This document shows, one piece after another, positions 1-64,000 of a stretch of DNA of 64,000 bases. Source of the DNA: Chloroflexota bacterium (GTDB lineage Bacteria > Chloroflexota > Limnocylindria > Limnocylindrales > CSP1-4). Location: the NCBI GenBank assembly GCA_040755495.1, contig JBFMAT010000001.1, positions 101,009 through 165,008 of the forward strand. The letters are read 5' to 3'. Within the stretch, counting starts at the first letter, position 1, and every line of letters starts with the position of its first letter. The notes beneath the pieces are model-generated. The model had not been told where the DNA came from and did no database searches. It was given only the letters and a program-made list of their open reading frames with translations. The translations under genes and the position numbers were made by a program.

Positions 1-817
1 CCGCGTCCAGCAGCCGGGGCACGATCGAGCCGAAGTACTCGGGGCCCGCGGCGTAGATGAAGCGGCCCTCCATGCGCTGCGGGAGGCCGGCGTTGGGCAT
101 GATCGAGCGGGCCGGCTCGCCCGGGCCGGCCGGCCCGATGCGCTCCAGCGCGTCCAGGCACGCCAGCGGCCCCACCCCGCAGTTGACGCCGATCGCGTCC
201 ACCCCCGCCGCCGTCAGGGCGGCCACCGCGGCGGCCGGCGTCGTGCCGTCCGCGAGCACCAGGTCCTCGCCGAAGGTCATCGACGCGATCACCGGCACGT
301 CGGCGGCCTTGCGCGCCTCCTCGACGGCCAGCAGCAGGTGCCGGAGGTCGAAGAAGGTCTCGATCACCAGCAGGTCCACGCCGCCCTCCAGCAGGCCGTC
401 GACCTGCTCGCGGAAGGTGGCCCGGATCGTTGCGTCGTCGGGGTGGGTGAGCTCCCGCGTCGGCGGCCCGAGCGGCCCGATGCTGCCCCCGACCCAGGCG
501 TCGCGCCCGTGGACGTCGCGGGCCTCGCGGGCGACCTGCGCCGCGCGGCGGTTGAGGCGGCCGGCCTCGCGCGCCAGGCCGAAGGCCTCGAGGCGGTGGC
601 GGTTGGCGCCGAAGGTGAGCGTCTCGACCAGGTCCGCGCCCGCCTCGAGGTACTCGCGGTGGATCGTGGCGACGAGGTCCGGGCGGGTCGCGGCGAGCTC
701 GTCCAGGCAGGCGCGCTGCGGGATGCCGCGCGAGAACAGGAGCGTGCCCATGCCGCCGTCGGCGAGCAGGGGGCCGGCGGCGAGTCGGGCGGCGAAGCGA
801 TCGCGGGGCAGGCTCAT
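1..817 (-). CDS. Homocysteine S-methyltransferase domain protein, N-terminal part (MetH-like or bifunctional Hcy-methyltransferase/MTHFR); 3' end runs off the left edge
   Basis: Not in the ORF track because the window edge truncates it. Reverse-complement reading from ATG (cat at 815-817) gives MSLPRDRFAARLAAGPLLADGGMGTLLFSRGI..., with GVNCG and IMPNAGLP motifs later, typical of the S-methyltransferase domain. The overlapping + ORFs 57..833 and 338..934 are Arg/Ala/Ser-rich antisense artefacts. Confidence 0.7.
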   Translation of the reverse strand, partial: MSLPRDRFAARLAAGPLLADGGMGTLLFSRGIPQRACLDELAATRPDLVATIHREYLEAGADLVETLTFGANRHRLEAFGLAREAGRLNRRAAQVAREARDVHGRDAWVGGSIGPLGPPTRELTHPDDATIRATFREQVDGLLEGGVDLLVIETFFDLRHLLLAVEEARKAADVPVIASMTFGEDLVLADGTTPAAAVAALTAAGVDAIGVNCGVGPLACLDALERIGPAGPGEPARSIMPNAGLPQRMEGRFIYAAGPEYFGSIVPRLLDA

Positions 818-930
818 CAGGTGCGAAGGGTAGCCGGTCGGGTCGCCGGCGGGCGATGTTCATGGCGTTGGACTCTGGCGCACGTCCTCGGGCCGGCCCA
901 CGCTTCGGCGCGAACACCGGAGGTGCTTCG

Positions 931-1425
931 ATGACGCTGGGTGCCTGGCGGCAGTGGGGCTCACCGCCCACCACCGCCCAGATGGCGATCGGGATCTCGG
1001 ACGCGCGGCGGCCGATGTGGCTTGCGCTGACGCGCTGGCTGTGGGAGACGTACGGTCTCGAGGGCGAGCTCACCTGGACCGACGAGGACGAGGGCTGGGT
1101 CCTCCGCTACCGGCGCAACGGCCGGGCGCTCACGACGCTGATGCCGGGGGCGAGCGGCGGGTTCGGGGCGCTGGTGGTCGTGGGTCCCTCGATCCTCGAG
1201 GCGGCGCTCGCCGCGCGGCTGTCGGAGACGACGCGCGAGACGCTCGAGTTCGCGAAGCCCTACGCCGACGGACGCTGGCTGTGGCTCAAGGTCACGGAGC
1301 CCCCCGTCGTGGAGGACATCGAGACCCTGATCCGGCTCAAGTCGCCGCCGCCCCGGCGGCCCCGTCGGGGTGTCGTCGATGCGGCCGCCAAGGAGCGAGA
1401 CCGGGAGCTCGCCTCGACCGGCTGA
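931..1425 (+). CDS. DUF3788 domain-containing protein
   Basis: Inner part of ORF 856..1425. The ATG at 931 is preceded by GGAGG with a 7-nt spacer. The pattern W-x-LRYR..G..L...Y-x-DGRWLWLKV...DIETLIRLK matches my recollection of DUF3788. Confidence 0.6.
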   Translation: MTLGAWRQWGSPPTTAQMAIGISDARRPMWLALTRWLWETYGLEGELTWTDEDEGWVLRYRRNGRALTTLMPGASGGFGALVVVGPSILEAALAARLSETTRETLEFAKPYADGRWLWLKVTEPPVVEDIETLIRLKSPPPRRPRRGVVDAAAKERDRELASTG

Positions 1426-1465
1426 GGCGGCGGCGGGTCCGGCGGGGCGGGCTTCGCGGGGCGGG

Positions 1466-1507
1466 TCTCGCGCGGCGGTTCTCGCGCGGCGGTTCTCGCG
1501 CGGCGGC
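1466..1507. repeat. Tandem repeat, 14-nt unit TCTCGCGCGGCGGT x3
   Basis: Read directly: units at 1466-1479, 1480-1493 and 1494-1507 (last base differs). Lies just 3' of the DUF3788 stop codon. Confidence 0.8.
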
Positions 1508-1606
1508 CGGGCCTGCGTCGGCTGAGGCCATCGATCACTGCCTGCGGTCCCGGCCCGGGTCATTCGCTGCCGCACCTCCGGCTTCGGCCGGGCGCCAGGG
1601 GTCGCC

Positions 1607-1754
1607 GCCTGCTGGACAGGCGTCCCGATGAAGGTCCCATCCTCGCGCCTGCTCAACAGGCAGATACGTGGAGATGGCGTCCGTGTTTCTCGGTCCTGCC
1701 TGCTGGACAGGCGGGATTCGGTGGCTGCTTCATCCGTAGGCCTGCTGGGCAGGC
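1607..1754. repeat. Four-hairpin intergenic element, copy A
   Basis: Hairpins GCCTGCTGGACAGGC (1607-1621), GCCTGCTCAACAGGC (1647-1661), GCCTGCTGGACAGGC (1698-1712) and GCCTGCTGGGCAGGC (1740-1754). Centre spacing is 40/51/42 nt. The spacers carry complementary GATGAAG / CTTCATC. Confidence 0.65.
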
Positions 1755-1942
1755 AACGCCGGAGCGGCACCGCGCCAGGCCCCGCGCCAGGCTGCCCCGC
1801 GCCGGGCGACACGAGGCGGGCGGCACGCGCCGGGGCGGTCCGCGCGACGGTCGAGCGGCCGGGACCTGCACCCGCGAGCGGCCAGACGGTCCTGCCGGAT
1901 GTCCCTTGACCAGGCGACCGGGCATCACGGACGCTGGCACGG

Positions 1943-2479
1943 ATGCGGGCATCGGCAGTCTCGGTCGCGCTGCTCATGCTGGTCCTCGGGGCTTGTGCCG
2001 CGAAGGTGCCGATCGACGCCTCCGGTGGGGCGATCGTGCCGTCGGTCGTGGGCTCGCCGTCGGTTGTTCCCACGTCCTCGGGGCACGCCTCGCCGTCAGC
2101 GGCGCCGTCCACGTCCTGTCCCGGCAGGTCCTGGCCGCCCTACCGGCTCGGCAGCATCCCCGGCCTCGCGGCGTCCTCGAGGGACCGCGCGACCATCGAG
2201 ATCACCAACCGCACCGATCGGACCTACTACTACCGGGTCGCGGGCTGGCAGCCTGACCAGTTCGAGACGTGTCGCGCCCTCGGCGAGGAGGCAGTCGAGG
2301 AGGGACCGATCGCGGCCGGGTCCACGATGCGGGTGATGATCGGCGCGTTCGCGGACCGGCTGGAGGTGCCCATCACCGTCGCCTTCTGGACCGAGCCGTG
2401 CCGCGAAGGATGCCAGCGCGACGCCCCGATCGCGGCGATGGTGGTCGCCAGGTCGCCGCTCGAGCCGGCCGCGTCGTGA
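1943..2479 (+). CDS. Putative lipoprotein, unknown function
   Basis: ORF 1943..2479. The N-terminus MRASAVSVALLMLVLGAC has a hydrophobic core plus an L-G-A-C lipobox. The mature part has normal composition (ITNRTDRTYYYRVAGWQPDQFETCR). Confidence 0.55.
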   Translation: MRASAVSVALLMLVLGACAAKVPIDASGGAIVPSVVGSPSVVPTSSGHASPSAAPSTSCPGRSWPPYRLGSIPGLAASSRDRATIEITNRTDRTYYYRVAGWQPDQFETCRALGEEAVEEGPIAAGSTMRVMIGAFADRLEVPITVAFWTEPCREGCQRDAPIAAMVVARSPLEPAAS

Positions 2480-2537
2480 CACCGGCGCGCGCCGGGCGGC
2501 CCGGCGATGGCGCTCGAATCGCGCCCCGGACCGGCTC

Positions 2538-3920
2538 TCAGCCCCCGCCCCGCCGCCGGCCGAGGACCAGCGAGCCGTCCCGTTCCAGCAGCACCTGCGG
2601 GGGACGGGGCCGGCCGTTGTAGGTCATCGCCATCGAGGCCGCGTAGGCACCGGCGTCCGCGATCGCGACCAGGTCACCGCGCCGGAGCGGGGGCAGGTCG
2701 TGGTGGTCGAAGGTGTCCGTGGACTCGCACACCGGGCCGTCCACGCGTGCCGGCGTGAGATCGGCCCTGAGCGCCGGCTTACCGGGCACCGGGAGCTCGC
2801 GCGGCCGCCCGAGCGACGTCAGCGCCGCGACCCGGTGCCGCGCCCCGTACAGGGCGGGCCGGATCAGCTCGGTCATGCCCGTGTCCAGGACGATGACCCG
2901 TTCGGCGCCCGCCCGCTCGCGCACGTGGAGCACGGCACCGACCAGCCAGCCGGCACGCGCCACGAGGAACCGGCCCGGCTCCACGGCCAGCCGCGCGGGC
3001 CGCCGGTCCGCCGGCAGCGCATCGAGCAGCGCGGGCAGCTCGCGCGCGAACCGGGCGGGGGAGGGGACCGTCCCCGGCTCGCCGACCGGGAACCCGCCGC
3101 CGACGTCGAAGGTGTCGAACCCCTCGCGCCCGGCCCCGATCAGGGCGAGCAGCGCCAGCCCGCGGCGGACGGCGTCGCGCCACGCATCGACCGCGCCCAG
3201 CTGCGACCCGACGTGGAGGTGGATGCCCCGGAGGCGGATCGACCCGTCCAGGTTCGGGCCCGCCGTCGAGGCCGCCACCGCCGTCAGCTCGGTCTCGGTC
3301 ATGCCGAACTTCGAGCTCCCGCGGCCGACCGCCAGGCCCGCCTGCGTCTCGGGCATGACGTCCGGGTTGAGCCGGAGCAGGACGTCGAGCGGCGGTCGCC
3401 CGCCGGCTCCACCCCCGGAAGCGGCCCCCAGCCCAGCCCGCCGCGCGAGGGCGGCCAGCGACGCCAGCTCCTCCGCGCTCTCCACGGCCACCCAGCGGGG
3501 CGGGTGTCCCTCCGCCGCCGCCCGCACCGCCGCCCGCAGGTCCGCCGTCGTCTTGCCGATCCCCTCGAGCGTCACCCGGTCGTCGGGGATGCCCGCCCGC
3601 CGGGCCGCGGCCCACTCCCCGGCGGACACCACGTTCGCGCCCAGCCCCAGCGCCCCCAGCCGCGCGACGATCGCCGGCACGTCGTTCGCCTTGAGCGAGA
3701 ACGCGCGCAGCCAGGGATCCGGGAACGCCTCGCGCAGCTCCGCGGCGGCATCCTCGAGCGCCGCCACGGAGGTCACGTAGGCGGGGGTCCCGAACCGCCG
3801 CGCCGCCTCGCGCAGGGACGCGGCGAGCGATCCGGTGGGCGACGCGGACGACGGGCCAGCCAGCGACCCGGCCCGCGACGCTGAGCCAGACGCGTCCGAC
3901 GGCGCGCCGCCGCCGGTCAT
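2538..3920 (-). CDS. lysA: Diaminopimelate decarboxylase (PLP-dependent, group IV decarboxylase)
   Basis: ORF 2538..3920. Contains FGTPAYV...FSLKANDVPAIV (PLP Lys), ...GIHLHVGSQ..., ...FDVGGGFP..., ...CESTD...AGAYAASMAMTYNGRPRP. The exact start is uncertain because the N-terminus is low-complexity. Confidence 0.85.
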   Translation of the reverse strand: MTGGGAPSDASGSASRAGSLAGPSSASPTGSLAASLREAARRFGTPAYVTSVAALEDAAAELREAFPDPWLRAFSLKANDVPAIVARLGALGLGANVVSAGEWAAARRAGIPDDRVTLEGIGKTTADLRAAVRAAAEGHPPRWVAVESAEELASLAALARRAGLGAASGGGAGGRPPLDVLLRLNPDVMPETQAGLAVGRGSSKFGMTETELTAVAASTAGPNLDGSIRLRGIHLHVGSQLGAVDAWRDAVRRGLALLALIGAGREGFDTFDVGGGFPVGEPGTVPSPARFARELPALLDALPADRRPARLAVEPGRFLVARAGWLVGAVLHVRERAGAERVIVLDTGMTELIRPALYGARHRVAALTSLGRPRELPVPGKPALRADLTPARVDGPVCESTDTFDHHDLPPLRRGDLVAIADAGAYAASMAMTYNGRPRPPQVLLERDGSLVLGRRRGGG

Positions 3921-3924
3921 CGGG

Positions 3925-4320
3925 TCAGTCGTGGACGACGAGCCCGACGATCGTCGAGATCACGCTCAGCACGACCGAGGCGACCACCGCCGCCACGAGC
4001 GTGTCCGCCGTGATCCCCGACGCCGGGAACCCGCCGACCGTGAACGGGATGTCGGCGAACTCCCGGGCGGCATACGCAGTGAGCAGCAGCAGCCCGGCGT
4101 TGATCACGAACCCGATCAGCCCGAGGGTCATCATCGAGATCGGGAACGACAGGAGCTTGACGACCGGCTTGATGAACGCGTTGACGAGCCCGAACACGAT
4201 GGCCAGGCCGACCAGCGCCGCGGCATCGCCCTTGAACGACACCATCGAGGCGGGCAGCACGTTGACCAGGATGGCGAAGGCGATCGCGGTGGCGGCGATG
4301 CCGATGACGATTCCCTTCAC
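3925..4320 (-). CDS. DUF360 / phage-holin_4_2 family membrane protein
   Basis: C-terminal 131 codons of artefactual ORF 3925..5964. The GTG at 4320 overlaps the upstream stop (GTGA, 4317-4320). Three to four hydrophobic helices are present (VKGIVIGIAATAIAFAILVNVLP...GLIGFVINAGLLLLTAY). Confidence 0.6.
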   Translation of the reverse strand: MKGIVIGIAATAIAFAILVNVLPASMVSFKGDAAALVGLAIVFGLVNAFIKPVVKLLSFPISMMTLGLIGFVINAGLLLLTAYAAREFADIPFTVGGFPASGITADTLVAAVVASVVLSVISTIVGLVVHD

Positions 4321-6008
4321 GAGCGATCCTCCGCGCGATGGACGACGGCCCCGCCGAGCACGGTGAGCCGGACGCCGGTGCCGATGATGGCAGATGGACC
4401 GGCCGCGAGCAGGTCCCGATCGAGCACCACGAGGTCCGCGTCCATGCCCGGGGCCAGGCGGCCGCGGCGGTGCTCGGCGAACGCGGCGTACGCGGAGCCC
4501 GCCGTGTACGCCTCGAGCGCGTGCTCCACCGTGAGTCGCTCGTCCGGCAGCCAGCCGCCCGGTGGCTCGCCGTCGACCGTCTGCCGGTTGACCGCGTTGT
4601 TGAGCGCGGTGAACGGGTCGAACGGCACCACCGGCCAGTCGGAGCCGAACGCGAGCACGCCGCCGGCCTCGCGGATCGAGCGCCAGGCCCAGGCCCGGCT
4701 CGCCCGGTCCGGCCCGATGTTCCCGGCCCACACGTCGATCTGGTTGGGCGACGGGTCGCCGTGGTAGGGCTGCATCGACGCGACCACGCCCTGCCGCCCG
4801 AACCGCCCGATGTCCGCCGGGTCGACGGTCTCGATGTGCTCGACGCGGTGGCGCCGCGCATGCATGCCCGCGGTCGCGCCCAGGCCGTGCGGGTCGCCGG
4901 TCCACGGTCCGTTGGCCGCCGCCGCATGCTCGAAGGCGTCCAGCGCCATCCGGACGCCCCGGTCGCCGATCGCGTGCAGCTCCACCTGCCAGCCGCGGCG
5001 GTCGGCCTCGGCCACGAAGGCGTCGAGCTCGTCCGGCTCCCAGGCCGGCAGCCCGCGTGAGGTGTCGTCCTCGTAGGGCGCCAGCATCGCCGCCGTCCGC
5101 GCCTCGATCACCCCGTCGACGAAGCCCTTGAGGATCCCGGCATCCAGCCGGTCGCCGCCCCGCAGGTCGAAGGCGGCCGCGGCGTACGCGTCCAACCGGT
5201 CTCGCCACGCCGCGAGCGTCTGCCCCGGCTCCATGATCAGCGCGGCCCGGAGGCGGAGCGGCAGCTCGCCGGCGTCGCGGACCCGCCGCCAGAACGCCAG
5301 CTCCTCGAGGTCCACCCACGCGTCCTGGGCGGCGGTCAGGCCCGTCGCGTGCATGGCGGCCAGCGCCCGGCGGACGGAGGCGCGGTCGTCGGCCTCGCCC
5401 GGGACGGGGATGTGCCGCTCCACGAGCGCCTGGGCGTCCTCCTTGAGCACGCCGGTGGGCTCGCCGTCCGCGTCCCGGACGATCACCCCGTTGGGTGGGT
5501 CCGGCGTCTCGCGGTCGATGCCGGCGAGGCGCAGCGCGGCCGTGTTCACCCAGCCGGTATGGCCGTCGTAGCAGCCCATGAACGCGGGCCGGTCCGGCAC
5601 GACGGCGTCGAGCAGCGCCCGCGTCGGCAGGCCGCCCGGGAACGGCGCGTACAGCCAGCCCCGCCCGAGCACCCACGGCCGGTCCGGGTTCGCCGCCGAG
5701 TGCTCGCGGATCGCGGCCTGCACGGCCTCGACCGACTGGAGCGGGTAGAGCTGGGCGTGGTCCATGGCCCGGGCGCCGCCCCGGAGGTGGAGGTGGGCGT
5801 CGTCGAAGCCGGGCAGGACGAGGCCGCCGCGCGCGTCCACGAGCTCCGCCCCGTGCGAGCCCGCCCGCACCTCGCCGTCCGTGCCCAGCTGCGCGATCCG
5901 GCCGTCCACGATCCGGACGGCGGTCGCCCCGGCGGCGCCGACGACGCGTCCGTTGACGATGCACAGCTCGCCGGTCACCGGGAGCTCAGGCAGTGGTGAC
6001 GGCGCCAT
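4317..6008 (-). CDS. Amidohydrolase family protein (Amidohydro_3 type)
   Basis: ORF 4317..6230 trimmed to the ATG at 6008 (MAPSPLPELPVTGELCIVNGRVV...). The LPGFDDAHLHL metal-binding motif is near the N-terminus, with HAIGD and FGSDWPV motifs later. Confidence 0.8.
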   Translation of the reverse strand: MAPSPLPELPVTGELCIVNGRVVGAAGATAVRIVDGRIAQLGTDGEVRAGSHGAELVDARGGLVLPGFDDAHLHLRGGARAMDHAQLYPLQSVEAVQAAIREHSAANPDRPWVLGRGWLYAPFPGGLPTRALLDAVVPDRPAFMGCYDGHTGWVNTAALRLAGIDRETPDPPNGVIVRDADGEPTGVLKEDAQALVERHIPVPGEADDRASVRRALAAMHATGLTAAQDAWVDLEELAFWRRVRDAGELPLRLRAALIMEPGQTLAAWRDRLDAYAAAAFDLRGGDRLDAGILKGFVDGVIEARTAAMLAPYEDDTSRGLPAWEPDELDAFVAEADRRGWQVELHAIGDRGVRMALDAFEHAAAANGPWTGDPHGLGATAGMHARRHRVEHIETVDPADIGRFGRQGVVASMQPYHGDPSPNQIDVWAGNIGPDRASRAWAWRSIREAGGVLAFGSDWPVVPFDPFTALNNAVNRQTVDGEPPGGWLPDERLTVEHALEAYTAGSAYAAFAEHRRGRLAPGMDADLVVLDRDLLAAGPSAIIGTGVRLTVLGGAVVHRAEDRS

Positions 6009-6534
6009 GCCACGGGCGCGGGTCGGTGCGCAGCAAGGAGTAGAGCAGCACGTCCTGGTTGCGGCCGTCGTTGAAGAACGCCCCGCGTGCCGTGCCCTCC
6101 TCGACGAAGCCGCACTTCTCCGCGACACGCCGCGAGGCCGCGTTCCCGGGGACGATGACGAGCTGGAGGCGATGCTGCTTCTTCGTCGCGAACAGGTAGT
6201 CGACCGTGAGCTGCACGGCTTCGGTGACATAGCCGCGGCCGGCGAACCCGTCCTCGTACACCTGGTAGGCGAGCTCGAGCGCGTCCCAGTACGGGACCGG
6301 CTTGAAGAACTCGACGTGGCCGGCGATCTCGTCGGCGGGCGTCACGATCAGCAGCGTGCCCGCTTCCTTCGTCCAGAAGCCGTCCTCGGCGAACTGCCGC
6401 CGGAACGCGGACTCCGACTGCACGCCCATGGGGTAGAAGGCGCCCCGGTTCCGGATGTCGACATGCGCGGCGTAGAGGGCGTCGAGATCGGCTTCGCGCG
6501 CGGGTCGCAGCCGGATGCGTTCGCCGTTCAGCAT
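5986..6534 (-). CDS. GNAT family N-acetyltransferase (RimJ/RimL-like)
   Basis: ORF 5986..6663 trimmed to the ATG at 6534 (MLNGERIRLRPAREADLDALY...). Contains YVTEAVQLTVDYLF...LQLVIVPGNAASRRVAEKCGF. Its 3' end overlaps the amidohydrolase start by 23 nt. Confidence 0.8.
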   Translation of the reverse strand: MLNGERIRLRPAREADLDALYAAHVDIRNRGAFYPMGVQSESAFRRQFAEDGFWTKEAGTLLIVTPADEIAGHVEFFKPVPYWDALELAYQVYEDGFAGRGYVTEAVQLTVDYLFATKKQHRLQLVIVPGNAASRRVAEKCGFVEEGTARGAFFNDGRNQDVLLYSLLRTDPRPWHGAVTTA

Positions 6535-6680
6535 CGGTCCCACCTCCTGTCGTGCACCGTGCCCGAACCCGGACCGATCGTCAAGGACGAGCAGCGTGCC
6601 GCCGCGCTCACGAGCCCCGGAGACGCCCTCCTGCGCTACGCTCGGCGCACCCGACGCCGACACCCAACCCGGAGGTTCTC

Positions 6681-8441
6681 GTGTCCGCCTTCCCCGACCT
6701 CGTCGCGCAGTTCCTCGACGAGCTGTTCGTCCTCCAGCCGGACCTCGCCACGGCCGTCGGCGACCACCGCTACGACGACCGCTGGCCGGACACGAGCGAG
6801 GCCGGCCGGCAGGCGCGGCTGGCGTTCATCGACCGCTGGATGGGGACCTTCGGCGATCTCGACCTGGCCGCGCTGACCCCGGACGAGCGGGTGGACCGGG
6901 ACCTCGTGCTGGGCGAGCTGGCCGCGTTCCGGTTCGGCGAGTCGGAGCTCCGCGAGGACACCTGGGACCCGCTCGGCTGGGTGTACCTGATGGGCTTCTC
7001 GCTGCACCCGCTGCTGGCGCGGGAGTTCGCGCCGCTCCACGTGCGGCTGGCGTCCGTCGCCGGGCGGCTGGAGGGGATCCCGCGCCTCATCGACGACGCC
7101 CGGGCGGTGCTGGGCAGCAACCCGGCCCGGCCGGTGTCCAGGCTCCACGCGGAGATCGCGGCCCAGCGCGTGGGCGGCGTGGCCGGGCTGGCGCGCGAGG
7201 CCGTCGCGCTCGCCGAGGCGGCCGCGCCCGCCGAGGCCGCGGTCGCCGCCCTGCTGCCGCGCCTGCGGGCCGCCGCGGACCGCGCCGCCGAGGCCCTGAC
7301 CGCGATCGGCGAGCACCTGGCGACAGAGGTAGCCCCCAGCGCGACGGGCACGCCGATCCTGGGCCGCGAGCTGTTCGCCGCCAAGCTCCGCCACACGCTC
7401 CGCGACCCCGAGGTGATCCCGGAGGGCATCCTCGCCCGCGCCGAGGCGGAGTACGCCGCGGTCCGCGCCGAGATGGTCCGCATCGCGCGCGAGATCTGGC
7501 CCCGGTGGCGGCCCGGCGAGCCGGCGCCCGACGACGAGGGCGCGCTGGTGCGCGGCACGCTCGATGCCATCACCGCGGAGCACCCCACGGCCGACGGCCT
7601 GGTCGAGTTCTGCCGCCGCGAGCTGGCGGACATCGAGGCCCACTGCCGGGACCGCGGCGTCATCGGGCTCGTGGACGAGCCGCTCGAGATCGACTGGACC
7701 CCGGAGTTCATGCGCTCGTTCGCGGGCGCGATGCTGGACTCGCCGGGACCGCTCGACGTCGGCCAGAAGACGTTCTTCTCGGTGACCCCGGTCCGCCCGC
7801 AGTGGGACGCGGATGAGGTCGAGTCCTATCTGCGGGAGATGAACGCGCGGCAGCTGCGGCTGCTCACGATCCACGAGGCGGTGCCCGGCCACTACCTCCA
7901 GATGGCGTACGCGAACCGCGGCTCGTCGCTGGCCCGGCGCGTGTTCCGGTCCGGGCTGTTCGCGGAGGGCTGGGCGGTCTACGTCACGCAGGTGATGCTG
8001 GACCGCGGCTACGGCGGCGACGACCCCGCCCTGTGGCTCGTCCACTGGAAGTTCTACCTGCGGGCGGTCGTCAACACGATCCTCGACGTCCGGATCCACA
8101 CGCTGGGCATGACGTCCGAGGAGGCGATCGCGCTGATGGTCGACGGCGCGTTCCAGGAGCGCTCCGAGGCCGTGGCCAAGGACGAGCGCGCGCGCCTGTC
8201 GTCCACCCAGCTCGTGACGTACTTCCTGGGCTCGCTCGGGATGTGGGACATCGAGCACGAGGCGCGACGGCGGGCGGCCGTGGCGGCGGGGGCGTCGGCG
8301 GATGCCGTGCCCGCGCCACGGGTGGTCGGCGGCTACCCGGCCACGCCCGGCTTCGACGAGCGCGCCCACCTCGAGGCGGTGATCGCCCACGGCGCCCCGC
8401 CGATCCCGCTCCTGCGCCGGATCCTGCTCGGGGACGTGTAG
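6681..8441 (+). CDS. DUF885 domain-containing protein (metallopeptidase-like HExxPGH motif)
   Basis: ORF 6552..8441 trimmed to the GTG at 6681, which is preceded by GGAGG (6671-6675). Contains the HEAVPGHYLQ motif. Confidence 0.8.
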   Translation: MSAFPDLVAQFLDELFVLQPDLATAVGDHRYDDRWPDTSEAGRQARLAFIDRWMGTFGDLDLAALTPDERVDRDLVLGELAAFRFGESELREDTWDPLGWVYLMGFSLHPLLAREFAPLHVRLASVAGRLEGIPRLIDDARAVLGSNPARPVSRLHAEIAAQRVGGVAGLAREAVALAEAAAPAEAAVAALLPRLRAAADRAAEALTAIGEHLATEVAPSATGTPILGRELFAAKLRHTLRDPEVIPEGILARAEAEYAAVRAEMVRIAREIWPRWRPGEPAPDDEGALVRGTLDAITAEHPTADGLVEFCRRELADIEAHCRDRGVIGLVDEPLEIDWTPEFMRSFAGAMLDSPGPLDVGQKTFFSVTPVRPQWDADEVESYLREMNARQLRLLTIHEAVPGHYLQMAYANRGSSLARRVFRSGLFAEGWAVYVTQVMLDRGYGGDDPALWLVHWKFYLRAVVNTILDVRIHTLGMTSEEAIALMVDGAFQERSEAVAKDERARLSSTQLVTYFLGSLGMWDIEHEARRRAAVAAGASADAVPAPRVVGGYPATPGFDERAHLEAVIAHGAPPIPLLRRILLGDV

Positions 8442-8575
8442 GGATCGCTCGGGCGAGGTCTTCGCTGGTCAACGCCCGAGCCCGCGGGCGTCGCGTCCGC
8501 GCGCGTTCGCGCGAGGCTCGTCTGGCCGCGGGCGCCGAGCCCGCCGCACCCGCGCCGGCCGTGGCACCAGGCGCG

Positions 8576-8761
8576 GCAGTCAGTGGCTGACTATTCCTGC
8601 GACGACGCGGCGTCATCGGCGCCTGCCGTGCCGCCCGAGCCGCCGGCACCATGGCTCGTTGAGCACGGCTGAGCGTGGCCAGCCCTGTTCGGCCCGCATG
8701 GCGCCGCCTCGACCGGCGCGATGTGGCTCCGTAGTCCCCGGAATAGTCAGCGGCTGACTGC
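8576..8761. repeat. MITE-like 186-bp element bounded by 22-bp terminal inverted repeats
   Basis: The left end GCAGTCAGTGGCTGACTATTCC (8576-8597) matches the reverse complement of the right end GGAATAGTCAGCGGCTGACTGC (8740-8761) at 20 of 22 positions. Each end contains a 6-3-6 hairpin, AGTCAG-YGG-CTGACT. Confidence 0.45.
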
Positions 8762-8842
8762 GTGGGCGCCCGCGCCGCTCGGCCATGTCGATCGGGGGAG
8801 GGGCAGCAACGCCAGGCCAGCGGCAGGCGCGGGGCCCGGGAC

Positions 8843-8872
8843 TTGACAGGCAAGTGGTTACTTGCCTATTGT
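8843..8872 (+). promoter_or_regulatory. Promoter plus operator of the ArsR gene (leaderless)
   Basis: TTGACA (8843-8848), an 18-nt spacer, then TATTGT (8867-8872). The spacer is filled exactly by the perfect inverted repeat GGCAAGT-ggtt-ACTTGCC (8849-8866). The ATG at 8879 lies 7 nt after the -10 box. Confidence 0.6.
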
Positions 8873-8878
8873 CGTGGC

Positions 8879-9169
8879 ATGGCTGGTGACGTGTTCCGGG
8901 CACTCGCAGACGGCACTCGCCGCACGATCCTCGACGAGCTCGCGGAGCGTGACGGGCAGACCCTGTTCGAGCTGTGCGCTCGGCTCACCAACCGCCACGG
9001 CCTGGGGTCGACCCGGCAGGCGATCTCGCAGCACCTCGACGTGCTCGAGGCTGCCGGCCTGATCGAGGTCCGCCGCGAGGGCCGCTACCGATTCCACCAC
9101 CTCCGCACCGAGCCGCTGGAGCACCTCGCCGACCGGTGGCTCGACCCTCCAGGGAGCAACGAGCGATGA
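8879..9169 (+). CDS. ArsR/SmtB family transcriptional regulator
   Basis: ORF 8762..9169 trimmed to the ATG at 8879. Contains FRALADGTRRTILDELAERDGQTLFELCARL...STRQAISQHLDVLEAAGLI, a winged-HTH pattern. Confidence 0.85.
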   Translation: MAGDVFRALADGTRRTILDELAERDGQTLFELCARLTNRHGLGSTRQAISQHLDVLEAAGLIEVRREGRYRFHHLRTEPLEHLADRWLDPPGSNER

Positions 9170-9552
9170 AGATCAACCTCGCCAGCGTCCTCGTCGACGA
9201 CCAGGACAAGGCCCTCCGGTTCTACACCGAGATGCTCGGGTTCCAGAAGAAGACCGAGATTCCGCTCGGCGAGCACCGCTGGCTGACCGTGGTGGCGCCG
9301 GACGCGCCGGACGGCGTGGAACTGGTGCTCGAGCCCGATGAGCACCCGGCGGCCAAGCCGTTCAAGGCCGCGCTCGTCGCCGACGGGATTCCGTACACGT
9401 CGTTCGCCGTGGACGATGTCCGTGCGGAGTACGACCGCCTGCGCGCGCTGGGCGTCGTGTTCACGCAGGCCCCGCTCGAGATGGGGCCGGTGACGACCGC
9501 GGTGTTCGACGACACGTGCGGGAACCTGATCCAGATCGCGTCCCACGGCTGA
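9166..9552 (+). CDS. VOC (glyoxalase/bleomycin-resistance/dioxygenase) family protein
   Basis: ORF 8974..9552 trimmed to the ATG at 9166, which overlaps the ArsR stop (ATGA). Contains MKINLASVLVDDQDKALRFYTEMLGFQKK.... Confidence 0.8.
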   Translation: MKINLASVLVDDQDKALRFYTEMLGFQKKTEIPLGEHRWLTVVAPDAPDGVELVLEPDEHPAAKPFKAALVADGIPYTSFAVDDVRAEYDRLRALGVVFTQAPLEMGPVTTAVFDDTCGNLIQIASHG

Positions 9553-9634
9553 GCGCCGGGGCCCCTACCGGCCGCCCGGGCCAAGCGCCCGACGCCGCTG
9601 CCCGCCCCCGGCGCCCGCCCCGCTGCGGACCCGC

Positions 9635-9796
9635 CGTGCGCGGGACGCACGGAATCTCGACGCCTGCGTCGCGATCGTGCGTGGGACGCACGAGGACGGC
9701 CGATCTCGGCCCTCGTGAGCCCGGAATGGCGTCTCGGTCGTGCGTCGGACGCACAGCCACGACAGGCGGGTTGGGAATCCGTGCGTGGGACGCACG
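9635..9796. repeat. Four-hairpin intergenic element, copy B
   Basis: CGTGCG-N5-CGCACG hairpins at 9635-9651, 9676-9692, 9739-9755 and 9780-9796. Loops are CGGGA, TGGGA, TCGGA and TGGGA. Spacing is 41/63/41 nt. Lies between convergent genes. Confidence 0.65.
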
Positions 9797-9890
9797 GCGG
9801 CGAGTGCTCCACGGCGGGCGAGGGTCGCGGCGCGCGGCACTGGCTTGGCGATCCCTGACCGGCGAGCGCCTACTCCGGTCGGCGCCCCTG

Positions 9891-12800
9891 CTAACGAACC
9901 GGCTTCGTGTCGAGGGGGCCGGGCGGCAGGCCGGTGGCCTTCGGGAGCCGCGGCGGCTTCGATGACGCCCCCTTCGGACGAGGCGTTGGTGCCCCGGCGG
10001 CCAGCGCCTCGCGCAGCCGGTCCACGCGGTAGCCGGAGGCCTCGGCCGCTTCGGCGAGTCGGCGCAGCACCACCGACCGCGCCACCGGCCGCCGGACGCG
10101 TGCGGCGGGCGGCGTCAGGACGCGCTCCAGCCGGTCCGTCCAGGCAAGCAGCTCGGCCCACGACTCGCGGTGGAACCATTCGACGCCCTCCCAGGCGTTG
10201 ACCCGGATGAACGCCCGCACGGCAGGATGCGCCAGCCACGCGTCCACGAGCCGGGACGGGAGCGTCGCGGCCGGCCCGCCCAGCGCCGATGGCAACGGCA
10301 GGTCCAGCAGCGTGTGCACGCGCTCGGCCGCCCACCAGGCGGCGGCCTCGTCGAGACCACGGCCGCGCAGGGCATCGGCCACGACCGGCGCCAGGCGCAG
10401 CTCCTCGTACCAGGCCCGGCTCGTCGGCCCGACGAACGCCCCCGCCGGCAGCGACCCGAACGGCGCCAACAGCGTCCACAGGCGCATCGCCGCCTCCTGC
10501 GACGGATCTTCGATGACGTCGACGACGGGCTGGGCCGCCGCCGCCCGCGTCGCGACCAGCTCGACGACCGCGGCCCGGTCGCCGCCGGTGCCCGTGGCCT
10601 CCGCCACGGACGCCACGAGCCGCTCCACCGTCTCACGCGACGGCTCCGCGATCGCCGCCCGGAGCGCGTCGTGCACGGGCGCCAGCTGGAGCTCGCGCAG
10701 CGCTCCCTCCAGCGACGGGACGCCCCGCCCGCCCAGCCGCTCGGCCAGGCGGCGCCACACGCCCGTCGTGTCGTGGATCTCGCGCATCTCCCACAGCACC
10801 CGGGTCTCGTACGCGTGCAGCCGGACGTGCAGCCCGCGCTCGCGGAGCTCGGCCACCGGGCGCAGCGACTCGAGCCCGGACCGCTGCTCGCGCCAGGCGA
10901 GCCAGCGGTCGTCGGCGGGGCCGTCGGCGATGCCCAGGCCATCGGCCAGCGTCCGCCGCTCGAGCCGCTTGGATCCGTCGCCCGCCTTGACGGCGAACGC
11001 CACGGAGTCGCGGATCCAGCCCGACGTCTCGCCGTACCGGTTGTGGTTCACGACCAGCGAGCGCGCCCCGCCCCGCCCGTTCGAGTACGCGAACACGTTC
11101 TCGTCCACGCCCCCGGCGTCGTGGACGAGGTCGTAGAGCAGGAAGTCGTGCGCCTCCGCGAAGTCGCCTCGGCGGTGGAGCAGGGGCACGATCTCGTGCT
11201 CGTGGCGCTCCACCAGCCACGGGTCCGGCTGCTCGTCGAGCGTCGCGCGCCGGAACTCCATGCCGTACTTCTCGGCGAAGCCCTCGAACTGACCGTGGCC
11301 GAACATCGGCAGCCCGGGGAGCGTGGCCAGCAACGTGGCCACTCCGACGTACTTGTCGCCCTTGCCGAACTGCTCGACCGCGGTCTTCTCGTCCGGGTTG
11401 TTCATGAAGTTGACGTAACGCTTGAGGATCTCGGGGTCGAACTCGAGCGTGTCCTTGAGCACCCGCCGGTAGCCCGCGTTGTCCTCGTCGCGGAGCATGT
11501 GCATGAACGCGCTGTTGTACACGCGGTGCATGCCCAGCGTCCGGACGAAGTAGCCCTCGAGCAGCCAGAACGCCTCGGCCAGCAGCAGCGTGTCCGGGAC
11601 CTCCGCGGCGACCCGGTCCACGACCTCGCGCCAGAACTCGACGGGCATCGCCGCCTCGAACTCGGCGGCCGTCATCGTCCCGCGCTCGGCGCGCGACGGG
11701 ATCGCGCCGCCCCCCTCGCCGGGAGCCGGGAACCACAGCCGCCGGACGTGCTTGCGGGCGAGCACCATCGCGGCATCGAAGCGGATGACGGGGAACCGCC
11801 GCGCGACCGCGAGGATGGTCTGGATGACCCGCTCCCGGACCGCCGCCGACGAGAAGTCGAGCTGCGCGGTGTCGTTCCAGGGGAAGCTGGTGCCGTCGTT
11901 GCCGTGGTAGACGTACCGCCGCTCGCCCGTCCAGCGGTCGCGGCGCTCGAACACTACGGCCGCGTCCGTGTTGTCCCAGTAGTGGTCCTCGAGCCGGATC
12001 TCGACCCGGTCGTGGTCGGCCACGTTCTCGCCGCTGAACGTGTAGGCGGGGTAGGGCGGCTCGGGCAGGGACAGGAACCACTCCGGGTGCTCGATGACCC
12101 AGCTGGAATCGATGCCCATGTGGTTGGGGACCATGTCGGATGCCAGCCGGATGCCGCGCGCCCACGCCCGATGGCGAAGGCTCGCCCAGGCATCCTCGCC
12201 GCCGAGGTCGTCCGCGATCCGGTAGTCGTCCAGCGAGTAGGCGGAGGCCGCCGCGTCCGGGTTGCCGCGCCAGGCCTTGATCCGCTGCGACGCCCGGCTG
12301 CGCTGCCACAGCCCGATGAGCCACAGGCCGGTGATCCCCCAGCGCGCCAGCCGGTCCAGCTCTTCGTCCGGGATCGCGTCCAGGGTGCGGACGTCGCGTC
12401 CGTACCGACGCGACAGCTGGTCCAGCCAGACATGGGTGCTCTTCGCGATCATCACCAGGCGCGGCATCCACGCGGAGTCGCTGGAGAACCGCTCCGGCTC
12501 AGCGTCCAGGCCGGTGAGGTCCGGGGCCTCCCCGTGCCCGCCGGCCCCGGGGCCGCCGTCGCCGCCGCCGCCGAACCGGAGGTGGAGCCCGCGCTCCTCC
12601 TGCTCGATCACGTCGAGCGTCAGCAGCATCCGGTCGAGCAGCGCGTCCAGGGCGTCACCCAGCAGCCCGCGCCAGCGCTCGCGCACGTAGCGCAGCTGCC
12701 CGGCGAGCGACGTGGGGTGGGCGCGGGCGGGCGCGCGCAGCAGCTCGACCAGGGTCTCGCCGTCGGGACCGATCGGGGTCAGCGACGCGTGGTACGTCTC

Positions 12801-13424
12801 GAGCGAGGCCACCGCCCCGTTGCGCTCGTCGTCGGGGAGCGGCGAGTCGTCCACGAGATCGCGCATGGGGCGGGCCGCCGGGTTCTCGTTGGCGATCCGG
12901 AGCAGGAGCAGCTCCTCGAGGCGGCCGGGCTCGGGGCGGTCGGCGATGTCCGGGAACTCCTCCGCCACGGCGTCGAGCAGCTCGTCCAGCGCGGGCTCGC
13001 CGAGCGCCTGCTCCACGGCGTCCGCGGCCACGGGCATCGCCGCCGCCGCCTCCAGCTCGCCGGCCTTGTCCACGAGCAGGCGGAAGATCTCGTGGAGCAG
13101 GTCGAGGGCCGCCAGCTCACCCGCCTGGATGCTCGGCTCGCCGGGCCGCCGGGTGGCGTTGACGGCCTGGGCCACGAGCCGCGCCGCTTGGACGTCGGCC
13201 CCGAGCCGCAGGGCCCCGGGCGCCGCCTGTTCGGGGGCGGCGGGGGCGGCCGGGGCGGCCGGGGCGGTGGTCGTGGGGATCGTCCCGGTGCCGGCGGTCG
13301 TCCCGGCGCCGGCGGTCGAGGCTGCGGCGGTGCCCGGCGGGGCGCCCGCGGGAGGCGCCGGGGCGACGACCGCATCGAGCTGGAAGCGGCGGCGCGCGGT
13401 GCGCGAGATGGGCAGCGCTCGCAT
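9891..13424 (-). CDS. Large alpha-amylase (GH13-like) family protein, 1177 aa
   Basis: ORF 9891..13424. GH13 regions can be read: SDMVPNHMG (I), IRFDAAMVLARKH (II), LLLAEAFW (III), NFMNNPDE (IV). Non-catalytic regions of about 330 aa flank the core on each side. Confidence 0.75.
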   Translation of the reverse strand: MRALPISRTARRRFQLDAVVAPAPPAGAPPGTAAASTAGAGTTAGTGTIPTTTAPAAPAAPAAPEQAAPGALRLGADVQAARLVAQAVNATRRPGEPSIQAGELAALDLLHEIFRLLVDKAGELEAAAAMPVAADAVEQALGEPALDELLDAVAEEFPDIADRPEPGRLEELLLLRIANENPAARPMRDLVDDSPLPDDERNGAVASLETYHASLTPIGPDGETLVELLRAPARAHPTSLAGQLRYVRERWRGLLGDALDALLDRMLLTLDVIEQEERGLHLRFGGGGDGGPGAGGHGEAPDLTGLDAEPERFSSDSAWMPRLVMIAKSTHVWLDQLSRRYGRDVRTLDAIPDEELDRLARWGITGLWLIGLWQRSRASQRIKAWRGNPDAAASAYSLDDYRIADDLGGEDAWASLRHRAWARGIRLASDMVPNHMGIDSSWVIEHPEWFLSLPEPPYPAYTFSGENVADHDRVEIRLEDHYWDNTDAAVVFERRDRWTGERRYVYHGNDGTSFPWNDTAQLDFSSAAVRERVIQTILAVARRFPVIRFDAAMVLARKHVRRLWFPAPGEGGGAIPSRAERGTMTAAEFEAAMPVEFWREVVDRVAAEVPDTLLLAEAFWLLEGYFVRTLGMHRVYNSAFMHMLRDEDNAGYRRVLKDTLEFDPEILKRYVNFMNNPDEKTAVEQFGKGDKYVGVATLLATLPGLPMFGHGQFEGFAEKYGMEFRRATLDEQPDPWLVERHEHEIVPLLHRRGDFAEAHDFLLYDLVHDAGGVDENVFAYSNGRGGARSLVVNHNRYGETSGWIRDSVAFAVKAGDGSKRLERRTLADGLGIADGPADDRWLAWREQRSGLESLRPVAELRERGLHVRLHAYETRVLWEMREIHDTTGVWRRLAERLGGRGVPSLEGALRELQLAPVHDALRAAIAEPSRETVERLVASVAEATGTGGDRAAVVELVATRAAAAQPVVDVIEDPSQEAAMRLWTLLAPFGSLPAGAFVGPTSRAWYEELRLAPVVADALRGRGLDEAAAWWAAERVHTLLDLPLPSALGGPAATLPSRLVDAWLAHPAVRAFIRVNAWEGVEWFHRESWAELLAWTDRLERVLTPPAARVRRPVARSVVLRRLAEAAEASGYRVDRLREALAAGAPTPRPKGASSKPPRLPKATGLPPGPLDTKPVR

Positions 13425-13500
13425 GCGGGGAGTGTCGCACGCAAGGCGGGTGTCCGCGGGCCGTTCCGTGTCCCGGCGCCCCGGCCCCCTGGCGCCCCGG

Positions 13501-13650
13501 TAACGGCCAGCGGTTCTACCAGCCCACGACGGCCGGTTTCACTCGCCCAGCGGAGCACCTGGCGCAGGGCACGGCTACCCGCCGCACGGATCGGCTGCTG
13601 GGCGGCGCGAACCACACGCGATGGGCTCGTTCAACCGCTGGGCGGCGCGG
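13501..13650. repeat. Probable degenerate fifth copy (E) of the four-hairpin element
   Basis: Cores GGCCAGCGG (13505-13513), CGCCCAGCGG (13544-13553) and GCTGGGCGGCGCG (13597-13609 and 13637-13649). Centre spacing is 40/52/40 nt. The first two cores are the reverse complement of the last two. Confidence 0.35.
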
Positions 13651-13696
13651 CAGGGGCCGACGGCGCGGCGGCAGGATAGCGCGACGCCAGGCCCGG

Positions 13697-14752
13697 TCAG
13701 CCGCCCCCGGCCTCGCGGGCCGCGTCCACCCGCTCGACCGCCCGCCGCAGGAGCTCGAACGCGGCGGGATCGAACTCGTACGTCCACTCCCGGAGCCGAT
13801 CCGGCCGCTCGAACCGGTTCTCGAGACCCAGCGCCATCGCCTCGCGTGACAGCAGCACGAGGTCCGCCTCGCGGTCCACGAGCTCGATCTCCTCGTCCGT
13901 GTGGGCTACCGCCGAGATGATCTCGACCCCGGTGGCCCCCGCGAGCACCAGGACCTCGGCGATGTTCTCCACCCCGCGCGACGACCCGCAGACCAGCCCC
14001 ACCTTCGAGCCCGAGGGCAGGCCGGCGACCTCGTGGACGAGCGACATGTAGCCGGGTCCCACGAGCATCGCCACCACCGGGACGCGCCCCGCGACGTAGG
14101 CCTGCGCCTCGTCGGCGTGGAACGTCGTGGTCGCCACCAGGTCGTAGTGGTAGCGGTCGAGGCGGTCCGGCAGCTCCTCGAGCAGCACCGGGATCGCCTC
14201 CACCCGGTCGGGGAAGGCCTCGTTGATCCGCTCCGCGTCCACGTTGGCGTCGGCGGTCGTGCACTCGGCGAACAGGACGCGAACGTGCGGGCCGGGCCGC
14301 TTGCGCTCGGTGGCGGCGGTGAACGTGGCCTGGGCCACCTCGTCGGGCGTGAACCCCAGCTGGGCGGCGCGGCGCAGCGTCTCGGCGACGATCCCGGCCA
14401 GCGCGTCCGACCCCCGGCGCACGGGCGGCCGGTCCACCACCCGCGTCCCCGCCCCGTGGCGCCCGATCACGTATCCGGCGTCGGCCAGCCGCCGGTACAC
14501 CGCGCGGACGGTGTTGGGGTTGACGCGCAGCACGGCCCCGAGCTCGCGCACGGGTGGCAGCCGGGTCCCGGGCTGGAGCCGGCCCGATTCGATCTGGTAG
14601 GCGAGCTGCCAGTAGATCTGGGTGGAGATCGGGACGTCCGAGTCGCGCTCGATATCGAGCTCGTGATGTCCCGGGACGGTCCCGGTCACGGCGAGCCGTT
14701 CGGCGGGTACGGCAGGGCCATTCCGACTACTTGACACAGTGGAGTAGTCCAA
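13697..14752 (-). CDS. GntR-family transcriptional regulator with atypical ~230-aa C-terminal domain
   Basis: ORF 13697..14752. wHTH pattern: PISTQIYWQLAYQIESGRLQPGTRLPPVRELGAVLRVNPNTVRAVYRRLADAGYVIGRHGAGTRV. The ORF opens with TTG inside the AT-rich promoter region, so the true start is probably further in (GTG at 14737 or 14689). Confidence 0.75.
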   Translation of the reverse strand: MDYSTVSSSRNGPAVPAERLAVTGTVPGHHELDIERDSDVPISTQIYWQLAYQIESGRLQPGTRLPPVRELGAVLRVNPNTVRAVYRRLADAGYVIGRHGAGTRVVDRPPVRRGSDALAGIVAETLRRAAQLGFTPDEVAQATFTAATERKRPGPHVRVLFAECTTADANVDAERINEAFPDRVEAIPVLLEELPDRLDRYHYDLVATTTFHADEAQAYVAGRVPVVAMLVGPGYMSLVHEVAGLPSGSKVGLVCGSSRGVENIAEVLVLAGATGVEIISAVAHTDEEIELVDREADLVLLSREAMALGLENRFERPDRLREWTYEFDPAAFELLRRAVERVDAAREAGGG

Positions 14753-14783
14753 CTATCGTCTTGCTTGGCCTAGTTGACTATAT
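14731..14783 (+). promoter_or_regulatory. AT-rich promoter/operator region between the GntR gene and the micro-protein gene
   Basis: TTGACA (14731-14736), 17 nt, then TATCGT (14754-14759). Two palindromic boxes of GntR-operator style (GT..AC cores) are present: TAGTCCAACTA (14745-14755) and TAGTTGACTA (14771-14780). Confidence 0.4.
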
Positions 14784-14827
14784 CAATCGAAGCGTCCCAC
14801 GCAGACAGGCCCAGAAGCCGAGATCCC

Positions 14828-14962
14828 ATGGAACTCCTCCTCCTCGCCGTCACCATCCTGCTCCTCGGCGCGTTCGCTGTCACGGCGAGCGAGTTCGGCG
14901 TGGACTCGCGGGATGGGTTCGACGACCCGCACCACCCCTCAAACCCCGTCGGGATCGGCTGA
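14828..14962 (+). CDS. 44-aa single-pass membrane micro-protein
   Basis: ORF 14774..14962 trimmed to the ATG at 14828: MELLLLAVTILLLGAFAVTASEFGVDSRDGFDDPHHPSNPVGIG. I recall similar small GVDSR-tailed peptides in actinobacterial genomes, but I cannot verify this. Confidence 0.45.
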   Translation: MELLLLAVTILLLGAFAVTASEFGVDSRDGFDDPHHPSNPVGIG

Positions 14963-15016
14963 TCCCGCCACCACATCCCTGGCGCCGACCCTCCCCCTCC
15001 TTCCGGCGCCAAGAAC

Positions 15017-15046
15017 GACGACCCCCGGGTCACACCGGGGGTCGTT
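15017..15046. terminator. Bidirectional terminator-like hairpin between convergent genes
   Basis: An 11-12 bp GC-rich stem, (G)ACGACCCCCGG / CCGGGGGTCGT(T), with a 6-nt loop GTCACA. There is no U-tract, which is common in high-GC actinobacteria. Confidence 0.4.
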
Positions 15047-15091
15047 GGATTCCCGGGGCCCGCGATCGACGGCCGTGCCCGGCGCCGCGGG

Positions 15092-16498
15092 TCAGGCGTG
15101 GGGCGGTGGCTGCCCGACCTCGCTGAGCGACTGCCGGTAGATCGTCGCGCCGTCGATGCCCAGGTGGGGCGAGCGGAGCGTCGTGAGGTCGTCCACCAGC
15201 CGGCGCTCGAGCGTCGTCCCGGCGAGACGGTCGACCAGCCGCACGGCCCGGGCGGCGGCCCGCAGCACCTGGCGGGTCTCGGGCCGGGCCGGGTCGTCCC
15301 AGTACCAGCCGTCGGAGGCGAACATCGCCAGGCGCCAGCGCTGTGCCTCCATCAGGTCCAGCAGCCGCCGCCGGTCCGCCGCCCCGGCCCGCGCGCCGAG
15401 CGTCCCGGCGGTGAACGCCTCCGGCTCCGCGGCACCGATCACCACGTCCACGTAGCGGTCGCGCGCCGCCCACGGGTCCCCGTCGCCGGGCAGGTCACGG
15501 CCCACCCGGTCCGTGACGGCATCGATCGCCCCCGCCAGCCGGTCGAGGGCGGCCCGCAGCGGCGCCTTCCAGCGCCCGTCCGCCACGTCCGGGCACTCGC
15601 CGGACCAGCGGGCGACCCCGTGGTGGCAGCTCCAGGAGGTCCGGTCGCGGACCCGGATCTCGGGATGCGGGTGGCCCTCGCGCTCGGCGACCGCCGTGGC
15701 GAGGTCCACGACGTCGAAGCCGCGGTCGGGGTGGGCGGGGTCCGGCGCGACCAGGCGCTGGAGGAACAGGTCCCGGAACGGCTGGTGGTGGCCGTACAGC
15801 TCGCCGTCGCTGGCGACCAGCGCCAGCGGCGGGGTCCCGTCGGGCATCCCGACCCCGAGGCGCGGCGCGACGCGCTCGCGCGCGAAGCGGTCCGCGTCGG
15901 CGGTGGTCGAGGGCTCGAACGAGACGGCCGCCGAGAGCTCGCCGTCGTAGAACGCCACGCTCAGGTGCCGCTCCCCGCCGACGTCCACGCGGTATGGGCG
16001 GCGCACGTCCACGTGCGGCACGTCGGCCTGCCACGGGGCGAGGATCGTGGCTCGCACGCCGGCCTCGGCGAGGACCCGGAGCGTCGGCAGGTCCACCGCG
16101 GTCTCGGGCAGCCACAGCCCCGTGGCCCGCCGGCCGAACCGGTGCTCGAAGTCGCGCAGGCCCCACAGGACCTCGGTGCGCCGGTCGTGGAGCGGCGCCA
16201 GGGGCAGGATCGAGTGGTGGAAGGCCTGGGCGATGCCCGTGGCGCCGGCGGTGGCGAACCGCGCCAGGACGTCCGGGGCCTCGGCCGCGAGATAGGCCGC
16301 CAGCGTGGGCCCCAGGTCCCACGACAGCGAGGGCAGCACCGCTCGCTCCGCGTTCGGGCGGTAGCACTCGGCGGTGATCCGCGCGTTCCAGTCCCGGAAC
16401 GGCGCCGCGGACGCGTCGGCGGGCACGTGACCCGAGAACGGGTCCACCCGCCCCGGCTGGTAGAAGTGGGCGTGGACGACGAGACGGCCGCGGCTCAC
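15092..16498 (-). CDS. GH57-type glycoside hydrolase N-domain plus DUF3536 protein
   Basis: ORF 15092..16498. Starts MSRGRLVVHAHFYQPGR (GH57 HxHxYQP signature), followed by ...WLPETAV.... Confidence 0.8.
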   Translation of the reverse strand: MSRGRLVVHAHFYQPGRVDPFSGHVPADASAAPFRDWNARITAECYRPNAERAVLPSLSWDLGPTLAAYLAAEAPDVLARFATAGATGIAQAFHHSILPLAPLHDRRTEVLWGLRDFEHRFGRRATGLWLPETAVDLPTLRVLAEAGVRATILAPWQADVPHVDVRRPYRVDVGGERHLSVAFYDGELSAAVSFEPSTTADADRFARERVAPRLGVGMPDGTPPLALVASDGELYGHHQPFRDLFLQRLVAPDPAHPDRGFDVVDLATAVAEREGHPHPEIRVRDRTSWSCHHGVARWSGECPDVADGRWKAPLRAALDRLAGAIDAVTDRVGRDLPGDGDPWAARDRYVDVVIGAAEPEAFTAGTLGARAGAADRRRLLDLMEAQRWRLAMFASDGWYWDDPARPETRQVLRAAARAVRLVDRLAGTTLERRLVDDLTTLRSPHLGIDGATIYRQSLSEVGQPPPHA

Positions 16499-16529
16499 CC
16501 GAGGCTGCCCCGACGGCGGTCACCCGTGC

Positions 16530-18689
16530 TCACGCGCGTGCCGCGACCTCCTCCGTCGCCCGGTCGCGGGCGACCGTCACGGCCTGGCGGACCGCGAACC
16601 GTCGCGTCTCGCCGGGCGCCAGCCGGACCGGCCACGAGACCAGCAGCCCGCTGCCCTGGTACACGCGCTCGAAGCCGGCCTCGGAGTTCGAGATCGTCTC
16701 GATCGGCGCCCACCAGGCGTCGGCGGCCGGCTCGAACGAGGCCCGCACCGCGACGCCCACCCAGTCGTTGCCGTAGCCGAGGGCGGTGGTCGAGGCGGCC
16801 CGGCCGGCCGCGTCATGGGCCGAGCGCGCGCCGGCGACGTCGTACCACGCGGACGGGTTGCCACCGCCGCCCAAGAGGTGGAGCGACAGCTCGAGGCCCA
16901 GCCGGGTCTCGATCGCGTCGCCGCCGCGGTGGTGGACCTCGAGCTCGATGACCAGCTCCGGGTCCAGGCGACCGCCCAGCATCCGGATCGTCTTGCCCAC
17001 GGTGAGCGGCTGGCCGTGCGCCGTACCGTTCCGTGACAGCGAGACCTGCCCGGGCGCGAGATGGTCCACCGCGAACTCGCCGTCGCGGAAGTCGCCGAGC
17101 TCCACCTCGCCGGCCGTCGCGACGGCCTCGGGGGTCACGTCCGGCGCCAGGAACCGCACCAGGCCCGTCCGGCGCTCGTGGTCGTCGTAGAACAGGCGAC
17201 GGGACAGCCCGGGCTCCTTGACCATCACCAGGTCGTGGATCGAGGCGGGGGCGCCGCCCTCGGCCGCCGGGCCGTCGTCGCCGGGCGGCTTCGCCTCGTG
17301 CGCCAGAAGCGTCTCGTGGTACGCCTCCGGCCGCCGGCGCAGGACGGCGGCCATCGCGTGGCGCGCGGCTCGCAGGTCCCAGCTGCCGATGCCGCCGCCC
17401 TCGGCCGGCTTGACCGTGACCACCTGGCCCGGATCCGCGAGGTAGGCCTCGGTCAGCCCGTCGAGGTCGAGGTCCGTGAGCTGCGCGATGCGCGGCCAGC
17501 CGATGATCGCGTCCGCGGCGTCCTCGGCGGCGATCAGGTGCTCGTACGTGGCGAGGCGCATGTGCGAGATGTAGATCCCGCCGAACAGCCCGTGCCAGTA
17601 GCAGTCGTTGGACTGGCCCCGGTGGAGGTGGTCGAGCGCGCCGGTCTTGTCCGCCCCCGAGGGCATCGACGCGACCTTGGCCGACGTCCGGAGCATCTGC
17701 TTGTGGAGGTCGTTGATCTCGCGGTACTTGACCTGGAAGTTGCGCCAGAACCCGCCGCGCAGCCAGCGCGCCTCGGGACGGCGTTCCGCGACGGCCTGGT
17801 GGAGCAGTGGCGCGAACACGGCGGTCTCGCCGGGCGGCAGCGCCCACTCGCCCATCTCCGCGTACGACGAGGTGGGGACGTACAGCCGGCCGATCGGCGG
17901 CTGGCGGTCCAGCCACTGCGAGGGCGTCACGGTCGTGAGCCAGTCCGCGTTGGCCTCGATCGCCTCGAAGAACCGCTCCACCCAGCGGCCGCCGCCCCAG
18001 CAGTGCTCGTAGGTCGTGGGCCAGGCGCCGAACTTCTCGCCGTCGTCGCCCATCATCCCGACCCGGTCGCCGGCCTCGGTCGCGTGGTCGCGCAGGTAGC
18101 CGATGACGTCCTCCACGGACCCGAACGGGATCCGGTAGCGCAGGCCCTGCTCGGTGCCGAACACGGTCAGCAGCCGGCCCTGGTCATCGGTCGTGTAGGC
18201 GCCCCACAGGTTCTCCTCGGGGATCGCCGCCGCCCGGAAGTGCTGGTCGTCGAGGATCGTCCAGCGGTAGCCGGCCGTGGCCAGCGACGTGGGCAGGTCC
18301 GGCTCCCACACGCGCTCCGCCAGCCAGGCGCCCTGGGGGCGGCGCCCGGTGATGCCCTCGATCACGGCCGCCATGCGGGTCAGCTGGTCGACCCGGTCGA
18401 GCTCGGGGAGCGACGCCAGCACCGGCTCGTACAGGCCGCCGCCGAGCAGCTCCACCTGGCTGCTGGCGACCAGCGACGCCAGCCGGTCCAGGAACTCCGG
18501 CCGCTCGGCCGCCAGCCACTCCAGCAGCGGCCCGGTGTAGTGGAGCGAGAGGCGCACGCCCGGGTGACGCTCGAGGGCCTCGAGCATCGGCAGGTACGCG
18601 TGGTCGAAGACCTCCGCGAACACCCAGCCGAAGTTGCCGACGGGCTGGTGGTTGTGGATGGCCAGCGCCAGCGAGATCCGGGGGGCCAA
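16530..18689 (-). CDS. GH57 family alpha-amylase / 4-alpha-glucanotransferase
   Basis: Last 719 codons of artefactual ORF 16530..23156. TTG start at 18689, with GAGGA 7 nt upstream. Contains LALAIHNHQPVGN, ...WLAERVWEP..., ...DDGEKFGAWP..., ...QSNDCYWHGLFGGIY. Confidence 0.8.
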   Translation of the reverse strand: MAPRISLALAIHNHQPVGNFGWVFAEVFDHAYLPMLEALERHPGVRLSLHYTGPLLEWLAAERPEFLDRLASLVASSQVELLGGGLYEPVLASLPELDRVDQLTRMAAVIEGITGRRPQGAWLAERVWEPDLPTSLATAGYRWTILDDQHFRAAAIPEENLWGAYTTDDQGRLLTVFGTEQGLRYRIPFGSVEDVIGYLRDHATEAGDRVGMMGDDGEKFGAWPTTYEHCWGGGRWVERFFEAIEANADWLTTVTPSQWLDRQPPIGRLYVPTSSYAEMGEWALPPGETAVFAPLLHQAVAERRPEARWLRGGFWRNFQVKYREINDLHKQMLRTSAKVASMPSGADKTGALDHLHRGQSNDCYWHGLFGGIYISHMRLATYEHLIAAEDAADAIIGWPRIAQLTDLDLDGLTEAYLADPGQVVTVKPAEGGGIGSWDLRAARHAMAAVLRRRPEAYHETLLAHEAKPPGDDGPAAEGGAPASIHDLVMVKEPGLSRRLFYDDHERRTGLVRFLAPDVTPEAVATAGEVELGDFRDGEFAVDHLAPGQVSLSRNGTAHGQPLTVGKTIRMLGGRLDPELVIELEVHHRGGDAIETRLGLELSLHLLGGGGNPSAWYDVAGARSAHDAAGRAASTTALGYGNDWVGVAVRASFEPAADAWWAPIETISNSEAGFERVYQGSGLLVSWPVRLAPGETRRFAVRQAVTVARDRATEEVAARA

Positions 18690-18757
18690 CGGTGCGTCCT
18701 CTGGGGGTGGGTGGGTGGTGGGCAGGACCGGGGGGTCGGTCGCGGCGCCCCTGCGGC

Positions 18758-20968
18758 TCAGCCCGTCTCGGCGGGCGCGGCTCGGGGCACGCCGGGCGCG
18801 GTCAGGGGCACGGCGGCGCGCGCCGCCGGGAGGTACAGCCGCTCCACGTACTCGTGGAGCATCCGGGTGGTGGAGAAGCGCCAGATCGTGCTGGCGATGG
18901 AGTTGCGCATGAGCTGCGTCCAGCGGGCCGGGAACCCCTGCGCGTCCCGCTCGTAGTAGGCGGGGACCAGCTCCTGCTCCAGGATCCGGTACAGGTCCTG
19001 GGCATCGGCCCAGTCCTGGGCGCCATCGTCCGGGTTGGTCTCGCGCCCGCCGATCGCCCACCCGTTGTCGCCGGTCCAGCCCTCGTCCCACCAGCCGTCG
19101 AGCACGCTGACGTTGACGATGCCGTTGGCGGCGGCCTTCATGCCCGAGGTGCCGGAGGCTTCGAGCGGGCGCCGGGGGTTGTTGAGCCACACGTCCACGC
19201 CCTGGACGAGGAACCGGGCGATCCGGATGTCGTAGTCCTCGAGGATGAACACCCGGTTGCGGAGCTTGGCGCCCCGCGAACGCCCGAAGATGTCCTGGAT
19301 CACGCCCTGGCCCGGCCGGTCCGCCGGGTGCGCCTTGCCGGCGAAGATGAACTGGACCGGCCGATCCGGGTCCCAGACCAGCCGGGCCAGCCGGTCGTGG
19401 TCCGAGAACAGCAGCGAGGCCCGCTTGTAGGTCGCGAACCGGCGCGCAAAGCCGATCGTGAGGATCGACGGGTCCAGGATCTCCTCGAGCTCCTCGAGCG
19501 TGGACGGCGCCTCGCCGTGACGGGCGAACTGGCTGCGCAGCCGGCCCCGGGCGAAGATCGCGAGCTCCAGCTTCTGGCGCTGGTGCGCCTCCCACAGCTC
19601 GCGCGTGGGCACCTTGTCGATGCGCTCCCAGAACCGGCCCCTGGCCGGCTGGTCGTCCATCCGGTCGAGGTTCGCGTTGGTCCAGCGCTCGAGCGCGTCG
19701 CGCACCGGCTGGCCCACCCACGACGGCGTGTGGACGCCGTTGGTGATGCCCAGGATGTCGTGCGGGGCCACGCCCTGCCAGGTCGCGTTGGCGGTGTGGC
19801 CGTGGAGCTGGGACACCGCGTTGGCGCCCGTCGTGAGCCGGAGCGAGAACGCGGTCATGTCGAACTGCGACGGGTCGCCGTCCACGCCCCGCCCGAGGTC
19901 CAGCACGGTTTGCATCGGCACGCCGCCGGTGCCCGGCCGCCCGTCGCCGTCGAGCAGCGGCGCGGCGACCCGGCGGACGAGGTCGACGTCGAAGCGCTCG
20001 TTGCCGGCAGCGACCGGGGTGTGGATCGTGAACACGCTGTTGCGCCGGATCTCCGGCCACGCTCCCTCGATCGGCGTGCCCGCGGCCACCAGCTCCCGCG
20101 CCCGCTCCGCGAGCAGGAACGCGGAGTGGCCCTCGTTGAGGTGCCACACGGCGGGGTCCAGGCCCAGGGCCCGCAGCGCCCGGACGCCGCCCACGCCCAG
20201 CACGAGCTCCTGGTGCAGGCGCATCTCCCGGCCGCGCACGTAGAGCATGTGGGTGATCGGGCGGTCCGAGTCGTCGTTGTCGGGGACGTCCGTGTCCAGC
20301 AGCAGGACCGGCACCCGCCCGACCTGCACCATCCACACCGCGGCGAACAGCTCGCGGCCGGGCAGCTGCACGCGCACCGTCAGCGGCTGGCCGAGGCGGT
20401 CGAGGGCGCGCAGGATCGGCAGCCGGGCGAGCTCGTAGTCCGGGTAGGCGTGCTCCTGGTGCCCGTCGGCGTCGATCGTCTGGCGGAAGTAGCCCTTGCG
20501 GTACAGGAGCCCCACGCCGACCAGCGGCAGGGCCATGTCCGAGGCCGTCTTCATGTGATCGCCGGCGAGCACGCCGAGGCCGCCCGAGTAGATGCCGAGC
20601 GACTCGTGGAACCCGTACTCCGCGCAGAAGTAGGCGATCGGGCCGTTGAGCTCCTTGCCGTGGTGGCGCGCGAACCAGTGCCCCGTGCCGTTGGCCATGT
20701 ACTCGTCGAACTCGCGGACGATGTCGTCGTACTCGGCGAGGAAGGCGGGGTTGTCCAGGAGCTGGTCCCACTGGACCGGGCCCTGGAGCAGCGGGACGGG
20801 GTTGCGGTAGCGGGCCCAGGCCGCGGCGTCGATCCGCGAGAACAGGATGCGGGTCCGCGGGTGCCAGCTCCACCACAGGTTGTAGGCGAGCCGTCGGAGG
20901 CCCTCGAGGGCGGGCGGCAGGTGGAAGTGCGCGCCGGGCGCGACGGGGACTTGGACGAGGGGCTCCAT
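18758..20968 (-). CDS. glgP: Alpha-glucan phosphorylase (GT35)
   Basis: ORF 18758..20989; the ATG at 20968 is preferred over the GTG at 20989. Contains LAYNLWWSWHP, GGLGVLAGDHMKTASD and TSGMKAAANG (PLP Lys region). Confidence 0.85.
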   Translation of the reverse strand: MEPLVQVPVAPGAHFHLPPALEGLRRLAYNLWWSWHPRTRILFSRIDAAAWARYRNPVPLLQGPVQWDQLLDNPAFLAEYDDIVREFDEYMANGTGHWFARHHGKELNGPIAYFCAEYGFHESLGIYSGGLGVLAGDHMKTASDMALPLVGVGLLYRKGYFRQTIDADGHQEHAYPDYELARLPILRALDRLGQPLTVRVQLPGRELFAAVWMVQVGRVPVLLLDTDVPDNDDSDRPITHMLYVRGREMRLHQELVLGVGGVRALRALGLDPAVWHLNEGHSAFLLAERARELVAAGTPIEGAWPEIRRNSVFTIHTPVAAGNERFDVDLVRRVAAPLLDGDGRPGTGGVPMQTVLDLGRGVDGDPSQFDMTAFSLRLTTGANAVSQLHGHTANATWQGVAPHDILGITNGVHTPSWVGQPVRDALERWTNANLDRMDDQPARGRFWERIDKVPTRELWEAHQRQKLELAIFARGRLRSQFARHGEAPSTLEELEEILDPSILTIGFARRFATYKRASLLFSDHDRLARLVWDPDRPVQFIFAGKAHPADRPGQGVIQDIFGRSRGAKLRNRVFILEDYDIRIARFLVQGVDVWLNNPRRPLEASGTSGMKAAANGIVNVSVLDGWWDEGWTGDNGWAIGGRETNPDDGAQDWADAQDLYRILEQELVPAYYERDAQGFPARWTQLMRNSIASTIWRFSTTRMLHEYVERLYLPAARAAVPLTAPGVPRAAPAETG

Positions 20969-21062
20969 GAGCGGGCAATGATAGCCCACGCGCCGGGCGT
21001 GTGAACCGGTTTAGGCCGCGGCACGGGCCGCGTCTCCGGCCGCTACGATGCGGCGCATGACC

Positions 21063-22541
21063 ATGCGCGTCGCGCTGCTCGCCGCCGAGTGCGAGCCGTG
21101 GGCCAAGACGGGCGGCCTCGCGGACGTGGTGGACGCGCTCGCGCGGGCCCTCGGCCGGCTGCCGGAGGCGGGCACGGAGCTCGCGGCGCCCGTGGACGTG
21201 TTCCTGCCCCGCTACCGGTCCGTGCCCGTCCCCGCCGACGCCACCCGCGAGCCCGTCCTGCGCATCGAGGACCCAGCGGGCGGGGCGCCGATCGAGGTCA
21301 CGATCGTCGACGTCGCGGCGGACGGCTACCGGCTGCGGCTGGTGGACGTGCCGCGCGCCTTCGACCGCGATGGCTTCTACGACCACCCCGACGACCCGTG
21401 GCGGTTCGCCGTCCTGTGCCGCGCGGCGCTGGCCGCGCTGCGGCGGGACGGCACGCCGCTCGACGTCCTGCACGTCCACGACTGGCACACGGGCCCCGCG
21501 CTCCTCGAGCGGGCCCGCGGCGAGGTCGCGGGCGACCCGTTCCTGGCGCGCATGGCGGTCGTCGCGACGCTCCACAACCTCGCCTACCACGGCTGGACGC
21601 CGCTGGCGCAGGTCCAGCAGCTGGGCCTGGTGCCGGGCGAGCCGCTGGCCGGCAGCAACCCCGACGGCATCGACCTCCTGCGCACCGCCATCGAGCGGTC
21701 CGAGATCGTCAACACGGTCTCGCCCGGCTTCGCCCGCGAGGCGCTCACGCCGGCCTTCGGCATGGGCCTCGACGAGGCGCTGCGCGCGAAGGGCGACCGG
21801 TTCCTGGGCATCCTCAACGGCATCGACCCGGCCGTCTGGGATCCCGCGACGGACGCGGCGATCGCGGCGCCGTACTCGCGGGCGTCGCCCGGGGGCAAGG
21901 CGGCCTGCCGGCGCGACCTCCTGGGCCGGCTCGGCTTCGATCCCGACGACGACGGCGCCGTGGCCGGCATGATCGGGCGGATGGACCCGCAGAAGGGGTT
22001 CGACCTGCTTGCCGACGGCGCGCGGGACCTCCTCGCGGCGGGCGTGCGGATCGTCGTCCAGGGCAGCGGCCACGCGTCGCTCGCCGACCCGTTCCGGGCG
22101 CTGGCGGCGGCCAGCCCCGCCCGGGTCGCCCTCATCGAGCGCTTCGACCGGGACATGGCGCGGCGGATCTACGCCGGCGCCGACCTGTTCCTCATGCCGT
22201 CGCGGTTCGAGCCCTGCGGGCAGGGCCAGATGATCGCCCTGCGCTACGGGACGCCGCCCGTGGTGCGGCGGACCGGCGGCCTCGCGGACTCCGTGATCGA
22301 CGCGGACGAGCGGCCGGGCGAGGGGACCGGGTTCGTGTTCGATGCCGCGACGCCGCGGGCGCTGGTGGCGGCCGTCGTGCGGGCGGCGGCGCTGCGGGCC
22401 GCGGGCACGGGCGCGTGGGCCGCGCTCGTGGACCGCGGGATGGCCGTCGACTTCGCCTGGGACACGGGGCCCGCATCGGCGTACCTCGCGGCCTACCGGC
22501 GGGCGGTCGCGATCCGTCGGGCCGAGCGAAGCCGGGGCTAG
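21063..22541 (+). CDS. glgA: Glycogen/starch synthase (GT5, ADP-glucose type)
   Basis: ORF 21048..22541. Starts MRVALLAAECEPWAKTGGLADVV (KTGGL motif), with ...PSRFEPCGQGQM... later. Divergent from glgP. Confidence 0.85.
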   Translation: MRVALLAAECEPWAKTGGLADVVDALARALGRLPEAGTELAAPVDVFLPRYRSVPVPADATREPVLRIEDPAGGAPIEVTIVDVAADGYRLRLVDVPRAFDRDGFYDHPDDPWRFAVLCRAALAALRRDGTPLDVLHVHDWHTGPALLERARGEVAGDPFLARMAVVATLHNLAYHGWTPLAQVQQLGLVPGEPLAGSNPDGIDLLRTAIERSEIVNTVSPGFAREALTPAFGMGLDEALRAKGDRFLGILNGIDPAVWDPATDAAIAAPYSRASPGGKAACRRDLLGRLGFDPDDDGAVAGMIGRMDPQKGFDLLADGARDLLAAGVRIVVQGSGHASLADPFRALAAASPARVALIERFDRDMARRIYAGADLFLMPSRFEPCGQGQMIALRYGTPPVVRRTGGLADSVIDADERPGEGTGFVFDAATPRALVAAVVRAAALRAAGTGAWAALVDRGMAVDFAWDTGPASAYLAAYRRAVAIRRAERSRG

Positions 22542-22647
22542 CGGCACCGAGGCTGGCGGAACCGGGCTCGCCGGGGATGCCCCGGCCGTGCGAGAATCGG
22601 GCCTCGATCCCGACCCACCGCGGCCAGCCCGCCGCCCGGAGGCCACG

Positions 22648-23034
22648 ATGCCGAAGCAGTTCGTCGTCCAGGTGACCAACAAGCCCGGCCAGATGGCCCT
22701 GCTCGCCGAGCAGATGGCCGCCCGCGGCGTCGACCTGCGGGCCATCGGCGGCGGCGGCCTGGGGGAGGTCGGCCACTTCATCATGACCACCGCCGACGAC
22801 GACACCGCGCGCAAGGTCCTCGAGGACGGCGGCTGGACGTTCCTCGAGGGCGAGTCGCTGCTGGCCGAGGTGGACGACCGCCCGGGCGGGATGGCCAAGA
22901 TCGCCCGCGCGCTCGCGGACGCCAACGTCAACGTCCTCGGCCACCTGTTCATCGGCCGGTGGGGGGATCGGGCGACGTTCGCGTTCATCGTCGACGACCC
23001 CGAGAAGGCGCGCCCGATCCTCGAGCGCCGCTGA
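22648..23034 (+). CDS. ACT domain-containing protein (two ACT-like repeats)
   Basis: ORF 22342..23034 trimmed to the ATG at 22648, which has GGAGG upstream. Contains VVQVTNKPGQMALLAEQMAARGVDLRAI and ...LAEVDDRPGGMAKIARALADANVNV. Confidence 0.6.
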   Translation: MPKQFVVQVTNKPGQMALLAEQMAARGVDLRAIGGGGLGEVGHFIMTTADDDTARKVLEDGGWTFLEGESLLAEVDDRPGGMAKIARALADANVNVLGHLFIGRWGDRATFAFIVDDPEKARPILERR

Positions 23035-23230
23035 CCCGCGCCCCGGGTCGGCGGGAGCGGCCTGCCGCCGTGCCTGGGCGGACCGGTAGGGTCCGGTACG
23101 TTCGTCCTGGGACTCGTTGACGCCGGGCACCGGTAAGCCCTCGAAAGGCTGGTCAACGCGGGTGCCGGAGCGGCATGCTGCCGGCCTCGGCCGCCACCGT
23201 CGGCGGCCAGGACTCAGGGAGTGCTGATCG

Positions 23231-24103
23231 ATGCGCCGGGCTCTCGCGCTGTTGCTCGCGGTCCTCCTGCTCGGGCTCGCCGCGGCCCCCGCCTCGGCCG
23301 ACACCGTCCGCCGCACCTGGCGGGCGAGCATCGGCACTTCCGGCGCGAACGGGGCGGCCACCCTGTGGGCGTACCTGGACGGCGACGCGCGGATGCTGCT
23401 CAACCTGCGCGGGCTCCAGCCGACGGCGGCGTACGCGGTGGAGATCCGGGGCGGCTCGTGCGCCTCGCTGGGCTCCGTGCTGACCCGGACGGAGGCGGCG
23501 ACGACGGACGCGATTGGCGCGTTCTACGGCTACCGCCACCTGACCCAGGGCCAGATGAACGACGTGTGGACGGTGGCCCGCCGGGGCTCGATCGTCATCC
23601 GGCTCGTGTCGGGCACGTCGGTGCGCTGCGCCAGCCTCGCGTTCTACCGTGCGACCCGCGTGCGGATCCCCGCCTACTCGATCGACCTGCCGGTGATCCC
23701 GGGTCCCGGCGGCTACCCGCCGTGCAACGTCGCGATGTACGTCCGGGAGCTGTCCCAGCCGCGAGAGCCGGGCGTGACGATGATCTACGCCCATGCGCGT
23801 CGGGGCATGTTCCTGCCCCTGCTCCGCGCGTCGAAGACCAACAACGGCGCCGCGATGATCGGCAAGCTGGTCTACGTGTACACGAGCGACAGCAAGGCCG
23901 TCGTGTACAGGATCACCCAGGTGCGGCGCCACGTGACGTCGATCCAGAACGCGTTCGGGATCACCAGCGAGCGCCTGTGGCTGTACACGTCCGAGGGGCC
24001 GAGCTTCAGCTACCCGAAGCTGGTCGTCGTCGCCTCGAGGGTGAAGGTCGTGTCGGCGACGTACAGCGCCTCGCACCCCAGGGCGAAGCCGGTCAAGTGC
24101 TGA
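23231..24103 (+). CDS. Secreted protein with C-terminal sortase-like domain (Cys position occupied by Ser)
   Basis: ORF 23231..24103. Signal peptide MRRALALLLAVLLLGLAAAPASA. The C-terminal part reads IPAYSIDLPVI...MIYAHARRGMFLPL...LWLYTSEGP...VVVASRV, which follows the sortase His / TLxTC / Arg layout except for TS in place of TC. Confidence 0.5.
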   Translation: MRRALALLLAVLLLGLAAAPASADTVRRTWRASIGTSGANGAATLWAYLDGDARMLLNLRGLQPTAAYAVEIRGGSCASLGSVLTRTEAATTDAIGAFYGYRHLTQGQMNDVWTVARRGSIVIRLVSGTSVRCASLAFYRATRVRIPAYSIDLPVIPGPGGYPPCNVAMYVRELSQPREPGVTMIYAHARRGMFLPLLRASKTNNGAAMIGKLVYVYTSDSKAVVYRITQVRRHVTSIQNAFGITSERLWLYTSEGPSFSYPKLVVVASRVKVVSATYSASHPRAKPVKC

Positions 24104-24189
24104 CCTGATCCCGCGGGCCCACCGGTCGGGGCCGGCCTCGCCACGCCCGGCGCCCGGCGCTACGCTGGCCACGACGAGGAGGTGGCGCG

Positions 24190-25080
24190 ATGCGGGTCGG
24201 GATCATCGTCCCCCAGGGCTGGACGGGGGAGTACGACGGCTGGGACCCGGCGCGCGCCTGGGCGCGCACGGTCGCGGTCGCGCACGAGGCGGACGGGCTG
24301 GGCTTCGACTCGATCTGGCTGTTCGACCATGTCCAGACCGTGCCCGTGCCGACCGACGAGATCACGTTCGAGGCGTTCGTCGGGTTGTCCGCGCTGGCGG
24401 TCGAGACGGCGCGGGTCCGCCTCGGGCACCTCGTGCTGTGCGCCGGCTACCGCAACCCGGCGCTGGTCGCGAAGATGATCTCGACGCTCGACGTCGTGTC
24501 CGGCGGGCGCGCGGAGCTGGGCCTCGGCGCGGGCTGGAAGGAGGACGAGTTCACGGCCTACGGCTGGGGCTTCCCGCCGCTGCGGACCCGGATGGAGGGG
24601 CTCGAGGACGCGCTCGAGATCGCGACCCGGATGCTGGGCGGCGGCCGGGCGACCTACGCCGGGCCGGCGTATGCCGTGCACGATGCAATCAACGTGCCGC
24701 GCGGCCTGCAGCGGCCGCGGGTCCCCATCCTCGTCGGCGGCAACGGGCCGAACCGGACGTGGCGCCTGGCGGCGCGGTTCGCGGACGAGCTCAACCTCGA
24801 CTGGCTGTCGCCCGAGGAGGTCGCGGCGGCGCGGCCGGTGATCGCGTCACGGTGCGAGGAGATCGGTCGGGACCCGGCGACGCTGCGGATCTCGGTCAAC
24901 ATCGGGCGCGACGACTCGGCGGTGGAGGGTCAGCCCCGGATCGACCTGCTCCGGGGTTACCGGGAGGCCGGCGTGGACCGGGTGATGACGCTGATCGCCG
25001 CCTCGGCGGAGGATGACGGGGCGCTGGCCCGCTTCGCCGAGGACTGCGTGGCCGCGGGCGCGGAGCTGGACCGGGCCTGA
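24190..25080 (+). CDS. LLM-class F420-dependent oxidoreductase
   Basis: ORF 24190..25080. Contains MRVGIIVPQGW...GFDSIWLFDH...GRAELGLGAGWKEDEFTAYG. Confidence 0.8.
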   Translation: MRVGIIVPQGWTGEYDGWDPARAWARTVAVAHEADGLGFDSIWLFDHVQTVPVPTDEITFEAFVGLSALAVETARVRLGHLVLCAGYRNPALVAKMISTLDVVSGGRAELGLGAGWKEDEFTAYGWGFPPLRTRMEGLEDALEIATRMLGGGRATYAGPAYAVHDAINVPRGLQRPRVPILVGGNGPNRTWRLAARFADELNLDWLSPEEVAAARPVIASRCEEIGRDPATLRISVNIGRDDSAVEGQPRIDLLRGYREAGVDRVMTLIAASAEDDGALARFAEDCVAAGAELDRA

Positions 25081-25132
25081 GGTTCGGACCTCGCCTGGGC
25101 CCCATTCGCGGGCGCTCGCGGACCCGAACCCG

Positions 25133-26284
25133 TCAGGCCGGGCTCACGAACCGCACGTCGCCGCCGTCGGGGGCCAGCAGGCCGAGCAGCGCGACCGCCT
25201 CGGCCTCCACCGCGGCCCGGTCGGCGCCCGACAGCCGCGCCAGCGGCTCGACCTCGATCACGGCCCGGGCGTTCCCGCCGGCCTTCCCCGCGGCCGTCCC
25301 CCCGGCCGTCCCCCCGGCCTTCGCCCCGGTCCTCGCCCCGGGTCGCCGCAACCGCCAGAACCCGGCCACGAACCCGTCCACGAGGAACGACGGGCCGCCC
25401 CGCTCCCGGGTGATCGCGCGGAACGCGTCGGGCAGGATCCGCGACCGGTCATCGTGCGACAGCAGCGCGTTGTCGTAGTCCGGGAGGAACCGGACCGGCG
25501 CCGGCAGGTCGGCCTCGGCCAGGAGCCAGTCCGGGACGTCGAACAGCTCGCGGCCCGCCTCGTCGCGGAACGTGTGCAGCCCGGGTCGGAGCCGCTCGAG
25601 CACCGCCCGCATCCCCGTCAGGCGCGACCACGCGGCGACGTCCGCCACCGATGCCGGGCCGAAGGCCGCGAGGTAGCGGAGCACGGCATCGTCCGGCGAG
25701 GGGTCGCTGCCCATCGGCCGCCCGGTCGCGTGGTCGAGGGCGCCGAGCGTCGGCTCCGCAGCGCGCCCCCAGGCGCCGCGCGGCGGGACCTGGTACGTGG
25801 GCAGCAGGTTCCGCACCGTGTACGCGAGCGTCGTCGCGTCGCGGTCCGGGAAGCGCTCGGCCATCGCCGCCCGGAGCTCGCGCAGCGGCCGCGGCCGCTC
25901 CTCGATCAGCGCCCGCCCGACGTCCAGCACCGGCCCGATGTCCACCCCCTCGAGGCCCACGCTCCAGGTCCGGTTGCGGTACAGCTCGGCATCGAGCACC
26001 GGCTGCATGACCGCCCGCAGCGACAGCGCATCCTCGACCGTGACCAGGTGGATCGTCGAGCGCATGAGCGCCATCCGGACCAGCCGGCCGGCCAGCACCT
26101 CCTCGGCGACGACCGCGGGGTCGTAGGCCTCGAGGCGCGACCACAGCGCGATGTAGGGCGAGGTCGGCACCTGGGCCTGGAGGCCGACGAGGTGGTCGAT
26201 GGCCTCGATCGGAGGCGTGGTCACCCGCGCCAGCAGGAGCTGCCGGGCGAGCAGGGTGCGGTTGAGCGTGCGGGTGTCGAGCAC
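25133..26284 (-). CDS. Winged-helix DNA-binding protein, YcaQ/DUF1006 family
   Basis: C-terminal 383 codons of artefactual ORF 25133..27961. GTG at 26284 (VLDTRTLNRTLLARQLLL...HLVGLQAQ...RSTIHLV). The ATG at 26410 is an alternative start. Confidence 0.7.
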   Translation of the reverse strand: MLDTRTLNRTLLARQLLLARVTTPPIEAIDHLVGLQAQVPTSPYIALWSRLEAYDPAVVAEEVLAGRLVRMALMRSTIHLVTVEDALSLRAVMQPVLDAELYRNRTWSVGLEGVDIGPVLDVGRALIEERPRPLRELRAAMAERFPDRDATTLAYTVRNLLPTYQVPPRGAWGRAAEPTLGALDHATGRPMGSDPSPDDAVLRYLAAFGPASVADVAAWSRLTGMRAVLERLRPGLHTFRDEAGRELFDVPDWLLAEADLPAPVRFLPDYDNALLSHDDRSRILPDAFRAITRERGGPSFLVDGFVAGFWRLRRPGARTGAKAGGTAGGTAAGKAGGNARAVIEVEPLARLSGADRAAVEAEAVALLGLLAPDGGDVRFVSPA

Positions 26285-26473
26285 CGGGACGGGCACGGGG
26301 GACGCCTCCGGGATGCGCAGCCAGTGCGCGGAACGGTACCGTCTCGGCGGGCGCCCGTGGCGGCCGCGCAACGGGTCCGGAGGGGGAGGATTTCGGGACG
26401 CCCGGCCCATCGCAGGCGGCGGCCCGGCACCGATGCTCGACGGTGACGCAACCAGCAGGCGAGGAACGACGAC

Positions 26474-27715
26474 ATGACGGGAGCGGCGACGGCGGGCACC
26501 GACACGGACGCGAGCCCGGCCTCGGCCTCGGCGGCGGCGATCGCCGAGGTCGAGGCCCACACCGCCGCCAACTACCACCCGTTGCCGGTCGTCCTCGCCC
26601 ACGGCGACGGGGCGTGGGTCACCGACGTCGAGGGCAAGCGGTACCTCGACCTGCTCGCCGGGTACAGCGCGCTCAACTTCGGGCACCGCCATCCCCGCCT
26701 GGTCGCGGCCGCCGAACGCCAGCTGGGCCGCCTGACGCTGACCAGCCGCGCCTTCCACAACGACCAGCTCGGGACGTTTGCCCGCGAGCTGGCGGCCCTG
26801 TGCGGGATGGACGCGATCCTGCCCATGAACACCGGCGCGGAGGCCGTCGAGACCGCGCTCAAGCTGGCCCGCAAGTGGGGCTACGAGGTCAAGGGCGTCC
26901 CCGCCGGGCAGGCGAAGATCGTCACCTTCGGCGGCAACTTCCACGGCCGGACGATCACGATCGTCAGCTTCTCGGACGACCCGGCGGCGACCGAGGGCTT
27001 CGGGCCGCCGACCCCCGGGTTCATCAGCGTTCCGTACGGCGACGCCGCGGCCCTCGAGGCCGCCATCGACGACGACACCGTGGCCGTCCTGCTCGAGCCG
27101 ACCCAGGGCGAGGCCGGCGTGATCATCCCGCCCGCCGGGTTCCTGGCCGCGGTCCGCCGGCTGTGCACAGAGCGGCGCGTCCTGATGCTCGCCGACGAGA
27201 TCCAGTCGGGCCTCGGGCGGACGGGCGCCACGTTCGCCTGCGACCACGAGAGCGTGCGGCCCGACGCGTACATCCTGGGCAAGGCCCTGGGCGGCGGGAT
27301 CCTGCCGGTGTCGGCGGTCGTGGCGTCCGCGGAGCTCATGGGCCTGTTCCGGCCGGGCCAGCACGGCAGCACGTTCGGCGGCAACCCGCTGGCCTGCGCG
27401 GTGGGGATCGAGGTCGTCCGGATGCTGTCCACGGGCGAGTACCAGGCCCGGGCGCGCGAGCTGGGGGTCGTCCTCGCGGAGCTGCTCACGGGACTGCCGC
27501 GGGACCGCGTGTCGGCCGTCCGGACGCGGGGCCTGTGGGCGGGCATCGACGTCATCGGCCGGACCGGCCGCGACGTGTGCGAGGGCCTGATGCGCCGCGG
27601 CGTGCTGGCCAAGGACACGCATGGGGCCACGATCCGGCTCGCGCCGCCACTGGTCATCGAGCGCGCCGACCTCGAGTGGGCCGTCGGCCAGCTGCGCGAG
27701 GAGCTGGGCGGGTAG
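26474..27715 (+). CDS. rocD: Ornithine--oxo-acid aminotransferase (class III)
   Basis: ORF 26474..27715, with GAGGAA upstream. Contains NYHPLPVVL...GYSALNFGHRHP...LTLTSRAF...DEIQSGLGRTG...LGKALGGG. Confidence 0.8.
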   Translation: MTGAATAGTDTDASPASASAAAIAEVEAHTAANYHPLPVVLAHGDGAWVTDVEGKRYLDLLAGYSALNFGHRHPRLVAAAERQLGRLTLTSRAFHNDQLGTFARELAALCGMDAILPMNTGAEAVETALKLARKWGYEVKGVPAGQAKIVTFGGNFHGRTITIVSFSDDPAATEGFGPPTPGFISVPYGDAAALEAAIDDDTVAVLLEPTQGEAGVIIPPAGFLAAVRRLCTERRVLMLADEIQSGLGRTGATFACDHESVRPDAYILGKALGGGILPVSAVVASAELMGLFRPGQHGSTFGGNPLACAVGIEVVRMLSTGEYQARARELGVVLAELLTGLPRDRVSAVRTRGLWAGIDVIGRTGRDVCEGLMRRGVLAKDTHGATIRLAPPLVIERADLEWAVGQLREELGG

Positions 27716-27774
27716 GCGACGTGGGGGCGTGGTAGCGTTTGGGAGCGCTGCCCGGGTGACCGGGAGAGCCGCCG

Positions 27775-27850
27775 GCGGGAGTAGCTCAGCTGGCAGAGCG
27801 GCAGCCTTCCAAGCTGCATGTCGCGGGTTCGAACCCCGTCTCCCGCTCCA
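27775..27850 (+). tRNA. tRNA-Gly (anticodon UCC), CCA encoded
   Basis: Hand-folded cloverleaf: GCGGGAG/TA/GCTC/AGCTGGCA/GAGC/G/GCAGC/CTTCCAA/GCTGC/ATGTC/GCGGG/TTCGAAC/CCCGT/CTCCCGC/T/CCA. Total length 76 nt. Confidence 0.9.
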
Positions 27851-28907
27851 ATCCTCGCCGCAGCTCCCGATTGCGCAGCCGCTGGCGCTCCCACTCCGCG
27901 AAGTCCTTCGGGGGATGGACGATCTCGGCCTCCGGCTTGCGTTCCAGCCGGGCGACGTCATTCGGGCAACCCGTCACGCACAGGCCGCATCCGATGCAGC
28001 GACTGCGGTCCACGACCGAGAACCCGTCCCCCTCGGAGATCGCCCCCACCTGGCAGCGCTCGATGCAGGTGCCGCAGTCCGCGCAGAACTCCGGGTCGAT
28101 GACCGCGTAGTAGTTGGCGTACGCCACCGAGTCCGCGATGCCGAACTCCGTGATGCCGCGCAGGATGCCGCAGCAGCAGCCGCAGCAGTTGCAGACGTAG
28201 CCGACGCCCTCGGCCACGTTGCTGACGGTGTGGACGAGCCCGACCTGCTCGGTCATATCCAGGAGCGCGAGTGCCTCGGCATGGGTGATGTCGCCCGGCC
28301 GGGGAGCGCGTTCGCGCCCGGCGAAGCTGAGGCAGACCCTGGTCGGGTAGGCGCACGTGTCGCCCAGCTGCTCCTGCTGGAGCCGGCAGATGCAGTCGTT
28401 CAGCGAGAACGTCTTCTGCTCGAGGAGGAGGGTGCGCACGTCGTCGTAGGGCAGGATCGCCTCGGACTTGACGGCGCCCTCCGCCGGGACCACCCGGTGC
28501 AGCGCCGGCTGGGGCTGCATGATCCCCCGGGCACCGCCGCCGGCGAAGTAGTCCTCCACGAGGTGGGCCAGCTCATGGTCCATCAGCTCGGCCTGCGCCT
28601 CGTACAGGCCGACGACGAAGGGCGCCAGCCGGACGCGGACCTCCCCGTCCCGCTTGTCCAGCCAGACGATGCCCCGCCGGACCAGCTTGAACAGCGCCCG
28701 GCTGACCTCGCCGGGGGGTCTCCCGGTCCGGGCGGCGACGGCCTCCACGGGCTCGAAGGTCCCGGTCAGGCAGCCGGCCAGGGCGGCCTCCTGGGGCGAA
28801 CAGATCTTCTCGAGGATCCGGATCTCGAGCCCGGATTCCGTCTTCGGATAGCCGTTGGGAAGCCGGTCGAGGGCGTCTGCCAGGAGCCGGTAGGGCTCGT
28901 CACGCAT
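27786..28907 (-). CDS. 4Fe-4S dicluster domain protein with N-terminal wHTH-like region and a CNCCGCCC motif
   Basis: ORF 27786..28997 trimmed to the ATG at 28907 (MRDEPYRLLADALDRLPNGYP...). Contains CICRLQQEQLGDTC, YVCNCCGCCCG, CADCGTCIERC and CIGCGLCVTGCP. The last ~22 codons are antisense to tRNA-Gly. Confidence 0.7.
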   Translation of the reverse strand: MRDEPYRLLADALDRLPNGYPKTESGLEIRILEKICSPQEAALAGCLTGTFEPVEAVAARTGRPPGEVSRALFKLVRRGIVWLDKRDGEVRVRLAPFVVGLYEAQAELMDHELAHLVEDYFAGGGARGIMQPQPALHRVVPAEGAVKSEAILPYDDVRTLLLEQKTFSLNDCICRLQQEQLGDTCAYPTRVCLSFAGRERAPRPGDITHAEALALLDMTEQVGLVHTVSNVAEGVGYVCNCCGCCCGILRGITEFGIADSVAYANYYAVIDPEFCADCGTCIERCQVGAISEGDGFSVVDRSRCIGCGLCVTGCPNDVARLERKPEAEIVHPPKDFAEWERQRLRNRELRRGLERETGFEPATCSLEGCRSAS

Positions 28908-29009
28908 TGCTCGGGCTCTGGTGGCTTGATGCCGCCGCAGGAGGCGGCGTGGCTGCGCCCGACCGTGCGCCGGTGGCCGGTGCGGGGCCAGAGGCATTCG
29001 TCGTGAACG

Positions 29010-29372
29010 TCAGGTGCGTCGATCCCGCCGGATGCCGCGGACGTGGAGGAGCAGCCCGAAGGTGAGGAGCGGGATCGACCACTGGGGGATCGTCCGCGCG
29101 ATCGGGTCCGGCAGGAAGATGTCCGACACGGAGCCCGAGACCGCCCCGTAGCGCTCCGCGAGCGGGGTGAGGGGGCAGATCCGTGAGTTGCCCAGCCACA
29201 CCACGCCCTCGACGGCCACGAGCGCCGCCGCGATCGCGACGCTCCGGTCCCGCCGGCCCGTGATCCCCGTGAACACGATCCACAGGATCGACCCCAGCTC
29301 GACCAGGAACACGGCCGAGTGGAGCCCGCGGATCGCCGCCAGCGTGGCGCGGCGGTGGATCGTCAAGGTCAT
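29010..29372 (-). CDS. Small membrane protein (possibly DUF2784-like, CPLT motif)
   Basis: ORF 29010..29513 trimmed to the ATG at 29372, which has a strong GAGGAGG upstream. Three hydrophobic segments are present, plus NSRICPLTPLAERY. Confidence 0.45.
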   Translation of the reverse strand: MTLTIHRRATLAAIRGLHSAVFLVELGSILWIVFTGITGRRDRSVAIAAALVAVEGVVWLGNSRICPLTPLAERYGAVSGSVSDIFLPDPIARTIPQWSIPLLTFGLLLHVRGIRRDRRT

Positions 29373-29696
29373 GGGATCCTCCTCAGAGGGGTGCAGGGTC
29401 GCCCGCCGGGGGCCGTCCGCGACAGGGCCGACGGTCACGACGAGGGCGCCGGGCCGACGGATCCTCACCACCCCGGATGCTTGACCCCGCAACGAGGGCT
29501 GGTACCCTTGCACACGTGATCGCGTTCGCCCCCACGGGCTGTATGGACCGGCAGTGCTCCTGTCGTCGGCGAGTGCCGGCGGGAGTCGAGCGCGCGGTCC
29601 GTCGCTAGCGACCGCAGCTCACCCTCCGGGCCTCGCACCCTCGTCGATCGGCGTGCCCACGCGCGCCGCGTTCCCCTTCGACCCGGAGTCGTCGTC

Positions 29697-30200
29697 GTGT
29701 CCATCCTCACGCCACCCGCCCGTTCCATCGACCCACGCGGCCAGCGCTTCGGCGCCGGCGTGTCCGCCATCGTGCTCGGGGTCGCCTTCGTCCTCGGCCT
29801 GCCGTGGCTGGCGCTCCTGGTGGGCGTCAACCTCGCGGTCTCGTCCGCGTTCGGCACGCGCCTGTTCCTGCCGGGCCGCGCGTGGCCGCTCGTCCGGCGC
29901 TCGCTCCGCCTGGGCCGGGCCGAGCCCGAGCACGAGTACCCGCCACGGTTCGCGCAGGCCCTGGGCGCCACGTTCCTGGGCCTCGCGGGGGTCGGCTTCA
30001 TCGCGGGTGCGCCGGCGCTGGGCTGGCTGCTCGCGGGCGCGGTGGCCGCCCTGCAGACGCTGCTCGCCGTGACCGGGATCTGCGTAGGCTGCCGGCTGTA
30101 TTTCCTGCGCTGGTGGGTCCCGTCGCAGTTCGCTCGGCTGGTTCGCCGGGCCGACGCACTCCAGGCGCTCGACGTGCCGGCCCTCAACCGGATCGGGTAG
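29697..30200 (+). CDS. DUF4395 domain-containing membrane protein
   Basis: ORF 29697..30200 (GTG start). Contains RGQRFGAGVSAIVLGVAF...LAVTGICVGCRLYF. Confidence 0.65.
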   Translation: MSILTPPARSIDPRGQRFGAGVSAIVLGVAFVLGLPWLALLVGVNLAVSSAFGTRLFLPGRAWPLVRRSLRLGRAEPEHEYPPRFAQALGATFLGLAGVGFIAGAPALGWLLAGAVAALQTLLAVTGICVGCRLYFLRWWVPSQFARLVRRADALQALDVPALNRIG

Positions 30201-30328
30201 GGCCCGGGGCGGGCGCCGGGTGGTCGCGGCCCCGCCGCCGGTCGCGGCCCGCCGCCGTCGGCGCCCCGCCGGACGCGGCCCGCCGCCGCTGCGTCGCCGA
30301 CCCGCCGCCCCGCCGTCGGCGCCCCGCC

Positions 30329-30476
30329 GGTCGCTGGGAGACCCAACGGTCGCACCGTGCGACGGTTCGGTCGCCGGCCGCCCGGTTCGTCGCGTGGATC
30401 GGTCCAGCGGTGCAACGAACGCGGCGCTGGGCGACCGGTCCGTCTCGCCGCGCGCCCGTTCGGTCGCTGGGCGACC
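30329..30476. repeat. Four-hairpin intergenic element, copy C (148 nt)
   Basis: GGTCGCTGGGAGACC (30329-30343), GGTCGCCGGCCGCCC (30369-30383, degenerate), CGGCGCTGGGCGACC (30422-30436) and GGTCGCTGGGCGACC (30462-30476). Aligns without gaps to 63702-63849. Confidence 0.65.
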
Positions 30477-30558
30477 GGGGAGCGGCGCCCGGTGAGCGGC
30501 GACGAGGGGCGGCGACGAGGAGCGGCGCCCGGTGAGCGGCTCCCGCGGCCCACCCAGG

Positions 30559-31416
30559 CTATTCGAGCCCGTGGGCCTCGAGCAGCGCCTCGTCCGCGAG
30601 CAGGCGATCGGTCGGCCCGTCGGCCACGACCACGCCCTCGTCCACGATCACCGTCCGCGGGAACACCTCGGCGACCAGCCGCAGGTCGTGCGTCGACACC
30701 AGCAGCGTCTGCGCGAGGCCGCGGAGCAGCCCGATCAGCTCCCGCCGCCCGCGCGGGTCGAGACCCGCCGACGGCTCGTCGAACACGAGGATCGACGGGT
30801 CCATCGACAGCACGGTGGCCAGCGCGACGCGCTTGCGCTGGCCGAGCGACAGCCGGTGCGGGATCCGGTGGGCGTGCGCCGCCATCCCCACCGCGGCCAG
30901 GGCCCGCTCGACGCGGGCGTGGATCTCGGCCGACGGCAGGCCCATGTGGAGCGGGCCGAAGGCGACGTCGTCGAACACGGTGGGGCTGAACAGCTGGTCG
31001 TCGGGGTCCTGGAACACGAGGCCCACCTCGGACCGGACGCGCCGGATGGTGTCCCTGCCGACCGCCAGCCCGGCCACCCGCACCGTGCCGTGCTCCGGGC
31101 GCAGGGTGCCGTTGAGCTGGAGCATCAGCGTGCTCTTGCCCGCCCCGTTGGGGCCGACCAGCGCGACCTTCTCGCCGGCCTCGATCCGGAGGTCAACGCC
31201 CCGCAGGGCCTCGAACCCGTCGGGATAGCGGAAGTGGACGTGCTCCAGGACGACGCTGCCGCGGCCATCGGGCGGGCGGCCATCCGGCGAGGCATCACCA
31301 GGCGCCGCGCCACCGGTCGACGAGCCCGGCGCGCTCTCGTCGGCGGCCTCGTGCGCGTGCGGGTGCGCGTGCGCGCCCGCGCCGTCGTGCTGGTGCACGT
31401 GCTCGTGGACGGTCAC
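30559..31416 (-). CDS. cbiO: ECF-type Ni/Co transporter ATPase with His-rich N-terminal tail
   Basis: ORF 30559..31485 trimmed to the GTG at 31416, which overlaps the cbiQ stop (GTGA). Walker [10 protein letters not shown], signature LSLGQRKR, Walker B ILVFDEP. The N-terminus reads [23 protein letters not shown]. Confidence 0.85.
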
Positions 31417-32153
31417 AGCCGGGGCAGCCAGCTGATGGCGACGAGCGCCCACGCCGCGAGCGCGAGCAGCAGCCCGGCCAGCCACGCGACCTCCACCCGG
31501 TGGAGCGGGCGGGTGCGCAGGTGCCGGAACTCGCCCTCGAAGCCGCGCGCCTGCATCGCCGCGTAGATGCGCTCGCTCCGCTCGTACGCGCGCAGGAACA
31601 GCGAGCCGACCATCCGGCCGGTCACCGTCGCGCGCCAGCGGATCGAGCCGCCGCCGCGGCCGTCAGGCCCACCCGCGGAGCGCGCGTCGCGGGCGCGGAG
31701 CATCCGCGAGCCCTCGTCGGCGAGGACCGCGAGGTAGCGGTACATGAACGAGATGATCGCGATCAGGATCCGTGGCAGGCGGAGCTCGCGGAGCGCGTCG
31801 ACGAGGTCGTGGAACGGCGTGGTGAACGCGAGCAGCAGCGCCACCTGGACGGACAGCCAGCTGCCGACGGCGATCGTCAGGAAGCGGCGCAGTCCCTCGG
31901 CCGAGATCGAGAGGTCCAGCGGGCCCAGCACGACGGTCCCGAGGACCTGCTCCGGCACGGTGAACACGAGGGGGAACGCCGCCAGCGTGAATGGCAGCGC
32001 GATTGCCGCCGAGCGCGACAGCCGGAACGGCCCCAGGCCCGCCGTCGCCGAGCACGCGACCAGCACCAGCCACACGATCCCGAACGCGAGCGCCGAGCCG
32101 ATCGGCAGCAGCGAGATCGTCAGGATCGCGGCGATGGTCAGGACGAACTTCAC
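31413..32153 (-). CDS. cbiQ: ECF transporter T component (CbiQ family)
   Basis: ORF 31413..32153. Multi-pass membrane protein containing ...[15 protein letters not shown].... Confidence 0.8.
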
Positions 32154-32222
32154 GCGGGCATCGGCCCGGTGGAACGGGCTCGTGCCCTCGACGTAGCGGT
32201 CGAGCTCCAGCGGTCCGCGCCC

Positions 32223-32555
32223 CTACGCCCTGCGGCGCGCGAGCAGGCGGCCCAGCACGACGATGGCGACGACCACGATCGCGAGGCCCACGAGGCCGGA
32301 AACGATCGTGGACACCGCCGGGTCGTCGATGCCCGGGATGGCGTAGCCCGAGAACAGGCCGCCGACGACGTTCTGGGCACGGTCGAGGAATCCCTGGTCC
32401 TCGGCGACGCGCTCGAGGCCATCAGGGTCCGACGACGCGAGCGGGGCGAGGACCACGACGACGAGCGCGGCGATCGCCAGGCCGGCGAGCCACCAGCGGC
32501 GACCCGGCCGGCGGCCGGCCGACGGGGCGGGGGAGGGCTGCGGGGTCATCGTCAT
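32223..32555 (-). CDS. PDGLE domain protein (CbiN-like accessory component)
   Basis: Last 110 codons of ORF 32223..32984. The ATG at 32555 overlaps the cbiM stop (ATGA). Layout: TM helix, SSDPDGLERVAEDQGF, then a C-terminal TM helix. Confidence 0.7.
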   Translation of the reverse strand: MTMTPQPSPAPSAGRRPGRRWWLAGLAIAALVVVVLAPLASSDPDGLERVAEDQGFLDRAQNVVGGLFSGYAIPGIDDPAVSTIVSGLVGLAIVVVAIVVLGRLLARRRA

Positions 32556-33280
32556 CCGCCCTGGATCGCCAGCGGCCGGGCGTCGCCGCCATGGCGCAGC
32601 TCCAGCAGGTCCCGGCGCGTGGTGGCGATGAACCCGATCGCCGCGGCGGTGATCAGGGCCTCGCCGATGCCGATCAGCACGTGGGCCCCGACCATCGCCG
32701 GCAGGACGACCTCGAGCGGCGACGTGCCCGACACCGCCAGCTGGAGCGACATCGAGATCGCGCCCGCGACGACCGAGACCCAGCCCGCGACCGCGGCCGC
32801 CGGGAGCCGGCCGCGCGCCTCTCCGCCGAACAGCCCCGCCAGCGCGCGGTACAGCGCGTACCCGCCGAGGGTGCCGATGACCCCCATGTTGAAGATGTTC
32901 GCGCCCATGACGACCAGGCCGCCGTCCGAGAACACGAGCGCCTGGACCGCGACCACCGCGGTCATGACCAGCGTGGCGGTCCACGGGCCCAGGAGCACCG
33001 CGGCCAGCACGCCACCCAGCAGGTGCCCGCTGGTGCCGCCCGCGACCTGGAAGTTGAACATCTGGGCCGCGAAGATGAACGCGGCCATGACGCCCATCAG
33101 CGGCACGGCCCGCTCGTCCAGGGTCCGGTTCGTCCGGCGGACGGCGATGGCCACGACGATCGCCGTGACGACCCAGAAGGCGACCGACACGGGGACGGAC
33201 AGGAACCGGTCCGCGGCATGCAGGGCGGGGGTCGGGTCACCGCCGGCGATCGGTGCGACGGCGATGGCGTAGGCGTTCAT
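32552..33280 (-). CDS. cbiM: ECF transporter substrate-capture component CbiM/NikM
   Basis: ORF 32552..33409 trimmed to the ATG at 33280. Contains FNFQVAGGTSGHLLGG, ...FSDGGLVVMGANIFNMG..., ...HVLIGIGEALIT. The conserved MH-type N-terminus appears only as internal L20-H21 (see findings). Confidence 0.8.
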   Translation of the reverse strand: MNAYAIAVAPIAGGDPTPALHAADRFLSVPVSVAFWVVTAIVVAIAVRRTNRTLDERAVPLMGVMAAFIFAAQMFNFQVAGGTSGHLLGGVLAAVLLGPWTATLVMTAVVAVQALVFSDGGLVVMGANIFNMGVIGTLGGYALYRALAGLFGGEARGRLPAAAVAGWVSVVAGAISMSLQLAVSGTSPLEVVLPAMVGAHVLIGIGEALITAAAIGFIATTRRDLLELRHGGDARPLAIQGG

Positions 33281-33329
33281 GTGCGGGTGTGCTCCGGAGC
33301 GCGGGGACGGGACCGGCTGTGCCTCGGGA

Positions 33330-33392
33330 ATCGTAGTCGCGCCACGTCGTTGTTGCAAGTGCTTGCAACAACCCAGTGGCTCACCGGATACT
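33330..33392. promoter_or_regulatory. Divergent cbiM / fur-family promoters sharing a perfect 24-bp palindrome (Nur-box-like)
   Basis: Palindrome GTTGTTGCAAG-TG-CTTGCAACAAC at 33349-33372, with TTGCAA half-sites at 33353-33358 and 33363-33368. Minus strand: TTGCAA, 17 nt, TACGAT (33335-33330). Plus strand: TTGCAA, 18 nt, GATACT (33387-33392), with the ATG at 33400. Confidence 0.6.
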
Positions 33393-33399
33393 ACGCGCC

Positions 33400-33882
33400 A
33401 TGACGGCATCCGGATCAGCCGCGCGAAGCACCCAGCCCGGCGAGGGCGCGCCGTGGGCGACCGTGCGCGAGCGACTCCACGACCGTGGGCTGCGCTGGAC
33501 CCCCCAGCGCCGGGTCCTGATCGAGGTGCTGTCCCACAGCGACGGCCACGTCACGGGCGCCGAGCTCGTGGAGCGCTGCCGGGCCGTGGATCCCACGACG
33601 ATCCCGTCGACCGTGTACCGGACCCTGGACGTGCTGGAGGACCTCGGCATCGTGCGCCACGCGCACGGCATCGACGGCCGCGAGGAGTACCACGTGCTGC
33701 CCGTCGCCGACCACGGGCACCTGCACTGCACCGCCTGCCGCCAGACGTGGGAGATCGACGCCGCCGAGGCGGCCGCCCTGGTCAGCGTGCTGTGCGAGCA
33801 GCGGTCGTTCGAGGTGAACCTGTCGCACCTCTCGATCAGCGGGCTGTGCGCGGGCTGCCGCGAGGCGGCCGGCGGTCGGTGA
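33400..33882 (+). CDS. Fur-family metalloregulator (candidate nickel-responsive Nur-like)
   Basis: ORF 33376..33882 trimmed to the ATG at 33400. Contains RWTPQRRVLIEVL...TVYRTLDVLEDLGIV...HLHCTACRQ...ISGLCAGC. Confidence 0.8.
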   Translation: MTASGSAARSTQPGEGAPWATVRERLHDRGLRWTPQRRVLIEVLSHSDGHVTGAELVERCRAVDPTTIPSTVYRTLDVLEDLGIVRHAHGIDGREEYHVLPVADHGHLHCTACRQTWEIDAAEAAALVSVLCEQRSFEVNLSHLSISGLCAGCREAAGGR

Positions 33883-34140
33883 CCAGGGCGACTCGAGGTG
33901 TTGCCGGGATCGGCGACAGGCGGATGGCGGCCCGGAGCGGCCGGTTGCTCGCCCGCTGCTTCGGGTGCCGCAACCTGATGTCACCGAGCCCGCGAGATGC
34001 CGCCCGCAAGGTGGTTTGCGGCTTGGGCTGCCGCGCCTGGCGGTCGGGGCCTCGGAATCGCGGCGTGGGAGACAGCGGCCACGCCCACCGGGAGGCAGAG
34101 CCAGGAGTGCGCGCGCGGCTGGGCCCCGCGCCGGCCGGCC

Positions 34141-34476
34141 TCAGCGGCTGGAGCGGTAGATCAGCACCTGGACGCGCTCCAGCGTCACGAGGCCGCCGCC
34201 GATCATCGGCTCCAGCTCGTCCAGCACCGGCCGCAGCCGGGACTCCTCGTCCACGACCTCGAGCAGGATCGGCAGGTCCTCGGACAGGGCGAGGATCCGC
34301 GTCGTGTGGACCCGCGACGAGCGGCCGAACCCCTCGATGCCCTTGAACACGGACACGCCGCGGATCCCGCGCTCGCGCAGGTGCCGCACGATCGCGTCGT
34401 ACAGCGGCCGGCCCTCGTACGTGTCGGACTCGCCGATGTAGATCCGGGCGAGGAGCGCCTCTCCCTCGATGGTCAT
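34141..34476 (-). CDS. DUF190 (PII-like) domain protein
   Basis: ORF 34141..34476. Contains LLARIYIGESDTYEGRPLYDAIVRHLRERGIRGVSVFKGIEGFG. This family is commonly found next to crcB. Confidence 0.75.
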   Translation of the reverse strand: MTIEGEALLARIYIGESDTYEGRPLYDAIVRHLRERGIRGVSVFKGIEGFGRSSRVHTTRILALSEDLPILLEVVDEESRLRPVLDELEPMIGGGLVTLERVQVLIYRSSR

Positions 34477-34503
34477 CGGGACCTCCTCACGGCAGCAGTC
34501 CCC

Positions 34504-34878
34504 TCACGGCAGCAGCCTCCCCACGGCGAGCCCGCCCAGGACGGCGACCATGCCCAGCACCACCGACCCGGCGAGGTTCGCGACCGCCAGCACCCAGGCG
34601 CCGTCCTCGATCAGCCGCCACGACTCCAGCATGAACGTGCTGAACGTGGTGTACGCACCCAGGAACCCGATCATCAGGGGCGCCCGGACCTCCGCGGGCA
34701 GGACGTTGCGCTCGATCACCCACGCGAACAGCACCCCCAGCAGGAACGTGCCGGTGAGGTTGACGACGAGGGTGCCGACCGGGAACGCGGTCGGATTGCG
34801 CTCGCTCAGCCAGCCGTCGACGGCCCAGCGGGCGACGGCGCCCGCGAAGCCGCCGAGGCCGACCAGCACCAGCTGCAC
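34504..34878 (-). CDS. crcB: Fluoride efflux channel CrcB/FEX
   Basis: Last 124 codons of artefactual ORF 34504..36207, with GTG at 34878. Contains GGFAGAVARW...FPVGTLVVNLTGTFLLG...GFLGAYTTFSTF. Confidence 0.8.
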   Translation of the reverse strand: MQLVLVGLGGFAGAVARWAVDGWLSERNPTAFPVGTLVVNLTGTFLLGVLFAWVIERNVLPAEVRAPLMIGFLGAYTTFSTFMLESWRLIEDGAWVLAVANLAGSVVLGMVAVLGGLAVGRLLP

Positions 34879-34892
34879 GTCGAGCGTCCGCG

Positions 34893-35672
34893 TCAGTCGA
34901 TGGACGGGACGCCGAGGATGTTGAACCCGCCGTCCACGTACACGACCTCGCCGGTGACCGCCGACGACAGGTCGGAGGCGAGGTAGACGGCCGTCTTGCC
35001 CACGTCCTCGATCGTGATGTGGGCGCGCAGCGGGGCGATCTCGTCGAACGGGCCGTAGAGCTTGCGGAAGCCGGCGATTCCGCCCGCGGACAGGGTCCGG
35101 ATCGGGCCCGCGGAGATCGCGTTGACCCGGATCCCGTCCGGCCCGAGGTCGGCGGCCAGGTAGCGCACCGACGCCTCGAGCGCCGCCTTGGCCACGCCCA
35201 TGACGTTGTAGTGGGTCACGACCTTCTCGGCGCCGTAGTAGGACAGCGTCATGATCGAGCCGCCGCGGTGGAGGTACGGCCGCGCCTCGCGCGCGAGCGC
35301 CACCAGCGAGTACGCGGACACGTCGAGCGCGAGCGCGAACCCGTCGCGGCTGGTGTCCACGAACGAGCCGTCGAGGTCCTCGCGCTTCGCGTAGGCCACC
35401 GCGTGGACGAGGATGTCGACCTCGCCGTGGGCGGCCGCCCACTTCGCGAGCACGGCCCGGATCTCGTCGTCCGACTGGAGGTCGGCAGGCTCGACGAAGG
35501 TGCTGCCGATGGACTCCGCCAGCGGGCGGACCCGCCGCTCGATGAGGCTCTCGACGGAGCTGAAGCCGACGACCGCGCCCTGGTCGTGGAACGCCTTCGC
35601 GATCCCCCAGGCGATCGAGTGGTCGTTCGCGACCCCGAACACGAGCGCCTTGCGCCCCTCGAGCAATCCCAT
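34893..35672 (-). CDS. fabI: Enoyl-[acyl-carrier-protein] reductase (NADH)
   Basis: ORF 34893..35672. Contains GKKALVFGVAN-type N-terminus (RKALVFGVANDHSIAWGIA), ...MGVAKAALEASVRYLA... and ...NAISAGPIRTL. Confidence 0.9.
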   Translation of the reverse strand: MGLLEGRKALVFGVANDHSIAWGIAKAFHDQGAVVGFSSVESLIERRVRPLAESIGSTFVEPADLQSDDEIRAVLAKWAAAHGEVDILVHAVAYAKREDLDGSFVDTSRDGFALALDVSAYSLVALAREARPYLHRGGSIMTLSYYGAEKVVTHYNVMGVAKAALEASVRYLAADLGPDGIRVNAISAGPIRTLSAGGIAGFRKLYGPFDEIAPLRAHITIEDVGKTAVYLASDLSSAVTGEVVYVDGGFNILGVPSID

Positions 35673-35703
35673 CCGCCGTTCCTCCTCCGATTACGCTGTG
35701 CGC

Positions 35704-36588
35704 ATGATGCCCGAGCCGGTCCGATCCGACGACGCCCTGCGTGCAGCCCTGCACGGGGTGCGCGGCCTGCTGCTGGACCTGGACGGGGTGCTGGTGCTGG
35801 CCGGCAAGGCCGTCCCGGGCGCCCCCGAGGCGCTCGCCGAGCTGGACCGGCGCGGCGTCCCGTACCTGGTCGTGACCAACACCTCGCTGGTCTCGCGCGC
35901 GTCGCTCGCCCGCTGGGGTGCGAGTATCGGCTACGCCACCCCGCCGGACCGCTTCCAGTCCGCGCTGTCGGCGTCGGCGGAGCTGGTGCGCCGGGAGTAC
36001 GGCGACCGGCCGGTGTACGTGATCAGCTCCGATGACGCCCGGCGCGAGTTCGAGGGGCTCAACGTGGTCGACGGGGCCGCCGCGGACGCCGCGCCGGCCG
36101 AGGTGGCGGCGGTGGTCCTGGGTGACTCGCCGGACCAGCTGACCAAGGACAACCTGGACCGCGCGTTCCGGCTGGTGCGGGGCGGGGCGGCGCTCATCGG
36201 GATGCACCGCAACGCCTGGTGGATCACGCCCGCCGGCCCCACGCTGGACGCCGGCGCCTTCCTCGTGGCGCTCGAGTGGGCGACGACGCGGCGGGCCCGC
36301 ATCGTGGGCAAGCCGTCACCGGCGTTCTTCCGCGTCGCCATCGAGCGGCTGGCGCGCGAGGCGGCCGCGCGCGGGGAGCCGCGACTCCGGCGCCGGGACC
36401 TCGTGATGGTCGGCGACGACGTGGGCTCGGACATCGGCGGGGGGCGGCGGGCGGGCCTCCGGACGGTGTTCGTCCGGACGGGCAAGCACGGCGACACGGA
36501 GCTGGCGGCCGCGGCCTCGGGCGCGCGCGGCTACCGCCCGGACGCGGTCGCGCCCTCGATCGCGGAGGTCGTGGCGGCCCTGGGCTGA
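35704..36588 (+). CDS. HAD-superfamily hydrolase, subfamily IIA
   Basis: ORF 35413..36588 trimmed to the ATG at 35704. Contains LLLDLDGVL (motif I), VVTNTS (motif II), GKPSP and MVGDDVGSDIGGG (motifs III/IV). Confidence 0.75.
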   Translation: MMPEPVRSDDALRAALHGVRGLLLDLDGVLVLAGKAVPGAPEALAELDRRGVPYLVVTNTSLVSRASLARWGASIGYATPPDRFQSALSASAELVRREYGDRPVYVISSDDARREFEGLNVVDGAAADAAPAEVAAVVLGDSPDQLTKDNLDRAFRLVRGGAALIGMHRNAWWITPAGPTLDAGAFLVALEWATTRRARIVGKPSPAFFRVAIERLAREAAARGEPRLRRRDLVMVGDDVGSDIGGGRRAGLRTVFVRTGKHGDTELAAAASGARGYRPDAVAPSIAEVVAALG

Positions 36589-36639
36589 GGCGTGTACCCG
36601 CGCTCGTTCGATGCCGGACGCGTCATCAGGACGCACGCG

Positions 36640-38250
36640 TCACCCGGACGGGCGCGTCACCCGGACGTCGTCGACGCCCGCCTCGATCGTCGAGGAGGTC
36701 GCCGCGTCCAGGGCCTCGAACCGGATCCGGATCGTCTGCCCGGCCCACGCGTCCAGCGAGACCGAGGCGGCACGCCAGGCCCCGGCGAGCAGCACCCGCC
36801 GGCCGGTCCGCTCCCAGACCACGGTCCGCGTGCCGTCCTGCGCCTCGACGATCGCCCGCAGGTGATCCGCCGCGGTCGCGTTCGCCCGGTGCGCCCACAG
36901 GAAGCGGAAGCTCAGCGTCTGGCCGAGGCCGGCCGGGAGCCGGATCGGGGCCGAGCGGACCGTGGTCCGGCCGTCGAGGTCGTAGGCGGTCGCCCTCGAG
37001 CCCGCCGGCGACCCCGTCACGAGCGCGGCCCGCCCGGAGGGCACCCCGGCCGGCTGGAGCGTGACCCCGTCGGCGGTCGTGCGCGACGGGTCGCCGCGGG
37101 TCCAGCGCGCGGTGGACGGCGCCGTGTCGGTCCCGTCCGGGTCCACGACCCAGCCCCGCGCCACCTCGAGGTCGTCGTCGAACGCGCCACACCGGGCGTC
37201 CCGGACGGCCGTCCCGAGCACGGCCAGCGGGCACCACGCGCGCTCCGCGAGCAGCAGCACCGCCTCCCTGTTGCGGCCCGTCTCGCCCGGGATCGCCGAG
37301 TCACCCGGGTAGTCCGCCTTCGACAGCTCGATCGTGAACGCGAAGATCCGGTACCGACCGTACTGGTAGTCCGCGCTCGTCCCCGACGCGACGTACAGGT
37401 CGCTGCCCTGCTGCGCGACGTAGCCGTTGGAGGCGGCCATCGCCCGGCCGATCCGCAGCATCGTGGTGCGGTCCTGGTCGGTCATGTCGGGGGGCACGTT
37501 GACCAGCGTGTGCGAGTAGGGCCACATCACCAGCCGGCCGTACTCGTGGAACGAGATCGAGGCCCGGATCTGCTGCCGGCCGTCCACTACCCGCGAGGCG
37601 AGGAAGTCGCGCATCGCCCGGGTCTCGGGGGCCGAGAACGGCGCCCTGCCCCGGAACCTGGAGTTGGCCGGGTTGCTGCTCGAGCCCGGGCCGCCCCACC
37701 GGTAGCCGTAGTTGCGGTTGAGGTCCGTGCCCACGTACGGCGTCCCCGCGGTGGGCTGCCGGTTGCGGCGCCAGTTGCGGAGCCTGCCGCTTGCGTAGTC
37801 GTACGCCTGCCCGTCGGGGTTGACGGCGAACACGATCCAGACCTCGCGCTCGTCCACGATGCCCGTGATCCGGGCGTCGCTGCCGTAGCCCTCGGCCAGC
37901 CAGTGGAGGATCCGCAGCGTCATCTCGAGGCCCATCGGCTCGTTGCCGTGGTGCAGGCCGTCGTACAGGACCTCGGGTTCCGGCTCGTCGATCGCGACGT
38001 TGTCGCTGACCTTGGCCACCCACAGCGTTCGCCCCCGGTAGCTGGTGCCGATGGACGACAGCCGGACGATGCCCGGGTGGGCCGCCGCGACCGCCTGGAT
38101 GTCCGCGACCATCTCGGCGTAGGTGTGGAAGCCCGTGTAGCCTGCGGGATAGTCCGTCGCGGCGAGAGCCGACCCGGGGGCCGCCGGGAGCGCCACGGCG
38201 AGGGCCAGCGCGGCGGCGGCGAGGGATCGGCGCCGGCGGGGCAGGCGCAT
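36640..38250 (-). CDS. Secreted M14-family zinc carboxypeptidase, paralog 1
   Basis: ORF 36640..38250. Signal peptide present. Contains GLHHGNEPMG (HxxE), DLNRNYGYRWG and SFHEYG, plus a C-terminal ~190-aa beta-rich domain. Confidence 0.8.
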   Translation of the reverse strand: MRLPRRRRSLAAAALALAVALPAAPGSALAATDYPAGYTGFHTYAEMVADIQAVAAAHPGIVRLSSIGTSYRGRTLWVAKVSDNVAIDEPEPEVLYDGLHHGNEPMGLEMTLRILHWLAEGYGSDARITGIVDEREVWIVFAVNPDGQAYDYASGRLRNWRRNRQPTAGTPYVGTDLNRNYGYRWGGPGSSSNPANSRFRGRAPFSAPETRAMRDFLASRVVDGRQQIRASISFHEYGRLVMWPYSHTLVNVPPDMTDQDRTTMLRIGRAMAASNGYVAQQGSDLYVASGTSADYQYGRYRIFAFTIELSKADYPGDSAIPGETGRNREAVLLLAERAWCPLAVLGTAVRDARCGAFDDDLEVARGWVVDPDGTDTAPSTARWTRGDPSRTTADGVTLQPAGVPSGRAALVTGSPAGSRATAYDLDGRTTVRSAPIRLPAGLGQTLSFRFLWAHRANATAADHLRAIVEAQDGTRTVVWERTGRRVLLAGAWRAASVSLDAWAGQTIRIRFEALDAATSSTIEAGVDDVRVTRPSG

Positions 38251-38251
38251 G

Positions 38252-39859
38252 TCAGCCGGTCGGGCGCGTGACGCGGACGTCGTCCACGCCGGCCTCCACG
38301 AGCGAGGCGCCCGCGCCGTCCTCCGCCTCGAACCGGATCCGGATCGTCTGCCCGGCCCACGCGTCCAGCGGGATGGTCGCGGTCCGCCACGCGCCGGCGA
38401 GGAGGGCGGGCGTCCCGGTCCGCTGCCAGACCACGGTCGTCGTGCCGTCCTCCGCCTCCACGATCGCCCGCAGGTGGTCCGCGGCGGAGCCGTTCGGCGC
38501 GTGCGCCCACAGGAAGCGGAAGCTCAGCGACTGGCCGAGGCCGGCCGGGAGCCGGATCGGCGCCGAGCGGACGGTCGTGCGGCCGTCGAGGTCGTAGGCG
38601 GCGGCCGTGCTGCCCGCCGGCAGCCCGGTGACCAGGGCGGCCCGGCCGGACGGGGTCGTCGTGGGCTGGATCGTCCGTCCGGACGCGGCGGTGCCCTCCG
38701 GGTTGCCCCGCCGCCAGCGCGCGGTGGACGGCGCCGTGTCGGTCCCGTCCGGGTCCACGACCCAGCCCCGCGCCACCTCGAGGTCGTCGTCGAACGCGCC
38801 ACACCGGGCGTCCCGGACGGCCGTCCCGAGCACGGCCAGCGGGCACCACGCGCGCTCGGCGAGGTACAGCACGGCGTCCTTGTTGCGGCCCGTCTCGCCG
38901 GGGATTCGCCAGGCCCTGGGGTAGTCCACGTTCGAGAGCTCGAACGTGTAGGAGAAGATCCGGTACACGCCGTACTCGTAGTCGCGGGTGGTGCCGGAGG
39001 TGATGTACAGGTCGCTCGCCTGCTGCGGCCGGTACCCGTTGCTCGCCGCCATGTGCCGGCCGATCCTGGCCAGCGCGGCGCGGTCCTGCGCCGTCATGTC
39101 GCCCGGCACGTCGGCCTTCGTGTAGCCGTACGGCCACATCACCAGCCGGCCGTACTCGTGGAACGTGATCGCGACGCGGATCTGCTGCCGGCCGTCCACC
39201 ACGCGGCTGGCCAGGAAGTCGCGGAAGGCGCGCGTCTCGGGAGCCGAGAACGCCCGGGGCCCGCGGTACGTGATGGCCCGCGGGTTGGTGCTGGTCTTGC
39301 CGCCGCCGCCCCATCGGTAGCCGTAGTTGCGGTTGAGGTCGGTGCCGATCGCCGTCGTGCCCTCGTTGGGCTGGCGGTTCTTGCGCCAGTGGTGGAAGCG
39401 GCCGCCGCTGATGTCGAACTCGGCGCCGTCGGGGTTGACGGCGAACACGATCCAGACCTCGCGCGCGTTGACGATGTTCGTGATCCGGGCGTCGCTGCCG
39501 TAGCCGTCCGCGAGCCAGTGGAGGATCCGGAGCGTCATCTCCAGGCCCATGTGCTCGTCCGAGTGGTGGAGGCCGTCGTACAGGACCTCGGGCTCGGCCT
39601 CGTCGGTGACGACGTTGTCGCTGACCTTGGCCGCCCACAGCGTTCGCCCCCGGTAGCTGGTGCCGATCGACGTCAGCGCCACGATGTCGGCGTGGGCGGC
39701 CGCGACGGCGTGGATGTCCGCGACCATCTCGGCGTAGGTGTGGAAGCCCTCGTAGCCGGGCGGGAACTCGGTCGCGGCGCGTGACGGCGCGGCCGACACG
39801 ACCAGCAGGAGGGCGACCAGGGGGACGGCGGCGAGGCGGCGCAGGACGCGGCGGGCCAT
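38252..39859 (-). CDS. Secreted M14-family zinc carboxypeptidase, paralog 2
   Basis: Last 535 codons of artefactual ORF 38252..43687, with ATG at 39859 (MARRVLRRLAAVPLVALLLVVSAAPSRA). Contains HHSDEHMG, DLNRNYGYRWG and TFHEYG. Its stop codon lies 1 nt from the start of paralog 1. Confidence 0.8.
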   Translation of the reverse strand: MARRVLRRLAAVPLVALLLVVSAAPSRAATEFPPGYEGFHTYAEMVADIHAVAAAHADIVALTSIGTSYRGRTLWAAKVSDNVVTDEAEPEVLYDGLHHSDEHMGLEMTLRILHWLADGYGSDARITNIVNAREVWIVFAVNPDGAEFDISGGRFHHWRKNRQPNEGTTAIGTDLNRNYGYRWGGGGKTSTNPRAITYRGPRAFSAPETRAFRDFLASRVVDGRQQIRVAITFHEYGRLVMWPYGYTKADVPGDMTAQDRAALARIGRHMAASNGYRPQQASDLYITSGTTRDYEYGVYRIFSYTFELSNVDYPRAWRIPGETGRNKDAVLYLAERAWCPLAVLGTAVRDARCGAFDDDLEVARGWVVDPDGTDTAPSTARWRRGNPEGTAASGRTIQPTTTPSGRAALVTGLPAGSTAAAYDLDGRTTVRSAPIRLPAGLGQSLSFRFLWAHAPNGSAADHLRAIVEAEDGTTTVVWQRTGTPALLAGAWRTATIPLDAWAGQTIRIRFEAEDGAGASLVEAGVDDVRVTRPTG

Positions 39860-40060
39860 GGAGCCATGATGCGCCCCGGGGGGAAGCGCCGGCATGGCCC
39901 GTGGGTCACGGCCCGCGATGGGCCTTCCGTCGGGCCGGTCGGACGGGCCGAGTCGCCCTCCCGCCTGGTCGACCGGCCGCACTAGACTGGGCGGCAACGA
40001 CCGTCGTCGAGCCACGCCGGCGCGCCCACCACGCGCGCCGCGCCCCAACGGGAGCGCCAC

Positions 40061-41632
40061 ATGACCGCCGAGCGGATCAAGATCACGTACGCGACCCTCC
40101 GCGCCGACAACGAGGAGCTCCACGCGCTGTACGAGGCGGGCCTCGACAGGGCGAAGGCGCGCCTGGGCGCCTACCACCGCAACTACGTCGACGGCGCCGA
40201 GCGCGATGGCGACGGCACCTTCGAGGTCCGCTCGCCGATCGACTCCGAGATCCTCGTGGGCACCTTCGCGAAGGGAACCCGCACGGATGCCCAGGACGCG
40301 ATCTCGGCCGCGCGGCGCGCCCAGCCCGCGTGGTTCCGCCTGGGTTGGGAGAAGCGGCTCGCGATCCTGAAGCGCGCCGCGGAGCTCATCTCCGAGCGCC
40401 AGATGGAGTACGCGGGCCTGATGGCGATCGAGGTGGGCAAGACCCGGCTCGAGGCGCTGGGCGAGGTGGAGGAGGCCGCCGACCTGATCCGCTACTACGC
40501 GCGAACGGCCGAGGACAACGCGTTCTACGACCACCCGATGGACAACCTGGGCGACGCGACCGTCCACACCCGGACGATCCTGCGCCCCCACGGCGTGTTC
40601 GCCGTGATCAGCCCGTTCAACTTCCCGATGGCGCTCGCCGTCGGCCCGTCCTCGGCCGCGATGATGGCCGGCAACACGGTGGTGTTCAAGCCCGCCACGG
40701 TGTCCGCGATGACCGCGATCGCGATCAAGGAGGCGTACGTCGACGCCGGCGTGCCGGACGGCGTGTTCAACCTCGTGATGGGCCCCGGCGACACGGTGGG
40801 CGACGAGCTCCAGAAGAACCAGGGCATCGACGGGATCGTGTTCACGGGCTCGTACGAGGTCGGGTTCGAGCTGTTCCGCAACTTCTCCACGCGCTTCCCC
40901 CGGCCGTGCATCGTGGAGATGGGCGGCAAGAACCCGGCGATCGTGCTCCGCAGCGCCGACCTCGAGGAGGCGGCCGAGGGGATCATGCGCTCGGCGTTCG
41001 GGTTCGGCGGGCAGAAGTGCTCGGCCAACAGCCGGGTCTACGTGGAGCGGCCCGTCCACGACGAGCTCGTCCGGCTGCTGGTCGAGAAGACCGAGAAGCT
41101 GGTCGTCGGCGACCCGCTGCCGCGGACGGCGTTCCTCGGCCCGGTCATCGACGCGCGCGCCGTGGAGCGCTGGCAGCGAGCCGTGGACGAGGCGCGCCGC
41201 GACGGCGCCGTATTCACCGGCGGCGAGCAGCTGCGCGACGGCGCGCTGGCGCGCGGGTTCTACGTGGAGCCGACGGTCGTGGGCAAGCTGCCGGGCTCGC
41301 ACCGCCTGTTCCAGGACGAGCTGTTCGCGCCGTTCACCGCGGTCCACGCGGTGGATTCGCTGGACGAGGCGCTCCGCCTGGCGAACGACAACGTCTACGG
41401 GCTGACCGCGGGCGTGTACTCCGCGGACCAGGGCGAGATCACCCGCTTCCTCGAGGAGATCGAGGCGGGCGTGCTGTACGTCAACCGGCGGGCCGGGGCG
41501 ACGACGGGCGCCTGGCCGGGCGTGCAGGCGTTCGGCGGCTGGAAGGGCTCCGGCTCCACCGGCAAGGCCGGGCTGTCGATGTACTACGTCGCGCAGTTCC
41601 TGCGGGAGCAGAGCCACACCGTCGTGGACTGA
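40061..41632 (+). CDS. NAD(P)-dependent aldehyde dehydrogenase (GabD/PruA-like)
   Basis: ORF 40061..41632. Contains FNFPMA, ...VEMGGKNP..., ...FGFGGQKCSANSR (catalytic Cys). Confidence 0.85.
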   Translation: MTAERIKITYATLRADNEELHALYEAGLDRAKARLGAYHRNYVDGAERDGDGTFEVRSPIDSEILVGTFAKGTRTDAQDAISAARRAQPAWFRLGWEKRLAILKRAAELISERQMEYAGLMAIEVGKTRLEALGEVEEAADLIRYYARTAEDNAFYDHPMDNLGDATVHTRTILRPHGVFAVISPFNFPMALAVGPSSAAMMAGNTVVFKPATVSAMTAIAIKEAYVDAGVPDGVFNLVMGPGDTVGDELQKNQGIDGIVFTGSYEVGFELFRNFSTRFPRPCIVEMGGKNPAIVLRSADLEEAAEGIMRSAFGFGGQKCSANSRVYVERPVHDELVRLLVEKTEKLVVGDPLPRTAFLGPVIDARAVERWQRAVDEARRDGAVFTGGEQLRDGALARGFYVEPTVVGKLPGSHRLFQDELFAPFTAVHAVDSLDEALRLANDNVYGLTAGVYSADQGEITRFLEEIEAGVLYVNRRAGATTGAWPGVQAFGGWKGSGSTGKAGLSMYYVAQFLREQSHTVVD

Positions 41633-41896
41633 CGGCTGGACGGCGGCCGCGCCTGCCAGCTCGACGTTCGAGGCAACGGGACGTCCGCGCGGCCGCCAAC
41701 TCGGTTCCGGGGTGGCGTCGCGTGAGATCGCGCAAATCGCCCCGTCTGGAGGCTCGCGTCGGCCGACCGGGGTCCGAATGGCGCGAATCGCTGCGTGAGA
41801 TCGCGCACGCAACGCCGAGCGCGCCTCCGGGTGGCGCCTGCTGGTCCCCGATGGAGCGGTTTGGCCGATTCCACGCGACGCGGCCACGACCCGCGA

Positions 41897-42006
41897 GTCG
41901 CGCCGCGGGACGCCGTCGCGCCGCGGGACGCCGTCGCGCTGCGGAGGACCCGTCGCGCCGCAGGACCCCGTCGCGCCGCAGGGCCCCGTCGCGCCGCACG
42001 GGACCC
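41897..42006. repeat. Tandem repeat, six 18-19-nt units (GTCGCGCCGCGGGACGCC-like)
   Basis: Units at 41897-41914, 41915-41932 (identical to the first), 41933-41951, 41952-41969, 41970-41987 and 41988-42006. Intergenic; only Arg-rich artefact ORFs overlap it. Confidence 0.8.
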
Positions 42007-42053
42007 TGCCATCGAGGGGACCTTCGGGCCGTCGGCGGGCGGTGGGCGCTCTG

Positions 42054-42087
42054 CTATGCTCGTATTCAGTGTGCATAGGATCTATGC
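42054..42087 (+). promoter_or_regulatory. AT-richer candidate operator upstream of the aminotransferase gene
   Basis: CTATGC (42054-42059), 13 nt, then GCATAG-GAT-CTATGC (42073-42087, a 6-3-6 palindrome). Lies 35 nt upstream of GAGGAGG plus the GTG at 42122. Confidence 0.3.
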
Positions 42088-42121
42088 GTCCCGCCTGACA
42101 GGCTGAACCCGAGGAGGCCCC

Positions 42122-43480
42122 GTGTCGACCCCGCTCCAGGCGCGTCCCATCCCGGACATCGTGACCGAGCTGCCGGGTCCCAAGGCCCGCGCGCACATCG
42201 AGTTCGACCACGCCTGGACGAGTCCCAGCCTGCCGCGCGCGTACCCGATCGTGCCGCTGCGCGGCCTCGGCTGCGCGATCGAGGACATCGACGGCAACGT
42301 GTTCCTCGACTTCACGGCCGGCATCGCGGTCAACAGCACCGGCCACAGCCACCCCGACGTCGTGGCCGCGATCCAGCGCCAGGCGGCGGAGCTCCAGCAC
42401 TACAGCGCCAGCGACTTCTACCTGCCGATCTACGCGCAGGCCGCCGCGGAGCTCGCCCGGATCGCGCCGATGCGTGGGCCGACCAAGGTGTTCATCGGCA
42501 ACTCCGGAGCGGAGGCCGTGGAGGCCGGGCTCAAGCTCGCCCGCTACAAGACCCGGCGCCAGAACGTGATCGCGTTCCTGGGCGCGTTCCACGGCCGGAC
42601 GATGGGCGCCGTCAGCCTCACCGCGTCCAAGGCGAAGTACCACGCCCACTTCGGCCCCATGCTCCCCGGCGTCTACCACGTCCCGTTCGGCAACGAGGGC
42701 CTCGAGGAGATCGAGCAGCGGATCTTCAAGCGCCTGATGCCGGCCGACGAGTTCGCCGCGGTCATCGTGGAGCCGATCCAGGGCGAGGGCGGCTACATCG
42801 TCCCCGAGGACGACTTCCTGCCGCGGCTCCGCGACCTGTGCGACCGCCACGGGATCCTGCTGATCGCGGACGAGGTCCAGTCCGGCGCCGGCCGCACCGG
42901 CAAGATGTGGGCGATCCAGCACTGGGACGTGGAGCCGGACATGCTGCTCACGGCCAAGGGCATCGGCTCCGGCATGCCGGTGGGCGCGCTGATCGCGAAG
43001 TCGGAGCTCATGACCTGGGGCCCGGGCGCCCACGGCAGCACGTACGGCGGCAACCCCGTCGCGCTCGCCGCCCTGCTCGAGACGATCCGGCTGCTCGAGA
43101 ACGGCCTGATCGCCAACGCCGGCATCCGCGGCCGAGAGGTCCAGGACGGGCTGCACCCGCTGCTCTCGCGCTTCCCGAAGCTCGTCCGCGACGTCCGCGG
43201 CAAGGGCCTGATGATCGGCATCCAGTTCGACTCCGGGGACACGGCCGATGCCGTCCAGATGCAGGCCTTCGAGCGTGGCCTGCTGGTCCTCGAGGCCGGC
43301 GAGGACTGCGTCCGGATGTCGCCGCCGCTGGTCGTGTCCCAGGCCGAGGCCGCCACCGCGGTGCGCATCTTCACCGAGTCCGTGGCGCACGTGGCGGGTC
43401 ACCGCTTCGCGGACGTCGAGGAGGTCGAGGAGGAGCGCGAGGCCGGCCTGATCATCGAGGGCTTCGGCGCCGCCGGCTGA
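42122..43480 (+). CDS. Class-III aminotransferase (4-aminobutyrate aminotransferase-like)
   Basis: ORF 42122..43480 (GTG start, strong GAGGAGG). Contains FLDFTAGIAVNSTGHSHP, ...DEVQSGAGRTGKMW..., ...TAKGIGSGMP.... Confidence 0.85.
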   Translation: MSTPLQARPIPDIVTELPGPKARAHIEFDHAWTSPSLPRAYPIVPLRGLGCAIEDIDGNVFLDFTAGIAVNSTGHSHPDVVAAIQRQAAELQHYSASDFYLPIYAQAAAELARIAPMRGPTKVFIGNSGAEAVEAGLKLARYKTRRQNVIAFLGAFHGRTMGAVSLTASKAKYHAHFGPMLPGVYHVPFGNEGLEEIEQRIFKRLMPADEFAAVIVEPIQGEGGYIVPEDDFLPRLRDLCDRHGILLIADEVQSGAGRTGKMWAIQHWDVEPDMLLTAKGIGSGMPVGALIAKSELMTWGPGAHGSTYGGNPVALAALLETIRLLENGLIANAGIRGREVQDGLHPLLSRFPKLVRDVRGKGLMIGIQFDSGDTADAVQMQAFERGLLVLEAGEDCVRMSPPLVVSQAEAATAVRIFTESVAHVAGHRFADVEEVEEEREAGLIIEGFGAAG

Positions 43481-43544
43481 CCCCCGCCTCGGGCACACTT
43501 GGCGCGCCGGCCCGCGAGCCGGCGCCACGACCACAGGAGCAGGC

Positions 43545-44471
43545 ATGCCCGGCAAGGTCGCCTCGATGCGCGACGCCGTCGCGGAGCTCGTCCGTGACGG
43601 CGACACCGTCGCGATCGAAGGCTTCACGCACCTCATCGGCTTCGCGGCCGGCCACGAGATCATCCGCCAGCGCAAGCGCGACCTCACGCTGGCCCGGATG
43701 ACGCCGGACCTGATCTACGACCAGATGATCGCCGGCGGCGTGGTCCGCAAGCTGATCTTCTCGTGGCTCGGCAACCCGGGGGTCGGCGGGCTCAACGCCA
43801 TCCGGAGGCGGATCGAGCCCGCCGCGGTCGGCGAGGGGACGCCGCTCGAGATCGAGGAGTACAGCCACTTCGGCATGGTCGCCCGGTACACCGCGGGCGC
43901 CGCCAACCTGCCGTTCATGCCCCTCCGGAGCTACTTCGAGACGGACCTGCCGGTCGCCAACCCGCTGATCCGCCCGATCCGCTCGCCGTACTCCGACGAG
44001 ACGGTGTACGCGGTGCCGCCGCTCAACCCGGACGTCACGGTGATCCACGCCCAGCGCGCCGACGCGGCGGGCAACACCCAGATCTGGGGCCTGCTGGGCT
44101 GCCAGAAGGAGGCCGCCTTCGCCGCGGACCGGGTGATCGTGGTGGTCGAGGAGCTGGTGGACGAGTCGGTGATCCGCGCGGACCCCAACCGGACCGTGAT
44201 CCCGGGCCTGATCGTGGACGCCGTGGTGGTCGAGCCCTACGGCGCCCACCCCTCCTACGTCCAGGGCGCCTACGACCGCGACAACCGCTTCTACCTCGAC
44301 TGGGACCCGATCAGCCGTGACGAGGAGAAGACCCAGGCCTGGCTGCGCGAGTGGGTCTACGACCTCGACGGCCGGGCGGCGTACGTGGACAGGCTGGGCG
44401 CGGAGCGCATCGCGTCGCTGCGACCCGGCAGCGCCCCGTCCGGCTCCGTGGACTACGGTGACTACCGATGA
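43545..44471 (+). CDS. CoA-transferase subunit A (glutaconate/3-oxoacid CoA-transferase family)
   Basis: ORF 43545..44471. Contains MRDAVAELVRDGDTVAIEGF.... Confidence 0.8.
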   Translation: MPGKVASMRDAVAELVRDGDTVAIEGFTHLIGFAAGHEIIRQRKRDLTLARMTPDLIYDQMIAGGVVRKLIFSWLGNPGVGGLNAIRRRIEPAAVGEGTPLEIEEYSHFGMVARYTAGAANLPFMPLRSYFETDLPVANPLIRPIRSPYSDETVYAVPPLNPDVTVIHAQRADAAGNTQIWGLLGCQKEAAFAADRVIVVVEELVDESVIRADPNRTVIPGLIVDAVVVEPYGAHPSYVQGAYDRDNRFYLDWDPISRDEEKTQAWLREWVYDLDGRAAYVDRLGAERIASLRPGSAPSGSVDYGDYR

Positions 44472-45310
44472 GCGACCCGACCCGCGCCGAGGCCCCCGCC
44501 CCGACCCCCGTCCCGGCACCGGCCGCGACCCCGCGCGACCCCGCGTTCTCCAAGTCCGAGATGATGATCGTGGCCGCCGCCCGCGAGCTGGCCGGCGCGC
44601 ACGTCTGCTTCGTCGGCGTGGGGCTGCCCAACATCGCCGTCAACCTCGCCAAGCGGACGGTGGTCCCGGACCTCGAGCTGGTCTACGAGGCCGGCGTGTT
44701 CGGCGCCCGGCCGGCGCGCCTGCCGCTGTCGATCGGCGACCCGACGATCGTGACCGGCGCCACCGCGGTCGTGTCGATGTTCGAGCTGTTCGCGTTCTAC
44801 CTCCAGCGCGGCCTGATCGACGTCGGCTTCCTGGGCGCGGCCCAGATCGACCGGTTCGGCAACCTCAACTCCACGGTGATCGGCGACTACGCGGCCCCCA
44901 AGACGCGGCTGCCGGGCTCGGGCGGCGCGTGCGAGATCGCGATCAACGCCCGGAACGTGTTCGTGATCATGCGCCAGTCGACCCGCTCGTTCGTCGAGCG
45001 GATCGACTTCCGGACGTCGCCCGGCAACCTCGGCGGGGCCGAGCAGGCCGAGGCGATCCGGCGCGCCGGCGGCTGGAACGGCCGCGGGCCGTCGGTCGTG
45101 GTCACGGACCTGGGCATCTGGCACTTCGACGAGACGGGCGAGATGCGGCTGGACTTCCTGCACCCCGGCGCGACGACCGACGAGGTCCGCGCGACGATCG
45201 CCTGGGAGCCGAGGATCAGCCCGACACTGGCGGTGACGCCGGCGCCCACCGCGGAGGAGCTGCGCCTCGTCCGCGAGGAGCTGGACCCCGAGGGCGTCTA
45301 CACGAAGTAG
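44468..45310 (+). CDS. CoA-transferase subunit B
   Basis: ORF 44468..45310. The ATG overlaps the subunit A stop (ATGA). Contains ...LPGSGGACEIA.... Confidence 0.8.
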   Translation: MSDPTRAEAPAPTPVPAPAATPRDPAFSKSEMMIVAAARELAGAHVCFVGVGLPNIAVNLAKRTVVPDLELVYEAGVFGARPARLPLSIGDPTIVTGATAVVSMFELFAFYLQRGLIDVGFLGAAQIDRFGNLNSTVIGDYAAPKTRLPGSGGACEIAINARNVFVIMRQSTRSFVERIDFRTSPGNLGGAEQAEAIRRAGGWNGRGPSVVVTDLGIWHFDETGEMRLDFLHPGATTDEVRATIAWEPRISPTLAVTPAPTAEELRLVREELDPEGVYTK

Positions 45311-45341
45311 GCCCGGCATCTGCCCGACGTCGCCGGATCCG

Positions 45342-45725
45342 TCACGCGGCCCGGAGCTCCAGGTACACGGTCCGCTTGCCGGTCAGCCGGTGGACGATCG
45401 GGACCGCGAGCCGGTGCAGCCAGGGGTGCCGGGCCTCGATCAGGCGGCGGGCCGCCGCCGCTTCCTCGACCGACAGGACGCGCGCGCGGGCCCGGATCGC
45501 CGGTCCCGTCGCCCGACCGCGGAACGTCGCCGGCGCGACCTCGACGGTGGGGTTGTTGCGGATCCGCTTGTACTTGCCGGAGCTCGCGTACGTGCGGACG
45601 AACCCGTGCTCGCCTGCGACGGCGAGGCTGACGGGGGTGGCGACCGCCCTGCCGTCCCGACGGAAGGTCGTCAGGATGACGGTCGGCTGGTCGGCCAGGG
45701 TGGCCAGGGTGCTGGACGTGGACAT
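45342..45725 (-). CDS. PPOX-class F420-dependent oxidoreductase
   Basis: ORF 45342..45725. Contains VILTTFRRDGRAVATPV...KYKRIRNNPTVEVAP. Confidence 0.75.
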   Translation of the reverse strand: MSTSSTLATLADQPTVILTTFRRDGRAVATPVSLAVAGEHGFVRTYASSGKYKRIRNNPTVEVAPATFRGRATGPAIRARARVLSVEEAAAARRLIEARHPWLHRLAVPIVHRLTGKRTVYLELRAA

Positions 45726-45783
45726 CTCGGTCCTCCGCTGCGTCGTCGATTCCAGGACGCAGCCGGGATGTCCGGGCGTGACA

Positions 45784-46680
45784 TCAGGCCGGGGGGCCCG
45801 CGAGCCGTGCCAGCTTCGCCGGGTTGGCGACGAGGTGGAGTCGGGTGACTCGGCCGTCGGCGACGTCGACGCTCATCGCGGCGACCGCCGCAGCGCCGGA
45901 CCACACGATGATCGCGGGACCGCCGTTCAGCTCCACCAGCGCTGTCCGCTGATCGGCGACGGGCCGCCCCGCGACCGCGACCAGGAAGCGCACGACGCGC
46001 GCCACGCCGCGCACCGGGAGCCGTGGCGCCCGCACCCGGCCGCCGCCGTCGGCGACCAACTCGACATCCGGCGCCAGCGTCCGCAGCAGGCCCTCGACGT
46101 CGCCCGATGCGGCCGCAGCGAGGAAGCGCTCCGTGACCTGCAGCCTGAGGGCCGGATCGGGATCGAAGCGCGGACGTCGCGCGGCGACGTGGTCGCGTGC
46201 CCGCCTCGCCAGCTGCCGTACCGCGGGCTCCGAGCGATCGATGGCATCGGCGATCTCGGCGTGGGAGAAGCCGAAGGCCTCGCGCAGGACATACACGGCC
46301 CGTTCCAGCGGCGACAGGGTCTCGAGAACGACCAGCATGGCCATCGAGATCGATTCCACGACCGCGGCCCGCTCGGCCGGGTCGACCGCCGTGGGCATGG
46401 GCTCGGGCAGCCACTCGCCGACGTAGTCCTCGCGCCGAGCGGCGCGCCGGCGCAGGCGGTCGATGGCGAGCCGCGACGCGGTGGTCACGAGGAAGGCGCG
46501 CGGGTCCCGGACCTCGCCGGCATCGACGGCCGACCAGCGCAGCCACGTGTCCTGGACCACGTCCTCGGCGTCGGCGACCTGGCCCACGATGCGGTACGCG
46601 ACACCCACGAGCAGGTCGCGATGCTCGGCGAAGGCGGCGGCTGGGTCGCTGGCCGTCGGCACGCCACCACCGTGCCGCAC
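45784..46680 (-). CDS. sigJ: ECF sigma factor, SigJ/ECF41-like with SnoaL-type C-terminal extension
   Basis: ORF 45784..46824 trimmed to the GTG at 46680 (46662 is an alternative), because the annotated 5' end would overlap the USP gene. Region 2 reads AEDVVQDTWLRW; region 4 reads REAFGFSHAEIADAI. Confidence 0.75.
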   Translation of the reverse strand: MRHGGGVPTASDPAAAFAEHRDLLVGVAYRIVGQVADAEDVVQDTWLRWSAVDAGEVRDPRAFLVTTASRLAIDRLRRRAARREDYVGEWLPEPMPTAVDPAERAAVVESISMAMLVVLETLSPLERAVYVLREAFGFSHAEIADAIDRSEPAVRQLARRARDHVAARRPRFDPDPALRLQVTERFLAAAASGDVEGLLRTLAPDVELVADGGGRVRAPRLPVRGVARVVRFLVAVAGRPVADQRTALVELNGGPAIIVWSGAAAVAAMSVDVADGRVTRLHLVANPAKLARLAGPPA

Positions 46681-46711
46681 ATCGGCGCGGCGCGCAAGCG
46701 CGGTCGCGAGC

Positions 46712-47206
46712 CTATGCGAGTGGCGCCGGCGCGACCTCGTGGGGGCGGACCACCAGCACCGGGCACGGGGCGTGGCGGACCACGTGCTCCGACACCGACC
46801 CGATGAACAGCCGGCCCACGGCACCGCGACCGTGGCTGCCCACGATCACCATGTCGGCGCGCTCGGCCTCGGCCGCGGACACGATCATGTCGCCCGGATC
46901 GCCGTCCCAGACGAGGAACGACACCGCGATGCCCGCGTCGCGGCCCCGCTCGACGAGCGCCTGCGCCATCGCCTCGCGCCGCGCGCGGACCTGGTCCATC
47001 CGCGCGTGGTACCGTCCGCCGGGCAGGCGCAGCGACCCCGGGTCGATCACCGACACGATGAGCAGCGAGGCGCCCAGCCGGCCGGCCAGCTCGAACGCCT
47101 CCTCGGTCGCGGCCGTGGACGCCTCCGACAGGTCCGTCGCGAGCAGCAGCTTCCTGACCCGGGGTGGAGGCGCTGGTCGTGCGGTCCCGAACGCCACGGC
47201 GGTCAT
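46712..47206 (-). CDS. Universal stress protein (UspA family)
   Basis: Last 164 codons of artefactual ORF 46712..48601, with ATG at 47206. Contains KLLLATDLSEAS...MVIVGSHGRGAVGRLFIGSVSEHVVRHAPCPVLVV. Confidence 0.8.
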   Translation of the reverse strand: MTAVAFGTARPAPPPRVRKLLLATDLSEASTAATEEAFELAGRLGASLLIVSVIDPGSLRLPGGRYHARMDQVRARREAMAQALVERGRDAGIAVSFLVWDGDPGDMIVSAAEAERADMVIVGSHGRGAVGRLFIGSVSEHVVRHAPCPVLVVRPHEVAPAPLA

Positions 47207-47232
47207 CCCTTCCGTTCCGTCGCGTCCGCGGC

Positions 47233-48603
47233 TCAGTCCGGCGGCAGGATGACGAGCGCCGTCACCATGCCGAACATGCCGTCCAGGCCCTCGACGTGGG
47301 GCAGGATGTGGCAGTGGAATGCCCACACGCCGACGCGGTCGCAGTCCACGATCGCGTCCCAGCGCTCGCCGGGGTTGACGCCCAGCGTGTCGCACCGGAA
47401 CGAGGCGTTGCCCAGCGGCGCGCCGTCGCGGGCCACGACGTTCATCCGGAACCCGTGGGTGTGCCACGGGTGCATCATCGTGCCCTCGTTCATGTACCGG
47501 ATCAGGACCTTCTCGCCCTGCTTGGCGACGATCGGGGTCGTGGCCGGGAAGCCGTGACCGTTGATCGTGAACCCGCCCAGCGCGTCGTTGTGGATGAACA
47601 CGACCTCCTGGGTGACGCCGTACTTCTCGGCGTATGACTGCCGGGCGTCCTTGGGCTCCACGATGAACGCGCCCAGCAGGCCGCGGCCCACCTGGTCGGT
47701 GGCGTTGTGGTGCGAGTGGTACATGTGCGAGCCCGCCGGGGTCGCCGTGAACTCGTAGCTGAACGTCTCGCCGGGCACGAACGGCAGCTGGCTCACGAAC
47801 GGGACACCGTCCTGGCGGAAGTCCTCGAACTCGATGCCGTGGAAGTGCACGCCCGTGGACTCGGGCAGGTTGTTGGTGAAGTTCATCCGGACCTTGTCGC
47901 CCTCGGTCACCCGCATGACCGGCCCGGGCCACATCTTGTTGTAGCCCAGCGCCTTGACCGGGGGCATCAGGGCGTCGATCGGCCAGTCCATCTCGTCCAC
48001 CGTGAGGTCGAACACCTTGGTGCCGTCCGCCTCGATGGTCGTGGGCTCCAGCGGCTGGTTGCCCTGGACGACCTTGGTGAACTCCGGGTCGTCGGTGTTG
48101 GGCCCCAGCACGTTGTCCAGGATGTCCGACAGGCCGAGCGGGCCGGCGAGGTTGCCGACGAAGCGGCGGACCTTGACCTGTGCGGCGAGGTCGTGATCGG
48201 TCCAGCCGGCCGGCAGGCTGGGCGACGGGGACGCGGAGGCGCTCGGCGCGACCGACCCGGACGGCGCGACCGACGCCGAGGCGGACGGCGCGGTCGTCGG
48301 GGGCTCGGTGGCCGCGCCCGGGGTGGCCGGCGCGCCGAAGCTCCACTGGGGCGCGGCCGCCGGGGCGCAGGCGGCGACGCTCGCCGCCACGATCCCCCCG
48401 CCGGCGAGGCCCGCGACGCGCAGGAAGCCACGTCGGGAGAGCGAGTCGATCGCCGCTCCGACGGGATCCTGGGCGGGCTCGACCGGGGACGCGTCGGACG
48501 GCTGGGGGACGGTGGGTTCCACGGGCACTGGCTCTCCGGAGCTGGGGGGACGAGTGGGTGCGGGCATGGTCACGGCCTCGGCGGGCGGTGCGAAGTGACA
48601 CAT
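47233..48603 (-). CDS. Tat-exported multicopper oxidase
   Basis: ORF 47233..48603. Twin-arginine motif SRRGFLRVAG. Copper motifs HFHGIE, HMYHSHHN, HPWHTHG and FHCHILPHVE. The start may instead be the ATG at 48567. Confidence 0.85.
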   Translation of the reverse strand: MCHFAPPAEAVTMPAPTRPPSSGEPVPVEPTVPQPSDASPVEPAQDPVGAAIDSLSRRGFLRVAGLAGGGIVAASVAACAPAAAPQWSFGAPATPGAATEPPTTAPSASASVAPSGSVAPSASASPSPSLPAGWTDHDLAAQVKVRRFVGNLAGPLGLSDILDNVLGPNTDDPEFTKVVQGNQPLEPTTIEADGTKVFDLTVDEMDWPIDALMPPVKALGYNKMWPGPVMRVTEGDKVRMNFTNNLPESTGVHFHGIEFEDFRQDGVPFVSQLPFVPGETFSYEFTATPAGSHMYHSHHNATDQVGRGLLGAFIVEPKDARQSYAEKYGVTQEVVFIHNDALGGFTINGHGFPATTPIVAKQGEKVLIRYMNEGTMMHPWHTHGFRMNVVARDGAPLGNASFRCDTLGVNPGERWDAIVDCDRVGVWAFHCHILPHVEGLDGMFGMVTALVILPPD

Positions 48604-48625
48604 GGCCCGAATGGCCGGGACGGTG

Positions 48626-48643
48626 CGCCCGCGTGCGCGGGCG
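48626..48643. promoter_or_regulatory. Perfect 8-2-8 palindrome in the 60-nt divergent region between the MCO and sensor-kinase genes
   Basis: CGCCCGCG-TG-CGCGGGCG at 48626-48643, followed by TAGGCT (48651-56) as a possible -10 for the kinase operon. Confidence 0.3.
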
Positions 48644-48663
48644 GGGCTGGTAGGCTCACGCCG

Positions 48664-50277
48664 ATGACCTCCGTACGCCGCGACGCTATCAGCCCGTCGC
48701 CCCAGTCCGCCACCGCGTCCCAGCTGCCGCTCGCGAGGGTCCTCGAGGCGCTGGAGGCCTGGCAGCGCGACCCGTCCGACGACCGGCGATCGGCCGTCGC
48801 CGCGGCGCTCGACGGGATCATGGACGTGGCCGGGGCTCGTGGCGCGGTGCTCGAGGTCTGCGCGCCGCCGCTGGCCACCCTCGAGGTCGGCGTGGGGACG
48901 CTGTCGTCACCGCCGCCGGACGCGGAGCGCGGCGGGCTCGAGGTGTTCCTGCTCGGCTCGCACGTGGGCCACGAGACGCTGGGGCGCCTGTTCCTGGACG
49001 CGCCCGACGGCGCCGCGGAGCCCATCGCCCGGATCATCGAGCTGGCGGTGGACGCGGCGTGGGCGCGGGCGGAGGTCCACGGCCGCGCGGAGCGCCTGGC
49101 GGCGCTCGAGGAGGCGACCCGCGCCGTCGCGGCGGAGCTGGACGTGGACCGCGTGCTGCAGCTGATCGTGGACCGCGTCCGCGTGCTCGTCGGGGCCCGC
49201 TTCGCCGCGCTCGGCATCGCGGACGCGCGGGGCCGGATCGAGCGCTTCATCACCAGCGGCATCAGCCCGGAGGGCCGGGCCGCGATCGCGCACGTGCCGC
49301 GGGGCGAGGGGCTCCTGGGCGCGATCATCCGCAACGGCGAGACCATCCGCAGCGCCGACATCGCGGCCGACCCGCGCCGCTTCGGGTTCCCGCCCAACCA
49401 CCCGGTGATGCGGTCGTTCCTGGGCGCCCCCGTGACCGTCAAGGGCCGGTCGGTGGGCAACCTGTACCTCGCCGACAAGGAGGCCGGGGAGCCGTTCTCG
49501 GAGGACGACGAGCGACTGGTCGAGATGTTCGCCGTCCACGCCGGGATCGCGATCGAGAACGCGCGCCTCCACGACCTCGTCCAGCGGCTGGCGGTCGTCG
49601 AGGAGCGGGAGCGGATCGGCAAGGACCTCCACGACGGGATCATCCAGAGCATCTACGCCGTGGGCCTGTCGCTCGAGGACGTTCCGGACCTGGTCGAGGA
49701 CGAGGACGGCCGCACGGACGCCGTGGCGCGGATCGACCGGGCGATCGACGCCCTCAACCTCGTGATCAACGACATCCGCTCGTACATCCTCCGGCTGCGG
49801 CCGGCCCTGGGCGGCGACGAGGACCCGGTCGAGGCGCTGGCGCGCCTGGGCGAGGAGTTCGGGCTGCACGCGGTGGTGGACCTCGAGGTGGACCTGTCCG
49901 ACGGGGCCGAGGCGCTGCGCCGCCTGCCGCCGGACCGGGGCACGGACCTGCTGTTCATCGCCCGCGAGGCGCTGTCCAACGTCGCGCGCCACGCCGGCGC
50001 CACGCGCGCCGCCCTCGTGCTGGCCGTGGACGAGGGCGACCTCGTGCTGGTCGTGGACGACAACGGCCGCGGCTTCGACCCGGCCCTCGTCGCCGGGCCG
50101 GACGCGCTCGGGCGGCACCAGGGGCTGACCAACATGCGCGACCGCGCGGTGGGGATGGGGGGCACGTTCGCGATCGAGCGCCCGGACGGACCGGGCACGC
50201 GTATCATCGTCCGAGTGCCGGCGTCGTCGGACGCCGCGTCCGGGGACCGCCGTTCCCCCGGCACCGAGGAAGAGTGA
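48664..50277 (+). CDS. GAF-domain sensor histidine kinase (HisKA_3 / NarL-partner type, DevS-like layout)
   Basis: Last 537 codons of artefactual ORF 47707..50277, with ATG at 48664. GAF region ...VLVGARFAALGIAD...LGAPV...GNLYLADK. H-box ERERIGKDLHDGIIQSIY. The HATPase N and G boxes are present. Confidence 0.85.
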   Translation: MTSVRRDAISPSPQSATASQLPLARVLEALEAWQRDPSDDRRSAVAAALDGIMDVAGARGAVLEVCAPPLATLEVGVGTLSSPPPDAERGGLEVFLLGSHVGHETLGRLFLDAPDGAAEPIARIIELAVDAAWARAEVHGRAERLAALEEATRAVAAELDVDRVLQLIVDRVRVLVGARFAALGIADARGRIERFITSGISPEGRAAIAHVPRGEGLLGAIIRNGETIRSADIAADPRRFGFPPNHPVMRSFLGAPVTVKGRSVGNLYLADKEAGEPFSEDDERLVEMFAVHAGIAIENARLHDLVQRLAVVEERERIGKDLHDGIIQSIYAVGLSLEDVPDLVEDEDGRTDAVARIDRAIDALNLVINDIRSYILRLRPALGGDEDPVEALARLGEEFGLHAVVDLEVDLSDGAEALRRLPPDRGTDLLFIAREALSNVARHAGATRAALVLAVDEGDLVLVVDDNGRGFDPALVAGPDALGRHQGLTNMRDRAVGMGGTFAIERPDGPGTRIIVRVPASSDAASGDRRSPGTEEE

Positions 50278-50951
50278 CAGTGACCGATCTCAGCTCGCGT
50301 CCCCTGCGACTCCTGGTGGTCGATGACCACGAGGTCGTCCGCCAGGGCCTCGTGGCCCTCCTGGACCGCCGCGAGGGGTTCCAGGTCGTGGCCGAGGCCG
50401 GCAGCGCCGCCGAGTCGATCGAGCAGGCGCGGCGGTTCCAGCCCGACATCGTCGTGATGGACGTCCGGCTGCCGGACGGGTCCGGCATCGAGGCGTGTCG
50501 CGAGATCCGCGCGGAGCTCCCCGCGACGCGGGTGGTGATGCTCACCTCCTACCCGGACGAGGAGGCGGTCCTGTCCGCCATCGTGGCCGGGGCGTCGGGC
50601 TACCTGCTCAAGCAGATCCGCGCCCGGGACCTCGTCGCGGCGCTGGAGTCGGTGGGCCGCGGCGAATCACTCCTCGACCCGGCGGTCACGGAGAAGGTGC
50701 TGGAGCGAGTGCGGCGGATCGCGACCGGTGCCTACACGGACGAGATGGCCCAGCTCACCGCCCAGGAGCAGCGCATCCTGCTGCTGGTCGCGGAGGGCAA
50801 GACGAACAAGGAGATCGCGAGCGAGGTCTTCCTGTCGGACAAGACGGTGAAGAACTACGTCAGCTCGATCCTGTCGAAGCTCAACCTCGAGCGGCGCGCC
50901 CAGGCCGCCGCGTTCGTCGCCAAGCACCGGCTGGACCGCGGCGGGGCCTGA
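50274..50951 (+). CDS. NarL/LuxR-family response regulator
   Basis: Part of ORF 49059..50951. The GTG at 50274 overlaps the kinase stop (GTGA). REC domain LLVVDDHEVVRQG...VVMDVRLPDG. HTH region LTAQEQRILLLVAEGKTNKEIASEVFLSDKTVKNYVSSI. Confidence 0.85.
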   Translation: MTVTDLSSRPLRLLVVDDHEVVRQGLVALLDRREGFQVVAEAGSAAESIEQARRFQPDIVVMDVRLPDGSGIEACREIRAELPATRVVMLTSYPDEEAVLSAIVAGASGYLLKQIRARDLVAALESVGRGESLLDPAVTEKVLERVRRIATGAYTDEMAQLTAQEQRILLLVAEGKTNKEIASEVFLSDKTVKNYVSSILSKLNLERRAQAAAFVAKHRLDRGGA

Positions 50952-50979
50952 CCCGCCGCGACGCCGCGCACGGGCGCCC

Positions 50980-51360
50980 ATGGAGGACGACCTCGTCTCG
51001 TGGGGGCGCGTCCTGCGCATCGAGACCCGGGGCCGCGTCACCGGCCGCCCGGCGAGCGCGGCGGTCGGCTTCGTGGAGCGGCCGGACGGGACGCTCGTCG
51101 TGGCCGCCGGGTCCCCGGGCTCGGACTGGGCGCGCAACCTGCTCGCCGACCCGGCGTGCGGGGTCACGATCGGTGACGCGTCCTGGGCCGCGGTCGCGCG
51201 GCCGCTCGAGGGCGCGGAGCACGCCGCCGCGGTGCGCGACCTGATCCTGCGCTACGGGACGCCCGCCGAAGGCCTGGGCGCCGGCCCGGCGTTCGAGCTC
51301 CGGCGTGCCGGCGTCTCCGGCGGCGGCCCTGGCGGCCCCGGCGTCTCCGGCGGCGGCTGA
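50980..51360 (+). CDS. DUF385-like (deazaflavin-dependent nitroreductase family) small protein
   Basis: ORF 50980..51360. Contains ETRGRVTGRPASAAVGFVERPDGTLVVAAGSPGSDWARNLLADPACGVTIG. The C-terminal Gly-rich tail is encoded by an 18-nt direct repeat. Confidence 0.5.
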   Translation: MEDDLVSWGRVLRIETRGRVTGRPASAAVGFVERPDGTLVVAAGSPGSDWARNLLADPACGVTIGDASWAAVARPLEGAEHAAAVRDLILRYGTPAEGLGAGPAFELRRAGVSGGGPGGPGVSGGG

Positions 51361-51508
51361 CGGACGGCTCCGGCGGCCCGGCGGCGGCCCCGGCGGCCGA
51401 GGCTGACGCGCTGCGGGCGAGGCGTCCCGCATGGTGGGGGCGGACCGGACCCGGCGAGGGGGCCATCCGACAGGACGCGCCACCGGAGCCCCGACCTAGA
51501 CTCGCGGC

Positions 51509-52783
51509 ATGCGTATCGTGTCGCCCGAAGAAGCGGTCGCCGGGATCAAGTCACGCGACCACGTCTACATCCAGATGGCGTCCGCGGCGCCCACCGTCCT
51601 CCTCGACGCGCTCGTCGCGCGCGCCCCGGAGCTGCGCGACGTCTGCGTCATCCACCTGCACCTCGAGGGTCCCGGGCCCCACCTGGCGCCCGAGATGGCG
51701 CCCCACTTCCGTCACCGCGCCCTGTTCATCGGGCCCAACGCCCGCAAGGCCGTCAACGAGGGCCGTGCCGACTTCGTGCCGGTGTTCTTCTCGGACATCC
51801 CGGCGCTGTTCCGGTCGGGCGCCTACCCGCTGGACGCCGTGTTCGCCAACGTGACCCCGCCCGACGCCCACGGGTTCTGCTCGCTGGGCGTGTCCGTCGA
51901 GGCGATGCACGCCGCGGTGGACGCGGCGAAGACCGTCATCGTCCAGTTCAACCCGTCGATCCCGCGGACCTTGGGCGACGCCTTCATCCACGTGAGCCAG
52001 ATCGACCTCGCGATCGAGGTGGACCAGCCGCCGTTCGAGTACGCGCGCCCGGTGATCGGCGAGGTCGAGCGCCGGATCGGCGCCTTCGTCGCCGACCTGA
52101 TCCCGGATGGGGCCACGCTCCAGCTGGGCATCGGCGCGATCCCCAGCGCCACCGCCGAGCTGCTAACCCACAAGCACGATCTCGGCATCCACACCGAGAT
52201 GTTCACCGACGCGGTCGTCGACCTGGTCGAGGCCGGCGTCGTCACCGGCGACCGCAAGGTCCGCAACCGGGGCAAGCTCGTGGCGACGTTCCTCATGGGG
52301 ACGACCCGGCTGTACGAGTTCATCCACGACAACCCGATGGTCGAGATGCGGCCGGTGGACTTCACCAACGACACCCACGTGATCCGGTCGCTGGGCAGCA
52401 TGATCGCGATCAACTCGGCCATCGAGGTGGACCTCAGCGGCCAGGTGGTCGCCGACTCGATCGGCTACCGGATGTACTCGGGCGTCGGCGGGCAGATGGA
52501 CTTCATGCGCGGTGCGGCCCTGGCGCCCGGCGGGCGCGCGATCATCGCGCTGCCGTCCACGGCCGGCGCGGACGGGTCCATCTCGCGGATCACGTCCCAC
52601 CTGGCGGAGGGCGCCGGCGTGGTCACGACCCGGGCCCACGTCCGGACCGTGGTGACGGAGTGGGGGGTCGCGGACCTGTGGGGGCTGACCCTCCGCGAGC
52701 GGGCCAAGGCGCTGATCGCGATCGCGCACCCGGCCCACCGCGAGCGGCTGACCTACGAGGCGCGCCAGCACCACGAGCTGTAG
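51509..52783 (+). CDS. Acetyl-CoA hydrolase/transferase family protein (4-hydroxybutyrate CoA-transferase-like)
   Basis: ORF 51509..52783. Contains LQLGIGAIP, ...EVDLSGQV..., ...GVGGQMDFMRGA. The -10-like TAGACT (51497-51502) lies 7 nt before the ATG, consistent with a leaderless transcript. Confidence 0.85.
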   Translation: MRIVSPEEAVAGIKSRDHVYIQMASAAPTVLLDALVARAPELRDVCVIHLHLEGPGPHLAPEMAPHFRHRALFIGPNARKAVNEGRADFVPVFFSDIPALFRSGAYPLDAVFANVTPPDAHGFCSLGVSVEAMHAAVDAAKTVIVQFNPSIPRTLGDAFIHVSQIDLAIEVDQPPFEYARPVIGEVERRIGAFVADLIPDGATLQLGIGAIPSATAELLTHKHDLGIHTEMFTDAVVDLVEAGVVTGDRKVRNRGKLVATFLMGTTRLYEFIHDNPMVEMRPVDFTNDTHVIRSLGSMIAINSAIEVDLSGQVVADSIGYRMYSGVGGQMDFMRGAALAPGGRAIIALPSTAGADGSISRITSHLAEGAGVVTTRAHVRTVVTEWGVADLWGLTLRERAKALIAIAHPAHRERLTYEARQHHEL

Positions 52784-52815
52784 CGCGGGGCCGGGGGGTC
52801 CCTCGTCCGGAGCAT

Positions 52816-52872
52816 CCCGCGCCTGCGCCCTCGTCCCGCGCCTGCGCCCTCGTCCCGCGCCTGCGCCCTCGT
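52816..52872. repeat. Perfect tandem repeat, 19-nt unit CCCGCGCCTGCGCCCTCGT x3
   Basis: Units at 52816-52834, 52835-52853 and 52854-52872. Two 24-nt units, GCGCCCCGCGCCCGGAG(GTCCGGC/TCGGGC), follow up to about 52923. Confidence 0.85.
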
Positions 52873-52950
52873 CCCGCGCGCCCCGCGCCCGGAGGTCCGG
52901 CGCGCCCCGCGCCCGGAGTCGGGCGCGCTTCGCTCGCGTGAACCCGCCCT

Positions 52951-53028
52951 GATCCCAAGTAGGAGTATCCGGACGCTGATGCGAGGCCCAGGCGGCGCCC
53001 GAGCGCTCTCGCATACCTACCTGGGATC
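52951..53028. other. 78-nt composite hairpin in a locally AT-richer segment (candidate ncRNA or regulatory structure)
   Basis: The outer stem GATCCCAAGTAGG (52951-52963) pairs with CCTACCTGGGATC (53016-53028) at 12 of 13 positions. The inner stem ATGCGAG (52979-85) pairs with CTCGCAT (53008-14). Confidence 0.35.
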
Positions 53029-53380
53029 CGCGGCGCGATACGGAGCCGATTCGGGGGCCATAGCCGCCACGGTCCGCGGCAACCGGGGGCGGCCATACCT
53101 TCTTGGGCTGGGCCACGGTCCTGGGGCCGGCGAGCGCCCTTGGTTGGGTGACCGCGTTCGCGGGGTGCCACTCGCGAGGTCATGCCCGGGACCAGACGCG
53201 CAGTAACGACGAGACGGGCCGAGAACGATCGAACCGGCCGGGAACGGAGCCGACAAGCCGGCAACGCCCGGATGGGCCCGGAACGAGCGCGCGGGTTCGG
53301 GGCCGGGGTCGCCGCACGGCGCAGGAATCTCGGCCCGGGAATCGAAGAAGCCCCCGCCACCTGGGCGAGGGCAACGTTCG

Positions 53381-53413
53381 GGTGGGTGCCGGGCGTCCCC
53401 TCCGGCACCCACC
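53381..53413. other. Perfect 12-bp stem hairpin
   Basis: GGTGGGTGCCGG (53381-53392), a 9-nt loop GCGTCCCCT, then CCGGCACCCACC (53402-53413). There is no U-tract on either strand. Confidence 0.4.
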
Positions 53414-53628
53414 TCACACGCAGTCTCCTTGACGGCAACCGCTCCCCGTGAGTGCCGATCGGACTCCGTTCACGGGACCTGCGGCACCCGACGGTGGGCG
53501 TCCCGGCCGGGGACCGCACGCCGCATCGACCGGCAAGCTTGGCATGCGCGGAGGTGGCCCCTGCCGCGTTCGCCTGCTGGCCTCCGGACCGGCGCGAGCG
53601 CCCGCGAGGCCCTCCCACGAGGACCGCC

Positions 53629-54969
53629 ATGCGCACCGAACGCGTGCTCATCATGGGCGCCGCTGGCCGTGACTTCCATGACTTCAACGTCGTCTACCGC
53701 GACGACCCGTCGGTCGAGGTCGTCGCCTTCACGGCCACCCAGATCCCCGGCATCGCCGACCGCCGCTATCCGAGCGAGCTGGCGGGCGATCGCTACCCGG
53801 CCGGGATCCCGATCCGCCCCGAGGCGGAGCTCGAGACGCTGATCCGGGACCTCGAGGTGGACACGGTCGTGTTCGCCTACAGCGACGTCAGCCACGAACA
53901 GGTGATGCACGCCGCCTCGCGCGTCCTCGCCGCCGGCGCGGACTTCGAGCTCCTGGGGCCCAACCGGACGCTGCTCGACAGCTCGCGACCCGTCGTGGCC
54001 GTCTGCGCGGTCCGCACGGGCTCGGGGAAGAGCCAGACCAGCCGCTACGTCGCCCAGGCGCTCGAGGCACAGGGCCTCAAGGTGGCGGTCGTCCGGCACC
54101 CGATGCCCTACGGCGACCTCGTCGCCCAGCGCGTCCAGCGCTACGAGACGTACGCGGACCTCGACCGCCACGACACCACGATCGAGGAGCGCGAGGAGTA
54201 CGAGCCGCACCTCGACGCCGGGCGGCTCGTGTTCGCGGGCGTGGACTACGAGCAGATCCTGCGGGCCGCCGAGGCCGAGGCGGACGTGGTCATCTGGGAC
54301 GGCGGCAACAACGACCTGCCGTTCTACCGCCCGGACCTCCACATCGTGGTGGCCGACCCGCTCCGCCCCGGCCACGAGCTGCGCTACCACCCGGGCGAGG
54401 CCAACCTGCGCCAGGCGGACGTGGTCGTGATCAACAAGGTGGACTCGGCGACGCCCGAGGCCCTGGCCACGGTCCGCGCCGCGATCACCGAGGTCAACGC
54501 GGACGCCGTGATCGTCGAGGCGCGGTCCTCGCTGGCCCTCGAGGGTGGCGAGATCCGGGGCCGGACGGTGGCGGTCGTCGAGGACGGCCCGACGCTGACC
54601 CACGGCGGCATGACGTACGGGGCGGGGGTGGTCGCGGCGAAGCGGTTCGGCGCCGCCGAGATCGTGGATCCCCGGCCCTACGCGGCCGGCGAGCTCGCCG
54701 ACACGCTGGCGAAGTACCCGCTGCTCGACCGGCTGCTGCCGGCGATGGGCTACGGCGACAAGCAGATCCACGAGCTGGAGGCCGCCCTCACGGCGATCCC
54801 CGCCGACGTGGTCCTGTCGGCGACGCCCATCGACCTCACGCGCGTGCTCTCGGTGCCCAAGCCGGTGGTCCGCGTGCGCTACGAGCTGGAGCCGCTGTCC
54901 GCTGCCTTGGACGAGGCCCTGGCCCCGGTCGTCGTCCGCGCGAAGGAGGCGCTCGCGGGGGCCCACTGA
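53629..54969 (+). CDS. Cyclic 2,3-diphosphoglycerate synthetase-like P-loop protein (COG2403-type predicted GTPase)
   Basis: ORF 53452..54969 trimmed to the ATG at 53629, with GAGGA upstream. Contains VLIMGAAGRDFHDFNVVYRDDP...FTATQIP and the P-loop VRTGSGKSQTS. The family assignment is from memory. Confidence 0.65.
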   Translation: MRTERVLIMGAAGRDFHDFNVVYRDDPSVEVVAFTATQIPGIADRRYPSELAGDRYPAGIPIRPEAELETLIRDLEVDTVVFAYSDVSHEQVMHAASRVLAAGADFELLGPNRTLLDSSRPVVAVCAVRTGSGKSQTSRYVAQALEAQGLKVAVVRHPMPYGDLVAQRVQRYETYADLDRHDTTIEEREEYEPHLDAGRLVFAGVDYEQILRAAEAEADVVIWDGGNNDLPFYRPDLHIVVADPLRPGHELRYHPGEANLRQADVVVINKVDSATPEALATVRAAITEVNADAVIVEARSSLALEGGEIRGRTVAVVEDGPTLTHGGMTYGAGVVAAKRFGAAEIVDPRPYAAGELADTLAKYPLLDRLLPAMGYGDKQIHELEAALTAIPADVVLSATPIDLTRVLSVPKPVVRVRYELEPLSAALDEALAPVVVRAKEALAGAH

Positions 54970-55062
54970 GACCCCTCCGGACGGGCCGGCATCGCGCGCG
55001 TCGGCCCGCCCGGCCCGTCGCGGGCAGCCACATCGCGCCACGCGGCGCGCAGGCGGGAGTTG

Positions 55063-56394
55063 ATGGAATCGATCGTCGAACGGGCGCTGCTCACCACCTT
55101 CCGGTGGCAGGCGCGACACGTGATGCGCATCGGCGAGCTGGACCTCGCGGGCACGCCCGCGCCGCCCAGCCGCCCGACCTCGCTGTACGCGCACGTACCG
55201 TTCTGCGAGGTGCTGTGCCCGTTCTGCACCTTCCACCGGGTGCCGTTCCGCGAGGAGCGGTCGCGGCGCTACTTCGCCGCGCTGCGAGACGAGCTGCGGC
55301 TGTACCACCGGGCCGGCTTCTCGTTCACCAGCCTGTACGTGGGTGGCGGGACGCCGACCTGCGCCGTCGAGGAGCTGATCGAAACCCTGGCGCTGGCGCG
55401 CGAGCTGTTCGGCGTCACGGAGATCTCGGTCGAGACGAACCCGATGGACCTCCGGCCCGCGGTCGTCGACCGGCTGGCCGCGGCCGGCGTGAGCCGCCTG
55501 TCGGTGGGCGTGCAGAGCTTCGACGATCGCCTGCTCAAGTCGATGGAGCGCTACGACAAGTACGGCTCGAGCGCCCAGATCATCGAGCGGCTGGACGCCG
55601 CGGCGGGCGCCTTCGCCACGCTCAACGTGGACCTCATGTACAACCTGCCGAACCAGGACGAGGCGTCGATCGACCACGACATCGACGTGCTGCTCGGCCT
55701 CCGCTCGAACCAGGTCTCCCTGTACCCGCTGATGACCGCGCGCACGGCCGAGGCGAGGATCCGCGCCACGATGGGCGCCGCGGGGCCGGGCCGGGTGCGC
55801 GAGTACTACCGGCGATTCCTGGCGCGGCTGCGCCCCGCGTTCGAGCCGCAGTCCTGCTGGTGCTTCTCGCGGACGGCATCGACCATCGACGAGTACGTCG
55901 TGGACGCGGACAACTACGTCGGCGTGGGCAGCGGCGCGTTCAGCTACCTCGACGGCGTGCTGTACGCGACCACCTTCTCGCTCAACCACTACGAGGACCG
56001 CGTCGGGCGCGGGCTGACCGGGATCACCGGGATGCGCGCCTACTCGATCGGCGATCAGGTCAAGAACTCGTTCCTCAACCGGCTGTTCGGGCTGGAGCTG
56101 TCGAAGGCGTGGGTCGCGGAGCGCTGGGGCGGCGAGTTCGAGGCGCGGCTGTGGTACGCGCTGGACGCGATGAAGGCCGTGGGCGCGCTCACCGAGGACG
56201 ACGTGGCCTGGCGGCTCACCGACCGTGGCATGTACTACTGGGTGCTGATGATGTCCGAGTTCTTCGAGTCCGTGAACCGCTTCCGCGAGACGATGCGGGC
56301 GCGGATCCGGGCCGAGCTCGAGGAGCCGGAGCTGGGTCACGGCGGCCCGCTGTCGCCGGTGGTGGGCGGCGCGGCGCTGGCGCCGAGATCCTGA
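55063..56394 (+). CDS. Radical SAM protein, HemN/coproporphyrinogen-III-oxidase-like family
   Basis: ORF 55060..56394, with ATG at 55063 and GGGAG upstream. Contains LYAHVPFCEVLCPFCTF (CxxxCxxC), ...YVGGGTP..., ...RLSVGVQSF.... Confidence 0.8.
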   Translation: MESIVERALLTTFRWQARHVMRIGELDLAGTPAPPSRPTSLYAHVPFCEVLCPFCTFHRVPFREERSRRYFAALRDELRLYHRAGFSFTSLYVGGGTPTCAVEELIETLALARELFGVTEISVETNPMDLRPAVVDRLAAAGVSRLSVGVQSFDDRLLKSMERYDKYGSSAQIIERLDAAAGAFATLNVDLMYNLPNQDEASIDHDIDVLLGLRSNQVSLYPLMTARTAEARIRATMGAAGPGRVREYYRRFLARLRPAFEPQSCWCFSRTASTIDEYVVDADNYVGVGSGAFSYLDGVLYATTFSLNHYEDRVGRGLTGITGMRAYSIGDQVKNSFLNRLFGLELSKAWVAERWGGEFEARLWYALDAMKAVGALTEDDVAWRLTDRGMYYWVLMMSEFFESVNRFRETMRARIRAELEEPELGHGGPLSPVVGGAALAPRS

Positions 56395-56621
56395 GGCGGG
56401 TCCTGTCCGTCGCCGACTGTGAGTCACCACCGACCCGCAATCCCGGCGTCGAGGGCGTCGAAGCCGACCGCCGTTTCGCGATCTCATGGACGGTGAGTCC
56501 ACGAACGGCTCCGGGTAGGGCGTGGCCGCGGAGGCGACCGCGGGTCAGTCGCGGGGGACCGCCGGGTCGCACTCGGGCCGGCGCGACCGTGGGTCAGCCG
56601 CGGCCGCAGGCACCCGCCCGG

Positions 56622-57647
56622 TCAGCCGCGGGACGCCACCGGGTCGACGACCAGCACCGCGGTCCCGGCCACCTGCCCGGCGGCCAGCCTGGCGAGGGCC
56701 GTGTTCGCCGCTGCCAGGGGGTGCGTCTCGACGTCCGTGGTGATCCCGGTCCGGGCCGCCAGCGTCAGGAACTCGCGGGCGTCGTCGCGGGTGACGTTGG
56801 CGACGCTGCGGATCGAGCGCTCCCACCACAGGTCCTCGTAGGGCAGCTCCGGCACCCGGTCCAGGTGGATGGCGTTGATCGCCACGACCCCGCCCCGGTC
56901 CAGCGCCCGGAGCGCGGCCGCCACCACGGAGCCCACCGGCGCGAACGTCACGGCGGCGTCCAGGGCCACCGGCGGGCGCTCGTCCAGCCCGCCGGCCCAC
57001 GCGGCGCCGAGCTCGATGGCGCGGGCCCGCTCGGACGCCGCGCGGGTGGCTACGTACGCGTCCACGCCCCACGCCCGGGCGACCTGCAGCGCCAGGCGCG
57101 CGGAGGCCCCGAACCCGTACAGCCCCAGCCTCGCCCCCGCCGATGCCGGCCCGATGCCGGCCACCCGCAGCGCGCGGTACCCGATGACGCCCCCGCACAG
57201 CAGCGGCGCGGCGGCGAGGTCCGGGAAGGCGGCGGGCAAGGGCACGGCGTAGGCCGCCCGCACGATGATTGCCTCCGCATAGCCGCCGTCGCGGTCCCAG
57301 CCGGTGAACGTGGCAGCCTCGCACAGGTTCTCGCGGCCCGAGACGCAGAACCGGCACGTTGCGTCGGTGCCGGCGAGCCACGTGACGCCGGCCCGGTCCC
57401 CGGCCGACCAGCCCGCGACGTCGGGCCCCAGCGTGTCCACCACGCCGACGACCTGGTGCCCGGGCACGATCGGCAGCCGGCGCGCGGGGAGGTCCCCCTC
57501 GCAGATCTGGAGGTCGGTCCGGCACACCCCGCAGGCCGTGACGCGCAGCCGCAGCTCGCCCGGCCCGGGCTCCGGGACGACACGCTCCGTCGCCGCCAGC
57601 GGCGACGACGAGGCGGGCCCGGTAGCCAGGAGGACCATCGCGCGCAT
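56622..57647 (-). CDS. Zinc-dependent alcohol dehydrogenase family protein
   Basis: Last 341 codons of artefactual ORF 56622..58667, with ATG at 57647. Contains ACGVCRTDLQ, PGHQVVGVV, CRFCVSGRENLC and GLYGFGASA. Confidence 0.85.
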   Translation of the reverse strand: MRAMVLLATGPASSSPLAATERVVPEPGPGELRLRVTACGVCRTDLQICEGDLPARRLPIVPGHQVVGVVDTLGPDVAGWSAGDRAGVTWLAGTDATCRFCVSGRENLCEAATFTGWDRDGGYAEAIIVRAAYAVPLPAAFPDLAAAPLLCGGVIGYRALRVAGIGPASAGARLGLYGFGASARLALQVARAWGVDAYVATRAASERARAIELGAAWAGGLDERPPVALDAAVTFAPVGSVVAAALRALDRGGVVAINAIHLDRVPELPYEDLWWERSIRSVANVTRDDAREFLTLAARTGITTDVETHPLAAANTALARLAAGQVAGTAVLVVDPVASRG

Positions 57648-57779
57648 GGTCCCAAGCGTATCGCCGGGATCGGGACCGGTCACGGAACGGGCGGACGGTC
57701 TGGCGCGCGGTTCGGGACGAACGGCAGGCGCAGCAGCGGCGGATCGGACCGACGATGACGGTGTCCGAAGGAGAGCGCC

Positions 57780-58139
57780 ATGCACGGAACGACACGCACC
57801 CGTCCCACGATCCACCCGGCCGGTGCCGGCGTCAATGCGGTGGTCTGGATCGAGCCCGGGCGGGCGATCGTCGTCCGCGGCACGGCCACGGGCGAGCCCG
57901 CATCCCTCGAGCTGCCGATCCCGCACGTCCCCACGGAGACCGCGCCCGCGCTCGCGGAGGTCGCCCACCGGATCGGCGACGTGGATCGCGTGCTCGTCCT
58001 GGGAACCGACGACCTGCGGACGGCGCTCGAGCGCGAGATCGTGGCCATCGGCCACCACCCCGAGTCGATCCGCGAGGAGCCGAACCCGGGGCCCTTCGAC
58101 GAGGCGGACCTCGTCGCCCGGCTCCGCCGCCTCGCCTGA
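57780..58139 (+). CDS. Hypothetical protein (119 aa)
   Basis: ORF 57780..58139. A strong AAGGAG lies 6 nt upstream of the ATG. Composition is balanced (VVWIEPGRAIVVRG...VLVLGTDDLRTALEREIVAIGHHPESI). I do not recognise a family. Confidence 0.45.
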   Translation: MHGTTRTRPTIHPAGAGVNAVVWIEPGRAIVVRGTATGEPASLELPIPHVPTETAPALAEVAHRIGDVDRVLVLGTDDLRTALEREIVAIGHHPESIREEPNPGPFDEADLVARLRRLA

Positions 58140-58344
58140 AGGCACGAGCCGTGTGCCCGCGCCGCAGGCCGTCGTCCCCGCCCGGGCGTGCCGTCCGGCA
58201 GGGCGCTCCGGCCGACCGGCCCGGTGGCCCCGCGACCGACGGCACTCCCGCAGCCGAGCACGCCGGGCGGAGCATGACGCCGCGGGCCCGGAGCGCGCGA
58301 CCCGTTCGTGCGTGCCGGCCCGGACCACGTGAGGTCGCCGCCCG

Positions 58345-58860
58345 ATGACGCTCCCGACATCCCCCGCTCCCACCGCGGATCCGATCGCGGCACTCAGCGC
58401 CTCCTGGTTCGGGGCAGGGCTGTCCCCAGAAGCGGTGGCCCGGCTTGCCGGGATCGCCGAGCTGCGGGACGTGGCCGCCGGCACGGAGCTCACCAAGGAG
58501 GGCCACATCACCGACGCGTTCTCGGTGGTGCTCACCGGGCGCGTGGCGCTCCGGATGCTGGTCCCCGAGCGGGGCATGGTCACGATCCTGACCGTCGAGC
58601 CCGGCGACGTCATCGGCTGGTCCGCGATCGTGCCGCCGCACCGCGGCACCGCCAACGCCGTCGCCATCGAGCCCGTGCGCGTCCTCGAGCTCCAGGGCGA
58701 GCGGCTGCGGGCGCTGCTGCGCTCGGACCATGCTTTGGCCGCCTCCGTCTATCCACGCCTGCTGCAGGCCGTCGCGCGCCGGCTCGCCGCCACGCGCCTC
58801 CAGCTGCTCGACCTGTTCGCCCGCGAGGAGTGGGGCCGCCACGAGGTCCAGCCGTGGTGA
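58345..58860 (+). CDS. Stand-alone cyclic-nucleotide-binding-fold protein (no HTH)
   Basis: ORF 58345..58860. The beta-roll pattern ...AGTELTKEGHITDAFSVVLTGRVALRMLVPERGMVTILTVEPGDVIGWSAIV...RGTANAVAIEPVRVLEL... is followed by one C-helix only. Its stop overlaps the next gene's start (GTGA). Confidence 0.7.
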   Translation: MTLPTSPAPTADPIAALSASWFGAGLSPEAVARLAGIAELRDVAAGTELTKEGHITDAFSVVLTGRVALRMLVPERGMVTILTVEPGDVIGWSAIVPPHRGTANAVAIEPVRVLELQGERLRALLRSDHALAASVYPRLLQAVARRLAATRLQLLDLFAREEWGRHEVQPW

Positions 58861-60878
58861 GCGACGACCGCTCGCCGTTCCCGTCCTGGCCCGCGGCCGC
58901 GCCGGCCGCGCCGGTGCCGGCCCTGCCCGCCGCCGGACCCTGGTTCCTCGCCCGCCCGAACCTCGGCGTGCTCATCGACCTGCTCCGATCCGACGGCCGC
59001 ACCGTCATCGGCCCGACCGTCGAGGACGGCACGATCGTGTTCGCGGAGATCGCGTCGGCCGACGACCTGCCGGCCGGCGTTGGTGACGTCCAGGCGCCCG
59101 GCAGCTACCGGCTGGTGACGCACGCCAACCGGCGCGTGTTCGACTACACGGTGGGGCCGCAGGGCCCCAAGCGCTGGCTGTTCCCGCCCCGGGCACCGCT
59201 GAGCGTGGGCCACCGCGACGGCGGTGCGGTCACGTTCGAGCCGGCCGCCACCGAGCCCTCGCGGCTCGCGCTGATCGGCGTGCGCGCCTGCGAGCTGGCC
59301 GCGATGGGCGTCCAGGACCGCGTGTTCCTGGGCGGGCCGTTCACGGACGAGGACTACCGGGCGCGGCGGGGGAACGTCCTGGTCGTCGCGGTCAACTGCA
59401 CCACCGCCTCGTCGACCTGCTTCTGCACCTCGATGGGCACCGGCCCCGAGGCGCGTGGCGGCTACGACCTGGTGATGACCGAGGTGGACGACGGGTTCGT
59501 CGTCCGGGCCGGGTCTCCCGAGGGCGCCGACCTCATCGCCCGGCTGCCGGTCCGCGCGGCCGACGCCGGCCTGGTCGTCGAGGCATCGGACGCGGTGGCC
59601 CGCGTCGCCGCCGCGATGGGCGACCCGGTGCCCACGGCCGGCCTCCACGACCGCCTGCTCGCGCAGTGGGACAGCCCGCACTGGGTGGAGATCGCCGACC
59701 GCTGCCTCGCCTGCGCCAACTGCACGCTCGTGTGCCCGACCTGCTTCTGCTCCAGCGTCGTCCAGCGCTCCGACCTCGACGGCAAGGTGTCGGCGTCGGA
59801 TCGGGTCTGGGACTCCTGCTTCACGGTCGGGTTCGCCAAGGTCGCCGGCGGCAACTTCCGGACGCGCTACCGCGACCGCTACCGGCAGTGGCTGACCCAC
59901 AAGTTCGCGACCTGGATCGACCAGTTCGGCACGTTCGGGTGCGTCGGGTGCGGGCGGTGCATCGCCTGGTGCCCGGTGGGCATCGACGTCCGCGCGGAGC
60001 TGATGGCCATCGCGCCGCCGCTGGCGACGCGCGCCGAGGCCACGCCGGTGCTGCCGGTCGCCGCGACCCCCGGCGACTACGTCACCGGGCGGGTCATCGC
60101 CAAGCGCCCCGAGACGGCCGACGTCACCACGCTCGTGCTGGGCGACCTCGACCCCGCGTTCCTCGCCGGCCGCCCGGGCCAGTTCGCGATGGTCACGCTG
60201 CCCGCCTTCCCGCCGCTGCCGATCTCGATCTCGCGCTTCGGCCGGGACACGATCGAGCTCACGATCCGGGCCGCCGGCCCGGCGACCGCGGCGCTCATCG
60301 GCCTCTCGACGGGCGACCAGATCGGCCTCCGCGGCCCGCTGGGCACGTCCTGGCCGGTGGACCGCGCGGTGGGCCACGATGTCGTCGTCGTCACCGGCGG
60401 CATCGGCCTCGCCCCGCTGCGGCCGCTGCTCGACGCGCTGATCGCCCAGCGCAACCGGTTCGGGACGATCCACCTGTACTACGGTGCGCGGACGCCCGCC
60501 GACCAGCTGTACCGCGAGGAGCTGCGCGGGCTCGCGGCCCGCGGCGACATCGACGTCCAGCTGATCGTCGACCGGGCCGGCGAGGAGTGGACCGGACCCG
60601 TGGGCGTGGTCACCCACCTGATCGACCGCGCGACCTGGGACGGCTCGCGGAGCTTCGGCTTCGTGTGCGGCCCGGAGCGGATGATGGAGGCCACGGCCGA
60701 GGCCCTCGAGGCGCGCGACCTGTCCGCGGAGCGGATCTTCGTCACCCTCGAGCGCCACATGGAGTGCGGCATCGGGCTGTGCGGCCACTGCCAGGTCGGC
60801 CGCCTGTTCGTGTGCCGCGACGGGCCGGTGTTCTCGCTGCCACAGCTCGGGGACCTGCTCGGCCGGGAGGGCATCTGA
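58857..60878 (+). CDS. Group 3b [NiFe]-hydrogenase fused beta (AsrA-like 4Fe-4S) and gamma (AsrB-like FAD/NAD(P), 2Fe-2S) subunit
   Basis: Last 673 codons of artefactual ORF 58308..60878, with GTG at 58857. Beta part: CLACANCTLVCPTCFC, CVGCGRCIAWCP. Gamma part: RPGQFAMV, VVVTGGIGLAPL, CGIGLCGHCQVG. Confidence 0.8.
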   Translation: MSDDRSPFPSWPAAAPAAPVPALPAAGPWFLARPNLGVLIDLLRSDGRTVIGPTVEDGTIVFAEIASADDLPAGVGDVQAPGSYRLVTHANRRVFDYTVGPQGPKRWLFPPRAPLSVGHRDGGAVTFEPAATEPSRLALIGVRACELAAMGVQDRVFLGGPFTDEDYRARRGNVLVVAVNCTTASSTCFCTSMGTGPEARGGYDLVMTEVDDGFVVRAGSPEGADLIARLPVRAADAGLVVEASDAVARVAAAMGDPVPTAGLHDRLLAQWDSPHWVEIADRCLACANCTLVCPTCFCSSVVQRSDLDGKVSASDRVWDSCFTVGFAKVAGGNFRTRYRDRYRQWLTHKFATWIDQFGTFGCVGCGRCIAWCPVGIDVRAELMAIAPPLATRAEATPVLPVAATPGDYVTGRVIAKRPETADVTTLVLGDLDPAFLAGRPGQFAMVTLPAFPPLPISISRFGRDTIELTIRAAGPATAALIGLSTGDQIGLRGPLGTSWPVDRAVGHDVVVVTGGIGLAPLRPLLDALIAQRNRFGTIHLYYGARTPADQLYREELRGLAARGDIDVQLIVDRAGEEWTGPVGVVTHLIDRATWDGSRSFGFVCGPERMMEATAEALEARDLSAERIFVTLERHMECGIGLCGHCQVGRLFVCRDGPVFSLPQLGDLLGREGI

Positions 60879-61726
60879 TGACGACCCGGGGTGCCCGTGG
60901 CCGGCTGCGCGTGGGCGTGGCCAAGCTCGCGTCCTGCGACGGCTGCCAGCTGACCATCCTCGACCTCGAGGAGGAGCTGCTCGCGATCGCCGAGCGGATC
61001 GACATCGTGGAGTTCCCGGAGGCCAGCTCGCTGCGCTCGGCCGGGCCGTACGACGTCCTGCTGGTGGAGGGCTCGGTGAGCTCGCCCGACCAGGCCGCCG
61101 AGATCGTGGAGCTGCGCCGCCAGACGAAGACGCTGGTCACGATCGGCGCCTGCGCCACGGCCGGCGGCATCCAGGCGCTGCGCAACTGGTCCGATCACGA
61201 GGCGTTCCGGACCGCGGTCTACCCCCGGCCGGAGCTCGTGGAATCGCTCGACACCGCAACGCCGATCAGCGATCACGTCAAGGTGGACGCCCAGCTGGTG
61301 GGCTGCCCGATCAGCCCCGACCACCTGCGCGAGCTGCTGGCCGCCCTGCTCGTGGGTCGCCGGCCGCAGATCCGCGAGGAGGCCGTGTGCCTCGAGTGCA
61401 AGCGCCGTGGCTACGTGTGCGTGATGGTGGCGACCGGGACGCCGTGCCTCGGCCCGCTGACCCAGACCGGGTGCGGGGCGCTGTGCCCGGCCTTCGGGCG
61501 GGGCTGCTACGGGTGCTTCGGCCCACGCGAGCAGCCGCACGGGGAGAGCCTGGCCAGGACGTTCGCGGACCTCACCGCGGGGCCCGCGGACGTGGCGCGG
61601 CTGTTCGCCGGGTTCACGGCCTGGACGCCGCCGTTCCGCGCGATCGTGGACCAGCACGGGGGCCCGCCGGGACGGACGCCGGGCGGTCCGGCGACCAAGG
61701 AAGGAGTCGGCGATGCACGGCGATGA
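60878..61726 (+). CDS. hyhS: Group 3b [NiFe]-hydrogenase small (delta) subunit
   Basis: Part of ORF 59666..61726. The ATG at 60878 overlaps the previous TGA by 1 nt. Contains LASCDGCQ, GACATAGG, CLECKRRG, CLGPLTQTGCGALCP and GCYGCFGP. Confidence 0.85.
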   Translation: MTTRGARGRLRVGVAKLASCDGCQLTILDLEEELLAIAERIDIVEFPEASSLRSAGPYDVLLVEGSVSSPDQAAEIVELRRQTKTLVTIGACATAGGIQALRNWSDHEAFRTAVYPRPELVESLDTATPISDHVKVDAQLVGCPISPDHLRELLAALLVGRRPQIREEAVCLECKRRGYVCVMVATGTPCLGPLTQTGCGALCPAFGRGCYGCFGPREQPHGESLARTFADLTAGPADVARLFAGFTAWTPPFRAIVDQHGGPPGRTPGGPATKEGVGDARR

Positions 61727-63068
61727 CGGCGGCACCCTGTCCGTCGCCGCGCCCGGCGCCGAGCGCGAGTTCCGGGTCGAGTACCTGACCCGGGTCGAGG
61801 GCGAGGGGACGCTCCTGCTCCGCGTCCGGGGCACGGAGGTCGTGGAGGCGCGCCTCAAGATCTTCGAGGCGCCGCGCTACTTCGAGCGCCTGGTGGTGGG
61901 GCGGACCGGCGACGAGGTGATCGACATCGTCGCCCGGATCTGCGGCATCTGCCCGATCGCGTACCAGATGTCCGCCGTCCACGCGTTCGAGGACCTGTAC
62001 GGGGTCGAGATCGATCCCTCCGTGCGGGCCCTGCGACGGCTGCTGTACTGCGGCGAATGGATCCAGAGCCACGCGCTCCACGTGTACCTGCTCCATGCCC
62101 CCGACTACCTGGGCTACCCGTCGGCGCTGGCGATGGCGGCCGACCACCGCGCGGTCGTCGAGCAGGGGCTGGCGATCAAGCGGGTGGGCAACCAGCTGAT
62201 CGCGGCCCTCGGCGGGCGGGCCGTGCACCCCGTCTCGGTGCGCGTGGGCGGCTTCTCACGGGCGCCCCGGCGGCGCGACCTCGACGCCGTCCGACGGGCG
62301 CTGGACACGGCCGTCGAGCAGTCCCGGGAGACCGTGCGGCTCGTGGCCTCGTGGGATCCGCCGGCGCTCGAGCACGCCCAGCCCCTGGTGGCCCTGCGCC
62401 ACGCCGCCGAGTACCCCTACAACGACGGCCGGATCGTGTCCACGGACGGCCTGGACCTCGCGCCCGGGGCATGGCGCGAGGCGTTCGCGGAGCAGCAGGT
62501 CGAGGGCACCAACGCGCTCCACGCCCGGACCCACGAGGGAGCCGTGTACCTGCTCGGCCCGACGGCGCGGATCACCCTCGCCGCGGACCAGCTGCATCCG
62601 CTCGCGTCCGAGGCCCTCGCCGCGACCGGCCTCCGGGACGCGATCCGGGTCAACATCCACCGCTCGATCGTCGCCCGCGCGGTCGAGCTCCTCCACGCCT
62701 GCGCCGAGGCGCGCGACCTCATCGACGGGTACCGCCCGCCCGTTGAGCCGCGCGTCGCCTTCACGCCGCGGCCCGGGGTTGCCGCCTGGTCCACGGAGGC
62801 CCCCCGCGGCCTCCTCCACCACCGGTACGAGGTCGACGAGCAGGGGCACGTCCTCCATGCCCAGATCGTCCCCCCGACCAGCCAGAACCAGGGGGCCATC
62901 GAGGCCGATCTCGCGGCGTTCGCCCCGAGCGTCCTCGACCTCCCGCAGGCCGAGGCCACCAAGCGCCTCGAGATGCTGATCCGGGCGTACGACCCGTGCA
63001 TCAGCTGTGCCACTCACTTCCTCGACCTGTCGATCGTGGAAGCGGGGGCCGAGGAGTGGACCGGATGA
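61713..63068 (+). CDS. hyhL: Group 3b [NiFe]-hydrogenase large (alpha) subunit
   Basis: ORF 61713..63068. Contains RVEGEG, RICGICPIAY (N-terminal CxxC) and DPCISCATH (C-terminal CxxC-x2-H), followed by a 16-aa cleavable extension. Confidence 0.9.
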   Translation: MHGDDGGTLSVAAPGAEREFRVEYLTRVEGEGTLLLRVRGTEVVEARLKIFEAPRYFERLVVGRTGDEVIDIVARICGICPIAYQMSAVHAFEDLYGVEIDPSVRALRRLLYCGEWIQSHALHVYLLHAPDYLGYPSALAMAADHRAVVEQGLAIKRVGNQLIAALGGRAVHPVSVRVGGFSRAPRRRDLDAVRRALDTAVEQSRETVRLVASWDPPALEHAQPLVALRHAAEYPYNDGRIVSTDGLDLAPGAWREAFAEQQVEGTNALHARTHEGAVYLLGPTARITLAADQLHPLASEALAATGLRDAIRVNIHRSIVARAVELLHACAEARDLIDGYRPPVEPRVAFTPRPGVAAWSTEAPRGLLHHRYEVDEQGHVLHAQIVPPTSQNQGAIEADLAAFAPSVLDLPQAEATKRLEMLIRAYDPCISCATHFLDLSIVEAGAEEWTG

Positions 63069-63586
63069 CCCAGCTCGCTCCGCCCTCCGTCCGTCTGCTC
63101 GTCTGCGGCAACGCGGATCGCGGCGACGATGGCGCGGCCCTGTCCGCCGTCGCGACGCTGCTGCCGTCGCTGCCGTCGGCCATGCTCGAGCGCCTGGAGG
63201 TGCGCCGCTGCGGCCACCTCCGGGTGGAGGACCTGCTCGAGGTGCCCGAGGGGGAGGTCGCGGTGGTCGTGGACGCGGCCGTGGGGATCGCGCCCGGCCA
63301 CGTCGTCACGCTGCCGATCCGCGACATCGTGGCTGACCCCGCCGCGCCCACGCCTCGCTCCTCGCACGAGCTGCCGGTGGACCAGGTCCTGGGGCTGGCC
63401 GACGTGATGCGCCCGGGCGGCCTGCCGGAGGGCACGTTCGTGGGCATCGGCGGACGCCGGTTCGGCTACGGGCGCCCGCTCTCACGCTCGGTGCGGCTCA
63501 ACATGCCGGCGTTCCAGGCGGCGATCGCCGCGGAGCTGTCCCGACTGACGCACGTTCCGGCGGACCGGCCCACCACGCCCGGGTAG
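63065..63586 (+). CDS. Hydrogenase maturation endopeptidase
   Basis: ORF 62996..63586 trimmed to the ATG at 63065, which overlaps the large-subunit stop (ATGA). Contains LLVCGNADRGDDGAA, ...VVVDAA..., ...SSHELP.... Confidence 0.8.
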   Translation: MTQLAPPSVRLLVCGNADRGDDGAALSAVATLLPSLPSAMLERLEVRRCGHLRVEDLLEVPEGEVAVVVDAAVGIAPGHVVTLPIRDIVADPAAPTPRSSHELPVDQVLGLADVMRPGGLPEGTFVGIGGRRFGYGRPLSRSVRLNMPAFQAAIAAELSRLTHVPADRPTTPG

Positions 63587-63701
63587 GGCGGCGCCCGCGG
63601 CCGTCGACGCCCCGCGCTTGCCCGGCCGCCCGGGCCTCGGGCCGCGGTCCACGCTGCTCTCTCGGCGCCCAGCGACCCGGCCCGGCGATCACCTCGCGCT
63701 C

Positions 63702-63849
63702 GGTCGCCCGGCGACCCAACGAGCGCACGGTGCGACGCTTCGACCGCTGGGCGCCGGGTTCGTCGCGCCCACGGGGCTCGCCGCGCAACGAACGACGCGC
63801 TGAGCGACCGATCCGTCTCGCGCTGCGCCCGGACGACCGCTGGGCGACC
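63702..63849. repeat. Four-hairpin intergenic element, copy D (148 nt)
   Basis: GGTCGCCCGGCGACC (63702-63716), GACCGCTGGGCGCCG (63742-63756), GCGCTGAGCGACC (63797-63809) and GACCGCTGGGCGACC (63835-63849). In a gapless hand alignment to 30329-30476, about 115 of 148 positions are identical. Confidence 0.65.
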
Positions 63850-63884
63850 GGAGGGGGCCCCGAGGCCCGCGGCCCGGCGACGCG

Positions 63885-64000
63885 CTAGGCGCCACCCTCC
63901 GTGGCGGGCCGGCGCAGCGCGGCCCAGGGCCGCCCCGTGGACCGGGCCACGATCACGCCGCCGATGCACAGCGCGCCGCCGGCGATCGCGACCAGCGCGG
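63885..64000 (-). CDS. 3' end of an unidentified gene (hydrophobic C-terminus); 5' part lies beyond the right edge
   Basis: Reverse-complement reading gives ...ALVAIAGGALCIGGVIVARSTGRPWAALRRPATEGGA followed by TAG (cta at 63885-63887). Too short to classify. Confidence 0.25.
   Translation of the reverse strand, partial: ALVAIAGGALCIGGVIVARSTGRPWAALRRPATEGGA

Follow-up and report, generated by a model that had tools for sequence, protein, structure and literature searches.

The 64,000-nucleotide window analysed here (positions 101,009 to 165,008 of contig JBFMAT010000001.1, assembly GCA_040755495.1) belongs to a Chloroflexota bacterium whose genome is designated G000; G007 is Chloroflexi bacterium RBG_16_72_14, and the other G numbers stand for relatives. 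Near the start of the window, a DUF3788 gene is followed by tandem repeats, by a 148-nt palindromic element that we call copy A, and by further tandem repeats (Table 1). Copy A consists of four hairpins of the form GCCTGC-N3-RCAGGC with a spacing of 40/51/42. The first-pass annotation had located the four 15-mers, their spacing and the overall length, and had placed the element 3' of the DUF3788 gene behind a 14-nt tandem repeat; our inspection agrees with this in every point. The hairpin pattern has four matches in the element and a total of 12 in the window (both strands), and this was reached by none of 100 shuffled sequences.

Table 1. Features of the copy A locus and further four-hairpin elements in the window
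Feature	Position	Strand	Remarks
DUF3788 gene	931-1425	+	PF12663, E 7.6e-22; copy A lies downstream
14-nt tandem repeat	1454-1506		3.8 copies, between the DUF3788 gene and copy A; absent from the G007 ortholog
H1	1607-1621		GCCTGCTGGACAGGC, 6-3-6 palindrome, top pair is a C.A mismatch; identical to H3
S1 spacer	1622-1646		own small hairpin, GATG 1627-1630 / CATC 1638-1641
H2	1647-1661		GCCTGCTCAACAGGC
Central module	1662-1697		family consensus is a hairpin of ~11 bp, AGGATCGCGAAG..loop..CTTCGCGGTCCT; degraded in copy A
H3	1698-1712		GCCTGCTGGACAGGC
S3 spacer	1713-1739		inverted counterpart of S1, diverged; its CTTCATC pairs with GATGAAG at 1627-1633 in S1
H4	1740-1754		GCCTGCTGGGCAGGC, perfect 6-bp stem; best conserved hairpin of the A-type family, stem identity 0.90-0.91
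12- to 15-nt tandem repeats	1757-1834		directly 3' of copy A
Copy B	9634-9798		CGTGCG..CGCACG, spacing 41/63/41; partner gene of the type G000:C32:19593-20228
Copy C (C/D type)	about 30329-30476		GGTCGC..GCGACC, spacing 40/53/40; partner gene of the type G000:C28:5178-5819
Copy D (C/D type)	about 63702-63849		same modular plan

Architecture and folding of the element

Elements of the A-type follow the plan H1-S1-H2-central hairpin-H3-S3-H4 with module lengths of 15/25/15/36/15/27/15 nt, with one and the same 6-3-6 palindrome in all four H modules. Among A-type copies, identity is 0.76-0.91 in the stems, 0.43-0.58 in the loops and about 0.4 in the flanks. The most conserved module outside the hairpins is S1, with a mean pairwise identity of 0.82 across 23 copies as compared to 0.59 for S3; the central hairpin (helix 5) has 67% of its cells paired in these copies. 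The loops flip between TGG and CCA from copy to copy, independently of the stems. Since the loop of H1 reads CTCAAC in the orthologs of both G007 and G017, H1 of copy A probably arose in this lineage by conversion from H3 of the same element. An open reading frame starting at an ATG inside S1 (1628-1909) was dismissed, as the conservation lacks a codon pattern.

Copy A folds more stably than every shuffled sequence, whichever strand is considered: As RNA, the plus strand reaches -80.6 kcal/mol (z -4.46) and the minus strand -79.3 kcal/mol (z -6.08), and the DNA fold has -38.6 kcal/mol (z -3.28), each value being matched by none of 200 shuffles. The minimum-free-energy fold of both strands is one long hairpin that pairs H1 with H4, S1 with S3 and H2 with H3. 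This bears out the long-range complementarity that had been proposed from the motifs GATGAAG and CTTCATC, both of which are present. The Rfam 15 scan of the window returned one tRNA only, without a match of copy A at the gathering score, and direct reading of the sequence revealed no U-tract after the hairpins of copy A.

The alignment of 23 A-type copies gave no covariation for either the local or the long-range fold (RNAalifold and pair counting). In the local hairpins, 80.5% of the cells are paired as compared to 80.9% in shuffled controls, and the covariation score is 0.098 versus 0.108 in shuffles. The stems of the A-type are thus kept through sequence conservation, without compensation. 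Between subfamilies, stems are swapped with compensation, and all four hairpins change together on one scaffold: G069 has a variant with GCCCAC/GTGGGC in all four hairpins and a spacing of 41/52/41, stems of the sequence GCCCGC/GCGGGC occur in G066, G069 and G084, and GCCACT/AGTGGC in G002. The earlier suggestion of selection on structure does not hold within the A-type, where pairing and covariation do not exceed those of shuffles; compensated changes are confined to comparisons between subfamilies.

Several hairpin families coexist within G000. Copies B, C and D, which the first-pass annotation had also reported, are present and share the modular plan with different stems, and copy A indeed belongs to a family whose architecture is fixed and whose stems are specific to it. 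The elements of the G-type are poor four-hairpin elements. A supposed echo of the GGAATC motif of copy B in GGGATTCGG of copy A did not hold up: The motifs lie in non-equivalent modules, and the two elements have no detectable sequence homology.

Distribution and decay of the A-type family

The element is found 3' of the DUF3788 ortholog in four species (G000, G007, G017 and G005), so that the hairpins are conserved at the same locus in three species besides our own. As the fold also surpasses that of all shuffles, neither of the outcomes that the first-pass annotation had named as refuting it was seen. Between G000 and G007, the element at this locus is 87.2% identical and the gene 84.2%, as compared to 39% and 44% for the flanking spacers; none of the 48 stem bases differs, versus 19 of the 100 other bases. 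In the G005 ortholog, the stems read GCTCGC/GCGAGC.

BLAST and covariance model searches identified one A-type locus in G000, about 20 in G007 and about 12 in G017, the latter two being congeneric Chloroflexota metagenome-assembled genomes, as well as A-related loci in G005 (about 15) and in G066, G069, G075 and G076 (several each); all matches to the family are of full length. In the species genome collection, the S1 motif of the A-type was present in G007 and G017 only, and public metagenomes returned only contigs of the G007 population in addition to chance matches.

None of the 40 elements in G000 lies inside a gene, and 13 of 38 are located in convergent intergenic regions as compared to a background of 13-15%, with gene calls from our own crude codon-bias caller. 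A-type copies have no preferred orientation with respect to genes (4 versus 4 in tandem contexts, with 7 copies in convergent and 4 in divergent regions). For the C/D type, we compared orientation with local GC skew, which served to approximate the direction of replication, and 16 concordant and 9 discordant copies were counted; the excess is not significant, and the skew itself is very small. Copy A, being intergenic and belonging to a type with random orientation and no internal covariation, is a nested palindrome at the DNA level rather than a strand-specific RNA.

Fifteen comparisons of occupied and empty sites revealed neither target-site duplications nor clean insertion junctions; instead, the junctions showed one retained hairpin or imprecise larger indels. 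For this reason, mobility of the elements is put forward as a proposal only. Near-identical paralogous copies that would point to recent transposition were not found.

Copy A is the last intact A-type copy in G000. The only other A-type hairpins of this genome are at C21:59331 and C45:8552, and the latter is a single hairpin exactly at the site of a whole element in G007 and G017. We considered that this solo hairpin might be a pre-existing target for insertion and rejected the idea, as outgroups with conserved synteny have no hairpin at the C45 site and the closest relatives carry the full element. Four of the five sites that are common to G007 and G017 are lost or changed in G000.

A paralogous protein family beside the elements

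The new result of this work is a candidate partner protein that has an XRE helix-turn-helix domain together with a predicted PD-(D/E)XK nuclease-like domain and belongs to a paralogous family. G000 encodes seven close paralogs, and 11 in all. In four of the seven, an element that had been catalogued independently lies just upstream, and no two of them share a type: B-type at C32, C/D-type at C28, F-type at C3 and G-type at C9. The distance between the four-hairpin element and the partner gene is 60-320 nt, and the remaining copies are scattered between genes. Given that about 1.2% of the genes have such an element upstream, the probability of four hits among seven paralogs is about 7e-7. A fifth paralog in G000 (C42) is accompanied by a further array with a spacing of 42/62/42. 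The pairing is replicated in two relatives, with a C/D-type element at the paralog G007:C76 and a B-type element at G005:C19; moreover, the ortholog G007:C77 (58506-59147) goes with the A-type, G017:C106 with the G-type and G005:C22 with a variant of its own. The recognition helices differ from paralog to paralog.

The pairing has exceptions. Two close paralogs in G000 (C33 and C47) and three distant ones have no clear four-hairpin array, and no partner paralog was identified for the E-type. The protein family comprises at least 283 homologs, and those on long metagenome contigs have no obvious four-hairpin array upstream, so that the pairing may be a feature of this genus only.

The N-terminal domain is of the HTH_3/HTH_31 type (PF01381, 50.5 bits at a cut-off of 23; PF13560, 36-49 bits), and its structural matches in Foldseek include C.AhdI, C.Esp1396I, SinR, P22 c2 and HipB. 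Pfam, NCBIfam, PADLOC and PDB sequence searches match this part only. The AlphaFold2 model has a pLDDT of 91.3 for the full protein and of 90.6 for the C-terminal domain, which has an alpha-beta-beta-beta-alpha-beta topology in the model. With the full-length model, the Foldseek output was swamped by helix-turn-helix matches. The best matches of the C-terminal domain are almost all PD-(D/E)XK nucleases (AF1548, OkrAI, BamHI, R.BspD6I, Bax1, Can2/Card1, Hjc and RecU), at weak E values of 0.04-0.5. Its acidic residues E113, D126 and E139 show no or almost no variation, and the canonical (D/E)xK lysine is out of its usual place. Taken together, the adjacency to the elements and the predicted fold suggest that the protein may bind the palindromes and act as a nuclease.

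What does this mean for the A-type in G000? Here, the ortholog of the A-type partner has 62% identity and carries a G-type element instead. The ortholog in G017 is likewise associated with the G-type and is 95% identical to that of G000, yet G017 has about 12 A-type copies. Losing the partner is therefore not enough to account for the collapse in G000, but the G017 assembly is 62% complete and could lack another paralog that is present in this organism.

Interpretation and relation to known repeat systems

Palindromic intergenic repeats are common in bacteria, and most of those outside the RAYT-associated REPs have no known partner protein or mode of spread. The BIMEs of Escherichia coli are clustered intergenic mosaics of alternating REPs that are joined by defined linkers and bound by host proteins; their unit number is variable, and REP types Y, Z1 and Z2 differ within a cluster. 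In our elements, too, palindromic units and linkers form a fixed mosaic that recurs between genes, but there are four identical units in a fixed cassette of 148-165 bp with overall dyad symmetry. MITEs such as Correia and ERIC are imperfect palindromes of about 100-150 bp that are dispersed in intergenic regions. The elements resemble them in this respect and in size; however, the junctions examined have no target-site duplication, terminal inverted repeats matching an IS element were not seen (transposase search with PF01797), and the fourfold internal hairpin repeat is foreign to MITEs. The controller proteins of restriction-modification systems (C.AhdI, C.Esp1396I), which bind their paired palindromic C-boxes as dimers, also are XRE-type helix-turn-helix proteins that are encoded just downstream of palindromic sites and associated with a restriction endonuclease fold. 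In our case, helix-turn-helix and nuclease-like fold are parts of one polypeptide, the sites number four and span about 150 bp, as compared to two adjacent sites, and the array is dispersed in tens of copies.

The CGTC-tagged REPs (Di Nocera et al. 2013, PMC3733652) form inverted dimers with conserved spacers of 20-100 bp that have their own stem-loops, and no RAYT is involved. The A-type shares these features and has CGTC at the H1/S1 junction (GCAGG-CGTC-CC), which is absent from the B, C/D, E and F types. The CGTC families have stems of 8-9 bp starting with A/T pairs and loops of 4-5 nt (PMC3733652), whereas the stems here are GC-rich with 6 bp and the loops have 3 nt, and the elements fall outside the CGTC type.

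A close parallel is provided by the REPIN/RAYT systems of Pseudomonas fluorescens and others (PMC3116915, PMC3337134). There, too, short palindromes build a whole element whose predicted fold is one long hairpin, the elements are strictly extragenic, several families occur per genome, each tied to a single-copy partner gene beside a family member, and there is vertical persistence at orthologous sites with single-palindrome remnants and without target-site duplications. The extragenic and multicopy character of REPINs is evident here in the absence of genic copies among the 40 elements, the about 20 copies in G007 and the solo hairpin C45:8552. The differences concern both components: The partner is an XRE protein with a PD-(D/E)XK-like domain rather than a Y1/HUH transposase, and the element has four identical hairpins, two spacer hairpins and a central hairpin as compared to two REPs, with 6-bp stems and 3-nt loops, and lies only upstream of the partner gene, on the sides that were checked. 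The Y1 transposase of RAYTs (PF01797) had no match in G000 and 11 relatives, including the copy-rich G007, G017 and G005, with control genomes being positive. The A-type consensus preceding H4 is GTAC or GGAC, with the GTAG tag in two of the 23 copies, among them copy A, and other types have CGTTGG or GAATCC at this position.

We propose that copy A is an orphan of the A-type, one type in a family of intergenic nested-palindrome DNA elements (about 148 bp for the A-type) whose types are matched to protein paralogs, and we give this reading a probability of roughly 55%. The H palindromes would be the recognition sites of a type-specific protein, whose N-terminal XRE helix-turn-helix domain may bind the palindrome as a dimer and whose C-terminal part would be a restriction-endonuclease-like (PD-(D/E)XK) domain, each hairpin type in the genus being matched to its own paralog. 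The A-type of G000, left without its partner, would have decayed, leaving one intact copy and two solo hairpins as remnants besides deletions. The protein might mobilise or convert the elements in a manner similar to REPIN/RAYT, or it might use them as an operator or regulon array.

It is tempting to speculate, if only tentatively, that the XRE-HTH/PD-(D/E)XK-like proteins are sequence-guided nucleases that cut or resolve their cognate cassettes, possibly as cruciforms, and thereby drive copying or homing-like conversion. If so, they would represent a new bacterial class of repeat and enzyme, an analogue of REPIN/RAYT on a restriction-endonuclease fold, in which protein specificity and hairpin sequence co-evolve. 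It would follow that all four hairpins switch together, with A-type versus G-type elements at orthologous sites of different genomes, and that an orphaned family such as the A-type in G000 is deleted down to solo hairpins.

According to another scenario, which we regard as unlikely, the palindromes are operators of an autoregulated XRE repressor with an inactive C-terminal dimerisation or sensor module, and the immobile copies constitute its regulon, the families having arisen through duplication and drift. This idea is supported by the single array upstream of the promoter of each array-bearing paralog, by the similarity of the helix-turn-helix domain to controller proteins and repressors that act on paired palindromic operators (C.AhdI, C.Esp1396I, SinR, P22 c2), by the conservation of the stems at the level of sequence rather than by compensation, and by centre-to-centre distances of 40-42, 51-53 or 62-63 and 40-42 bp, which correspond to about 4, 5 or 6, and 4 helical turns. 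However, a third of the copies lies between convergent genes where there is no promoter, and the whole 148-bp cassette is copied including the central hairpin and spacers that are not sites. Moreover, 20-30 copies per family, the fast turnover in presence and absence between genomes of about 93-95% identity, and invariant acidic residues in a nuclease-like fold speak against a set of operators.

It is improbable that the elements are REPIN-like selfish DNA whose single-stranded hairpins are moved by some other transposase, the copies near XRE genes being tolerated insertions or captured operators. The nested long-hairpin palindrome with its strong z-scores, the exclusively intergenic copies without target-site duplications, the solo hairpins as remnants, the lineage-dependent copy number and the presence of several families per genome all parallel REPINs (PMC3337134, PMC3116915). 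Still, Y1_Tnp/RAYT proteins are absent from the 12 genomes, there is no GTAG tag and no near-identical copies suggest recent transposition, and chance insertion is a poor explanation for a type-specific one-to-one adjacency with paralogs that recurs across genomes. Finally, a structured RNA selected for its fold, be it a terminator, an mRNA 3'-end stabiliser or a small RNA, would fit the strong predicted folds, the location 3' of the DUF3788 gene in four species and the enrichment between convergent genes, but is highly improbable in view of the lacking Rfam match and within-type covariation, the random orientation of the copies, some of which lie in divergent promoter regions, the flipping loops, the absence of a U-tract after any hairpin and an asymmetry in S1/S3 conservation that is independent of the direction of transcription.

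We thus return to the matched pairs of elements and protein paralogs. In this uncultured Chloroflexota genus, there are several repeat families, and each corresponds to a paralog of its own within a single uncharacterised protein family, a pairing that resembles REP/RAYT with a different kind of protein. If it is functional, it would be a second, independent case of a repeat population that is kept by a single-copy host-resident enzyme, it would provide a natural set of matched proteins and DNA sites for studying the co-evolution of specificity, and the joint change of all four hairpins would find an explanation that can be tested. The pairing also gives a first functional lead on a group of proteins with over 280 members and no annotation beyond "XRE-family regulator".

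Copy A and its surroundings

The four 15-mers described for the four-hairpin element copy A are all present (GCCTGCTGGACAGGC at 1607, GCCTGCTCAACAGGC at 1647, GCCTGCTGGACAGGC again at 1698 and GCCTGCTGGGCAGGC at 1740), the element is indeed 148 nt long, and the number of pattern matches in the window was reached by none of 100 shuffles. Pfam confirms the DUF3788 gene upstream, at a distance of 181 nt, and the reported 14-nt tandem repeat precedes the element. The long hairpin suspected in the first-pass annotation is also found: as single-stranded RNA or DNA, copy A, with modules H1-S1-H2-central-H3-S3-H4, pairs H1 with H4, S1 with S3 and H2 with H3, with fold energies of -80.6 kcal/mol on the + strand (z -4.5) and -79.3 on the - strand (z -6.1). 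No shuffle of 200 folds as well; thus, the idea that the fold might be no better than that of shuffled sequence does not apply to copy A.

Short tandem repeats are present on the 3' side as well, and units of 12-45 nt adjoin A-type elements, i. e. members of the copy A family, at many loci (both sides of copy A, L016, L017, L027, L032:2010-2095). These repeats vary among orthologs, and in the related genome G005 a tandem duplication has overwritten H1; their position beside palindromes suggests slippage or fork stalling there. The gene 3' of copy A is signal-peptide/lipoprotein-like and has no Pfam match. G007 has in its place, on the opposite strand, a lipoprotein-like gene of 142 aa that is unrelated to it, and the segment between the DUF3788 gene and a lysA-like gene is variable.

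Features of the window and of its genome G000 (C, contig)
Feature	Position	Type	Stems, spacing, copies in G000 or other detail
Tandem repeat	window 1454-1506		14-nt unit, x 3.8
Copy A	window 1607-1754	A
Tandem repeats	window 1757-1834		3' of copy A
Gene	window 1943-2479		178 aa
Copy B	window 9634-9798	B
Family		A	GCCTGC..GCAGGC, 40/51/42, 1 copy
Family		B	CGTGCG..CGCACG, 41/63/41, about 10 copies
Family		C/D	GGTCGC..GCGACC, 40/53/40, about 29 copies
Family		E	CGGCTT..AAGCCG, 42/63/42, 5 copies
Family		F	GGACT..AGTCC, 42/63/42, 2 copies
Element	C32:20343-20513	B	paralog C32:19593-20228
Element	C28:5963-6143	C/D	paralog C28:5178-5819
Element	C3:34864-35048	F	paralog C3:35155-35778
Element	C9:41091-41270	G	paralog C9:40389-41030; A-type site in G007 or G017
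Element	C23:8291-8470	G	A-type site in G007 or G017
Element	C36:1096-1290	G	A-type site in G007 or G017
Element	C24:3405-3549	G	A-type site in G007 or G017

Constraint and turnover of the A-type family

The A-type is abundant in two congeners, G007 (Chloroflexi bacterium RBG_16_72_14) and G017 (labelled 'uncultured Anaerolineaceae'). Trained on 23 A-type copies, a covariance model gave full-length matches at about 20 loci in G007, about 12 in G017, about 15 in G005 and several each in G066, G069, G075 and G076, and only at copy A in G000; the genomes are without exception MAGs, with G017 at 62% completeness. The conserved S1 motif is absent from all others among 185,579 species genomes beyond G007 and G017, and in public metagenomes it is confined to contigs of the G007 population.

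The A-type element is under constraint: mean pairwise identity among the copies is 0.76-0.91 in the hairpin stems, 0.82 in S1, 0.62 in the central stems, 0.59 in S3, 0.43-0.58 in the loops and about 0.40 in the flanks. The DUF3788-adjacent copy is orthologous in G000, G007, G017 and G005; the DUF3788 locus of G001 carries no element. Between G000 and G007, identity is 87.2% in the element, 84.2% in the DUF3788 gene, and 39% and 44% in the upstream and downstream spacers. None of the 48 stem bases differ (19 of the 100 others do), so the loss of hairpins at orthologous loci that would have spoken against the element is not seen here. The H1 loop of copy A is TGG, like its own H3 loop, and both orthologs have TCA, which points to a small within-element conversion.

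Elsewhere the family has turned over. A-type flanks of G007 and G017 map onto G000 at 85-96% identity, and of the five sites common to the two congeners, G000 has kept an intact element at the DUF3788 locus alone. At G000:C45:8552, a lone GCCTGCCCAGCAGGC lies exactly between flanks that enclose a full element in G007 and G017, and genomes at greater distance that share the neighbouring genes lack a hairpin at this place; we therefore conclude that the sequence between the outer hairpins was deleted. A similar remnant lies on C13, near 25.4 kb. At the remaining sites the indels are larger and imprecise, with no target-site duplication. Several of these spacers are filled in G000 by a related yet different element, the G-type. 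The G-type spacers are diverged throughout (about 50% identity) between flanking genes that are about 95% identical; the comparison suggests allelic replacement or conversion, not point-mutation drift.

Sequence or structure in the stems

It had been proposed that stem bases change while pairing is preserved, and that selection therefore acts on structure. Between subfamilies the first part stands, as stems switch in a concerted and compensated way. The module lengths are retained in the G005 ortholog (15/25/15/36/15/26/15), S1, centre and S3 are still recognisable, and two base-pair swaps are common to its H2 (GCTCGC-TCA-GCGAGC) and H4 (3' half GCGAGC). On the same scaffold, all four hairpins read GCCCAC/GTGGGC in G069 (spacing 41/52/41), and the stems are GCCCGC/GCGGGC in G066, G069 and G084 and GCCACT/AGTGGC in G002. 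Within the A-type, however, selection on structure is not borne out: a copy mutated on one stem side shows no compensation, and in the 23 copies neither pairing (80.5% of cells paired in the local hairpins and 76.6% in the long-range fold) nor covariation scores exceed column-shuffled controls. A-type stems are thus kept as sequences.

This lack of covariation excess and three further observations speak against a strand-specific structured RNA. First, 0 of 40 elements in G000 are inside a gene (called with an in-house codon-bias caller); the enrichment between convergent genes is about 2.3-fold, and tandem and divergent spacers are also occupied. Second, orientation is mixed: for 22 A-type copies, H1 points towards the 3' end of a gene in 12 cases and towards a 5' end in 8, and in tandem contexts the orientations are 4 vs 4. 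Finally, loops switch from TGG to CCA and back with no link to the stem or its C.A top mismatch.

Hairpin types and their putative partner proteins

Cataloguing G000 (3.74 Mb, 73.6% GC; the window is C1:101009-165008) by BLAST and a pattern detector revealed several types that share one plan, H-S-H-central-H-S-H, and have no detectable sequence similarity beyond it. In all types every S module holds a small hairpin and the centre a longer one, and since the left half is an inverted repeat of the right half, the element is a nested palindrome. Centre-to-centre distances (read from copies A and B, C7:29204 and L165) are 40-42, then 51-53 or 62-63, then 40-42 bp, about 4, 5 or 6, and 4 helical turns, the central classes being about one turn apart. 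A second architecture consists of three palindromes (GGCCTGACAGGCC or GGAC..GTCC) about 62-72 nt apart (C5:98084, C53:19768, C56:12907), and is also found upstream of a more distant partner-family paralog, C14:50192-50830.

The G-type element on C9 adjoins a gene whose product joins an XRE-HTH to an uncharacterised C-terminal domain. Seven close paralogs were found in G000 by a search of six genomes, and 11 in all by tblastn. Four lie directly downstream of an already catalogued element, each of another type; as about 1.2% of genes have an upstream element, four of seven has a probability near 7e-7. A fifth, on C42, has a further four-site array (spacing 42/62/42), arrays of other palindromes precede the paralogs on C14 and C33, and C/D-type and B-type hairpins lie upstream of paralogs in G007 (C76) and G005 (C19). 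The element that goes with the C9 ortholog is A-type in G007, G-type in G017 and a local variant in G005. Identity of the G000 protein to those of G007 or G005 is 62-64% (other flanking genes, around 90%), and the recognition helix reads IPRSRYSRIERL in G000, IPRTKIGRIERG in G007 and VSRSTVGRLERG in G005. No partner-family member is near any A-type hairpin of G000; copy A is therefore an orphan in this genome.

Nearly all paralogs (G000 C28, C33, C14, C32, C3; L191:1160-1175) have CCGATAAGC (variants GGATAAGC and GGGTAAGC) between element and gene, about 40-60 nt ahead of the start codon; it is possibly a common promoter element. Distant relatives keep the C9-lineage gene in the same setting (L189, i. 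e. G005:C22:78000-82000; L191; L194), next to a purine nucleoside phosphorylase and, in G005, also to a ThyX-like gene, so that this is a resident chromosomal gene and does not belong to an obvious mobile island.

Searches of Pfam, NCBIfam, PADLOC and PDB sequences with the partner protein matched the HTH and nothing else. Its 283+ homologs carry 'XRE-family regulator' as sole name, one of them from Candidatus Limnocylindrales. A confident AlphaFold2 model (pLDDT 91) has a five-helix HTH and an alpha-beta-beta-beta-alpha-beta domain, with E113, D126 and E139 on consecutive strands and invariant or nearly so in both subfamilies. Modelled alone (pLDDT 90.6, pTM 0.84), this domain has as its best PDB matches AF1548, OkrAI, R.BspD6I, Bax1, Cdn1/Can2/Card1, VC1899, the R2 endonuclease domain, BamHI, Hjc and RecU, almost purely PD-(D/E)XK nucleases. 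Because the E-values are weak (0.04-0.5), we grade a PD-(D/E)XK nuclease-like fold as likely and nuclease activity as hypothetical.

The best-supported reading, taken from gene adjacency, is that each four-hairpin family putatively has an HTH/nuclease-like paralog of its own, which would bind the four identical 6-3-6 palindromes. This would explain why stems are conserved as sequences and why orientation relative to transcription is irrelevant; the four stems would be alike because the same protein binds all of them, would switch jointly as its specificity shifts, and would be fully compensated because a dimer needs its site to stay palindromic. That the A-type has collapsed in G000, where the ortholog now goes with the G-type, fits the decay of an orphaned family, with G017 as a partial counter-example: it has the same ortholog and still about 12 A-type copies. 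REPINs and RAYTs, with GTAG- and CGTC-tagged REPs, are described in the literature; our search there for XRE/endonuclease-like proteins paired with palindromic repeats found nothing. The partner proteins may act in copying or conversion of the cassettes, in a REPIN/RAYT-like or homing-like manner, or they may serve in regulation only.

Follow-up and report, generated by a model that had tools for sequence, protein, structure and literature searches.

A family of nested palindromic intergenic elements of the REP/REPIN kind, with a fixed four-unit plan, in Limnocylindrales (Chloroflexota)

The locus and element B

In the window, by which we mean the whole stretch of 64,000 nucleotides that was analysed, a glyoxalase/VOC gene (ending at 9552, + strand) and a gene of the alpha-amylase family (9891-13424, - strand, encoding a protein of 1177 aa) converge, and the space between their ends contains a palindromic element which we call B. 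Here and below, the strands of the genes were assigned by third-position GC and Pfam. Element B is composed of four short hairpin units (H1 to H4) arranged on a plan of 17/24/17/46/17/24/17 nt:

9635-9796, + strand: element B (the focal copy), 162 nt
9635-9651, + strand: unit H1 of B, CGTGCGCGGGACGCACG
9676-9692, + strand: unit H2 of B, CGTGCGTGGGACGCACG
9739-9755, + strand: unit H3 of B, CGTGCGTCGGACGCACA
9780-9796, + strand: unit H4 of B, CGTGCGTGGGACGCACG, the same letters as H2

An earlier sequence-only reading of this DNA had described four hairpins of the form CGTGCG-N5-CGCACG at these positions, with centres 41, 63 and 41 nt apart, and this description was confirmed. Unit H3 ends in A and therefore has 5 bp and a mismatch in place of the 6-bp stem, and the hairpins can equally be read as 7-bp stems with loops of 3 nt. 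The resemblance that had been noticed between the H1-H2 spacer and the reverse complement of the H3-H4 spacer is also real, with 13 Watson-Crick and 4 G-T pairs among 24 positions in strict register. The fold of B is one long hairpin (-107.3 kcal/mol, z -4.0 on the + strand), and since the - strand gives z -5.9 both strands fold about equally well.

The amylase gene belongs to a conserved glycogen-metabolism cluster (window 13697-23000) which includes a GntR regulator, two GH57 genes, a DUF3417 phosphorylase and a glycogen synthase, and which is syntenic in three related contigs (L001-L003, see below).

Other copies and the shared plan

The layout of B had been reported to recur at four other places in the window. 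It does recur there, in elements A, C, D and E, and the plan proved more regular than first described (17/23/17/34-36/17/23-25/17 nt). A looser, probable relative, F, is counted here as a sixth copy:

1606-1755, + strand: element A, 150 nt, units GCCTGC-TGG-GCAGGC
8576-8761, + strand: element F, the looser probable relative, 186 nt, a long hairpin
13500-13648, + strand: element E, 149 nt, units CCGC-TGG-GCGG
30328-30477, + strand: element C, 150 nt, units GGTCGC-TGG-GCGACC
63701-63850, + strand: element D, 150 nt, a paralogue of C

Element A is found between a DUF3788 gene (ending at 1425, + strand) and a lipoprotein-like ORF (starting at 1943, + strand), and element E between the GntR gene (ending at 13697, - strand) and the start of the amylase gene (13424, - strand). 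Element C lies between the convergent genes for a DUF4395 protein (ending at 30200, + strand) and an ECF-transporter ATPase (ending at 30559, - strand), and D between an ORF on the + strand (ending at 63586) and one on the - strand (third-position GC 0.97, ending at 63885). Element F, which keeps only the terminal units (AGTCAG-TGG/CGG-CTGACT; fold z -4.5), is placed between a DUF885 gene (ending at 8441) and the promoter of an operon with an ArsR-type regulator and VOC genes. This promoter, strong and sigma-70-like (TTGACA-18 nt-TATTGT, 8843-8872), begins about 80 nt after the end of F and overlaps a perfect palindrome, AGGCAAGT-GGTT-ACTTGCCT, which is probably the operator of the ArsR-type regulator itself.

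Each element is a nested palindrome, in which four copies of one 17-nt palindrome lie within a long inverted repeat whose segments have fixed lengths. The claim that the stems are specific to each copy holds in so far as the arms differ between elements while their pairing is kept (arm identity 0.37-0.52 between elements, against 0.96 within A and within B), and fails for C and D, which share their stems and are paralogues (73% identity over 194 nt; hairpin identity 0.81). Arms and spacers of the different families could not be aligned with one another, whereas the 3-nt centre of the unit is constant, being in all of them TGG, a triplet one step away (CGG, GGG, TGA) or the complement. The loops had been called mostly NGG on the + strand, and in agreement with this 16 of the 20 units carry TGG, CGG, GGG or TGA; the other four have loops of the complementary type (CCA, CCG, TCA) and all of these are in the left half, as in E, where the left-half loops are CCA. 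This confinement to the left half could reflect a replication-strand or transcription bias, which with about six events is suggestive at best. The units that depart from perfect inverted symmetry are all G-rich on the + strand.

Two further readings, based on short motifs, were rejected. GGA loops of the CsrA type are present in A and B only, and an 8-mer common to the middles of A and B is not kept in their orthologues.

The whole-element hairpin

Folding of each element gives one long imperfect hairpin, the z-scores ranging from -2.5 to -5.9. Since B could not be aligned with the others by MAFFT, it was analysed separately from the group of A, C, D and E. For this group, aligned in register with two orthologues, RNAalifold also predicts the long hairpin, in which H1 pairs with H4, spacer with spacer and H2 with H3. 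In this structure 85% of the cells are paired, as compared with 28-43% in slid controls and 74% for the four local hairpins alone, and changes on both sides are seen in 27 of the 49 pairs. The spacers thus covary as well, which makes the element more than a row of four hairpins, and the dominant conserved structure is one hairpin of the whole element, of about 150 nt, which describes it better than four separate hairpins do. Mismatches of the G-T and A-C types number 7 and 21, respectively, in the local stems and 27 and 31 in the long stem, with no consistent strand bias. Therefore nothing in the pairing points specifically to RNA over DNA.

Recurrence beyond chance

The window has a G+C content of 72-77%, and 52 single hairpins with 6-bp stems occur in it, so that one hairpin alone means nothing in this DNA. 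A strict scan, which required four hairpins at the family spacings and with similar arms, gave three matches in the window (A, B and C) against a mean of 0.15 in 20 shuffled sequences. When the scan was made slightly laxer and applied to 1.08 Mb of distant amylase loci, taken as a negative control from metagenome contigs (mostly 45-60% identical to the amylase query), no match was found. A relaxed hairpin scan performed no better than chance, with 60 matches against about 50 in shuffled sequences.

Two covariance models, R1 and R2, were also used. R1, built from A, C, D and E, recovers two copies on which it was not trained (those in L003 and L205, scores below), does not recognise B and, like R2, misses F. 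In a scan of genome contigs for paired GTGCG-N5-CGCAC hairpins, the matches listed include unrelated REPs of Pseudomonas, cyanobacteria, Planctomycetota and others, and one Limnocylindrales locus. Such paired hairpins are, among the matches listed, common features of REPs in other phyla, which underlines the analogy with REPs. The Limnocylindrales match (L070, 1438-1580, from another MAG of this order and at a different locus) has two to three hairpins resembling those of B, GTGCG-TCACC-CGCAC and CGTGCG-TCCGA-CGCAC, which are spaced by 75 and 50 nt. It has no family plan and scores 19.5 bits with R2 (E 0.08), and may be a remote or decayed relative.

Orthologous sites in related genomes

Contigs of related organisms were gathered through the proteins flanking the elements, and the sequence compared within the clade amounts to about 200 kb in total. 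The amylase of the window has a 100% identical counterpart in a MAG labelled Chloroflexota, and the close relatives found by the amylase are labelled Candidatus Limnocylindrales or RBG_16_72_14. One further entry, L125, is the same contig as L001. The state of the sites was as follows:

L001 (RBG_16_72_14; amylase 87% identical): A, B and E at the same sites
L123 (amylase 84%): B present, E absent
L124 (amylase 84%): B present in changed form, E absent
L003 (amylase 85%): a degenerate A only, 42.6 bits with R1
L002 (amylase 81%): no elements
L205 (ECF ATPase 93%): C present, 108 bits with R1
L206 (ECF ATPase 93%): C site empty, a 37-nt spacer with a plain hairpin

Element B therefore has orthologues in three of these contigs (L001, L123 and L124) and is absent in L002 and L003, and E is absent in L123, L124, L003 and L002. 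The boundaries of the E insertion cannot be defined, as the intergenic DNA of the relatives is unalignable there. The orthologue of A in L001 is about 88% identical. In the hairpin units the orthologues reach identities of 0.90-0.96 for A and B, 0.77 for E and 0.76 for B in L124, and in the spacers 0.90 for A and 0.87 for E, whereas the flanks (80 nt) are at 0.55-0.67, no better than the unrelated flanks of C and D (0.63). The conservation of the units at the same sites amid unalignable flanks indicates that the elements are old, retained and constrained, and yet close relatives differ in whether they have them.

At the empty C site of L206, the 37-nt spacer between the convergent genes (1519-1555) is a simple hairpin, GCAGGCC...GGCCTGC. 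The 150-nt element thus takes the place of an ordinary hairpin between genes.

GC-rich tandem repeats directly adjoin several elements or are found within the equivalent spacers of relatives (window 30223-30327 and 30478-30545; L124 5400-5560; L003 9862-9990). The repeat beside C is GAGCGGCGCCCGGTGAGCGGCGACGAGG and that beside B in L124 is GCCGTGCTCGGTCGCGGTGCC, of about 21 nt. These flanks change much faster than the elements do.

Copying of the unit and concerted change

Elements C and D are paralogues lying 33 kb apart, and their similarity starts at the first base of H1 and stops at the last base of H4. Outside 30328-30477 the similarity of the flanks is at background, and no target duplication was found when the C and D boundaries were compared. 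Because the similarity ends exactly at the boundaries of the element, a discrete unit of 150 nt was copied at least once. The family grew by the copying of whole units to new intergenic sites, with C and D as one such pair, and once placed the copies persist at their sites for long periods.

The changed B of L124 reveals a further process. There GGTGCA...CGCACC replaces CGTGCG...CGCACG, with G6>A in all four units and C1>G together with its partner change G17>C in three of the four. Three changes common to at least three of the four units were not obtained in any of 100,000 simulations in which the same number of changes was placed at random. The four short palindromes of one copy therefore change together, that is, there is concerted evolution within the element. 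A further sign is seen in A, where H1 of the window copy equals H3, loop included, except for the first base, and where H1 of the L001 copy has the loop of H2 of the window copy; such exchange of loops is the pattern expected from conversion between units.

Quasi-palindromes are known to mutate by templated correction (Ripley; Lovett), which would alter both partners of a pair with no need for selection on RNA. The four palindromes may thus be kept alike by templated repair or by gene conversion among themselves. Consequently the proposal that the stems co-vary between copies needs to be divided: the covariation is real, as pairing is kept while stems differ, but it is not evidence for a functional RNA, since in L124 three or all four of the hairpins have acquired the same changes in parallel, and it cannot be read as selection on RNA structure. 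In the series of B orthologues nature offers a clear case of repeats evolving in concert within an element of 160 nt, and the case carries a practical warning, namely that covariation in palindromic repeats can arise by templated conversion and should not be scored as evidence for functional RNA.

Gene context and a possible role at 3' ends

As had been stated from the sequence, A, B, C and D are each preceded by the end of a gene encoded on the + strand, and three of the five first copies (B, C and D) are situated between convergent genes. Element A lies between two genes on the + strand, E between two on the - strand, and F is likewise between co-directional genes. All six copies follow a stop codon and none is found between divergent genes. 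The genes adjoining the elements are unrelated housekeeping genes.

No T-run follows any of the elements, and a terminator scan of 8400-10000 found no intrinsic terminator at B or F. A role as terminator would therefore require one of the tail-less kind. The suggestion of a structured 3'-UTR or bidirectional terminator is thus favoured by the position of the elements and disfavoured by the missing T-run. By their placement downstream of genes, the elements would give read-through transcripts from either strand a hairpin of about 70 bp. On the model of REP/BIME (PMC3733652, PMC8266576), ERIC and Correia elements, this hairpin would stop transcription or block 3' exonucleases, so insulating neighbouring genes which are often convergent. 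On this analogy, a transcription stop or a barrier to 3' exonucleases would be the most likely effect at the level of the host.

Comparison with known families

The sequence-only reading could match the element to no named repeat or Rfam family, and for Rfam this was borne out, as a tRNA alone reaches its gathering score in the window. The elements do not reach the gathering score of any family, including Chloroflexi-1, ScRE and the CRISPR repeats. The best match in B is CRISPR-DR29 with 19.5 bits (E 0.11), where 39 would be required, and the best in C has E 5.5. A CRISPR repeat was rejected on this E value and because there is no array. An integron attC site was also rejected: C and D have ACCCAAC after H1 with no matching GTTRRRY at the other end, and the neighbours are syntenic housekeeping genes, not cassettes. 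With regard to MITEs, which have terminal inverted repeats and a target-site duplication, no direct repeat was found at the boundaries of C and D, and the terminal units owe their inverted-repeat character solely to being palindromes.

The ERIC/IRU and the Neisseria Correia elements are similar in being imperfect palindromes of 100-160 nt which are intergenic, transcribed and able to form long hairpins. Those elements affect the processing and stability of transcripts. They differ from the present family in that their primary sequence is conserved across copies, and the Correia elements have terminal inverted repeats and TA duplications, whereas here the sequence varies by copy, with nothing constant but the plan and the loop triplet.

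Another close resemblance is to the REP and BIME sequences of Enterobacteria and Stenotrophomonas, which also consist of palindromic units with linkers of 20-100 nt and for which functions in termination and in the stability of mRNA have been proposed (PMC8266576, PMC3733652). The REP of S. maltophilia is a perfect palindrome of 16 nt interrupted by 3 nt, a geometry which is nearly that of the units described here (PMC8266576, PMC3733652). RAYT-associated REPs are short extragenic palindromes of 20-50 nt and the present units, with a 7-bp stem and a 3-nt loop, are of this type, although at 17 nt they are slightly under the usual range. The defining tetranucleotide GTAG or CGTC at the foot of the stem is missing: in the flanks of all 22 units, only H4 of A has GTAG at the 5' foot, and its L001 orthologue has GTAC. 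Many near-identical copies, another mark of REPs, were not found within the 64 kb, where only C and D are alike. Moreover BIMEs alternate REPs with inverted REPs in variable number and often in tandem arrays, whereas here both the number (four) and the spacing are fixed; the left and right halves are inverted as wholes, yet in B and C all four loops have the same orientation. The notion of a REP/BIME-like family therefore stands as regards structured intergenic elements of that kind and falls short as regards the tag and the near-identical copies in the window.

REPINs, known from Pseudomonas fluorescens and others, are likewise short palindromes nested in a longer inverted repeat that makes one hairpin, and they are intergenic, vertically inherited, long kept at orthologous sites and without target duplication (PMC3116915, PMC3337134). 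Unlike REPINs, the present elements have four units instead of two, loops of the same orientation in B and C, and no GTAG tag; furthermore the copies compared within the window are highly diverged, whereas those of REPINs are clustered round a master sequence. Within the Chloroflexi a REP family has been reported in Thermomicrobium roseum, GTAG-23, which is GTAG-tagged and forms large blocks at few loci (PMC3733652). It shares with our elements the phylum, the GC-richness and the association of small palindromes (PMC3733652), but the elements described here are dispersed singly and are untagged.

This family is real, was previously undescribed and is of the REP/REPIN kind, with an unusual fixed plan of four units and clear concerted evolution.

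A literature search found no paper on repeats in the class Limnocylindria, whose members are abundant and uncultured. As the family shows, REP-like nested palindromes exist in this class without the hallmarks of REPs, and their four-unit plan and loop triplet persist while the stems turn over.

Interpretation and alternative explanations

Taking these results together, and leaning on the analogy with known elements, we suggest with about even confidence that this is a new, lineage-specific family of REP/BIME/REPIN-like non-coding repeats of about 150 nt in Limnocylindrales (Chloroflexota), probably acting as a hairpin at the 3' ends of genes. The presence and absence of elements among close relatives, the discrete 150-nt copy unit shared by C and D without target duplication, the concerted change without a strand signal and the wide occurrence of REP-like hairpin pairs in other phyla (among the matches listed) would all suit palindromic DNA that is selfish or neutral and has no host function. 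Such DNA would be spread by a possibly HUH/RAYT-like enzyme, kept palindromic and uniform within each copy by nothing more than templated mutation and gene conversion, and tolerated downstream of genes as the least harmful place. We consider this rather unlikely, since orthologous units are 77-96% identical while the surrounding intergenic DNA is unalignable, since conversion explains the uniformity within a copy but neither the conservation of the spacers in A and E nor the TGG-type loop in all families, and since no guide-like GTAG/CGTC tag is present.

The missing strand signal is also compatible with an array of protein-binding sites acting as DNA, in which the four identical palindromes of 17 bp, all facing the same side of the helix, would attract a protein that works as a dimer or tetramer (a nucleoid protein, gyrase or a regulator) or would be extruded as cruciforms. 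The centre spacings of 40-41, 51-53 or 63, and 40-42 nt approximate to 4, 5 or 6, and 4 helical turns, and the units are perfect or near-perfect palindromes of which the four in each element are kept identical. Nevertheless the arms differ from element to element with only the 3-nt centre in common, so one sequence-specific protein cannot bind them all; the complementary spacers would have no role, and no element is placed in a divergent promoter region, all of which makes such an array improbable. The conserved structure with its covariation, the constant loop triplet and the fact that E and F not only follow genes but also precede others could be taken to mean that each element is a separate regulatory RNA which works with a ligand or a protein, whether in cis, as part of a 3'-UTR or leader, or as the product of a small RNA gene. 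This we regard as very improbable indeed: the two strands have the same structure, outside the loops no unpaired blocks are conserved, the neighbouring genes are unrelated, Rfam gave no match, and no promoter or terminator signal is tied to the elements themselves.

Beside the preferred reading of a REP-like repeat family with a 3'-end role, we offer one bolder idea, to which we give little credence. The elements might be recognised by shape, an enzyme or binding protein reading the 7-bp hairpin and TGG-type triloop in the fixed four-unit frame in the way that integron integrases read the structure of attC. If this were true, the stem sequence of each copy could drift while its four units stay identical, the four units would have to change in parallel for the element to function, instead of doing so as a side effect of repair, and Chloroflexota would possess DNA elements of a novel sort, mobile or regulatory, that are defined by their structure.

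Other repeats in the window

Two intergenic arrays unrelated to the hairpin family were observed. One is a tandem array of about six copies of an 18-19-nt unit, GTCGCGCCGCGGGACGCC (41897-42006), and in the other three to four copies of CGCGCCTGCGCCCTCGTCC precede two of CGCGCGCCCCGCGCCCGGAG (52800-52920). An intergenic structure of a different kind, downstream of a gene ending at 41632, is an inverted repeat (41708-41888) with arms of 42 nt which are 74% complementary and with two direct copies of GCGTGAGATCGCGCA inside. Finally, two adjoining stretches of about 1.6 kb each (36639-39588) have a mutual identity of 82-83% and look like a tandem gene duplication on the - strand.

Follow-up and report, generated by a model that had tools for sequence, protein, structure and literature searches.

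A conserved stand-alone gene of the cyclic nucleotide-binding fold in bacterial group 3b [NiFe]-hydrogenase operons and its possible accessory role at the diaphorase module

The window, the whole 64,000-nucleotide stretch of DNA that was analyzed, stems from the metagenome-assembled genome of a Limnocylindria-like member of Chloroflexota. It has a GC content of 74% and abounds in long spurious ORFs on both strands. Towards its end the forward strand carries a hydrogenase operon, which is headed by a gene for a stand-alone protein of the cyclic nucleotide-binding (CNB) fold. The features of the locus are as follows:

58162 to 58344, forward strand: conserved non-coding leader or promoter region with the invariant core CGACGGCACTCCC at 58237–58249 (19 Chloroflexota loci)
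58345 to 58860, forward strand: stand-alone CNB-fold gene of the hydrogenase-linked CNB family, 171 amino acids (ORF, Pfam, AF2, Foldseek, homologues, GC3)
58603 to 58653, forward strand: degenerate phosphate-binding cassette, residues 87–103 of the CNB protein, GDVIGWSAIVPPHRGTA (alignment to GlxR and 3mdp; family conservation)
58777 to 58818, forward strand: distal C-helix motif RRLAATRLQLLDLF, residues 145–158 (conservation in 52 members; AF2 helix 129–166)
58857 to 60878, forward strand: fused diaphorase gene HyhBG, consisting of HyhB (Fer4_22, AsrA-like) and HyhG (FAD/NAD(P)-binding, AsrB-like) (Pfam, NCBIfam, PDB)
60878 to 61726, forward strand: small subunit HyhS (Oxidored_q6; Pfam, NCBIfam)
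61713 to 63068, forward strand: [NiFe] large subunit HyhL of the group 3b type (NiFeSe_Hases)
63065 to 63586, forward strand: hydrogenase maturation endopeptidase (TIGR00072, 56.8 bits, above the cut-off)

The genes of the operon overlap at every junction, and all four junctions were found exactly as listed in the preliminary description of this DNA. The TGA of the CNB gene (58858–58860) overlaps the GTG of HyhBG (58857–58859) in a GTGA, as read from the sequence, and the ATG of HyhS overlaps the HyhBG stop codon in a TGATG (60876–60880). HyhS (stop at 61726) and HyhL (ATG at 61713) share 14 nt, and an ATGA (63065–63068) connects HyhL with the maturation endopeptidase. The GTG at 58857 is the inferred start of HyhBG, an in-frame GTG at 58914 being a possible alternative, and the overlapping start is retained in at least six related loci.

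Pfam assigned the domains Fer4_22, NAD_binding_1, and DHODB_Fe-S_bind to HyhBG, and its best PDB matches were the beta and gamma subunits of Pyrococcus furiosus sulfhydrogenase I (SHI; 9nez_B and 9nez_C). HyhL contains both Cys-pair motifs, RICGICP and DPCISCATH. Among the PDB hydrogenases it scored highest with the group 3b alpha subunits of Thermococcus kodakarensis (5yxy_A, 218 bits) and P. furiosus SHI (9nez_D, 213 bits), whereas Mvh and the NAD-reducing enzyme reached 154 and 145 bits, respectively. The best NCBIfam matches were the sulfhydrogenase families ShyA/HydA for HyhL and ShyB/C/D and HydB/G/D for HyhBG and HyhS. Based on these PDB and NCBIfam matches, the assignment of the window hydrogenase to group 3b is well supported. 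The tightly packed group 3b operon that had been proposed earlier was thus recovered, with HyhBG, HyhS, HyhL, and the protease each identified by Pfam, NCBIfam, or PDB searches. Scans of positions 57500–64000 for sigma-70 promoters and intrinsic terminators found none, a result that is uninformative at 74% GC, and orf119 remained without a Pfam match at a threshold as permissive as E ≤ 10.

In the 183 nt upstream of the CNB gene, 19 Chloroflexota loci share blocks that are conserved at the DNA level and keep their relative location. No Rfam match was obtained for these blocks, and the RNAalifold covariation term was close to zero in alignments of both 11 and 19 sequences, on which grounds a riboswitch was rejected; the blocks look like a promoter or operator instead. 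Two further readings of this region were discarded. A small upstream ORF, running from the ATG at 58274 to the TGA at 58346–58348, has neither its ATG nor its frame conserved, and for the sigma-54 and DosR-box readings of ACGGCACTCCC, which were made by eye, the second half-site or the −12 element is not conserved.

The CNB ORF begins with an ATG, has a GAGG 10 nt upstream of it, and shows a GC3 of 0.92, compared with 0.94–0.98 in the surrounding genes. Pfam recognized a sole domain in its product, PF00027 (cNMP_binding), at residues 41–128 with 48.1 bits (cut-off 27.5) and an E-value of 1e-12; neither HTH_Crp nor any other second Pfam domain was found in the 171 amino acids. NCBIfam gave weak CNB-type matches far below threshold, and no curated family covers the protein. 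We retrieved 1041 homologues of conserved length (150–175 aa), and when the representatives of 50%-identity clusters were searched exhaustively, 794 clusters were obtained at E ≤ 1e-10, again mostly of 150–175 aa. The top genome match was 'Chloroflexi bacterium RBG_16_72_14', with 95% protein identity. In a window this rich in GC and in long spurious ORFs, the CNB ORF could itself have been spurious, or what remains of a Crp/Fnr gene in decay. This explanation is refuted, with practically no probability left to it, by the Pfam E-value, the GC3, the more than 1000 length-conserved homologues, and the cross-phylum synteny described below. The ORF 58345–58860 is a real gene.

The structure of the CNB protein was modeled with AF2 from 41 homologues, giving a mean pLDDT of 84.8. 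The model consists of two short N-terminal helices, a beta-roll (residues 38–117), a helix (118–127), and a single long helix (129–166) in which it finishes, and a C-terminal winged-helix/HTH domain is absent from it. The preliminary description had claimed a CNB fold that lacks a DNA-binding domain, and hence no Crp/Fnr regulator, and had suggested a Pfam cNMP_binding HMM and structure prediction as checks; both were run, and the single Pfam domain at 48.1 bits and the modeled beta-roll with its C-helix agree with that claim. Foldseek assigned a probability of 1.0 to many CNB structures in the PDB at 25–30% identity, the best matches being the stand-alone CNB proteins 3mdp and 3gyd and the CNB domains of GlxR and Mycobacterium tuberculosis CRP. 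The best solved match is Gmet_1532 of Geobacter metallireducens (3mdp), a stand-alone CNB protein from structural genomics (48.9 bits, 30% identity, TM 0.85 on the target). It has a similar non-canonical phosphate-binding cassette (GVSSLIKPYHYTSSA), but carries a Val in place of the family Trp and its chain ends before the TRLQLLD motif (see below). The Crp/Fnr factors GlxR, M. tuberculosis CRP, and E. coli CRP resemble the CNB protein in the beta-roll and the long C-helix, with 25–27% identity in Foldseek alignments of about 145 residues and the RRLxxT... helix aligning to the hinge. However, they possess a C-terminal HTH, while the CNB protein has neither this domain nor the conserved cAMP-contacting Glu and Arg-Ser/Thr.

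The association of the CNB gene with hyh genes was examined in both directions. Among close relatives (54–95% identity), the CNB gene is located directly upstream of hyhB(G) in all 31 genome loci, and every sufficiently long locus goes on to S, L, and the protease. More distant members, sampled as nine representatives of 50%-identity clusters with 34–43% identity, adjoin hyhB/hyhG in seven cases and are found elsewhere in two. Six of the nine belong to complete hyh operons, one of them from Gimesia (Planctomycetota). One distant locus has the order HyhB-CNB-HyhG with no hydrogenase subunits nearby, which ties the CNB protein to the diaphorase pair. Synteny with hyh genes in other genomes, the absence of which the preliminary description would have taken as a refutation, is thus conserved across phyla. 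Some members of the CNB family have no hydrogenase genes near them.

For the reverse survey, metagenomes were scanned with an alignment of five HyhL sequences from CNB-linked operons, and the best 80 matches (47–69% HyhL identity) were inspected, a sample that is biased towards relatives of the CNB-linked HyhL. Excluding 28 loci too short for scoring and three that were undecidable left 49 decidable loci, and the CNB gene was present in 45 of these (about 90%). The arrangement was HyhB-CNB-HyhG in 39 loci, CNB-HyhB-HyhG in four, and CNB-HyhG in another two, where the contig ends inside or before hyhB; the gene was clearly absent from the remaining four. The median spacing around the CNB gene was 23–27 nt, measured from aligned end to aligned start. 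RefSeq gene calls give the order B-CNB-G-S-L-protease also for Burkholderia thailandensis plasmid p1 and Rhodococcus qingshengii TG-1, with overlaps of 4–14 nt on either side of the CNB gene. A survey of group 3b loci for a CNB gene at the position seen in the window had been recommended beforehand; the gene indeed turned out to be conserved, but it usually sits between hyhB and hyhG. The layout of the window, with the CNB gene first and HyhB and HyhG fused, is common to 30 loci that form one clade on a neighbor-joining tree of HyhL. It is a clade-specific variant, in which the upstream position of the CNB gene goes together with the B-G fusion.

On the same tree, the loci without a CNB gene are scattered within CNB-bearing clades, which suggests an ancestral component that has been repeatedly lost. 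Over 22 loci the mean identity of the CNB protein was 74%, as compared to 72–81% for HyhB, G, S, and L, and the CNB identity followed that of HyhL with r = 0.92. The CNB protein thus evolves at the pace of a structural subunit. The HyhB, HyhG, HyhS, and HyhL proteins of the window are homologous to those of the sulfhydrogenases I and II (SHI/SHII) of P. furiosus and T. kodakarensis and of Hyd3 of Mycobacterium smegmatis. Unlike the window operon, with its CNB gene ahead of a fused HyhBG, these studied group 3b enzymes are described as four-subunit enzymes with four structural genes and no CNB gene. In M. smegmatis, the beta, gamma, delta, alpha, and protease genes of Hyd3 (MSMEG_3931–3927) are contiguous with no CNB gene among them. 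The PDB matches to P. furiosus SHI were through the alpha, beta, and gamma chains, and no CNB chain was among them. As these studied systems lack the CNB gene, the CNB protein is not required for core catalysis.

The canonical phosphate-binding cassette reads G-E-[LM]-A-L ... R-[ST]-A, where the Glu binds the ribose 2'-OH and the Arg binds the phosphate. The corresponding stretch of the window protein is GDVIGWSAIVPPHRGTANA. The preliminary description had called it non-canonical, and this holds in the HMMER alignment of GlxR (GELSIFDPGPRTSSA) to the CNB family (GWSAIVPPHRATSTA): Trp92 stands where the canonical Glu would be and Gly101 in the place of the canonical Arg, with Arg100 one position early. 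In the window clade the column of the canonical Arg contains Gly, Ala, or Ser, in the B-CNB-G clade it contains Trp, and Arg100 is retained in 29 of the 52 hydrogenase-linked members. A GWS triplet is the cassette signature of the family, with W92 in 44 of the 52 members and S93 in at least 90%. In the larger B-CNB-G clade the cassette is aromatic-rich, GWSWLxPPYRWxFDARA. The ribose-binding Glu and the phosphate-binding Arg-Ser/Thr are absent from the family, the cassette being non-canonical in every clade. On these residues, the ligand of the CNB protein is probably not cAMP or cGMP. The protein may have no ligand at all; if it has one, this would not be bound in the canonical cAMP/cGMP mode, with NAD(P)(H) or a different nucleotide as candidates.

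The most conserved surface stretch of the family is not found in the pocket but in the distal C-helix, the end of which follows the motif RLxATRLQLLD(L/V)(F/Y). Among the 52 hydrogenase-linked members, the residues conserved in at least 90% were L121, R122, R146, L147, R151, Q153, L155, and D156 in the helices and the structural Gly, Pro, and Thr residues G65, P74, T83, G87, G91, and P98 of the roll. No conserved Cys or His was present in these 52 members, making a metal, haem, or Fe-S sensor less likely. The predicted pocket-lining residues vary between the clades while the distal C-helix remains constant, suggesting that the family-wide function would be a protein–protein contact, in dimerization and/or docking, rather than the recognition of cAMP or cGMP. 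The distal C-helix (RLxATRLQLLD) is accordingly a candidate dimer or partner interface.

A CNB-fold protein is known from the NAD+-reducing soluble hydrogenase of Cupriavidus necator. This protein, HoxI, is a dimer in the HoxHYFUI2 complex, located on the diaphorase side and dissociating at high ionic strength (PMC3189943). [quoted passage not shown] Like the window protein, HoxI of C. necator H16 (group 3d, encoded on pHG1) is a stand-alone CNB protein of about 167 aa without an output domain, and hoxI is part of an operon for a cytosolic [NiFe]-hydrogenase linked to NAD(P). The cassette is degenerate in both proteins; HoxI keeps the Glu (GELG). HoxI lacks both GWS and TRLQLLD, which are features of the CNB family. 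The two also differ in their partner modules, which are the Complex-I-like HoxFU for HoxI and the AsrAB-like HyhBG for the window protein, and in gene position, hoxI being located after hoxW and the group 3b CNB gene before or between the diaphorase genes. BLASTP aligned the window protein to HoxI with an E-value of 12 and 18% identity, and the family HMM scored HoxI at 56 bits, close to E. coli CRP (45 bits), while members reached 156–218 bits. Orthology to HoxI was rejected on these two results. We treat the CNB family and HoxI as separate recruitments of the CNB fold or, at most, the products of a very ancient split, and their resemblance would be one of role.

The presence of the CNB gene in most of the sampled bacterial group 3b operons indicates that it probably encodes an uncharacterized fifth subunit or regulator, and with hyh synteny extending across phyla, an enzyme-associated accessory role, as for HoxI, is the most economical reading. 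By analogy to HoxI, we favor with moderate confidence the view that the protein is non-catalytic and serves the HyhB/HyhG diaphorase module as an accessory subunit or regulator. The CNB protein would most likely be the fifth subunit of the bacterial group 3b [NiFe]-hydrogenase, probably dimeric, that is produced stoichiometrically through coupled translation, docks on the AsrAB-like, NAD(P)-linked HyhB/HyhG module, and modulates it. While we infer that the protein is physically associated with the hydrogenase, the operon also holds the maturation protease, and operon membership is thus no proof of a place in the mature enzyme. Apparent CNB-HyhB fusions, longer 'CNB + Fer4_22' proteins among the cluster representatives (P0160, P0268, P0124, and P0156), were rejected, as they are frameshifted assemblies in which real stretches alternate with Arg/Pro-rich out-of-frame ones; being artefacts, they give no Rosetta-stone support. 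Across 14 sequences, HyhB/HyhG showed no indel or extension whose occurrence follows the presence of the CNB gene.

The CNB protein could act only transiently, in the maturation or assembly of the diaphorase module: it would load Fe-S clusters or FAD, or chaperone HyhB/HyhG, and be absent from the mature enzyme. Such a role would fit an operon that encodes a maturation protease and is often followed by hyp genes, a gene that some lineages can dispense with, and a protein that lacks conserved Cys or His residues for cofactor binding and so need not be catalytic. On the other hand, to our knowledge no CNB-fold protein serves as a cofactor-insertion chaperone, the position between hyhB and hyhG together with coupled translation suggests stoichiometric production, and the HoxI precedent is a stable, salt-labile subunit. 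We therefore consider an assembly factor unlikely. That the protein is instead a genuine receptor for cAMP, cGMP, or another cyclic nucleotide, and switches the hydrogenase allosterically in response to a second messenger, appears quite unlikely. The ribose-binding Glu has become Trp in 44 of the 52 members, the Arg column holds Gly/Ala/Ser or Trp depending on the clade, R100 is present in only 29 of the 52, and the other pocket residues vary by clade. These substitutions have to be set against a CNB fold above the Pfam threshold, closest structures that include cAMP-bound GlxR and M. tuberculosis CRP, the R100 beside the canonical Arg position in the window clade, and the stress- or dormancy-type neighbors (USP and CBS proteins) at the B. 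thailandensis and R. qingshengii loci.

Another explanation, which follows the reading of a Frankia paper cited below, is that the CNB protein regulates the operon transcriptionally or by signalling through a partner protein. With its CNB domain and C-helix it looks like a Crp/Fnr protein cut short at the hinge, the conserved upstream non-coding blocks could be an operator, and some homologues are encoded away from hydrogenases. Nevertheless, both Pfam and the AF2 model lack a DNA-binding domain, genes of such regulators rarely sit between structural genes with overlapping frames as this one does in about 40 diverse loci, and the sequence is under constraint equal to that of the structural subunits. 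We regard this explanation as highly doubtful. Returning to the accessory subunit that we favor, a more specific form of it can be put forward tentatively, and we hold it to be less probable than the general role. Most bacterial group 3b hydrogenases would then be five-component enzymes, and the CNB protein a 'pseudo-receptor' derived from the CNB fold that has lost cyclic-nucleotide binding and, either ligand-free or binding NAD(P)H or another metabolite via the Trp-rich pocket, sits on HyhB/HyhG and gates the passage of electrons between the [NiFe] site and NAD(P)H.

The preliminary description knew of no equivalent described in group 3b, but the gene is in fact mentioned in three papers, in each case as annotation only. 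It appears as a 'small transcriptional regulator' in Frankia (PMC11879354), as WP_013415449.1 in the list of a hydrogenase cluster of Rhodococcus equi (PMC13332983), and under the label HoxI in a methanotroph paper (PMC12319191). In the searchable literature we found no further reports linking cyclic nucleotide-binding or cNMP proteins to a [NiFe]-hydrogenase or diaphorase, nor any systematic description of the CNB gene as the rule in sampled bacterial group 3b operons, of the family as distinct from HoxI with a signature of its own, or of its position co-varying with the HyhB-HyhG fusion. The gene has been noticed before and not studied, and its product would belong, broadly taken, to a known kind, the CNB-fold accessory proteins of soluble hydrogenases linked to NAD(P).

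Group 3b hydrogenases occur widely among aerobic bacteria of soil and water, and their presumed role in hypoxia is to dispose of surplus NAD(P)H by releasing H2. The studied examples, SHI/SHII of Thermococcales and Hyd3 of M. smegmatis, have no CNB gene, and the four-subunit textbook picture may thus misfit most of the bacterial members. A conserved subunit with a sensor fold would be an obvious regulatory handle, and it would matter for the heterologous expression of O2-tolerant, NADPH-linked enzymes for cofactor regeneration. The B-CNB-G-S-L operon is present in cultured, tractable hosts, namely Burkholderia thailandensis, Rhodococcus qingshengii, R. equi, and Frankia. Should the CNB protein gate electron flow as outlined above, aerobes would possess a post-translational control of fermentative H2 evolution in hypoxia, and the CNB fold would have been recruited to a hydrogenase a second time, independently of HoxI.

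Immediately upstream of the stand-alone cyclic-nucleotide-binding (CNB) gene that opens the hydrogenase operon lies a non-coding region with blocks of DNA-level conservation. The features of the window that bear on the setting of the operon are as follows.

9894-22538: glycogen-metabolism cluster (amylase-like, phosphorylase and starch synthase genes)
53629-56394: CobW/HypB-like P-loop protein and radical SAM enzyme
56625-57653, opposite strand: zinc alcohol dehydrogenase
57780-58139, + strand: 119-aa ORF, coding-like (GC3 0.93)
58162-58344: non-coding region 5' of the CNB gene, with conserved blocks
58237-58249: invariant core CGACGGCACTCCC, approximately 105 nt 5' of the CNB ATG

Blocks of the non-coding region are kept in 19 Chloroflexota loci. 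The core is present in L008, a locus from one Limnocylindrales MAG, despite a different upstream gene, and L019 and L021 still carry it with a CNB identity of just 67-69%. The region, which had no match in Rfam and displayed no covariation, could serve as an operator or promoter. In 16 related loci the 119-aa ORF is retained about 200-250 nt 5' of the CNB gene, and nothing in Pfam matched it up to E <= 10. The CobW/HypB-like and radical SAM genes also adjoin the operon in relatives, and those window ORFs that were scanned included neither hyp genes nor an adenylate cyclase.

Among operons in named hosts with the CNB gene between hyhB and hyhG (order B-CNB-G-S-L), stress- or dormancy-type neighbours were found on B. 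thailandensis plasmid p1 (L123, 3311-4781) and an R. qingshengii plasmid (L125, 35-613 and 10346-11716). The genes around these operons encode CBS-domain, universal stress and STAS proteins and a wax-ester/triacylglycerol synthase, a setting that recalls M. smegmatis Hyd3 with its hypoxia (DosR) context.

Some members of the CNB family are not hydrogenase-linked (L038, 4921-5412; L122, 2186-2668; L124, 6010-6447). P0257, found outside hydrogenase loci, adjoins a beta-lactamase-fold gene and retains the ATRHQLFDLY motif. P0306, likewise outside them, adjoins DUF1801 and does not have that motif. A copy on a Streptomyces plasmid adjoins genes for a universal stress protein and for glucose-6-phosphate dehydrogenase. 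Tandem CNB domains of the family's subtype, two to five per protein, occurred among the top matches of the representatives search (P0121, 840 aa; P0123, 532 aa; P0136; P0151), and one tandem protein carries an N-terminal integrase Arm DNA-binding domain. Apparent CNB-HyhB fusions in the public protein collection (P0160, P0268, P0124 and P0156) were rejected as frameshifted gene calls from error-prone assemblies, since Arg/Pro-rich out-of-frame stretches are interleaved with genuine segments.

The diaphorase genes also occur without hydrogenase subunits alongside them. L008 (6791-8809 and 8446-9894) encodes a second fused HyhB-HyhG paralogue of 672 aa, about 55% identical, which adjoins neither hydrogenase subunits nor a CNB gene; it is preceded by the 119-aa ORF, which here stands before this paralogue instead, and followed by an NAD-dependent epimerase gene and then the CNB-HyhBG-S-L operon. 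In L036 (5907-8382), on a contig with signs of frameshifts, overlapping HyhB, CNB and HyhG genes form a triplet; neither a small nor a large hydrogenase subunit is encoded with them, and topoisomerase VI genes come next. The arrangement suggests that the CNB protein partners the diaphorase pair rather than the [NiFe] module.
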